A stretch of DNA of 64,000 nt from the human T2T-CHM13v2.0 reference genome, Homo sapiens. The notes beneath the pieces were generated by a model, which saw only the letters and a program-made list of their open reading frames with translations, was not told the origin of the DNA and did no database searches. Numbering within the stretch: the first letter of the stretch is position 1; the number at the start of each line of letters is the position of its first letter. The stretch is taken from assembly GCF_009914755.1 (NCBI RefSeq), contig NC_060943.1. One strand, given 5' to 3'. Shown here in pieces: positions 1-64,000 of this stretch. A program made the position numbers and the translations under genes.

Positions 1-435
<435 letters not shown>

Positions 436-515
436 TCAGGGAAACAGGCTCCCAGGTCGCATCCTCAGCTTGTTCTTGGCGCTGGAAAAAAGATGCTACG
501 CGGTTCCCTCCTTCA

Positions 516-531
516 GCCACCAGAGGGCGCG
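516..531 (+). promoter_or_regulatory. CTCF motif, forward
   Basis: GCCACCAGAGGGCGCG matches the core consensus CCACCAGRGGGCGC and lies in a locally CpG-retaining non-repeat patch. Confidence 0.75.
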
Positions 532-785
532 CCCTCCCCGTTTGTCCTCTTTCGCGCACTTTTTCTCCCGCACCTGTCAGTCACAGGGCAGCCCTTTAGC
601 GGAACAGGGATCCTGTTCTGTGATTTTCCTGAGGGCCTGCCTCTCCCAGGGAGTAGCGGGCTCCTACGAACAGTAATAGCAACCATAATGTAGAGACCAA
701 GAGCAGAGTTACTGAGTTTTATGCTGATGTCCAAAGTCACAGGGCATTTCATTTTTCTTCTTTTTTCCTTTCCTTTAAAAAAATG

Positions 786-1417
<632 letters not shown>

Positions 1418-2310
1418 GGAATATTACTGGGTTAAGAAATAAAAGTAAAAAAGAACTACTATTGATACATGCAATAATCTGGATAAATCTCAAGGGCATT
1501 ATGCTAAGTGAAAAAAAGTCAATCTCAAAAGATTTCATACTGTACAATTCCAATTATATAACTTTTTTTTTTAGACGGAGTCTTGCTGTGTCACCCAGGC
1601 TGGAGTGCAGTGGTACAATCTTGGCTCACTCTCACTGCAACCTCTGCCTCCCAGATTCAAGCAATTCTCCTTGCCTCAGCCTCCCAAGTAGCTGGGATTA
1701 CAGGAGTGCACTACCACGCCTGGCTAATTTTTGTATTTTTAGTAGAGATGGGGTTTCACCATGTTGGCCAACCTGGTCTTGAACTCCTGACCTCAGGTGA
1801 TCCACCCGCCTTGGCCTCCCAAAGTGCTGTGATTACACGTATGAGCCACAGCGCCCAGCCTATATAACATTCTTACAATGAGAACACAACAGAGATGGAG
1901 AACAGATTGGTATTTGCAAAGGGACAGATACAGTGTGTTTGTGTATGTGCATGTATATGTGTGTGTGCCTGCCACTATAGTGGTAACACAAGGGGATTCC
2001 TTTGTGGGTCTCTATCTTGATTGTGGTGGTAGGTATACAAATATTTATATGGATCAGATTGCATAGAAACACACATGCACATGCGTGCACACACACACAG
2101 GAATGCATGTGAAACTGGTGAATACTGAATAAGGTCCTCTGTAATCTAGTTAACAGTAATGTACCCATGTCACTTTCCTGGTTTTGATATTATACTATGG
2201 TTATGTAAGATGTTCCCACTGTGGGAATACTGGATGAATGTTACGTGGGACTGTATGTACCATGCAATTTCCTGTGAGTCTGTAAGAGTTCAACACAAAA
2301 AGTAATTACA
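1418..2310 (+). mobile_element. Old L1M 3' end, interrupted by an Alu
   Basis: gaactactattgatacatgcaataatctggataaatctc and related L1M 3'UTR motifs. Confidence 0.7.
1563..1860 (-). mobile_element. Alu
   Basis: Reverse-complement Alu with poly-T. Confidence 0.95.
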
Positions 2311-2346
2311 AAAGAAGAAAAGAAAAGGTGCTGGTGATGACAAGGT

Positions 2347-2922
2347 TGTTGGGAAAAGGGCTTGTGCGGTGCCTGCATAAACTGGCCGTAAAAAATATGG
2401 GACAATAAGTTGTGGAAAGCCACAGGAGGCCTCTGATGAGGAAAGCCTTCTAATTGCCATCACGTTCCCATGGCCAGAGCGTGACCTGCTCTCTTATTTA
2501 CAAGCACTGTGCTCAAGGAGAAAGACACTCCTTTGAAGCATTGGAATGTGGCCAGATATGCCGGCTCCTAGTTACGCCCACTCCCCACAGCTGCTCTCCA
2601 GTGAGTTAAAGAATAAATCAGTAGTTAAGTTTATGCTGCTTCAGCACAAAGACAATTTACCTAAACCGCCATTGCTATAGATTAGGTGTATGACACACCG
2701 CCCCCCTTTCACCATTTCACCCCTGAATATCTGCTTCTCAGATCTAAGTGATTGTACTCAGTAGTGTGGAGACCAGAGTTTGGCACCTTTTGCAGCCTCC
2801 AAAAGTGCAGTTGGCCCCCTGGCACCCCACCCTTTATGCACTCTTAACCTGTCTCTTCTCATTCCTTCGTCGCCACCGGACTTTGGGTACCCTACGGGTG
2901 GTGTTGAGGCTGGTCCCCAACA
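2347..2922 (+). mobile_element. ERVK-class solo LTR (LTR14-like)
   Basis: Termini TGTTGGG...CCCAACA; perfect 6-bp TSD CAAGGT at 2341-2346 and 2923-2928. Confidence 0.85.
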
Positions 2923-3019
2923 CAAGGTGACAGCAGCCATCCCACTCCATTAGCAACTGTGGTGATAAGCACTGGTTTAAAATGGGCTGAATTGAAAACT
3001 GTTACTCTTGCCTTAGTCC

Positions 3020-3204
3020 AGGGATTGGCAAACTTTTTCTATAAGCCCCAGGTAGTAAATATTTTAGGCTTTATGGACCACATATAATCTCTGTTGCATA
3101 TTCGTTTCTCTCTCTGTGTGTCTGTGTGTCTATGTGTGCTTTAAAATGTTTTATAAATGTAAAAACCATTATTAACTCATTGGCTGTTTAAAATAGGCCA
3201 CATA

Positions 3205-3250
<46 letters not shown>

Positions 3251-3295
3251 ACATAGGTGAGATTTGGTCTGTGGGTTATAGTTTACCAACCCCTG
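3020..3295. mobile_element. MER58-type hAT MITE containing (TG)n at about 3208-3249
   Basis: TIRs cagggattggcaaact / agtttaccaacccctg. Confidence 0.75.
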
Positions 3296-3520
3296 CTTTA
3301 TACAATATTTCTAAAGGCTGGACATGTTACGTCTTCTGACTCTGGAGTTGTTGACAATGTCTTAGCCACCTGTTCTGCCACTTGGAAGACTATAGACCAG
3401 CAGACTAAAGATATCTCTTTATAAGGCTGTGAACTCTGGAAATTCAATCACAGCTGCTAATGGAAACTTCTAAGTCCACTAGCAGCTGTGATTCATTATT
3501 CATGTAGATGCTCATAGTAA

Positions 3521-5917
<2,397 letters not shown>

Positions 5918-6065
5918 GAAATATGTTTTTCTGACATGGCTGGTCCTGAACCACTCTGTTCTGCCTTATACCATCAATAGCACCTTCCAAACGTGGATCT
6001 TCCTCATATGTGCACAAACACATAGACTGATAGACATCTTGCTTTAATCGGACATAGAAATTTAT

Positions 6066-6191
6066 GGCTGGGCACAGTGGCTCACACCTGTAATCCCAGC
6101 ACTTTGGGAAGCTGATGTGGGTGGATCACTTGAGCCCGGGAGCTCAAGAACAGCCTGGGCAACATGGTAAAGCCATGCATCTACTTTACAA

Positions 6192-6239
<48 letters not shown>

Positions 6240-6391
6240 ATATGGTAGTGCATGCCTGTAGTCCCAGCTACTTGGGAGGCTGAGGTGGGAGAATTGCTTG
6301 GGCCCAGGAGGTGTGTTGAGATGAGCCAGCATCGCATCACTGCATTCTAGCCTGGGTGATAGAGCAAGACCCTGTCTCAAAAAAAAAAAAA
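6066..6391 (+). mobile_element. Alu (AluJ-like) with central (TA)n expansion
   Basis: Alu arms flank (TA)n at about 6200-6243. Confidence 0.9.
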
Positions 6392-6692
6392 GCTGGACAT
6401 GTTGTATTTTAGGTTATGAGACTCTGGAAATAATTTAAATCTTGTTTTAGTTGGCTCTGTTTGACACCACTATAGCAGGGGAAGGAAGTTGGGGTGCTGT
6501 CTCCACTGCCAGGTCAGGGTAGAAGTCCGGGTTCTTGACAGCCTTCATTGATACCTGGTGGGGAGAGGGTGAAGAGTGCCTTGATACTGATGGGTTTTGA
6601 AATTCAGGTTCCCCTTGTCGTCCCCACTGATACTGTGACTCTATTCTTGGCACTCTCTAACCTTAACCTGGTGGGATAATTAGGATTCCTTA

Positions 6693-8678
<1,986 letters not shown>

Positions 8679-8679
8679 A

Positions 8680-9047
<368 letters not shown>

Positions 9048-9133
9048 TTAGTTTCAATAAACTAAAATTTGTTCTTAGTTTTGTAGCTTAAAAAAAAACT
9101 ACAAATAAGCCAGTGCAATTTCCACAACCATGT

Positions 9134-9343
9134 TGTCTTGTACATTTTCTGATGCTATAACAGAAGTGGATTGGATAATTTAAAAAGAACAGAGATTTAT
9201 TTCTTATGGTTCTGGAGGCTGGGAAGTCCAAGGTCCAGGGGTCCACATCTGGCAAGGGCCTTCTTGCTGTGTCACCCCATGGCAGAATGCAAAAGACAAG
9301 AGAGCCCATGCACACAAGAGGGGAAAGGGGTCTGAACTCATCC
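9134..9343 (-). mobile_element. MLT1A-type MaLR LTR, truncated by L1
   Basis: gatttatttcttatggttctggaggctgggaagtccaagg motif. Confidence 0.75.
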
Positions 9344-11301
<1,958 letters not shown>

Positions 11302-11354
11302 TTACCAAGTATTAGATTCTAGAGTGATCTGTGACTCTGCTACCCCAGAACAGT

Positions 11355-12425
<1,071 letters not shown>

Positions 12426-12493
12426 GGGTTAGGCTTCAGAGCAGCGGACGAGGGAGCAGCAGTGGAAATGGGTCAGTGACTTTACATAGGGGC

Positions 12494-12500
12494 TTATATA
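12494..12500 (-). promoter_or_regulatory. TATA box of the proximal IGFL4 promoter
   Basis: Minus-strand TATATAA about 70 nt upstream of the ATG. Confidence 0.7.
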
Positions 12501-13299
12501 GGATATGAACTTACCGCCATTTAGGGAGGTGTGCAGAAGGAGTGGTTTCTTGGGAAGAGTTAGGCAAAAAGAGCTGCAGGGAACATAAATAATTCATCAA
12601 AAGCTTAATGAGATGCTTCTGGACCTGTTCCAAGTGGTTGCTGCCTCCTCAGACCCTTCAGATCCTCAGGGTAAAGGCTACCCAGGAACCTATCTAAGCT
12701 TTGACTCTGCTGAGTGTCTTTCTTTGAACACCGCCCAAGGGAAAACCACTTGGAAGATATTCCTTAACTCTTGCTTATCTAAGATCAAATTACTCACCAA
12801 ACACCGGCTGTCTCTAGGCTCCCCATATTCCTCCACCCTGAAGTTTCAAGGAGTCCCTCTACTCCCCGTCTCAGTTCACCTGCAGACCTGCACTGTCTAT
12901 AATTTTTCAGAGTCACGTAGGAGAATTTGTGAAGTTGCAGCATAATCTAGAAGAACAGCAGGGGCTGCAAAACTGTGCCAGGGAGAACAACAACAACAAA
13001 AATAGGCGGTGGTAGGATGGATCTCTGGGATTCCAGATAGGAAAGCAGCACCTTTTTTTTTTTTTTGGTTTGTGGAGTGCCTTGTCCAAGAAAATGCTCC
13101 TGTGTGTCTCACTGTGTGATGGGATTACATGTGGCGTATTTTTAGAGCATGCCCCTCCATTTTCCACTGGTTTCTTCCCTGTGTCACAGTGAGAAGGGTG
13201 GGAGGGTGAAAGAAGGATAAGGCACAGGTATTAGAGCTTTGTAAAAGTGCATTGTTAGTATAGACTCTCTAGAGTCTCTTCCTCCTCCCTCCTCTCTCT

Positions 13300-13607
13300 C
13301 TTTTTTTTTTTTTTTTTTTGAGACACCGTATCTCTCTGTCTCCCAGGCTGGAGGGCAGTGGTGCTATCTTTGCTCACTGTAACCTTTGCCCCCCAAGTTG
13401 AAGCCATCCTCCCACCTCAGCCTCTTGAGTAGCTGGGACTACAGGCAGGCACCTCCTGGCCTGGCTAATTTTTTTGTATTTTTCATAGAGTTAGGGTCCT
13501 ACAATGTTCTGGTCTTGGAATCCTGAGCTCAAGCAATCCACCTGCCCCAGCCTCCCAAAGTGCATTGATTTTGTTGTTGTTGTGCTTATTTGCACTCCAG
13601 CCTGGCC
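13300..13607 (-). mobile_element. Alu (AluJ-like) with templated replacement near its 5' end
   Basis: Reverse Alu; 13564-13600 replaces the expected tgggattacaggcgtgagccacc segment. Confidence 0.9.
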
Positions 13608-14029
13608 TCTCCTTTCTTGACTGGATGTCCAAGTCTTCGGTATTGATTTCATGCAATAAACTAGCTCTCCTCGCCTATTTCTGCAGTTGCGTATTTGCAT
13701 AGATATGTCTGTTTGTCTGCTTATCAATATGCCTTCTCCTTTCCCACACATCCAAACAGAAATCCCACCTGTAAAGACACATTCTCTCACCTACACAGAA
13801 CAGCTGCTGCGGAAACAGACCTATAAGAACTACATTCCTGTTTATCAAGTTAAGTAGTGTGAATACCGCATTATAACTCCGAGCCAGCAACCAAGAAATT
13901 TATGACCACTTGAAAGGGAAAGCTGCAATGAAGAGTACAAGTGACTAAGGAGGGAAATCCCAAAGCTGATTACTAGAATTGATCTCTGTATAATTGAACT
14001 ATCTATGTAGAAAATCCCACGGAACCCAC

Positions 14030-14510
14030 TGTCAAGCAAGAGGTGAGTCTGACAGATTCTGTTAGTGACAAAAACAAGCTCTTTTTAGATTCAGACACTT
14101 TATTACTTACACAGACAGGGAAAGAAAGAGCCACAGGTGCCAGCACCATGTCCCTTATACAGGGTGACACTGAAACAAAAGGGCCAGATGACTGAACAAG
14201 AATAATAGGATGCCTGTTGCTGAGTAGAGAATCCAGCCTGTGGCTCCATGGTATAGGGAGGTAGAAAGCCTCATCCCTCCCTAGAAGCCAGAGGCAGTGA
14301 GAAGCTGTGTCATGGCGGCCTCCCTTATCCATAGGGAAGTGAGTGACAAGTGATGCTGTAGCAGCTTCCCACAAGCCTCCCATGACCTCACGTTCTGGGA
14401 AGACCAGAGAGTGTTCTGCCATGACATACATCAGCTACAGTTAATTTCACCAACGTGGCCCACGTGGAGATGTTTGAGGTCGCCGGGGCAGTAGGGCAGA
14501 GCCATTACCG
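14030..14510. mobile_element. LTR-like insertion (family uncertain) interrupting an L1M
   Basis: L1 ORF2-like sequence stops at about 14029 and resumes at about 14511. Confidence 0.4.
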
Positions 14511-15370
14511 TAAACCTACCCCCAAAGCTCCGGGAACTAATAAGTAAATTTAGATGGTTGTAGAATACAAAGTCAACACACAAAAATCAATTGTATTTCT
14601 CGCTCCTGGAATAAGTGGAAACAAAAATTTAGAGGGGAACAATGCCATTTATAATGCCCCCCTACTGAAATTGAATACTTAGGTATACTGTAAATCTAGG
14701 AGAACATGTAGAGGATATATATGCTTAAAACTATAAACTAGTGATTAAAGTAATCAAGGAAAACCTAAATATAGAGTGGTATATCATGTCATAGTTTAGA
14801 ATATGGGGCTTTTTAGCTAAGATGTCAATTCTCTCCAAATTGTCTACAGATTTAACACAATTCCAATGAAAACCCAAGCAGGATTTGTCTCAGATAGAAG
14901 CAAAATAATTCTAGAATTTATCTGGAAAGGCAGTGGAAACAAGAATGGCCCAAACAATTTTGGTTGATGAAAAATGTTGGAGGACTCACACTACCCAATT
15001 TCACAATTACTCCAGCTACACTAATGAAGACAGTATAGTATTGGCAAGTGGAGAGATACATAGATCAATGGAGCAGAACAGATTTCAGAAATAAACCCAA
15101 ACAAACATGGCAAATTGACTTTTGACAAAGATGCAAAAGCAATTCAATGTGGGAAAAGATAGTCATTTCAACAAATGGTGTGGGACAATGGGCATGCATA
15201 TGAAAAAAAAAATCTTCTACCAAAGCTTACACTTCCTACAAAATTTAACTCCAAAATGATCTAGATATAAAAAGTTAAACTATACATTTTCTAGAAGAAA
15301 ACATAAAAAAAATCCTTATGACTTAGGGAAAAGATACAAAAAACATTGTCCATTTAAAAAATGGATAGAT
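14511..15370 (+). mobile_element. Old L1M ORF2 fragment
   Basis: Degenerate ORF2 motifs (caaaaatcaattgtatttct; gatcaatggagcagaac; tcaacaaatggtg). Confidence 0.8.
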
Positions 15371-15371
15371 C

Positions 15372-20535
<5,164 letters not shown>

Positions 20536-21285
20536 TGATCAATGCCTCCTGGTCTCTGATGGCCATGGCTGGGAATCTCTCTGTACAAAAAGATGACAGA
20601 TAGGAGGCAGGACTAACTTGCAGCTCCCACTTGGAGGGACAGAGAAGCATGTGGAGACCCACATCATGAAATTTTTCTCCAAGAACAACCACAGGAACAT
20701 ACCAGGAAAGCTGAGAGAATCCAGAGACCCTTTAAAGGAGGTGGATTGCTGCTGCAGATTATGTGGGACAATCAAGAAACTGTGAGTTTGCTTGCTTTCT
20801 CAGCTGGGAGGCTTGTAGCCTGGGGCAAGTTCTCAGTCCTGCTCACTGGCTGCCTGGAAATAAACTTGGTGCTGTTAGGGGGGCATAGTGGGAGTGAGAC
20901 TGGCCTTTTGGGTTGTGGGCTGCATGGGAGCTGGGTGAGGTCTGTGATTGCTGGTTTTCCCTCACTTCCCTGGTGACCTATGTGATGCAGCAGAGATAGC
21001 CATAATTCCCCTGGGAACATAACTCCATTGTCCTGGGAACCACACCCCCATCCCCTATAGCAGCCACAGCAAGTCCCCGCCAAGGAGATTCTGAGCTCAG
21101 ACATGCCTAATGCTGCCCCCACCTGATTTTCTCTATCGGCCCTGGGAGCAGAAGACAAAGGACACAGTCTCTTGGGAGCTCTATAGCCCTGCCCATCACC
21201 TGAGAAACCTGAATACTCATTCAAAGGTGACCCTAGGGCAAGTTTGTATCCTCCCCACACAACCACAGCTGACGCGCTCTTAAAA

Positions 21286-21300
21286 GCGCCACCTCCTGGC
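21286..21300 (-). promoter_or_regulatory. CTCF motif (reverse) within L1 5'UTR
   Basis: GCGCCACCTCCTGGC, read as CCAGGAGGTGGCGC on the minus strand. Confidence 0.45.
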
Positions 21301-22651
21301 TGGAGGCCAACCAACACAAACCAGTGCACTTAACACACATACAGCCAAGGACCCTCACAGAGTCCACTTCACTCCCCTGCTACCTCCACCAGGGTAGGTG
21401 CTGGTATCCACGGTTGAGAGACCTAAAGACGGATCACATCATGGGACTCTTCGCAGACACTCCCCAGTACCAGCCTGGAGTCCTGTAGCTCCACTGAGTG
21501 GCTGGATCCAGAAGAGAAATAACAATCACTGCAGTTCAGCTCTCAGGAAGCCCCATCCCTAGGGGAAAGGGGAGAGGACCACATCAAGGAAGCACCCCTC
21601 TGGGACAAAAGAATCTGAACATCAGCCCTTCAGCCTCAGATCTTCCCTCTGACATAGTCTGCCCAAACGAGAAAGGAACAGAAAAATAATTTTGGTAAAT
21701 ATGATAAAACAAACCTCTTTAACACCCCCGAAAGATCACACTAGCTCACCAGCAATGGATCCAAACCAAGATGAAATCTCTGAATTGCCAGAAAAAGAAT
21801 TCAGAAGATCGATTATGAAGCCAACCAAGGAGGCACCAGAGAAAGGTGAAGTCCAACTTAAAGAAATAAAAAAAGATACAGGATATGAATGGAAAAATCT
21901 CCAGTGAAATAGATATCATAAATAAAAAACAATCACAGCTTCTTGAAATCCAGGACAAACTTAGAGAAATGCAAAATGCACTGGAAAGTCTCAGCGATAG
22001 AATCAAACAAGTAGAAGAAAGAACCTCAGAGCTTGAAGACAAGGCTTTCAAACTAACCCAATCCAACAGAGACAAAGAAAAAAGAATTTTAAAAAATGAA
22101 CAAAGTCTCCTAGAAGTTTGGGATTATATTAAACGTCCCAACCTAAGAATAGTTGGTGGTCCGGAGGAAGAAGAGAAATCTAAAAGTTTTGAAAACATAT
22201 TTGAGGGAATAATTGAGAAAAACTTCCCTGGCCTTGCTAGAGATTTAGACGTTCAAATACAAGAAGCTCAACGGACACCTGGGAAACTCATCACAAAAAG
22301 ATCATCACCCAGGCACATAGTCACCAGGTTATCTAAAGAAAAGATGAAGGAAAGAATCTTAAGTCCTGTGAGGCAAAAGCATCAGGTAAACTATAAAGGA
22401 AAACCTGTCAGATTAATAGCAGATTTCTCAGCAGAAACCCTACAAATTAGAAGGGATTGAGGTCCTATCTTTAGTCTCCTTAAACAACGCAATTATCAGC
22501 CAAGAATTTTTCATTCAGTGAAGCTAAGCCTCACAAATGAAGGAAAGATACAGTCTTTTTCAGGCAAACAAATGCTGAGAAAATTCACTACTACCAAGCC
22601 AGCACTACAAGAACTGCTAAAAGGAGGTCTAAATCTTGAAACAAATCCTCA

Positions 22652-23107
<456 letters not shown>

Positions 23108-23966
23108 TCAGTGGCCTAAATGCTCCACTTAAAAGACACAGAATGGCAGAATGCATAAGAGCTCACCAACCAAGTGCGTGGCTGTCTTCAAGTGACTCAC
23201 CTGACACACAAGGACTCACATAAACTTAAGGTAAATGGGTGGAAAAAGATATCCCATGCAAATGGACACCAAAAGGGAGCAGGAGTAGCTATTCTTATAT
23301 TAGACAAAACAAACTTCAAAGCCACAGCAGTTAAAAAAGACAAAAAGGGATATTATATAATGATAAAAGAACTAGTCTAACAAAAAAATCACAGTTCTAA
23401 ATATACATGCACCTAACACTGGAGCTCCCAAATTTATAAAACAATTAGTACTAGATGTAAATACTGAGATAGACAGCAACACAATAATAGTGCAGGACTT
23501 CAATAATCCATTGATAGCACTAGACAGGTCATCAAGGCAGAAGGTCAACAAAGAAACAATGGACTTAAGCTATACCCTAGAACAAATGGATTTAACAGAT
23601 ATTTACACAACATTCTATGCAACGACTGCAGGGTATACATTCTATTCAGCACAGGGAACGTTCAGAATTAGCTTAGACCATAAGATAGGCCACAAAACAG
23701 GTATAATAGATCTCAATAAATTTAAAAAAATCAAAATTATATCAAATACTCTCTCAGACCACAGTGGAATAAAATTGGAAATCAACTCCAAAAGGAACCT
23801 TCAAAACCATGCAAATACATGGAAATTAAATAACCTGCTCCTGAGTGATCATTGGGACAACAATTAAAGATAGAAATTGAAAAATTCTTTGACCTGAATG
23901 ATAATTGTGACACAACCTGTCAAAACCTCTGGGATACAACAAAAGCAGTGTAGCATTAAATACCTA

Positions 23967-24224
<258 letters not shown>

Positions 24225-24663
24225 TCAATTGCTTTGCAGACATGAAAACTATTAACACATACTTAAAATGTACATTACATGTTTTATTCCCTAGAATTCT
24301 ACAGGTATTTATATGTTATCTCGTTTTTTTTTTTTTTTTTGGAAATGCTTGCTACTCTGTATCAGCAAACATCCCAGGGCTCGAAGTAGTGGGAATTGAA
24401 AAGCTTTGGGAGAAGTCAGAAAAGAAAAAAAAAAAAAAAAGCAGGAGGAACCCTCGGTGGAAAGTATGCATAGACAGTAAACATGCCAACGGAGGCCCAT
24501 CTGTTTCTGTACCCTTTATGCAACATGTCTGTATAATTGGGGATAGGCAAGTTGTATAATTGGGGTTGGCTAATAATAACAATTATTTGAAGTGGGGAAT
24601 ATTAGTCACTTACACTGCAATATAGCCAGGGTATCTGTGTTACTTCACTTGGTTCTGATTTAA

Positions 24664-26060
<1,397 letters not shown>

Positions 26061-26734
26061 CTTTCATATCTCTACTTTCTCAATAATACCTCAAAAGCCA
26101 TTTTTTTTCATATGATGCCCACACCAAAGAATAAACAAAGACATAAATACCTCAAGGACCTAATACCTAAAAAATTGAGCCTCTGTAATCTCAAAGAGAA
26201 AGTAAGAACCTGAGGGTTCCAAGGGAAGATGAATGTGAGGAAAACAGTGAGTAGCCTAGAGATAAAGGAATAGAAGATCTATAGTCTTCAAAGTTGGAAG
26301 ATAAAGGAAGATGGCCTTCTGTCTTCAAGAACAAAATTTGAAATGGAGGGAATCAGCCCTGGAGCTATTGCTGATGTGTTTGCCAAATCAATACATCCCT
26401 TTATCATCCTTCAGTATGGGTATTTATAGGGCCACTTGAAGAGAGCCTATAGCCAACTTGGACATCTTTGGTGTCTTGGTGACTAAGGAGGGAAACCCAG
26501 TTTCTCTCAAAAGGGAAATGAAGAGAACTGCTGTATATGTCCCCTATGAACCATGGGAGCAGTAAGTAAAACTTGGTAAAGGTCATCAAATTAGTTCTGC
26601 CAGGCTCTCACCTGTGACTGTGAAGGCACCTCATGTAAAGTAACATGCCTTCCTGGGAATGGCATTTGATAACAGCAGATTTGTTCTCAGTAATATGTTT
26701 TGTTTTCATTTCATTTCTTTTCTGTTCTTTTCCA

Positions 26735-26845
26735 GATAGGGTCTCACTGTGTTGCCCAGGCTGGCCTCTAACTTCAGGAGTTCAACAGTTTCTCCTGCTT
26801 CAGCTTCCTGGGTAGCCAGGACAGGTGTGTGCCACCAGGCTAATC
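26735..26845 (-). mobile_element. Alu monomer/FLAM fragment
   Basis: agggtctcactgtgttgcccaggctgg. Confidence 0.65.
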
Positions 26846-27225
26846 TTCAGTAACGTGTTTTCTTTGATCTATCATTGCATGTTTTGTTAGCCTCCCATGG
26901 CTGGATTGAATCTTGAATACCTCCCATGATCTTATCACACCCATCTTAACCAGAATATTTCCATTCAACATTGTGGCCACAAATTTTCCAATCTTTTGAA
27001 ATGAGGTCAAAGCTCTTCATTTGAATTTGCTTATTAGTGTTTACCTATATTGAAAAAAAACTACATCATTAATTGCATCCTTCAGTTCTGGTCCTTATAA
27101 GTGGAAAGAGAGCTTTAGAGATACTTGGAAAGATCAGAATGTAGAATCATAGATATTTACACTTTGTTCTCAATATTTTACAGCTGAATGGTAAAAATTT
27201 AATTTGACAGCAAAAAGTTTTGTGA

Positions 27226-27549
<324 letters not shown>

Positions 27550-27649
27550 TAAAGGTGGCATAAATGGTAACACCATCTTTCAACCTTGAACTTTCCAAAT
27601 GCAATCAATAGGACTTGCAGAAGTAATAGGGAATATTAACTAAACTAAG

Positions 27650-27832
27650 GCTGTGCTACACCATGTGGTTTAACTTTAGATTAATTGAAATTAAATAACA
27701 TGAAAAATTCAGTTCCTCAGCTGCACTGTTCACATCTCATGTGCTCAATTGCCATATTGTCTAGTGGTTACAACATTAGACATCTCAGATACAGAACATT
27801 CTGATCATTGCCGAAAGTTCCATTGGACAGCT
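27650..27832. mobile_element. MER3-type hAT MITE
   Basis: aaaattcagttcctcag...aaagttccattggacagc. Confidence 0.65.
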
Positions 27833-29080
27833 AATTAGAGTCCCTTATATGAAGTTCACCTCAGGAGGCTCATACTGGAATTAAGAGGCATTTCAATTAT
27901 TCTCCAATTCCATCTTGTACTGCATCAATGTGCCCCAGCAAGGATCTCCTCCACTCGCTCCCTATGTATCCAGGGATCCCCTGGAGTTTTAGTGTCTGCT
28001 GTGACATTCTGGAGATGCCTCCTGATGAATTGGAAAAATACTGACATGGGTGAGGTCTGGTGGTCAAGAATTGTTGGATGCTTGCCAGCCCATGAATACA
28101 CAATGGATACACAGAGAGACGAGGAGGAGTCAGGAATCAAAGGCAATGAAATATTTCCACTTAGGGCTGCAAGCCCGTCCAGGCAAGTCCTCCCTTTGAG
28201 CTGGAATTCTTTTTACATCTACACAGCCACAGAAGACAGAAATGGAGCCCATTACGTCATTTCTCAACTTGCTATTCCTCCAGCATATTCCTTGCATAAG
28301 ACTCCCTGTAGGATCTCACCGAAGGAGGACACAAATTCCTGAAACCTTTGACCTGACCCTCTTCTCTCCCTATACACCCCAGTCACTCACTTTTGATCAT
28401 GTGCACCCTCTTTGTCTTAGGCTTCAGAGTCCCAAAGGCTGTTATTTTCTTCCTTTCTGGACAATAAGGTAGAAAAATTTGAAAATATGTGAAGATCTCC
28501 AAGGATTTGATCCAAATGACCAAAAGTACATCTGAATATGAGAACTTTGACTTTTCTTTCAACTTATGTAGTAATAAGTACCCATTAAAAATGTTAAAGA
28601 ATCAGTCTCAACATATTAAAAACCTTGAGACTTAAATATAGAAAATAAGAAATACTTCTTCTATTATTTTCTTATGTTTTTTTCTTGTGGGGCAGGGAGG
28701 TAGTGGACCCTTAAGCTTAGGAGTCTAGAGAGGGCAAGAGAGGCTCATTTTTAGAGTAAAAATATTAACCACATTTTTCCTCAGGGCTGAGGAAAGAATA
28801 CACCAAAATATAGCTGTGGTTTATAACTGGATTTGAGTTGGCTGTGAAGGGGAATTTGAAACTTTTTGTATCCAGAAACATCAATGGATACGATTTTAGT
28901 TCCCCATAAATCAGCCGTGCTAACATTCATGTATAATAATAATTATTATTTTTTAAAGTGAAAGCAAGTTTATTAAGAAAGTGAAGGAATAAAAGAATGG
29001 CTACTCCATAGGCAGAGCAGCCCTAAGGGCTGCTGGTTGCCCATTTTTATGGTTATTTCTTGATTATAAGATAAACAAAT

Positions 29081-30326
29081 TATACTAGTCTGCTCTCATG
29101 CTGCCAATAAAGACACACTCAAGACTGGGTAATTGATAGAGGAAAGAGGTTTAATTGACTCACAGTTTCACCTGGTTGAGGAGGCCTCACAATCATGGAG
29201 GAAGGCAAGGAGGAGCAAAGCCACATCTTACATAGTGGCAGGCAAAGAGAGAGCTTGTGCAAGGGAACTCTCATTTATAAAACCATCAGAACTCTTGAGA
29301 TTTATTCACTACCATGAGAACAGCATGGGAAAGACCCGTCCCCATGATTTAATTACCTCCCACTGCATCCCTCCCATGACAGGCGGGAATTATGGGAGCT
29401 ACAATTCAAGATGAGATTTGGGTAGGGACACAGCCAAACCATATCATTCTGCCCCCAACCCCTCCCAAATTTCATGTTCTCACATTTTAAAACCAATCAT
29501 ACCTTCCCCACAGTCCCCCAAATTCTTAACTCATTTCAGCATAAACTTAAAAGTCCATAGTCCAAAGTCTCATTTAAGACAAGGTGAGTTCCTTCCACCT
29601 AGGAGCCTGTAAAATCAAAAGCAACTTAGTTACTTCCCAGATACAATGGGGGTACAGGTATCGGGTAAATACACCCATTCCAAATGTGACAGACTGGCCA
29701 AGATGGAGGGGCTACAGGCCCCATGCAAGTTAGAAATCCAGCAGGGCAGCCAAATCTTAAAGCTCTGAAATTATCTCCATGGACACCATTTCTCACATCC
29801 AAGTTATGCTGCAAGAGGTGGGTTCCCATGGTCTTGGGCAGCTCTGCCTCTGTGTCTTTGTGGCTGCTTTCACTCCTGGTGTTGAGTGTCTATGGCTCTT
29901 CCAGGTGCACAGTGTAAGCTGTTGGTGGATCTACCATTCTGGGGTCTGGAGGACGCTGGCCCTCTCCTCACAGCCCCACTAGGAGGTGCCTCAGTGGGGA
30001 CTCTGTGTGGGGTTTCAAGCCCACATTTCCCTTCTTCATTGCCCTAGCAAAGGTTCTCCATGAGGGCGCTGTTCCTGAAGCAAACTTCTGACTGGACATC
30101 CAGGCATTTCTCTACATCCTCTGAAATCTAGGCGGAGGTTCCCAAACCTCAATTCTTGACCTCTGTGCACCCGCAGGCTCAACACCGTGTGGATGCTGCC
30201 TAGGCTTGGAGCTTGCACCCTTTCAAGCCATGGCCCCAGCTGTACCTTGGCCCCTTTTATCCATGGCTAGAGCAACTGGGATGCAGGATATCAAGTCCCT
30301 AGGCTACACACAGCCAAATCATATCA
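29081..30326 (-). mobile_element. THE1 MaLR: LTR (29081-29446), partial internal sequence and about 18-nt remnant of the second LTR
   Basis: ccaaaccatatca LTR terminus at 29446 and again (ccaaatcatatca) at 30326. Confidence 0.9.
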
Positions 30327-30350
30327 CAAGGGGTGGATTATTCATGAATT

Positions 30351-30378
30351 TTCCAGGAAGAGTGGGCAATTCCCAGAA
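30351..30378. promoter_or_regulatory. Tandem GAS (STAT1) motifs in MER41
   Basis: TTCCAGGAA (30351-30359) and TTCCCAGAA (30370-30378). Confidence 0.65.
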
Positions 30379-30741
30379 CTGGGGGTTCCTCCCCTTTTTA
30401 GACTATATAGGGTAATTTTCTGATGTTGCTATGGAATTTGTAAACTGTTTTGGTGTGGGTAGGAGTGTCTTTTAGCATGCTAATGCACTGTAATTAGCAT
30501 ATAATGAGCAGTGAGGACAATTAGAAGTCACTTTTGTTGCTATCTTGGTTTTGGCCGGCTTTTCTTACTACAACCTGTTTTATCGGCAAGGTCTTTATAA
30601 GCTGTATCTTGTTCTGACCTCCTATCTCATCCGGTGAGTTAGAATGCCTTAACCATCTGGGAATGCAACCCAGCAGTTCTCAGCCTTGTTTTACCCAGAC
30701 CCTATTCAAGGTGGAGTTGTTCGGATTCAAATGTCTCTGAC

Positions 30742-33700
30742 ATTTCCCCCCTCCCTTTTACAAGGCAACTCTTAATCCTAAGGGTTGTGGAAGGATGAAG
30801 ATCCATATTCTGTAACTTCTTCAGGCTGAATAGGGGCAATGCTTTCCTGCCTAACTGTTAGGGTCTCTTGTATTCAGGGTAGAGAGGAGCTCAGAAAGCA
30901 TAGTTATGGTGAGGGTCACTTGTAACTCCGAGTTCTGACAAAAGGTGGTATCTGTCTTGTTTATTCTGAACTGCAACCAGAGATCACTGGTTGGCTCACA
31001 GGAATAAGCAGTCAGTCTAAATTGCAGAAGAAAACCCTCAAAAACAACTGATGAGATTAGAATCTAATAACAGGTGTACCATAGTTCTTGAAACATAATT
31101 TTTCTCTCTCCAGTCTCCCATTTTTTACTAAAGACAAATCATGGCAAAACCAATTTGCTTTATTATACTTGGCCTAATTATTTGTATAAAGTGCAGCAAT
31201 AATAATTATTTTTCACAGAGGCTTTTAAAATTGACTTTGATGGAACTGTGTTTCATAAAATGAATCTCAGATAAGACTTTTTAAAAGCTGAGCCCAGCCG
31301 TGAGTTTGCACCCTCAAATACCTGAGTTGGGTAAATTCCTCTCCTCTTGAGGTCCCAAGATAACCTGGGGCTCCTGGGCCAATCAGAAAGTGACATTCTT
31401 TACTTACCACAGGTCGGGAACCCTGTACAGGGACTGTGTAGACAAGGCATGAGGCCAGGTTTCCCAAGGGGCTTTTATTGGCTTTATAAGTCAAGTTTGA
31501 TTCCTTAAAGGAAAACATACCATTCCAATCAAAGCTTTGGTAAAATCACCAGTTTCTCCAATTGTGTCTGTTTGCAAAAGAAAACAGATCCTTATTGTAC
31601 TTATGCAAATAACTATATTGCTATAAGTTAAGAATACTCACAAATAGTTTCCAAATTTTGGAGAAATCACGCAGAGAGAAACAAATATGCTCCAAATTTT
31701 GTTCACAGGAGTTAAGCTGTCAGTAGCTCAAAAGAAAAGTTTCCTTGACTCTGAAAAACAAAACAAAGGATCCGCAACATTTTAAGCAAAAAGCCGAAAA
31801 AGATCACCTCAGTCCTCTATTAGTTCAGTCCATACAGATAACTTCTGTTCTATTTGATATTCATGAACATTTCAGCTCTCCATGAGAGTCCTGAAAGTTT
31901 TTTCCTGTATTCTAATGTCACAATCTCCAAAGTTATCAGAAAACCTGCATTTAAGAATATCTGCTAGAGTCCTATAGCTGATTACAAACCACCTTTTGAA
32001 GAGGATTAAAACAAGAAAGCAATGATCTGTGGATGACATAAAGTCTTAGGACAGCCATAGTCAAAGATACGATTGACAAAGATATTTGGTTACCTTGTGG
32101 CACACAATAATTTAACATAACAATTGTAATTATTACTGATAATGTACACTAAGTTATATTAGAATAATAAGAGTTTCTCATGATTTGGGAACACATACCA
32201 ATACATATTTACACAAATACAGCCCAAAGAAAGCCAAACATCATTTCATATTTGACAGTGTTTCTTGTATGATTTTTGTATCAAATAAGCCAAATGCCAC
32301 CTTTGCATTAGTGTACTATTAATGTTAAACCTAATTCTTAATAAAATTTTATAGACAAATCTATTTAACCTTAATCAGTTTGACCATAAGGTAAGATTCT
32401 CGTAAACTTTTTATTAACCCTTAACAGATTTTCTTTAAAAAGCAGATCAGTGCTCTAAGATAAACCTTTTGTACTTTTATTCCAATGTTCAATTCATGGA
32501 AAAAACTGAGTAATACCCCTTTAACTTTAGCCAACATGTTCATACACAGAATTTCTTTCACAAGATCAATTTTTCACAAACCTTTCATAACTTGCTTAAA
32601 CCTTCAGCTTTATTCTATCTTAAAACTTAAAACAATCCTTCAACCCTTTAATCTAGGCAAAAACAATCCACATTCCCATGCCTTCTTATAATCTTTTACC
32701 AAAAACACATTTCACTTTTTTACGCACCTTGCATGTAAAACTTTTTTTCCTGAAGATTACATAAGTCACATGAACTAAAAGGCATTATAGTTTTTGTTTT
32801 TCTGAGAAAATATTTGATTTAAGCTCTTATTATTTTTAAACCAATTAATTAAAGCTCTTTTATATAAACATTACACACAACACATGTAAATACACAGACA
32901 GACAGAAGAAGATCCAGTAGTTGTAAGATTGTTCATTTGCCAGTTTGTTAATTGGATTACTGGCAGGGTGGAGCCTTTGGAGGAACAGGGCCAGGAAAGC
33001 ATGCAGTTTCTACAGCCTAACAAGCAGGCACAGCTGGAAGGCAAAAACAGATCCCCAAAAATTAAGGGCCTCATTTTTACACCAGGTCCTGGATCCCCAA
33101 AAGAAATGCTATAGAACAAGACAGTACAATAATTTTACCATGCATTTAATTGCTAGGCAACCCAAAGTCAGTCAGCCCATTCTGTGATTAACCCATCCCC
33201 CATAGGAGTCTTATGTCTGGGTGGGGGGAAAGGGCATTTCCATACTTTTTAGGTGGTCAAGAGCATGCTTTTCTGTTCCAAGAAAAAGCAAAGCGCCATA
33301 TATTCCCAAACCACTGCCATTAGTTATTTACCAAAGTATATTTCCTATCTAGTTATTACACACCAGAGTTCTCTCATAATGCAAAGTAATTTCTGATATT
33401 CCCCCAAATCAAAACCATCACATAACACAATGCGAAACAGAACAGAGTCTTCGATTTTGAGAGGAATCTATCCACTTTTAATTCCTAGGGTTTCATGAGG
33501 AAAACAGGTTTTTCCCAAAACGTGGTCTGTAGCACTTCCTGTTTTTCCCAAGGAGTTCCATGATGCTAGAGCTTGAAAAAGCTGACTTTTAACCATAGTG
33601 CTCTTAAAAAATCCTTTAAAATTTCTTATTACCCAACTTTAGCCAGGCCAAACTGCCAATATTTCTGGCTTTTGAACTTCACCAAAGGAAAACCTTCCAA

Positions 33701-34585
33701 ATGCTCCGAGAAAGGAAAATTCAAGATGGTTGGTGGAGGGGAAAAGAATCAACAAATGATGAAGGTCACACAGATATAAACCAGAAAGCACTGATTCCCT
33801 AAGCCAGGATTGAACCCAGGCCACCATTGGAGAATGGCACAGCCTTACCTACTGAGCTACAGCACTGAGCAGTTTCTGCTGCTTTTCCCAGAAGGAGCCT
33901 AGAGCAGCCAATTTTGAGCTTGCACAGGCTTTTAAGTGCTCAAGATAGTTTTTAGAGTTAACTGTGATATGAACCCCTAAATTCATGTTCCCTGGAAGGT
34001 AGAGCCAGGAGAAAGTACTGCCACATCGTTACAAGGTTAAGCTCCCAAGGACATCTTTCAACATGTGGTCTCTGGGCAAGATGAAGGAGCAGACAGTTGT
34101 CCTGAGTAACAGAAAAGAGAGAAAAGAGAAAGGAGAGAAAGGGAGAAAAGCATTGCCTGTGGCAGGGTAGGGAAGGCAAAGAACTCAGGGAGGCCAGAGA
34201 AAGACTCACCCATTGCAGCCACACTGAATCAAAAGTTTAGGCCGCCCCTTCTTGGTTGCGAAGGAATCTTTTCCAGCAGTCCCATCAGCTCTCAAGTTTC
34301 CCCCTTTGGGGAGAAGAAAAGTTCCCCATGTCCTATTGTCCCATGATCCTGTACATGCCTAATCCTGTCACCCACAGCCATCAGCAAAGAGTGCAAGGCA
34401 GATTAATCCAAAGAGAATAGCACTTAACATCCTGTAGTGCCAAACCTGTTCTTAGCACATAGAGAGGGACTTTACTGAGAGGGGCCTCCATCCTCTTAAG
34501 TCTTAGGAAGGATTCTAATCTGCCTAAGATGGGCCTTGAACCCAAGTTCGGTCAAGCGTCCTTGCCTTTAATTAAGAACGACCTT
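30742..34585 (-). mobile_element. MER4-group/MER41 non-coding internal sequence
   Basis: Contiguous with the PPT and LTR; AT-rich, no long ORF. Confidence 0.75.
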
Positions 34586-34780
34586 TACTCATGTATGATT
34601 ATTTTTATTGTGGTAGAAAGAGCTTGGAGCTAGTAGTTCAGCAAAGTGAATATAAACCCTGAATTGGCACGGAGTGATGGGGCACTTACTCTATTATTTA
34701 AATTCATTGCAATCATTACAGATGCCCTCCAGAGCTATCACCAAAGCCTCCCTTTTCTCTATTCAAAAGAACATTTAGAA

Positions 34781-34791
34781 CACACACGCAT

Positions 34792-34827
<36 letters not shown>
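34781..34827. repeat. (CA)n microsatellite
   Basis: Seen directly. Confidence 0.95.
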
Positions 34828-34828
<1 letters not shown>

Positions 34829-34849
34829 ATCCCTCTGTCCTCTTTTATG

Positions 34850-35107
34850 TCATCACTGACTCAGTTCAAAGAGCACTTCCTCAGAAGCATTCACTCACTC
34901 ACTCCCCAGATTTTGTCAAGGTTCCCTTTTATCAACTCCCATTTGAAATCTTTACTTTCCCTACATGCACTTTAAAAGAGATGGTATTTCAATAATTATC
35001 CTTTTAATGTCCATTTCATGTCCTGCACTACAATAGAAATGTCTTGCCATACACTCTGCATCTAGCACAGAGCCCTGTGCAGAGGAGATGCTCCATATTT
35101 ATTGACT
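34850..35107 (+). mobile_element. L2 3'-end fragment
   Basis: catctagcacagagccctgtgcagaggagatgctccatatttattga. Confidence 0.5.
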
Positions 35108-35179
35108 TCAACATCAATAGCCAAATTGAGGCACTGAGTGGAAGTAAACCAAATTCAATTAAATAAGATGGGTCAGGAA

Positions 35180-35612
<433 letters not shown>

Positions 35613-35614
35613 AT

Positions 35615-36775
35615 TTATTCTTATTTTTAATTTTAATATTTGTGGGTACATAGTAGGTGTATATATTTATGGGGTACATGAGATGTTTTAATACAAGCAT
35701 GCAATGCATAATAATCATGTAAGTGGGGTTTCCATCTCCTCAAGCATTTATCCTTTGTGTTACAAATAATCCAATTACACTCTTGGTTATTTAAAAATGT
35801 AGAATTAAATTATTATTGACTATAGTCACTCTGCTATGCTATCAAATACTAGATCTTATTCATTTATTATATTTTTGTACCCATTAACCATCCCTCCTAC
35901 CCTCAATACACTTTCCCATTAACCACGCCCCCTACCCATACCCTTTCCAGCCTCCAGTAACCATCCTTCTAATCTCTATCTCCATGAGTTCAATTGTTTT
36001 GATTTTTAGATCCCACAAATAAGTGAGAACAGGTGATGTTTGTCTTTCTGTGTCTGGCTTATTTCACTTGGTATGACCGCCAGTTCTATCCATGTTGTTG
36101 CAAATGGCAGGATCTCATTCCTTTTTATGACTAAATAGTACTCCATTTTGTGTAAGTACCCCATAGATACTTAGGTTGTTTCCAAATTTTGGCTATTATG
36201 AACAGTGCTACAACAAATATGGAAGTGCAGGTATCTCTTCAATATATTAACTTCCTTTCTTTTGGGTATATATCCAGCAGTAGGATCATATGGTAGCTCT
36301 ATTTTTAGTTTTTTGAGGAATCTTCAAACCGTTTTCCACAGAGGTTGCATTAATTTACATTCCTACCAACAGTGTATGAGGGTTCCCTTTTCTCCACATC
36401 CCTGCCAGCACTTGTTATTGCCTGTCTTAAGGATATAAACCATTTTAACTGGGGTGAGATGATATCTCATTGCAGTTTTGATTAGCATTTCTCTGAAGAT
36501 CAATGATATTGAACACCTTTTCATATGCCTGTTTGCCATTTGTATGTCTTCTTTTGATATATGTCTATTCAGATCTTTCACCGATTCTTTTGATCAGATT
36601 ATTATATTTTTTTCCTATAGAGTTGTTTGAGCTCCTTAGGTATTGTGGTTACTAATTTTTCTTTTCTTTTCTTTTTTTACTAATTTTTCATCATATGGGT
36701 AGTTTGCAAATATTTTTCTTATTCTGTGTGTTGTCTCTTCACTTCATTGATTGTTTCCTTTGCTGTGCAGAAGCT
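35615..36775 (-). mobile_element. L1MA 3' end
   Basis: ORF 36363..36581 is ORF2 C-terminal-like; L1MA 3'UTR. Confidence 0.85.
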
Positions 36776-37069
36776 TTTCTTTTCTTTTCTTTTCTTTTTT
36801 GAGAGGGAGTCTCGCTCTGTCGCCCAGGCTGGAGTGCAGTGGCGTGATCTCACTCACTGCAACCTCTGCGTCCTGTGTTCAAGTGATTCTCCCAAGTAGC
36901 TGGAAATACAGGTGCATGGCACCATGCCCAGCTAATTTTTGTATTTTTAGTAGAGACGGGGTTTCAACGTGTTGGCCAGGCTGGTCTCAATCTCTTGACC
37001 TTGTGATCTGCCTGCCTTGGCCTCCCAAAGTGCTAGGATTACAGGCCTGAGCCACCGCGCCTGGCTGGC
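36776..37069 (-). mobile_element. Alu
   Basis: Reverse Alu. Confidence 0.95.
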
Positions 37070-37654
37070 ATTTATTTATTGGGTGCTGCTACAGATCCCT
37101 CTGCAGATATTAAGCAAATGTGCTGAAAGCCTTTCCAAGAAAGAATGAGTCAGATTCCAATCCGGGCCTTAGCCCCAGGATATTGTCCACAGAAATGTGG
37201 AGCACAATGATTACGCCTCTTTCTCACTTAGGGGATTTTCTGTAGAATCTGTTTCTCTCCAGTTCTTGCCCTATATTGATATATTTCTCAGGGCTGCTCT
37301 CTAGAGGGTAAAATGTGATGTGTCAGAAGATCCATGGAAGCAGCCAGGAACCAGTTGCTAGGAGTTTGGAAAAAAATCCTGGGAGCAGGCAGAGGGTATG
37401 TGGGTTTGAATGTCAAAACGGCCATGAAGCAAAGTAAGTGAGAACCAAAGAATCCCATCAAAGTAGCCCCTGAGAGACCCTTAAGGCTGAAAGTGGAACT
37501 TAGCTCAGCATGGCCCTCTCAGCCAGGTGATTTTTTCTCTTGATTTCTGGTGAAGCGTGAGCTTGTAAAGCCACAGGGAGCCAGCACCTACCATCTTCTT
37601 GAAAGCCTGATGCCAAAGATCTTTAAACATCTTGACACCATATATCAAGGAATC

Positions 37655-37834
37655 CAGCTGCCAGATAAAATACAAGACTTCTAGTTAAGTTTGAATTTCA
37701 GATGAGCAACAAAGAAATATTTAGTGTAAGTATGTCCCAAGTGTTACCCAAAACATACTAAAATGTTTAAATTATCTGAATGTCAAATTTAAGTGGGCAT
37801 TCTTATGTTTTTATTTGCTAGACTGGCAACCGTA
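37655..37834. mobile_element. MER53 palindromic hAT MITE
   Basis: tgccagataaaataca...tttgctagactggcaacc. Confidence 0.8.
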
Positions 37835-37929
37835 ACTAGGAACACCCAACTCCCAGCATCCATGAAAGCTCTCTCTACTTTCCTGCAGACTCAAAGCCAA
37901 AGAAGTACCAATACTTCTTCAGGGACCAG

Positions 37930-38323
37930 TGTATTAAGCCATTTTTGCATTGCTATAAGGAAATACCCAAGGCTAGGTAATTTACAGAGAAAAGACGCTT
38001 ATTTGGCTCATGCTTCTTCAGGCTATATAGGATGCATGGTGCTGGCATCTGGTTGGCTTCTGGTGAGGCCTCAGTGACCTGTTACTCATGGCAGAATGTG
38101 AAGCAGGAGCAAGCATGTCACATGGCTAGAGTGGGAATGAGACTGAGAGGAAGTGTCACACATTTTTAAATGACCAGATCTTGCAAGAACCCACTATTGT
38201 GAGGACAGCACCAAGCTATGAGGGATCTTCCCCATGACCCAAACACCTCCTGCCAGGCCCCACCTCCAATACTGGTGATTATATTTCAACATGAGATTTG
38301 GAGAGGACATTCAACCTATATCA
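37930..38323 (-). mobile_element. MST-type MaLR solo LTR
   Basis: tgtattaagccattt...caacctatatca; TSD acca(g/t). Confidence 0.85.
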
Positions 38324-41300
38324 ACCATTTAAATTTAAAGTTGAGGAATGAAAACATTTAAGAGCAAGTAAGCATGAATTATGTTCACCCAATCGTACTC
38401 CTAAAACCATCTCAGCTCCTCTCCTTCAGCCAAGGGCATGTCCTCATGTCCAATCTGGTTCTCACTGGAGAGATTTGGGAGTGGGAACTCTGCAATCTTG
38501 CTGTGGTCAATAAAAGAACCTCCCAGAGGCTCACAGGGGCTTCAAGCTTCAATCGTAGTCCCCATTTCAGATCCTCTGACACTCTCCCATCCACTCTCCT
38601 TGTGCCTGCTTCAAAGCCACAGCAAACAGAAGCCAAACCTTTAGTAAGGATGATCCCAATCTCAATTCCAACCCCAGCCCCAGCATATCCACCTTTGCCT
38701 ATACCTAACACTACTATCTGGACATCCGCTTTCAGCCCAGGCCCTCGCTGTTTTCCTCATTGCCTCTGTGGCACCTCAGTCCCAGTTTGCCCTCCACCCA
38801 TCCAGGAAGCTCACTCCCTTCCCTGGATTCTCATCTTGGCTCTTTTATGAGCTTCCTTGCATGCCTTCACCTTCCTGGGTTCCAGAGAGCCCAAGACCAG
38901 CTCCCAGGAATAGTGCCCCTACCCCGATGAGCCTGATCCCAGAAGAATTAGCCCCAAAGTAATGCTGAGCTTTAGCCAGAACAAAAGCTAGCCTAGAAAA
39001 TTCCCCAGGCAGGAAACAGATGACTGCACATAAGTCTCATTGCCGACCCCATTCGTTTCCCACAGGGGCTTGTCTGCATCCTCATCCACGTGTGCTCAGG
39101 CTCAGAGTGAGTTTCAGGTGAGGAAAGAGTGATGAACAAGCAGAATGGAGGAGGAATTTGTGGGGTTGCAGGATGGGGCTCTGACAGGGCCCCAGGTTGG
39201 CAGCCAGGTTTGTTTCTCTCTGGGACCCACATCTGATCTATCCCTCAGGAAAGAGTCAGTCAGCCAGCCCCCAGGTGTGGAAACCAGATCTGTGACATCA
39301 TGGAGAACTGCTCCATGGATAAGCCCATGAGTAAGCCCTAGTGCCATTTACCCAGGTGTGGATTCACCTGCTCCTATGCTCCACTTCCAGCAATGATGAC
39401 AAACATTCTTTGGTCCCTTGGATCAAAAGACTTTGAGTCAAAAGGTTTCAGGTGTGAACTCTGACTGCACCTTCCCCCATAATCAAAGAAGGATCCAGGT
39501 AGGAATCCCTGCCATGCTCCAGGCTGAAGCGGGGAGAGAGCAGCAGAAAAGGAATTTCAATAACTGGGTCCTCCCAAGAGGGGACCCTGCTCTGTTCTCC
39601 ATCTCTCCACCTCTTGTCACAGATGCTCTTCAACCAATTCCGCCACCATGTGTCACCATGTGTCTCTGAACACAAATCTTAAACAATCTCTTTATCTCTC
39701 CAGATGAAGAAAGACCCACCAGGGCAGACAGAGCTGATGTTTCCTTGCAGTGGCTTAGACAGTAATCTGAGGTCCTGGGATACAGGGTACATTAAGATAT
39801 TAAAGACCTCGAGCTCTGAGTGTCGAATCTCATCATGATGGAATCCAACATAAAACAAGACTGAATGCACACATGATGCTTAATTGTGTGCGGAATTGAA
39901 AAAAATAGTTCTCAATTTTTTTGCTTGCAAATTGTGGGATACGTTTACCAGATTTGAACTTTTCCCTTATTTGTCATCCCGCTTTGTTGATTCTGTAACC
40001 AGGGGCTTGGGATTCATTTTGGGGATCCCAAAGCCCTTGTTTGTTGAAGGGTTTCAAAGTCTGGTAGGAGGGTGGTGCACACACAGATAGAATTGTTCAT
40101 CTGTGGGCGGCCTCTGACTCCCTCCCTGGGTAGGCCTCCAGGCCCAATCCTTCCTTCTGAGGAACCGCCGGGAAAGACTTTGATCAAAACAATTAAATGC
40201 ATTGGGAGCTCAGTCTGAGGCAATTATGTGGTTTCATAGAGGAAGAGGTAGAGATGACTCAGGCATTTCTGGCCCCATGTCAGCCTCAGGGCAATCACAT
40301 TCGGGATTTTGCAAAAGACACATTCACTCTGAGCACTGGAGACCTACATCTCTTTGTCCAGTTGACTTAAGTTCTCACCAAGTGAATATCTTCATGCTAA
40401 AGACAGTTTCATTTGTGATTAGGGACAGGAGAGCATGTTTCCCCTCGGTCCTCTGATTCTGACTGGAGGGGCAGTGCTGAGTTCTGGATCGGGGCTGCTG
40501 GCAGTACGTGGGAAAGCTGTCCTATCAGTACTGTATAGAACAGGTGGTCAGAGAAAATGCCTCCCTGGAAAACCTTTTCACATGGTTGAATGTCCCCAGA
40601 CATGAGAGGGAGTGGAGGACTTTGTTCTAGAGCCCACCTCAGAGGCCAGGCACTGCCAATGCCATGAGCAAAATCTTCCACCTCTTTCCCCCAATTTTCT
40701 CTCCATCTGGATTCTGTGTTGCTGAGGTCATTTGCTCTGTCTCTTCCTACCCTCTGTATTCTTCTCTCTCATCTGACTGACTTTTCTCACTCAATTTTCA
40801 AATATCACCTAAAATAATAATACAGATAAGAAACAAATGTATTCTAATGAAAATGTTCAGTCTGAGAAGTAAAGATTACATGGTGAGCATTGATAATTTT
40901 TATCATGCTTCCTACCCTCCCCAAAGGTAACTGCATTTAAGATGTAGTGTTTGTATTTTTCCATAAATTCTGTATAGTTGAATACATATAAGTCTACATA
41001 TATGCCACACTTTTCCCTTCTTATAAATAAGATATCATACATCCCCCCCTTGAAGCCCTAAAAGCCCACAGATCACAGATAATTCTCATGGCTGCCTAGA
41101 TTTCTATTTTATGGATAAATTGTAATTTATTTCATTTGTCTTCTTTTTGAAAATTATGTAGGTTGTTTGCAATATTTCAGCCTTACCCTAAAAATTCTGC
41201 AACAAATATTCTTGTATGTACATATTTGGGCACTTTAATTAGAGTGTTTAGTCAACAGCAATAGATGTGAAAATTCTGAAGCAAATTGTGTAAGATGCTC

Positions 41301-41619
41301 TGAGCCATATGCATAGGGAAAAATCTAAACAATAGATTAGACTAAAGCAATAAACATGAATGAACAGGTTCAGGGTTTCAGTTTTAAGAATTGAAACATA
41401 TTTTGAATGGCAGCCAGTAAAATGCACTGACTCCAAACACTTCAAACAAGACATTCCTGTTATCAGGAAGGTTAGGAGGGTAACGCTTGTTTTGTTCACT
41501 AAGCTGGGTGGACTCATGATTACTGAAGCAATACTCATTTCTGCTTTAGTCTCCTATGTTTGCATCCCATGAAGCTCAAATAAGAATTGAAGCAAATCTC
41601 TAAGATTTTTTTTTTTTTT

Positions 41620-41966
41620 GCCTTATCTCCTAAAACTTGAGGAATGCATGTGTTCTTAGTGATTCACATCCACGGGACAAAAACTCAAGGAGAAATAAGA
41701 GCTGACGTCATGCAAGTCTTGGCTGCTTTTGTTACTATACATTTTCTCTGAGAGTCCAACAGACTTCGGGCTGGAACTTGGCACTGGAGACTCATGTTCG
41801 GAATCATAGGGGAACATCTGGCTGTTAATCACTTGCACAATTTAGAACATTTCCTTTACATTGGCTTTAAATTCTAGCCCTTATTTCATTTTGTAGTCTT
41901 ATTTTCTTTCTTCTGCATGCTCACAATACCAAGCATTAAATGTATTTTAATAACTAAAAAAAAAAA
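41620..41966 (+). pseudogene. Candidate retrocopied mRNA 3'UTR fragment (parent gene not identified)
   Basis: Non-repeat sequence ending ATTAAA, about 15 nt, then A11; no counterpart seen in the right arm. Confidence 0.45.
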
Positions 41967-43186
41967 GGAATTTTATTTCTGGTGGTGTTACTAATGGTTG
42001 TGTGATTGTGCAGAGTCCAGAAAGCTGCTGACTTAACTACCCATCACCCAGCTCAAAACGCCCAATCCCCTCTTAGGTGAAAAGTGATGACCATACAGAT
42101 ATTTAAAGGAGAAGCACCCTCACTTACAACATCAGAGGGTCAAATCTACAGGCTCATCAGCTGTCCTACATTTTGTCAAAATAAAGCTCCTCTCAAACAT
42201 GGAGGCACATCGGCAGTTCATGGAGCCAGAAGTACCTACTTCACCCTCTCTCTTACATGGGTGGGCCTGAAATACTCCTTATCAGGGCATCTGGACTCTA
42301 TTTTGGGTGTGTGCAAAGTGTTTTGAAGGGTTTTTCTTGGTCGATGTTTTGTATTTGGGGGAAAAATTAATCATCCTCAAATTGAATCGCCTAATCACCA
42401 GGTGACCCCAGGTGATGGCATGGCACCATACTCTCCAGAGGTCTGCGATATTTGCCCAGTGGAGTACAGCTCCCAACAAGCCTGCGGTCCTCCATTCATG
42501 ATGCTCTCTAGAATCCCAAGATGGCGTTTGTTTGCCTGCATGGGATTCACCTTCCATGACTCTCAGGAATCAGGAACTCAAAAGACATGATCCTGTTTTT
42601 TTTTTTTTCTTTTTTTCTCTGCCTATGTGTATCAGCTCAGCCAACCTCCTCAATGTGCTTTCCCTCACGCCAGCGGCACACCAGCAAGTCAGCAAAGTTC
42701 AGGGGCTCAGTATGCACTGAATGAGGACACAAGTCTTATTTGCCTCTCCCTTGACTATGTTGGGGGTAAGGAGAAGACACAGCCTCTCTGCAAGCACAAT
42801 ACTCTTCCCTGAAAGGCCACCCTCTTTCTGGTTTCCAGTACTCCTCTTATATCACTAGTATCACTAGTTGGTTCTGCTTCTCTCCCATCCAGGGATCTGG
42901 AGAAGTTTCATATCAAATAAACATAAACACACGAATAAATGGGTGTGGTCCTGGAACCAAATAAATAATCTTCATTGAAGTGGGGATGGGGAGGTGTAAG
43001 ACAAAGACAGTAGTGACTTGCATTAGACAGGAGGTAGTGTGAAACCAGGACTCCTGAAACTGTAAGCCTGGTCTGCTGATCATGGACACCAGCAGAATGA
43101 ATTCATAAGTTCAAGTGGTGGAATAATATTTTTACAGAGGTAAAAGAAAATAACAGCCAACAAAGACCTTTCTAAAATAGCCTTCA

Positions 43187-43609
<423 letters not shown>

Positions 43610-43959
43610 TCAGGTGGTGAACGAAGACAGGATAAAATATCAATCTCTGAAAGTAAAGTCACAGAGTGAACACCTGGATATTTGGACTCTGCCTGGGGAC
43701 AGTTTCCCAACGGAAGTGCAAGTAGCAAGGATCTGAGTATAGCACAGCAGTTCCGCAGAACTAAGGTTCTGGATGGCTTGATGGAACTGGAATCCCTTAG
43801 GTGTGGCATCAGTGAAGAAGTGCGAGCCCCCCAAATCCACGTGGGGTCCACCAAAGTTCCTGGATGAAGACTGGTCTGCACATGCACATTCTAGACCACC
43901 CAAAGCTTAGCAGAGAGGTAAGTCTTAAGAAGTATTTGTCTCATTTATACCCATGGGAT

Positions 43960-44330
43960 TTTAATCAATGGAGGTAATGACAGGGAGATGCCAATGCCAT
44001 TGAAATATGTTTAATGTCACTCACAGTTTCTGTAGAAATTAGAGGCACAGAATGTGAAGCAGGGGCATGTGGGGAAGCCCCAGGTGTGATCAGGAGACAG
44101 AGGCAGGAGTGAGCAAAAACCTAGGCCAGAGCCCTTATGATGTGTTCTGTGGGAAAGGCAGAACAGGGCAGGAGATGCAGCTCACAACTGGTCAGTTTGA
44201 ATAATATTGGCAGGGTGTGAAATATAGTGGCAGCCTCTAGTTGTCTGGTACCTGGCCCTGGGTTGACTTAGGGCAGAGAAAATGTTGGCTTGGTGTGTAA
44301 GAGAGATAAAGGAGATGGTTCAGAGCGGGG
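43960..44330. mobile_element. ERVL-type LTR fragment (family uncertain)
   Basis: LTR-like motifs such as ctagttgtctggtacctggccctggg. Confidence 0.45.
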
Positions 44331-44454
44331 GCTCTGGATCTCGGGGGAGATGCAGATACCTTTGGCCATGAGTTAAACCCCGTAGTTAATGGATACCAAA
44401 TAGAGAAATACAGACTCAAGAAAACACAAAGCACTATCCCAGTTGGGAGAGCAC

Positions 44455-44705
44455 AAAGGAGACATTATCAAAAGTAATGTGGGATTCTGGATTGGATCCT
44501 GGAGCAGGAAGTGGACAGGAGGGGACTACCAACAAAACTAAAATAAAGCCTGTAGATTCAACATTCATTTCCTACTTTCAATAATTGTATTAGGATCATT
44601 TAAGATGTTAACATTAGACGAAGTTGGGTGAAAGATCAAAACTCTGTACTGGCTTTACAACATTCTTGTAAATCTAAAATTATTTCAAAATGGCAGGTTA
44701 AAAAG
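44455..44705 (+). mobile_element. L1M 3' end fragment
   Basis: ctggattggatcctggagcag...gtaaatctaaaattatttcaaaa. Confidence 0.7.
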
Positions 44706-45459
44706 TATTTTAAATGATACCTACAAAATACTATCATGATAGTGATAGTGAACACTCACTAAAGATATGATCAGGATGCCCTAATAGGCCTCCTTATTCT
44801 TGTAATTGCAATTAGAGTTCCTTCTTTCCTTAATATTATGTAACTGGAGCTCCCTTGAGCTATTTCTAGCCTGGGGTATAATGTCTGACTCATACACATG
44901 TAGTTTCATAGGAAGCCTTGGGGCCCTAGCAGAATAACACTATCACCCACAAGATAACCAGCCAGGTGCTGCACCAGGTCTAGGCCCTCTGTGTGATGGA
45001 TGCGGTCCCGTAACCAAAGGGAGACAAAGTTACCACACCCTATGTGGCCCAGAAAAATGGCCAGAGACTGAACTGGCACAGTCTCTGCTAACACAAGAGT
45101 AACAGCACTCTTCCACCCAGTCCATGCTGCCTGGAACTTCCCTGACAGAGAATCATTCTGGGATCATTCTCGAGAACTTGGCAAATATCTCAACACTCTG
45201 ACATCACATTCTCTTCTACAGTCAGGATCCTCAATCCTGGATTATAGACTCACAATCTCAACTTCTTTTCTGGACACTGGAAGTCTTTAAAGATAGAATG
45301 GTCAGAATGACTGAAAGTATTTTTTTGTAATGAGAAGCCAAATTATTGTAACACATAAAATGATTTTGCTGAAAAACTTGATTGATGGCACATAATTACA
45401 AGGCATATTCTTTCCTTTCTTAGTAGCTTAAAAAATCAACATTTCTTTCCTTCTCTAAT

Positions 45460-46522
45460 ACATTACTTGGGAATGTCTCAGTGGGGAAGGCTCATTTCTC
45501 CTTCGCACAGTGTTAGCTACGATGGCCTGACTGAGCCTGGAGGATTTGCTTCCAGAATGGCTCATTTATGTGCTTGAGAAACTGGTGCTGGGTGTCATTT
45601 GGGAGCTCAGTTCAGGGAATTGGCTAGGGGGGTCTTAGTTCCTCTTCATATTAGTGCCTCCACAGGGCTACTTGGGCTTCCTCCCAAGAAATCTGTATTA
45701 GTCAGGGTTGTCTAGAGGGACAGAACGAGCAGGAGATATATATATACATATATATATATACACACACACATATATATATCTTATTATTGTGGGACCTTGT
45801 GATCGTGTGAGTTAACACTACTTAATAAACTCCCATATATGTATATGTATACTTATTATAATTAATGTATGTATATCTACATATGTATATATGTGTATGT
45901 ATATATACACATATGGGAGTTTATTAAATAGTATTAACTCACAGGATCACAAGGTCCCACAATAGGCTGTTTGCAAGCTGAGGAGCAAGGAAGCCAGTCC
46001 GAGTCCCAAAGCTGAAGAACTTGGAGTCTGATATTTGAGAACTTGGAGTCCGATGTTTGAGGGCAGGAAGCATCCAGCATGAGGGAAAGATGTAGGCTGG
46101 GAGGCTGAGACAGTCTAGTCTTTTCACATTTTTCTGTCTGCTTTCTATTCTAGCCAAGCTGGCAGCTGATTAGATGGTGCCCACCCAGATTAACATCGGG
46201 TCTGCCTTTCCCAACCCACTGACCCAAATGTTAATCTTCTTTGGCAATACCTTCACAGGCACACCTAGCATCAATACTTTGCATCCTTCAATCCAATCGA
46301 GTTGACAGTCAGTATTAACCATTACAGAAGCCAAGCTCCGCATGCAAGTATTCCAAGAAGCTGATGAAAATCATGTCCCTGACATGGAAATCAAGACACT
46401 TTCACCACATTCTACTGGTCAAGGAAGTCACAAGGTAAGCCCAGATTGAAGAGGAAGGGATTCAATTCCACCTTTCAATGGGAAGAACAGAAAGAATTTG
46501 TGGCTATCTTAAACCTACCACT
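45460..46522 (-). mobile_element. MLT1-type LTR with nested MLT2A LTR (45694-46326)
   Basis: tgtattagtcagggttgtctagagggacagaac...attaaccattaca nested in MLT1 sequence. Confidence 0.8.
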
Positions 46523-46539
46523 TAGAGTTTTCAATAGTT

Positions 46540-47980
46540 TAATTTATTTTTAGAACAGCATTAGATTTACAGAAAAATTAAGAAGCTAGTATAAAAAGCT
46601 TCCAAATACCTTGAAACCAGCTTCCCCTATTTTTAGCTTCTTACATTAGTATTTTATTATAATTAATGAAAGGATATTTATACCCCGTTAGTAACTAAAG
46701 TCCATAGTTTATCTAGGTTTTCTTCATTTTCACCAGATGTTCTCTTTCTGTTCCAGAATCCTATTCAGGACACATTGCATTTAGTTGTCCTGTCTCTTTA
46801 GCCTCCTCTTGACTGTGACAGTTTCTCAGATTTTTCCTTGTTTTTGATGACCTTCACAGTTATGAGCAGTACTGGTAAGGAACTTGCTTATTTTCTGGCA
46901 CAAGATGCTTCAGATCCTTACCAGGGTCTGAAGGGCACTGGTAAGGTTGTAGAATATCCCTACTGGAATTTGTGTGATTTTTCCCTCTAATGATTAGACT
47001 GACATTATTGGTTTTGGGGAGCAAGATAACAGAGGTAAAGTACCATTTCTATCACATCCTATCAAGGAGATACTGTCAACATGATTTATCATTGATGATT
47101 ATGACACCGATTACCTGGCTGATGTGGTATTTTTCTCCAGCGTAAAGTTACTCTTTTTCTCCCCTTTCCACATTGAACTCTTTGGAGCCAGGTCATTATT
47201 TGCAGCCTGCATTTTAAAAAGTGAGGAGTTGGGCTTTCCTTCCTTGATGGTGCTGTATTTATATATATTACTTCGAATTCTTCTGTATTAGAGATTTGTC
47301 TCTTCTCCCCACTTATTTATTCAATCATTTATTTATACCAGTAGGAACTCATGAGTATTTATTTTAAACTTTGGGTTTATCTTAGTCCATTCCTGCTGCT
47401 ATAACAAAATACCTTAGACTGGGTAATTTATAAACAACAAAAATTTATCTCTCACAGTTTCCGGAAGTTTGAAAGTCCAAACTTTCAAACACCTGCAGAG
47501 TCAGTGTTTGGTGAGGGCTGCTCTCTGCTTCAAAGATGACATCTTTCACTGTATCTTCACATGGCAGAAAGGGGAAACAAGAACAGACTTCCTCCAGCAC
47601 TTTTATATGGGCACTAATCCCACTCATGAGGGAGGAGCCTTCGTGACCTAATCATCTCCTATAAACCTACCTCTTAACACTGTTGCATTGAGGATTAAGT
47701 TTCAACGTGAATCTTGGAGGGACACAAAAATTCAGACCACAGTAGGGTCATAACCCAATACCACCGAATTCATTTCTTGCTCAAATTGTTCCAGCTTTGG
47801 CCACTGGGAGCTCTTCTGTTGGCCCTTGTGCCCCTTTGACATATTGTGATCAATGTGGGGTTATATCATTATTGTAATTGTTATTTTCAGCACTTCCTTA
47901 TTTTCTGGCACAAGATGTTCCAGATTCATCGTGTATATTTTCTGTTCCAGATCTAGAATGTGCCATTTCTCCAAGGACTG
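46540..47980 (-). mobile_element. L1MC 3' end with nested MLT1A-type LTR (about 47379-47743)
   Basis: ttagatttacagaaaaatt..., tatcttagtccattcctgctgctataacaaaatacc. Confidence 0.75.
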
Positions 47981-48094
47981 TGCAGTCCTTTTTTACACTT
48001 CTTTCCTTTTAAATTTATTCCGTGGTTCTAGTTCTTCCTTGATCCTAAAAGTTTAGGTCAAATTGTATACATTTTCCCGGTTAGTTTTATTTAG

Positions 48095-48185
48095 TAAATA
48101 TAAATATATTATTTAGTTTTATTATAAATACATTATTTATAATAAATATAAATACATTATTTATAATAAATATAAATAATAAATA
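48095..48185. repeat. AT-rich tandem repeat (ataaatacattatttataataaat x2 plus degenerate copies)
   Basis: Seen directly. Confidence 0.8.
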
Positions 48186-48559
48186 TCCTGGTGTTGTCAA
48201 CTTAAAATGCCCAGAAATATGTAAAAGTGAAAACAAAACTCTTGATTTAAAGATACGTTTCACTCTATCTTTCCTGGCTGCCCGGCACTTCTACCTATGC
48301 GTCTTCCCTGTTCACTGACCTAGCTTCTGTTCTTTTGGTGCTGGAAGCACAAAGAGGGTGTGAGATTCCTAACGTTATTGTGATTATCCATGGGCTTTTC
48401 AAATATGTAAAGCGGATTACCTCAAAGGCCCCCTTTGGCTTCTTTAGAGACACAAATGCTGAGGATCTCTCACCTGAGCATCCCTCGATGAGGGCTGTTG
48501 CGTCTTGATTTCATCTGGGTAGTTACAGGCATCATCCACCACGAAGTTTCCAACCCAGA

Positions 48560-49330
48560 GTCAGGATGCAGCTGAGCTTGACGGGCGTGGTGCAGACGTC
48601 GGTGCAGCGAAAGCTGAGGAGCCGTGGGCGTTCACCCGGGTGCCGGTGTTTCTAAATCGCGGGCTGCGACCTGCATACTCAGGTGCCAGCTGGGAGCAGA
48701 GGCGGATTTGCGAGGCCAAAACCTGGGTGTGACTTGGAATCTCAGTCGCGCTATGGGGGTGCACGCTGGCTCAAATCCCCGTGGAAGATGCACCTGTGAC
48801 CTGCCCAGGCTGCAAAACCAGGTGCGCTGCCATGGGCACGACTCACTGGGCTCCATTTTCACCACAGGGAACTTGGACCGCCTGACATTGAAAAAGACTG
48901 AGGTAGCTCGGGGGCAGCCAAAAGAAACCAGAGGCGGGGATCCTAGTATCATTCAGGAAGTGGACCCAGCCGCAAACTCAGGAGCGTTCCAAGTGTCCAG
49001 AGCGTCTGGTAGTCGCAATAGCCAGTGATCAGTGACACCCCCAAGAAAGTGATAGCGACAGAAACATGGCGACTACTTACACTGCCGCCCCCGTGCGCCC
49101 CTGCGCGAGCTCTGCTGGAGGCGCCCGCGGGAGCGCCTGCGGGAGCGCTCCACTGCGGAATCCGCCGCTCTCTTCTCTGAGCAGTCTCCTACTGCCATCT
49201 AGGGAGGAATACGGGGATACCGGCTGGAGTACCCTCTCTATCTTCTTGCCTGCAGGGGTCGCAGGATAGATGTTTCGAGAGCCTATAAAAGTCATACAGT
49301 GCTATGGTGGGTGCACGCTAAACGTGCCTT
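48560..49330 (-). promoter_or_regulatory. CpG-island promoter module (left arm) with CTCF motif 49190-49205, splice donor GTAAGT 49075-49080, YY1 motif 49063-49073
   Basis: CpG-rich; minus strand reads CCCTAGATGGCAGTA ... CAGT|GTAAGT AGTCGCCATGTT. Confidence 0.7.
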
Positions 49331-49364
49331 TGACACTGTGATTAAATCACATAACCCATATAAA

Positions 49365-49975
49365 AAGTAATTGGAAAAGACAACCCCCAGAATGGAGAGA
49401 ATGTTTAAAAATCGTATTTCTGATAAGAGATTAATATCCAGAATATATAAATAACTCCTGAACTCAACAACGGGAACAAATAACTCATTTAAGAGACAAG
49501 AGAAGGATTTGAATAGACATTTCTCTAAATAAAATACATAAATGGCCAATAATTACATGAAAAGATGCGCAACATCATTGATCATTAGGGAAATGCAAAT
49601 CAAAATAACATGGAGATAGTACTTCACTCCAACTAGCATGGCTATTAACAAAAAAACAGAAATTAACAGGTGTGGGTAAAGATGCGGAGAAATTAACAGG
49701 TGTTGTGCATTGCTGGTGGTAATGTAAAATGGTTCAGCTGCTGTGGAAAACAATGGGAGTTTCTCAAAAAGGTAAATATAGAATTAATTAATATACGACC
49801 CAGCAATCCCAATAGTAGGTATGTACTCCACACAATTGAAATAGGGACGCAAAAAGATATTTGACATCAATGTTCATATCAGCATTATTTATAGTAGCCG
49901 AAAGATGGAAATAACCCAAGGGTCCATCGACAGATGAATGGATAAACAAAATGAGGTATTTTGATACAATGGAGC
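49365..49975 (+). mobile_element. L1MB-type ORF2 3' fragment forming the palindrome spacer
   Basis: ORF2 C-terminal motifs (cattagggaaatgcaaatcaaa; cagatgaatggataaacaaaatg). Confidence 0.8.
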
Positions 49976-50139
49976 TGGCTACTAACCACCTGCTCCTGTA
50001 TTACCTAAAGGCCTTCACTCCCTAACCCATTGGTCTTTTTTGTCCATTATTTTTTGTAGGGGTTATAACAGCATTCAAGTGTGGAGTCAAGGCTCACTTT
50101 AAAATGCATCAAACATAGCTATGTATCAATTCACCACAG

Positions 50140-51030
50140 TCCGTCAAAAGGCCTGTGACGCACTCTCTCTGGGGGTATTTGAGCCGATATCCCAGTAGTC
50201 AACACTAGATGGCAGTAGGAGACTGCTCAGAAAATGGAGAGCGGCGCCCACCTTGCAGTGCGCAGGCGTCGTCAGTAGACATCGCGCAGGCGTCGTCAGT
50301 AGACATCGCGCAGGCGTCGTCAGTAGACATCGCGCAGGCGTCGTCAGTAGACATCGCGCAGGCGTCGTCAGTAGACATCGCGCAGGCGTCGTCAGTAGAC
50401 ATCGCGCAGGCGTCGTCAGTAGACATCGCGCAGGCGTCGTCAGTAGACATCGCGCAGGCGTCGTCAGTAGACATCGCGCAGGCGTCGTCAGTAGACATCG
50501 CGCAGGCGTCGTCAGTAGACATCGCGCAGGCGTCGTCAGTAGACATCGCGCAGGCGATGGGTGAGGCGGCTTTGGCCGCCATGTTTTCGTCGCAGTAACT
50601 GCCTTGGTGTCAGTAGTCATTGCCAGTTTCGGGCGTTCTGGACAATTGGGATGCTGCAGAGTTCATGGCTGGGGCTGCTCGTTGGGTGGGACAAGAATCC
50701 TCTGCAATGGTTTGTTTTGGCTGCCCAGGAGGTGCGTCAAGTCGCTGCCGCTCCCCTCGTGGGCGTCAGGCCTCAAGAGTTCCCCGCCTAGAAAATGGAG
50801 CTCAGCGAGTCGTGCGTACCATGGTGCACCTGGTTTTGCAGCCTAAGCGGGTCACTTTAGTGCATCCTCCTCGCGGATTGGAGCCTGTTTGCACCCCTAT
50901 AGCCCGAATGAGACCCAAGTCACACGGGCTCAGAAGTTCTTTGCCCCTGGCCATGATCCCCCAGCCAGCCACCCGAGTTTCCAGGCCTCAGGCGCTTTGG
51001 AAACGCCTGTACGTCGCCTGTACCTGAATG
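50140..51030 (+). promoter_or_regulatory. CpG-island promoter module (right arm) with CTCF motif 50202-50217, splice donor after 50560, YY1 motif 50575-50585
   Basis: CpG-rich; ACACTAGATGGCAGTA, ATGG|GTGAGG, GCCGCCATGTT. Confidence 0.75.
50260..50556 (+). repeat. Perfect 24-bp tandem repeat (VNTR), 12 full copies + 9 nt, unit GCGCAGGCGTCGTCAGTAGACATC
   Basis: Counted directly: 50260-50547 = 288 nt = 12 identical units. Confidence 0.98.
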
Positions 51031-51659
51031 GCAGGTACTCATCTGCTTTAGCTACATCATAGTCTGCACCACTTCTGCCAGCTCGATTGCAGCCTGGATT
51101 TGAGTCAGAAACTTTTCATGGTGGATGAGGGTTGTAAATATCCAAAGCGACTCCAGATGAAATTGCCCTCATCAAAGGAAGCTCAGATGACAGATTTCTG
51201 CATAGAAGCCAAAAAAGCCTTCCCTCAAGGAAAGAGTCAGTTTCAAGTATTTGCAAACTCAGAACAGTGTCAATTTTAGATCACTACAATGCTGCCCATC
51301 AAGGAAGAACCCTATTGCTCCCTGGCGTCTCTCCTTGAGCCCTAAACACAGTAGATTCAGAAACTAAGTCAGCAAATGGAGGAAGATTCTTAACCGTGAT
51401 AAGTTGGAAAACGTGCGTCAGAGGGCCACATCCCTTCCTCGAGTTCAGGCTACCACCTGACTGCAGGTCAGAGCTGGAAGAGACAGTGAAAATGTAAGTT
51501 TAAATAAAGATTGTCGTTTTCACTTTTACATACTTAAAGCCATTTTAAATGAGTCACGGGCAGATATTTATTAAATAAAATGACCAAAAAATTAATGGGA
51601 TTTGACCTAACTTTTATCCTGGGGCAGGGGAAGAACTAGCACTGCAGAATACATTTAAG

Positions 51660-51812
51660 CTGCGAGCCGTGGCTCCTGCCTGTAATTCCAGCACTTTGGG
51701 AGGCCAAGATGGGAGAATCACTTGAGGCCAGGAGTTTGAGACCATTCTCATCAACATAGCGAGTCAACTTAGGGAGATCCCATCTCTATTTATTTTTTAA
51801 AATAAAAAAAAG
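51660..51812 (+). mobile_element. Alu left monomer/FLAM
   Basis: gtggctcctgcctgtaattccagcactttgggagg; absent from the left arm. Confidence 0.8.
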
Positions 51813-52664
51813 AATAAATTTAAAAGGAAAGAGGTGTGAAAACGACAGCTACTTAGTAATTAAATTCTGTGAGTCATGGCTTGTTCATGGGAATGATTCT
51901 ATTTGAATGTTATAATAATTTTGTTTCTAATTTCAGAAAGTATTTTGGTCCTTCTGACCAAGTCTTTGTATCTGTGTAAATCATGAGTTAAAGAAATAAC
52001 TTTCCAAAAAGAGGTTGAGATCTTCTGATTCAGGACTTAAGCATTGTGAGTGTCAAGGGGGTGTGGTGTCAGTGTTGAGATGTGTGGCCCTGTCCCTGTT
52101 GGTGGTCTTGGTTTCAGACTTCTGTCAGGAAAGAGTCAGACAGTGTTGACTAGGAAAAGGAGTTCTGTGGTGTCTGTGGTTTGGTCTGTGGTAATTTTGC
52201 TGAGCCAGAAAGGGAATTCCAGCCTTGATGTCCAGGGCTGACTCTCCGGGCAGGCTGCCCATTGGTGAGTGGGAGCAGTGCCTGCTGTGCTTTCAGGACT
52301 GTGTCCATCACTTCCTGTCCAGGTGGACACTGTAGCGCAGGCTTCCCATTGATGGACGGGAACCTGATCTCCCTGTGCTTTTACTGCCATGCTCATCACG
52401 CACTGGGGATCATCAGCCCACCTTTTAAACCCAGCCCACAATTGGCCAGTTATCTTGTGGGTGATAGTGCAACTGTCTGTGTCGCCAGGCTTCCCACACA
52501 ACTATCTGCATCTGGTTTGGACTGGCTAAACCAGGCCACACCAAAGGTCAGGGGAGCCTTAGATACATAACGCTTATTTCAGGTGTGAGGGAGCATGTGA
52601 AGGCACCCTGATTGCATCTTTAGGAAGTGTTCATTATCGTGATTGCGTTTTTATATGTAACATT

Positions 52665-52965
52665 TAAAATATTGTCTAACTTATTACTTTAAAATAATTT
52701 TAGACTTACAAAGAAGTTGCAAAAACAGTATGGTGAATTTGTCTTTTTCACTCAGCTTCCTCTAATGTTGCATAGCCTTAATAAAATTATTGAAACCAGA
52801 AAACTAATACTGACATAATACTATTAACTGATCTGCAGACCTTATTTGAGTTTCATCAGTTGTCCCACTCGTGTCCGCTTTCTGGTCTAGGATGCAATCC
52901 AGAATTCAGTGTTGCAATTCGTTATTGTGTTTCCTTACTCTCCTCTATTCTAGGATAGTTCTTCC
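52665..52965 (-). mobile_element. L1M 3' end fragment
   Basis: aataattttagacttacaaagaagttgcaaaa. Confidence 0.65.
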
Positions 52966-54035
52966 TTAAGCCTTACCTGTCTGATAAGCCTTGTCTTATC
53001 AGACAGATAGTCTTGTCTGTGTATATGCAGCCTAGCCCTCAGCCAGGAATTTGGGGAAGACTCCACAAGGACATGTGGTGCTTACCTCTGCACAGTTCTT
53101 CTTTGATACCATACCTCAGAGACTCCAGGCTCACCAGCTGCCCTGAATGCCCTCAGTGCTGCAGAACTGCTGTCCTGTGCTCAGATCCCAGCTATCTGCA
53201 TTGCACTTGGGAAATTGTTCTTTGACAACTTGTTTATCTAAGGGCTCACCCTGTAAATGTCCATCCCTTGTGGAATTGCAGTCTTGTGCTACCTGTTGTC
53301 TGGTACCTAAACACAGTGGCTTCATATACTTTATTCTGTGTGCAGTTTTATAGTTGTTAATGTCAAGAGAGCTAGTCTAGTTTCAGTTAACACCATCATG
53401 GCTAGAAATGGGAGAATCCTCACTTTCATTTTGAAGGCTATTTTAGCAGAGTATACACTTCTACATTGGCTGTTTCATTCTTTCACTCTTTAATGAGGAA
53501 ATTCCTTGTTAGTACTATTCATGTCCTTGGTTAGCAGGCCAGTCATGCTTTCAGGAGTCTAGTTTTCACACCATCTTCTCTTCAGTTCAAATTACTGTTA
53601 CTTTCCTTTTCTGTTTCCCCATACCTGGGTCCATGAAGATGTATTTACTATTACTAGTATCATTATTAAGACAGTTAAACTCTCCTGGGTTCCTAGGTGG
53701 GAGAGAAGTTTAACTGTCTACAAGTATAAGGGGAGAACTGGAAGGCAAAAGAGGGTAGCCTTTTGGGGCAAGGTGTTTCTCTTTAGAGAGACTGTAATTC
53801 TCTTGATCCCCACAGGGTGGAGGTAAACTTGGCTGGTTTCCTAGTTCAGTGCATACTAAACCTCTGAACTTGCTTGTGTGCCACTGAAGAGAGGGAAGAC
53901 ACATTGAGGAGAAATGCGGAGCTGATACAGACAGGCATATTGTACACAACCAAGATAAGTGGGATCAAGCCGCCCTGTAAGAGAGAGGGTAGAAGCAGGG
54001 ACTTCTGGCTCCCTGAACTGTTAACTGTGTCTCCA

Positions 54036-54135
54036 TTTTTTTTTTTTTTTGAAGACACTCCACTCTGTCACGCAGCTGGAGCGCAGTGGTGCAGTCATGG
54101 CTCACTGCAGCCTTGATCTTCTGGGCTGAAGTCGT
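54036..54135 (-). mobile_element. Alu fragment
   Basis: Poly-T + gctggagcgcagtggtgcagtcatggctcactgcagcc. Confidence 0.75.
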
Positions 54136-55876
54136 GTCTTCATTTTTGATAGGAACGTTATTTTGACAAAATGTGGGACAGCTGATGAGCCTATAGATGT
54201 AACTCTCTGATGTAGTCAGTTAGTCATATGGGTAGCTCTCCTTGACAAACTGCATAGGAATCTCTTTTGTCCTCTTAGTAGGTGGTAATTTTCCCCTGGG
54301 TGTGGGATGGCTAAGAAGGACTTGCACAATTACATAACCATGGGTGACATCTCCAGAAAGAAAACCTCCGATAAACATGACATTTTCTCTTTTGGGGCAT
54401 TTGGATTCAGTGCATTTTATTGGCAACTGTCCTATGTGTTTAAATTCCTAGAACTGAAACCCTGGACGCACGGTAGCTCATAATTCTTGTTACATAAGAT
54501 AATTTGTTTATTGTTTTAGTTTTCAATTAGTTTTTCCTTAACATATAACTGAGTGCATCATAAACAATTTGCTTTAGAATTTCTACTTCCAGGGCTGTTA
54601 CTGACTGGATGCAGTGCACAAAGACATACGTATAAGACTATTTTTTTGTGATATTTTAGAGCAATGGTGAAAAGTTGGGAACAACTTAAATCGTTTTCAA
54701 CAGAAGACTAATGAAATAAATTACTGAAACTTATTCACAAAATGGAAATCTAGGCAGCTGTAAGAAATGGATATGTGCTCTTAGGGATTTAAAGGGGTGT
54801 GTATAACATTATCCCATAAAGACTAAAGTGTGGTACGTGTGTACATTTATATTAATATGTATGCAAATGTGTAGAATATAGAAAAATTCAGACACTATGT
54901 TGTAAACACAGTTACTTTGGGGAGGAGAGGAGGTGCGATGAGAGAATACCAACCATGGCTGTATAATCTCTATTTCTGAACATACACAACATTTTTCAAG
55001 AAAATATATTACTTTATTATTTGAATTATTATTTTCAGCCATATGTATAGACTGAAAGGAGAGAGAGACAAGGAGACAGAAAGAGACAGTGACAGAGAGG
55101 ACAGAAGAGTCACAAAGAGTGGGAGGAGAGAAAGGGAAGGACCTTAGCCACAGAAAGTTGAGAGGAGAGTAAGTTGGAAGAGGTAGTGATTAGAGATTTT
55201 GCACATTGACAGTGGTTGACTTGGCTTCTGGGGTAGGCCCTGGAACAAAGTCCTCTGATCCTCGGTTGTTTGGGAATAGTCAATTATGTAAGGGTATTCT
55301 GGTGCTACCAGTTTTGTGCAATGGTGGGCATTTACTGCTATAAACTTCCCTCTTAGACCTGCTTTTGCTTTTTCCTACAGATTTTGGTATGTTGTGTTTC
55401 CATTTTGTTTGTCTCAAGAAATTTTTAAATTTCCCTTTTAATTTCTTCACTGACCCAATGATTGGTCAGGAACATGTTGTTTAATTCCCATGTCTTTGTA
55501 CTGTTTCTGAAGTTCCTCCTGTTACGGATTTCTAGTATTATACCATTGAGTTAGAAAAGATACTTGATATGATTTCAGTCTTCTTAAATTTGTTAAGACT
55601 TGTTTTGTGGCATACATATGATATATCCTGGAGAATGCTCATGTGCAGTTGAGAAGAATGTGTATTCTGCAGCTGTTGGATGAACTGTTTTGTATAAATC
55701 TATTAAGTTCATTTGGTCTAGAGTATAGTTTGAATCTGATGTTTCTTTATTGATTTTGTTTTGTCTGGTTGATCTGTCCATTGCTGAAAGTGGGGTGTTG
55801 AAGTCCCCTACTATTACTGCATTGCTCTCTCTCTTTACTATTACTGCATCTGTCTCTCTCTTCAGATATATTAATA

Positions 55877-56720
55877 TGTTAGGCCATTCCTACATTGCCA
55901 TAAAGAAATAGCTGAGACTGGATAATTTATATAAAAAAAGAGCTTTCATTGACTCACAATTATGCAAGCTGTACAGGAAGCATGGTGCCAACATCTGCTT
56001 CTGAGGAGGCCTCAGGAAGCTTACAATCATGGCAGAAGGCACAGTGGGAGCAGAAGCTAGAGAGAGAGTGTGTGTGGGAGGTGTCACACACTTTTAAAAA
56101 ACCAGATCTTACAAGAACTTATCACCAAGGGATGGCACTAAGCCATTCATGAGGGATATGTCCCCATGATACAAGCACTTCCCACTGGTGCCCCCTCCAA
56201 CACTGGGTATTACATTTCAACATGAGATTTGGTGGGAATACAAAGATCCAGACCATATCATTCCACCCCTGTCTCCACATCTCGTGTCCTTTTCACGTTG
56301 CAAAATACAACCATGCCTTCCCAACAGTCCTGAAAAGTCTTTACTCATTCCGGCATCAACTCAGTCAAAAGTCTCAAGTCTCATCTGGACATGAATTCCT
56401 TCCACCTATGAGCCCGTAAAATCAAAACAAGTTATTTACTGCCAACATACCATGGGAGTACAGCTATTGGGTCGCTCTCCAAAAGGGAGAAGTTGACCAA
56501 AAGAAAGGGGCTACAGGCCCCAATGCAAGTTTGAAACCCAGCAGGGCAGTCATTAAAACTTAAAGCTCCTGCAGTGAGCCGAGATTGCGCCACTGCACTC
56601 CAGCCTGGGCAACAGAGTGAGACTCCAGCTCAAAAAAAAAGGAAAACAAAAAACACCAAAAGAAAACAAAACAAAACAAAAAAACTTAAAGCTCCAAAAT
56701 AGTCTCTCTTGACTCCAGAC
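55877..56720 (-). mobile_element. MST LTR (to 56260) plus partial internal sequence
   Basis: LTR terminus ccagaccatatca followed by MaLR internal sequence. Confidence 0.8.
56570..56680 (+). mobile_element. Severely 5'-truncated Alu with perfect 15-bp TSD
   Basis: TSD aaaacttaaagctcc at 56555-56569 and 56681-56695. Confidence 0.9.
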
Positions 56721-57729
56721 TGTAGTGTTGGGTGCATGTGTATTTCATATAGTTAAGTCTTCTTGTTGAATCTGACCCTCTATCATTATGTAATGCCCTT
56801 CTTTTTCCTTTTTGATCATTATTGGTTTAAAGTCTGTTTTGTCTAGAATAAGAATAGCAACCCCTGCTCTTTTTTGTTCTCTGTTTGCTTGATAGATCTT
56901 TCTCCATCCCTTTACTTTGAGCCATTTAATTTGAGATGGGTCTCTTGAATACAGTATACAGTTGGGTCTTGCTTCTTTATCTAACATGCTCCTCTGTCTT
57001 TTAAGTGGGGCATTTAGCCTGTTTACATTCAAGTTTAATATTGATATGTGAGGGTTTGATCCTGTCATCATGTTGTTAGCTGGTTGTTATGTAGACCTGA
57101 TTGTATAGTTGCTTTATAGTGACAGTGGGCCATATACTTAAGTGTGTTTTTGTGGTGGCTGGTAATGGCGTTTTGTTTCCATGTTTAACACTCCCTTAAG
57201 GAACTCTTGTAAGGCAGGTCTGGCAGTAATGAAGTCCCTTAGCATTTGCTTGTATGAAAAGGATTTTCTTTTCTCCTTTGCATTTTTGTTCTTTGCAACA
57301 ACAAAGAAACCATACAGGAACATTGGTTGCCTTCTGGGACACCAACAATTCAAATATTTTATTGCTTTAATAGTGCTTCATATTTCATGTAGGCTCCACT
57401 CATTCTTTTAAATTATTTTTTCTTTGTTTTTGTCTGACTAGGTTACTTCAAAAGACCCATCTTTAAGTTCTGGGATTCTTTCTTCTGCTTGATATGGTCT
57501 ATTTTTGAAGCCTTTGAGTGTATTTTCTATTTCATTCAATGGATTCTTCAGTTCTAGAATTTATCTTTGGTTCTCTTTAATGATACCTATCTCTTTGGTG
57601 ATAAATTTCTCATTCATAGCCCGAATTGTTTTTCTAATATTGTTGGTTTTTTTGTATTGTATGTCATTGAGAACAACTCACTTCTTTAATAACAACATAT
57701 TGAATTTTTTCTGGGATTTCATAAATTCC

Positions 57730-58030
57730 TTTTTTTTCTTGTTTTTTGGAGATGGAGTCTCGCTCTGTCTCCCAGGTTGGAGTGCAGTGGTATTCCACTG
57801 TCCACTCCAATCTCCTTCTCCTGTGTTCAAGAAATTCTTGTATGTCAGCCTCCTGAGTACCTGGAATTACAGGTGCGCACCACCATGCCTGGCTAATTTT
57901 TGTATTTTTAGTAGAGACAGGGTTCCACCATGTTGGCCAGGCTCATCTCAAGCTCCTGACCTCAAGTGATCTGCCTACTTCGGCCTCCCAAAGTGCTGGG
58001 ATTACAGGCATTCGCCACCACACCTGACCT
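57730..58030 (-). mobile_element. Alu
   Basis: TSD tcataaattcctttttt. Confidence 0.93.
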
Positions 58031-59984
58031 CATAAATTCCTTTTTGATTGGGATCTGTTGCTAGTGAATTATTGTGTTCCTTTGGATATTTCCTTACTTT
58101 TTCATGTTTCTTGTGTTCTTACGTTGATATCTGCACATCTGGTGTAAGAGTGGCTTCTTCCAATTTTTTGAATTTGCTCTCATGGGGAGGATTTTTTTCC
58201 TGAAGTTGTATCTATGATGTTGGTTGGGTAGGGAATTTTGGCTTTGATTGTGGGTACATGCAGTAGTGTAGTCTCTGTATGATTTATTTTGGCTATAAAC
58301 AGCATCAGTGGTGTCTTTCATTTTCTCAGTGGCTTAGGGTGCAATTGTTAGTGAAGGCTATTATGAAGTTTTGCTGGAGACTGGGATGCCAGGTAGGCCA
58401 GGTTTTGGGCCACGGTGGCAGTAGTGGGCTGAATGTGCCTGTCTTTGGGCCCCAGGGTGGCATACACTGGCATCAGTGTTAGCAGGTCCAGGCAGGCCAA
58501 TCGTTGGTCCTCCAGGTCGCTTGATCAGGTATTGAGAATAGCAGTGGTATTTGGATGGGTGGACAGGTTCTTGGGCCCTGGGCATAAGTAGCATGGGCAA
58601 TGGCAGTAGCAGTGATGGGACAGTCCTCTGAGACCCAAGCAGTCTGTGCTGATGTTGGTGGTAGCTGGGGTGCACTAGGCAGGCCATTCCTCAGGCTCAC
58701 AGGTGGCACCTGCAGGTGGGTGCTGGCTGTGGTGGTAGTGGCAGGCTGGTTGGGCCTAACCTCAGATGTTAAGAGAAGTGTTCAGGTGCTATCAGTAGTA
58801 GACCAGGTTGCGTGATCTGCAGGCCCCTTTGATGGGTGCTCAGGTACTGGGGAGGTGGAGCTGTGCCAGGCAGACCTGTTCTCAGGCCCCCAGATGATGT
58901 ATGTAGGCACTGGCTCTGGTAATCAGGGATAGGGTGATCCTCAGGCTGCCAGTGGAATGCTCAGTTGAGGGCAGCAGGAGCTGCACTGCGGCCATGCTAC
59001 TGGGAACAGTGAGACTGCTTTTAGTGGGAGCAGCGTTAGGCAGGTGGCTGGGGCATGTGTGCTTTGCCTGTGCCTCAACCCTGCAGTAGCCTGCAAGTGG
59101 CAGCAGGCAGTGGAATTTGTCCTTGGGGCATGAGAAAATGCATGACTGCCCCTCTACTGATGGGAAAGGGTTGCTGTCATCAGTTTCCACTTTGGTCCTG
59201 GCAGTGGGTGGGGAATGTCAGTTGGGCTCCAGGGATATCGGGATGTGAGGGCTGTTTGGCCCAGGGAAGGATGCAGTCTAGTGGAGGTGGAGCTCATACA
59301 ATGGTGCCTTGATGCAGCTGATTAGGACTTAGGAGTTTGTGGGACTCCATCTCATTGGAGCAATGCCATAGTGCAGTCTCCAGACAGCTCCCTATGTTAG
59401 TCTCAGGACCTGTGAGGGCTGAGGGGCTCTCCTGTGGCTAGGACTGTAGGAATCTGTGGTAGAAATGTGGACCACTGGGGGTCTCTCACCATTCGCCCAG
59501 TTGATTCTGGCTCGGCAGGCCACTTCACTTTTCTCTCCTTCCTTGCTTTTGGTGCCTCCCATTACTTCTCTGTTGAATTCTAATGTCCTCTTTCAGATGA
59601 TCTATTTGAAGTGTCATTATCTATGGACTATTTTGTTTCCTCTCCATAAAAGAGGCAAGTACCCAGTGCATCTAGTCAGCTGTGTTAAAGTCTTTCCTTT
59701 ATTCTGTGTCTTTTGATTGGATAATTTGATCCATTTACATTGTTTATTATTTAAGATAAGGGCTTTTTTTCTGTACTAACTAATGAACCCATATGTTTAA
59801 TTGTCAGACTTTATTCAGCACCACTGAGTCTCAATATCAAAACAACTAAAATTTAAGACACAACCTTCAATTGTAACATATATATTTACACTTCGTGTTC
59901 ATTATATTGTTGAATGGTGCCATCATTCATCTACTTGGCTAACTGCTAACCAGAAATTAAAACTCTTCCATTCAGCTTCTTGTC

Positions 59985-60385
59985 ATTGATTTACAAAGAT
60001 TTATTGAACACTTTCTATATATTAAGAGCTTAATTGTGCACTAGAAATATAAAAATAACAAGATAATATCTGTTCTGGAGTTGAGGCATTTGGGTGACAA
60101 TAAATGAAGTTACAAAACAATGTGAGAAGAGGCGATGAGAATACAAAGATAAAGACATATCTAGAGCTCTTCTGGAGTGATCATGTCATTTGAGACCTCA
60201 CAGATGAAGTAATATCATAGCCTACTGTTGTATGTTGATTGGGGTTTGAGAAGATTGAAAAACAAAACAAAACAAGGATGTCCCAGACAGAGGAAATAAT
60301 CAGCAAAGCTATAAAGGATTGAAATAGGAAAAGGAAGTCATTCTATGAACATGACTGGGTTAAAGGCGCTAATGTAGACTCTGGT
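59985..60385 (-). mobile_element. L2 fragment
   Basis: atttattgaacactttctata...tgtcatttgagacc. Confidence 0.5.
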
Positions 60386-60399
60386 AGATCTTAAAAGTT

Positions 60400-62610
60400 A
60401 TTTATAGGTAAGGACTTTCTACTGCTATTTTGTTTATTGTTTTATAGATCCTTTGTTTCTTTCTTCCTGTCTTACTGTTCCTTTGTGGTTAAGTGATTCT
60501 CTCTAGCAGTATATTTTGATTCCTTACTTTTTATTTTTGTGTTTTTATCTACTATAGGTTTTTGGTTTGTAGTTACCAAAAAAAACTTTATAGTTACAAG
60601 AAAACCTTATAGTTATCATATGTTATTTTAAGCTGATAACAACTTTGATAACAAAAAAGCCCACCTCTACACTTTTACTGCTCTGCACCTTGTATTTTGA
60701 ATTTTGATGTAATCATTTACATCTTTTTATGTCGCATATCTCTTAACAAATTATTGTGATTATTTTTAATAGTTTTTAAACCTTCATGTGAAATACATGT
60801 GATTTATACACCACTGTTACAGTATAATTCTAAATTTGACTGTATACTTACTTTTACCAGTGAATTTTGTACTTTCAGATGTTTTTGTGTTACTCATTAG
60901 CATTTTTTTCTTTCAGCTTGAAAAACTCCCTTTAGCATTTTTTGTAAGATGGCTCTGGTGGAGGTAAACTCCCCCAGCACTTGTTTGTCTGAGCAAGTCT
61001 TATCTCTCCTTCATTTCTGAAGAAGATCCTTTTAGGGTATAGTATTCTTGGTGGTAGGTTTTTTTTTTTCCCTTCTGCACTTTGAACTCTCTCAGGTCTG
61101 TAAAGTTTCCGAGAAGTCTGCTGGTGAGCATATTGAAACTCCCTTATATGTTATTTGCTTCTTTTTTCTTGTTGCTTTCAGGATCCTATCTTTGTCTTTG
61201 ATTTTTGGCAGTTTACTTATAATATGGCTTGGGGTAATCTTATTTGGATTGAATCTGGCTAGAGTCCTTTGACCTTCTTGTACCTGGATATTTACATCTT
61301 TCTCCAGGTTTGGAAAACTTTCTGCTATTATTTGTTTAAATAAGCTTTCTACCTCTTGGTCTCCCTCTTTAATTCCAGTGACCCAAACATTTGCTCTTCT
61401 GATGCTGTCTCATAAATCCCATAAGCTTTCTTCATTTCTTTTTATTATTTTTTTCTTTTTTCCCCTCTGATGGTACATTTTCAAATAACTTGTCTTCAAG
61501 TTCACAGATTCTTTTTTCTACTTGATTAGTTCTGCTGTTTAGACTCTGTATTGCATGTAAAATTTTGTTCATTGTATTTTTCAGCTCTGGGATTTCTGTT
61601 TGAGTTTTTTAAAATTATTTCAGTCTTTGCTAAATTTCTTATTCTAGCCACTTACTGTTTTCCTCATTTCTTTGAATTGTTTCTCTGTATTTTCTTTAAG
61701 TTTGCTGAGCTTCCTTTAAAAAGTTATTTTGAATTGTTTAGTAAGGAGTTCATATTTATCCATCTCTTTATTGTTAGTCACTGGTGCTTTATTTTGTCTC
61801 CCCGCTAATGTCATATTTCTCTGATTGTTCTTGATCTTGTGGCCACACGTCAACATCTGCATATTTTAAGAAGTAGGTACTTATTTCCAGTCTTTGTAAA
61901 CTGGCTTTGTCTGGGAACGCCCTTCAACAATAAGCCTGTCTAGATAGCCTGGACAGACTGGTGTGATCTCTGTGCCACTGTGGCCATTACAACTCTAGAG
62001 GGTGACCTATGCTGGTACGTGATGACAAGCACGTTGCCCGGCTGGAATCTCATGGCTTCTGAGGCTGGCACAGAGCTGGCATATGCCTGAAGCCTGTGGC
62101 TGCTGGTGCCTGCCTACTGCCAAGATTTGTCTGTAGCCCAGGGCCCAGGCTAGCAGTGATGCAAACTGTGGATTGAGCTGGCCTTGCAGGGGCTGTGGGT
62201 TCCCATCTGGTTCCCGGGCAGCTCTGGAAGCTTAGTCCATAGGTACTGATATGGGTTGAGCGGTTGCAGGGGTCTGCCTAATGCAGGGTTTTACTGTGGA
62301 AGATCCAGTATTAGGGTCCAAGGCAAAATTTTGTTTACTTTCCTCTCTTTCCACCAAGCAGACAGTATGTATCTCTCTCTGTGCTATGCTGCCTGGGGTT
62401 GAGTGAAGGGTAATTTGGGTGACATAAAATTGTTCTTCCTACTCTCTTCAATGCATCTTTTCTTATTATGCTATAACTAGGTACTGTGATCTCTCACCTG
62501 GTTTCCTTAGCTCTTTTGAAGGTATTTTTGTGCATGAATCATTCAAATTGATGTTTCCGTGTGGGCAATGATTACTAGAGAGTCCTAATGCACCATCTTG
62601 CTCTGCCCTT
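60400..62610 (-). mobile_element. L1M (ORF1 / 5'UTR region)
   Basis: T-rich degenerate L1 ending ccatcttg (minus-strand CAAGATGG start). Confidence 0.75.
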
Positions 62611-63564
62611 CTTCCCAAATGCCTGTAGCCTCATAGAAAAACATTTGTAAGAAGTAGATATCTAGGGAAGGATTCCACTGAGAAGTGGTCCACATTTATG
62701 TTTTTAAACAGCACGTTTTAGTGTGAGGAGGCCATTAAGTGGGGATATTTATGAAAGAATATAGGCAAACTGTTACTTAGAATGTCTTCAGTTCTGTAAG
62801 GTGCTTGGCATGTAAGGTGCTTGGCCTACATATTTCTTTCAAATTAGTACACAGTCAAAAACTTTAATCAGTATACAAATTATTCTGTTAGAAGAGACAC
62901 TTGTGTTTTCCATGTTTGTGTTTCTCCTTAGGAGTTGTATTTCTGTTGCTGAGATAACCTATTGTTATATCCTAGTTTATTTATAATATGTTTTGTAAGA
63001 AAGACTGATGTCATTCATTGTAGGTGTAAAACAGGCTTACCATGAAATGAAAGCCTTTGTTCAACTTAGAGTCCTAATGTTTCTGATTTCTTACTCTTGT
63101 TGCTGATATACAGAAGCAGCTACAAGAGCTGAAAGATGACTGTGCACTTAATGTCTTTAGTTGAAAGAATTATTTAGCTAAAGAAACACAGTCATTAGCT
63201 ATGGAATTTGAGAGCCTCAACAGTTTCAATGACAAATACAAAAGCATTTTTAAAAAATGAACTCAAACAGCATGATAAATTTTTATATAAAAATAAAGTT
63301 TCAATTTATTTTTTAATGCCTTTCTGAATTACTGGTTAAACTAAAATCTATAAAAATGCAATGCATTAAGTGTATATACCATAATCAAAAGTTTGAAGTG
63401 TCACATTTCTTCTATAATGGGGAGAAATTAATCACATTTGGTAAACATTTTTTACGTTCAAACCTGGATTTCAAGATAAGTTAAATAATTACTTTCATTC
63501 ACTGTCAAGGCTCTTTCTTGATTCACATTTTGAGGTTGTTTCTTTTCTTAATGCAATACTAACT

Positions 63565-64000
<436 letters not shown>

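What the first reader, a model, noticed from the sequence alone, without database searches (positions are those of the whole stretch)
40550..55300. Ancient ~15-kb inverted duplication centred on a head-to-head promoter pair
Seen: non-repeat blocks on either side of an L1 spacer (49365-49975) are collinear reverse complements. Examples are 49176-49202/50205-50231, 49030-49075/50575-50615, 48720-48860/50790-50930, 48180-48280/51470-51570, 44940-44970/52440-52470, 43700-43930/52965-53215, 42125-42185/54155-54215, 41250-41460/54380-54620 and 40560-40670/55210-55300. The arms are clearly diverged and carry arm-specific MLT, L1MC and Alu insertions, so the event is old. Inference: a whole transcription unit with its promoter was duplicated head-to-head. 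The left unit points toward IGFL4 (minus strand) and the right unit toward the rest of the IGFL cluster, which may explain how the cluster arose.
Basis: partly seen in the sequence, partly recalled or inferred. Interest (0 to 1): 0.8.

Follow-up and report, generated by a model that had tools for sequence, protein, structure and literature searches.

The report
Old mirror-image duplication of IGFL promoters
A roughly 5-kb stretch holding a CpG-rich promoter and a long non-coding first exon was copied in mirror image long ago, so the far-upstream start sites of IGFL4 and IGFL2 are diverged twins lying back to back; this is real but an ordinary kind of genome rearrangement.

Summary
Window 40563-49385 (left arm) and 55304-50032 (right arm) are collinear reverse complements. 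There are 15 blastn blocks and 9 nhmmer blocks, which cover about 92% of the right arm. Whole-genome searches with the two largest blocks found only the query and the opposite arm, so the arms are a two-copy, locus-specific duplication and not interspersed repeats. Divergence between the arms is K2P 0.28 (local alignment) to 0.46 (global alignment), which suggests roughly 60-120 million years.

The copied unit was about 5 kb. It held a CpG island, a YY1-like motif just downstream of the start site, a non-coding first exon and about 4 kb of intron. It was not a whole transcription unit: no homology from this event extends beyond the outer ends of the arms. Both copies are still CpG-rich (observed/expected 0.63-0.72, against 0.22 for the window). 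The spacer is almost entirely one old, 3'-truncated, high-copy fragment that looks like L1.

A second, younger inverted duplication (K2P about 0.22) copied the IGFL4 unit (11.6-44.9 kb) to 120.4-106.3 kb. That copy supplies exon 1 of IGFL2. The cluster therefore grew by repeated inverted duplications, but a link between the oldest event and the origin of the genes is not shown. This is a new member of a known kind, of modest interest.

The parts
40563..49385 (-). Left arm (8.8 kb; about 4.6 kb alignable to the right arm). It holds the IGFL4 far-upstream first exon, its CpG island and the start of the following intron.
   Evidence: genome-wide uniqueness
50032..55304 (+). Right arm (5.3 kb; about 92% aligns to the left arm). 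It holds the first exon of the long IGFL2 transcript models and its CpG island.
   Evidence: its only long match in the genome is the left arm
49388..49973 (+). Spacer: an old high-copy interspersed repeat fragment. It reads like the C-terminal part of L1 ORF2 (my recall only). It is 3'-truncated compared with 4 of 4 other copies examined.
   Evidence: 8875 first-look candidates, 40 scored, best 72-77% identity; the other copies continue about 320-360 bp further; searches found nothing
49974..50031 (.). 58 bp between the repeat fragment and the right arm that match neither.
   Evidence: score 7; 290 of 500 shuffles score as high
48480..49240 (-). Left CpG island (GC 0.594, CpG observed/expected 0.72, 48 CpGs), covering TSS 49083 and exon 1 (48474-49083).
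   Evidence: annotation (5 BestRefSeq NR transcripts and 1 Gnomon mRNA start here)
50170..51050 (+). Right CpG island (GC 0.591, observed/expected 1.03; without the tandem repeat, 50557-51050: GC 0.577, observed/expected 0.63). It covers the model TSS at 50490. Exon 1 runs to 51493.
   Evidence: annotation (Gnomon models only)
49063..49073 (+). YY1-like motif, 10-20 nt downstream of the left TSS. It is one of only 2 matches in the 64-kb window.
   Evidence: 2 matches, 0.14 expected, 0 of 100 shuffles reach 2; the motif itself is recalled
50575..50585 (-). Mirror-image YY1-like motif at the paralogous position in the right arm.
49176..49202 (.). Longest perfectly conserved run between the arms (27 nt). 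Its partner is at 50205-50231. The right copy overlaps a CTCF-like core at 50202-50214 (1 mismatch).
   Evidence: (run lengths)
50260..50556 (+). Right-arm-specific perfect tandem repeat, 24 bp x 12.4 copies, lying in exon 1 of the long models. The model TSS at 50490 lies inside it.
41467..41965 (+). Left-arm-specific insertion. It is 92% identical to the 3' end region of CLUAP1 on chr16 and ends in a poly(A) run, so it is probably a processed retrocopy fragment.
43197..43507 (.). Left-arm-specific Alu-type insertion.
   Evidence: RefSeq mask; matches to other Alu-type copies
45438..48007 (.). Left-arm-specific 2.6-kb block, facing only 157 bp in the right arm. It contains a high-copy repeat at 45689-46337 and another repeat at 46653-47370.
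51650..51834 (+). Right-arm-specific Alu-type fragment.
54036..54132 (.). Right-arm-specific high-copy fragment of about 95 bp.
44314..44859 (.). Segment present in both arms (right copy 52602-52963) and also in a third copy at window 106309-106869 (81% identical to the left copy). It contains a short old interspersed repeat at about 44450-44720.

Best explanation
An ancient, locus-specific inverted duplication (a decayed palindrome) of a roughly 5-kb unit. The unit held a CpG-island promoter with a YY1-like element just downstream of the start site, a long non-coding first exon, and about 4 kb of the following intron.

The two copies lie back to back. The 646 bp between them is one 3'-truncated, L1-like repeat fragment plus 58 unassigned bases. 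Each copy acts as a far-upstream alternative promoter. The left one transcribes leftward and its exon is spliced over 36 kb into the IGFL4 exons. The right one transcribes rightward and is spliced over 70 kb or more into IGFL2 exons.

Shown: the mirror-image homology; that it occurs only twice in the genome; the paralogy of the CpG islands, the motif and the first exons; the arm-specific insertions; the divergence.

Inferred: that both islands are still active promoters unmethylated in the germ line (from retained CpG density and from the annotation); the age of about 60-120 million years; and the way it formed. I favour a fold-back or template-switch copy, or a palindrome whose centre broke and was repaired with the repeat fragment as filler.

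Since then there has been no gene conversion between the arms, which have drifted apart evenly. The IGFL cluster later grew by further inverted and direct duplications. One of these re-copied the IGFL4 unit together with part of the left arm.
For: Homology and collinearity.

Not chance and not repeats: 44 of 51 control tiles empty; 2 of 2 genome-wide candidates are the query and the other arm.

Homology reaches the edges of the spacer element: (global score -1 against shuffles -35.1 +/- 6.3; 0 of 500 reach it; same-strand control -26).

Paired CpG islands: (observed/expected 0.72 and 0.63, against 0.22 for the window and 0.27 and 0.46 for the whole left and right arms).

Paired motif: (the only 2 matches in 64 kb, at mirrored positions).

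First-exon paralogy. The left splice donor at 48474 is intact, the paralogous site in the right arm has lost its GT, and the right exon runs on to a donor at 51493.

Non-coding: the paralogous reading frames differ by frameshifting indels; 0 of 7 ORFs have a Pfam match; no Rfam family in 38000-58000.

Even divergence: the six local blocks longer than 200 nt have K2P 0.28-0.32, including the promoter/exon block at 0.315.

Annotation: 5 curated NR transcripts and 1 model use the left exon; only Gnomon models use the right exon.
Against: Promoter activity rests on annotation and CpG content alone, and the right-hand start sites are predicted models only. No expression, CAGE, methylation or ChIP data were available.

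The exon and promoter part is no better conserved than the intron part, so there is no sign of sequence constraint beyond CpG retention and the two short motifs. Only 7 CpGs sit at the same aligned columns, out of 35 in the left copy and 28 in the right.

The age is bracketed only loosely (K2P 0.28 local to 0.46 global) and depends on substitution rates that I recall rather than measured.

The mode of formation is not resolved. The missing 3' part of the spacer element was not found beside either outer end, and the right arm does not start with an inverted copy of the element.
Confidence: 0.8

Rival explanations
1. The arms are two copies of one long interspersed element (an L1 or an endogenous retrovirus) that happened to insert nearby in opposite orientations. 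That would also give collinear reverse-complement blocks.
For: Short pieces inside the arms are interspersed repeats: 44450-44720 with 52672-52965, Alu-type fragments, and the spacer. The RefSeq mask covers only 24% of the 264-kb cluster, so being unmasked does not prove uniqueness.
Against: Genome-wide searches with the two largest blocks returned 2 of 2 candidates as the query and the other arm. The right arm's only long hit is the left arm. No Pfam domain was found in 7 of 7 ORFs. About 92% of the right arm aligns to the left arm, including a CpG island and annotated exons.
Confidence: 0.02
2. The 15-kb feature is only the visible core of one very large palindrome (about 110 kb). That palindrome would have duplicated the whole IGFL4 transcription unit, gene included, giving the IGFL4-like copy at 117-120 kb.
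For: IGFL4 plus its upstream region (11664-15355) matches 120398-117399 on the minus strand, in the order and orientation that such a palindrome would predict. Divergence of the main coding exon between IGFL4 and IGFL2/IGFL3 (K2P 0.31-0.34) is close to that of the arms.
Against: The IGFL4-like unit has its own copy of arm segment 44314-44859, at 106309-106869. That copy is closer to the left arm (K2P 0.16) than the right arm is (0.28), so this unit is a later copy of the left side and not the continuation of the right arm. Its overall K2P to the left side is 0.22, against 0.46 for the arms by the same method. The apparent linking blocks are high-copy repeats. nhmmer finds nothing but transposons outside the arms.
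Confidence: 0.1
3. The similarity is kept up by selection on a functional bidirectional regulatory module or domain boundary (paired CTCF-like and YY1-like sites). The rest of an originally larger duplication would have eroded beyond recognition.
For: The innermost block is the best conserved (84%, with a 27-nt perfect run). A CTCF-like core lies in it at 50202-50214. The YY1-like motifs are paired. CpG density is retained in both islands.
Against: Divergence is even along the arms, with the intron part as similar as the promoter part. A 27-nt perfect run is about what is expected by chance: roughly 0.7 such runs in 3000 positions at 77% identity, by my arithmetic. The left paralogue of the CTCF-like core has 2 mismatches and was not reported. 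The outer right boundary is sharp and abuts a masked repeat at 55323.
Confidence: 0.08

Closest known systems
Large inverted repeats (palindromes) of the human genome, such as those on X and Y that carry testis-expressed gene pairs (Warburton et al. 2004 and Skaletsky et al. 2003; both recalled, not read here)
   Same: Two kilobase-scale arms in reverse-complement orientation around a short spacer, with a paralogous transcription start in each arm pointing outward.
   Different: Those palindromes stay above 95-99% identical through arm-to-arm gene conversion. Here the arms are 66-77% identical, with even divergence and several arm-specific insertions, so conversion stopped long ago or never acted. 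This one is autosomal, and only a promoter plus first exon was copied, not a whole gene.
Bidirectional (head-to-head) promoters, defined as TSSs on opposite strands less than 1 kb apart, usually within one CpG island (Trinklein et al. 2004; recalled)
   Same: The annotated TSSs at 49083 (minus strand) and 49965 (plus strand) are 882 bp apart and flanked by CpG-rich sequence.
   Different: There are two separate, paralogous CpG islands, split by an AT-rich repeat fragment, rather than one shared island. The other annotated right-hand TSS (50490) is 1407 bp away. The arrangement arose by duplication of one promoter, not by two unrelated genes sharing one.
Fold-back or template-switch inverted duplications (FoSTeS/MMBIR type), and centre-break repair of palindromes (recalled from the literature)
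   Same: An inverted copy lies directly beside its template with a spacer of a few hundred bp. The junctions carry tens of unassigned bases and a truncated repeat fragment.
   Different: This is an ancient, fixed event rather than a pathogenic or somatic one. The junction microhomology that defines the mechanism can no longer be read at this level of divergence.
The other duplications inside the IGFL cluster (found here)
   Same: Inverted orientation recurs: 11.6-44.9 kb against 120.4-106.3 kb (K2P 0.22), and 111.7-129 kb against 224.8-213.5 kb (85-95% identity).
   Different: Those are younger and include IGFL gene sequence.

Membership tests
Inverted duplication / palindrome | Two arms that are reverse complements of each other and collinear | tested here: met
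   15 blastn blocks and 9 nhmmer blocks, all on the minus strand and monotonic
Inverted duplication / palindrome | Arms are locus-specific rather than copies of a dispersed family | tested here: met
   2 of 2 genome-wide candidates are the query and the other arm; 44 of 51 control tiles are empty.
Inverted duplication / palindrome | Short spacer relative to arm length | tested here: met
   The spacer is 646 bp (49386-50031) against arms of 5.3 and 8.8 kb
Gene-converting palindrome (X/Y type) | Arm-to-arm identity above about 95-99%, maintained by gene conversion | tested here: not met
   76.7% identity over 3008 locally aligned positions; 66.3% over 4367 globally aligned positions
Segmental duplication in the standard sense (at least 1 kb at 90% identity or more; definition recalled) | At least 90% identity | tested here: not met
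Bidirectional promoter | Opposite-strand TSSs less than 1 kb apart | tested here: inconclusive
   49083 to 49965 is 882 bp, but 49083 to 50490 is 1407 bp. The right-hand TSSs come from Gnomon models only.
Bidirectional promoter | One shared CpG island or regulatory region between the two TSSs | tested here: not met
   Two islands separated by about 800 bp (49300-50099) with GC 0.28-0.42 in all 200-bp windows
Bidirectional promoter | Transcription initiation in both directions, shown experimentally | not testable with these tools
Pair of transposon copies / foldback element | Many copies in the genome; transposon proteins or terminal features | tested here: not met
   two copies only; 0 of 7 ORFs with a Pfam match. 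The flanking direct pair 37926-38322 / 55871-56259 is an unrelated high-copy repeat.
L1 (for the spacer fragment) | Similarity to L1 ORF2 or the L1 3' end | tested here: inconclusive
   High-copy status is shown. Pfam and PDB searches of two open pieces found nothing. The L1 reading is my recall only.

The most novel reading that the evidence does not exclude
The decayed palindrome was the seed of the IGFL cluster. A single promoter-plus-exon module was mirrored at about the time of the first IGFL gene split. Both CpG islands have been kept as working germ-line-unmethylated promoters ever since. The site, with its outward-facing CTCF-like cores and YY1-like elements, now acts as the boundary that separates IGFL4 regulation from IGFL2/IGFL3 regulation. 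The 3'-truncated L1-like fragment at the exact centre would be the filler captured when the fold-back or the palindrome centre was repaired, and so would time-stamp the event. The same fold-back tendency would then have produced the later inverted duplications, including the one that gave IGFL2 its present first coding exon.
Probability: 0.15. Interest if true: 0.5.

Novelty: new member of a known kind. Interest (0 to 1): 0.33.

Why it matters
It shows that the far-upstream non-coding first exons of IGFL4 and IGFL2 are paralogues created by one mirror-image copying event. It also shows that the human IGFL cluster was assembled by repeated inverted duplications; mouse has a single Igfl gene (passages of PMC3099712). 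This gives a concrete framework for dating the expansion in other mammals. It also helps explain the odd gene models here, with very long 5' extensions and an IGFL2 first exon borrowed from an IGFL4-like pseudogene. It offers a natural case for asking whether duplicated CpG-island promoters keep their activity over tens of millions of years. It does not reveal a new kind of element or mechanism.

Tried and rejected
1. Outward extension of the palindrome. Masked blastn of the whole left side against the whole right side suggested a monotonic chain through 21966-23643 and 16055-17206 out to IGFL4. Genome searches showed that both segments are high-copy repeats (82-88% identical to many loci), so I dropped them. 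nhmmer found no non-repeat homology outside the arms.

2. Flanking direct repeats (37926-38322 and 55871-56259) as a sign of a mobile unit. Rejected: this is a high-copy repeat of about 390 bp (7978 first-look candidates, 40 scored).

3. The right arm as an insertion into the spacer element. The element's missing 3' part was not found at 55200-56400 or at 39500-40700.

4. An inverted copy of the element's start inside the right arm. Not significant.

5. Coding potential and RNA families in the arms. None found.

6. Naming the spacer by Pfam or PDB. No hits.

7. CTCF-like cores. One site with 1 mismatch lies in the right arm, and the window has 6 matches against 1.77 expected. This is too weak to build on.

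8. My own error. One search used L007:6250-7550 (window 110250-111550) instead of L007:2250-3550. As a result, the 20 loci fetched and scripts concern an unrelated repeat family and gave nothing usable. I redid the step. The relative-rate test I had planned with many copies was replaced by the three-way comparison of the left arm, the right arm and the third copy.

9. Literature. Searches found no paper describing this inverted duplication or a shared IGFL4/IGFL2 promoter. One search was too loose to be informative. I read only passages of PMC3099712 (IGFL expansion relative to mouse; IGFL1 and IGFL3 bind IGFLR1, while IGFL2 and IGFL4 do not). I also read passages of PMC12913969 and PMC6117267 (lncRNA TRMP and IGFL4); they give no genomic position, so I could not tell whether TRMP maps here and dropped the lead. 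Their supplements were closed and might state the locus. In PMC5142424 the one passage names a solo LTR between IGFL4 and PGLYRP1, outside the feature. The original IGFL family paper (Emtage et al. 2006) was not looked up; I only recall it.

Full report
Observation. A blastn comparison of window 38001-49670 with 49671-64000 gave 20 alignments. Thirteen form a single collinear minus-strand chain; the other 7 are Alu-type or same-strand repeat matches. With a shorter word the chain has 15 blocks, running from 40568-41437 / 55299-54400 (934 nt, E 5e-60) to 49163-49234 / 50246-50173 (84% identity). nhmmer joins these into 9 blocks and sets the arms at 40563-49385 (left) and 55304-50032 (right). 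About 92% of the right arm aligns to the left arm.

More than chance, and not repeats. I compared the repeat-masked left arm with 51 tiles of 5127 bp across 264 kb of the IGFL cluster. It aligned only to itself, to the right arm (3253 nt, minus strand) and to three isolated single segments; 44 of 51 tiles gave nothing. Whole-genome searches with the two largest blocks (40560-41440 and 48200-49240) each produced just two first-look candidates, the query and the opposite arm. In searches with the whole right arm or its outer half, the only long hit was the left arm; every other hit was a short high-copy fragment.

Anatomy. The left arm is 8.8 kb because it has about 4.2 kb with no counterpart in the right arm:
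- a poly(A)-tailed fragment, 92% identical to the 3' end region of CLUAP1 (41467-41965);
- an Alu-type element (43197-43507);
- about 300 bp at 42287-42587;
- about 500 bp at 43934-44428, at least partly a deletion in the right arm;
- a 2.6-kb block at 45438-48007 that holds at least two repeats.

The right arm has two short Alu-type fragments (51650-51834 and 54036-54132) and a perfect 24-bp x 12.4 tandem repeat (50260-50556). The copied unit was therefore about 5 kb, not 15 kb; 15 kb is the present span of the whole feature.

Homology between the arms continues to the edges of the central repeat. 49235-49387 against the reverse complement of 50030-50172 scores -1, where 500 shuffles give -35.1 +/- 6.3 and none reach it. 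The spacer is thus 49388-49973, an old high-copy repeat (8875 first-look candidates, 40 scored, best 72-77% identity), plus 58 unassigned bases. In 4 of 4 other copies examined, that repeat family continues about 320-360 bp further on its 3' side, so the window copy is 3'-truncated. By my recall its reading frame resembles the C-terminal part of L1 ORF2, but Pfam and PDB searches of two open pieces found nothing.

What was duplicated. The inner 0.8 kb of each arm is CpG-island-like. The left island (48480-49240) has GC 0.594 and CpG observed/expected 0.72. The right island (50557-51050) has GC 0.577 and observed/expected 0.63, or 1.03 with the tandem repeat included. The window as a whole is at 0.22. 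RefSeq places the first exon of five curated non-coding IGFL4 transcripts and one model at 48474-49083 on the minus strand. It places the first exon of the long IGFL2 models (all Gnomon) at 49965 or 50490-51493 on the plus strand.

A base-level alignment shows that these first exons are paralogous over about 600 nt. The left splice donor at 48474 is a good consensus site, while the paralogous site in the right arm has lost its GT, and the right exon runs on to a donor at 51493. A YY1-like motif occurs exactly twice in the 64-kb window, at mirrored positions: 49063-49073, which is 10-20 nt downstream of the left start site, and 50575-50585 (0.14 expected; 0 of 100 shuffles reach 2).

The paralogous open frames differ by frameshifting indels. 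None of 7 ORFs has a Pfam match and no Rfam family is present in 38000-58000, so the unit is non-coding.

Age. Over 3008 locally aligned positions the arms are 76.7% identical (K2P 0.282). Over 4367 positions of global alignments within the nhmmer blocks they are 66.3% identical (K2P 0.460). The first figure is biased low and the second high. Divergence is even along the arms: the six local blocks longer than 200 nt range from 0.28 to 0.32, and the promoter/exon block is at 0.315. This fits one event followed by neutral drift without gene conversion. With recalled mammalian rates of about 1.2-2.2e-9 substitutions per site per year, the event is roughly 60-120 million years old. That is comparable to the human-lineage divergence since the primate-rodent split. 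Retention of CpG in both islands over that time is indirect evidence that both have stayed unmethylated in the germ line. However, only 7 CpGs are at identical aligned columns, out of 35 (left) and 28 (right).

Does it extend to the genes? No homology attributable to this event lies outside 40563 / 55304. Two tempting outward blocks are high-copy repeats, and the direct pair flanking the feature is also a high-copy repeat.

IGFL4 and its upstream region (11664-15355) do match 120398-117399 in inverted, collinear fashion, and further collinear pieces are 28030-28370 / 107271-106892 and 44314-44859 / 106869-106309. I did not test 28030-28370 on its own for genome-wide uniqueness. A genome search with 44300-44870 found only one full-length match, this third copy. 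The other 38 non-self hits are partial and reflect a short old repeat inside the segment.

For this segment the distances are: left arm to third copy 0.16, left arm to right arm 0.28, right arm to third copy 0.31. The 106-120 kb unit is therefore a later inverted copy of the left side (overall K2P 0.22 over 3119 positions) and not the far end of the right arm.

The cluster also contains still younger duplications, for example 111.7-129 kb against 224.8-213.5 kb (inverted, 85-95% identity) and 175-187 kb against 192-207 kb (direct, 82-93% identity). Divergence of the main IGFL coding exon between IGFL4 and IGFL2/IGFL3 (0.31-0.34) is similar to that of the arms. The oldest inverted event could therefore be coeval with the first gene split, but nothing links them physically.

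How it probably works and arose. My best reading is this. One CpG-island promoter module was mirrored beside itself, either by a fold-back or template-switch copy, or as a palindrome whose centre was later broken and repaired. Each copy now serves as a distal alternative promoter whose non-coding exon is spliced across tens of kilobases into IGFL4 or IGFL2. The truncated repeat at the exact centre, and the tens of unassigned bases at the junctions, fit a repair-type junction. The data do not discriminate between a pre-existing element and a captured filler. A CTCF-like core at 50202-50214 lies in the best-conserved innermost block. Its left paralogue has two mismatches by my reading of the sequence, and a 27-nt perfect run is not unexpected at this identity. 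A boundary function is therefore only a possibility.

Known or new. Five literature searches (too loose to be informative) found no description of this duplication. From passages of PMC3099712, the human IGFL family is expanded relative to the single mouse gene. The feature is too diverged for standard segmental-duplication catalogues (90% threshold, recalled), though a self-alignment track would presumably show it. It is a new example of a known kind, a decayed inverted duplication that produced divergent paralogous promoters, and is of modest interest.

Limits. I had no other mammalian genomes, no repeat library, and no expression, methylation or ChIP data. The family names of repeats, the substitution rates and the motif definitions are recalled.

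Noticed in passing
window 119202-120398 (beyond the window; L008:5202-6398) versus window 11664-12894: A degenerate IGFL4-like gene copy lies on the plus strand. Its exon 1 is the annotated first coding exon of the 'select' IGFL2 transcript, so IGFL2 and IGFL4 share their first five residues (MVPRI). Its decayed homologue of the main IGFL4 coding exon carries several deletions and supplies the alternative IGFL2 5' exon at 120213-120425. IGFL2 therefore looks like a chimera of an IGFL4-like promoter and exon 1 with exons lying 11 kb downstream.
   Followed up: partly
window 11664-44859 versus 120398-106309 (L007-L008): A second, younger inverted duplication of the IGFL4 unit (K2P about 0.22 over 3119 aligned positions). 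In the copy, the pieces matching left 28030-28370 and 44314-44859 are adjacent, so about 16 kb of the left side is missing from it.
   Followed up: partly
cluster, window coordinates 111.7-129 kb versus 224.8-213.5 kb; 141-145 kb versus 211-207 kb; 175-187 kb versus 192-207 kb (L007-L020): Large, younger duplications within the IGFL cluster: two inverted and one direct, at 80-95% identity. They include a third IGFL4-like copy at 220846-221827.
   Followed up: no
window 50260-50556: A perfect 24-bp tandem repeat of 12.4 copies (100% matches) inside the right CpG island and the first exon of the long IGFL2 models; one annotated start site (50490) lies within it. The paralogous place in the left arm has a degenerate 12-bp repeat of 4.1 copies (49100-49148). 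It is likely to vary in length between people.
   Followed up: partly
window 41467-41965: A left-arm-specific fragment, 92% identical to chr16:3563593-3564087 inside the 3' end of CLUAP1. It ends in a poly(A) run preceded by a polyadenylation-like signal, so it is probably a 5'-truncated processed retrocopy.
   Followed up: partly
window 55323-55457 and 49388-49973: Both ends of the right arm lie within tens of bases of repeat fragments. The spacer fragment is broken off on its 3' side at that junction. By my recall, the outer fragment is also L1-like, lies on the opposite strand and is likewise cut on its 3' side, but only the RefSeq mask supports its repeat status. This may be chance, or a trace of how the copy was joined in.
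   Followed up: partly
window 50202-50214 (and the left paralogue near 49190-49203): A CTCF-like core motif (1 mismatch) inside the best-conserved innermost block. The mirrored left copy has 2 mismatches. The two face outward.
   Followed up: partly
window 37070-55323: The RefSeq soft-mask lists only five short repeats in these 18 kb, and masks 24% of the 264-kb cluster overall. Several unmasked stretches elsewhere (16000-17600 and 21900-23700) are in fact high-copy repeats, so this mask cannot be used on its own to call sequence unique.
   Followed up: yes
window 105875-106705 (L007): The third copy of arm segment 44314-44859 (at 106309-106869) overlaps a RefSeq 'H3K27ac hESC enhancer' feature, which adjoins two NANOG-marked hESC enhancer features (104211-105874).
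   Followed up: no
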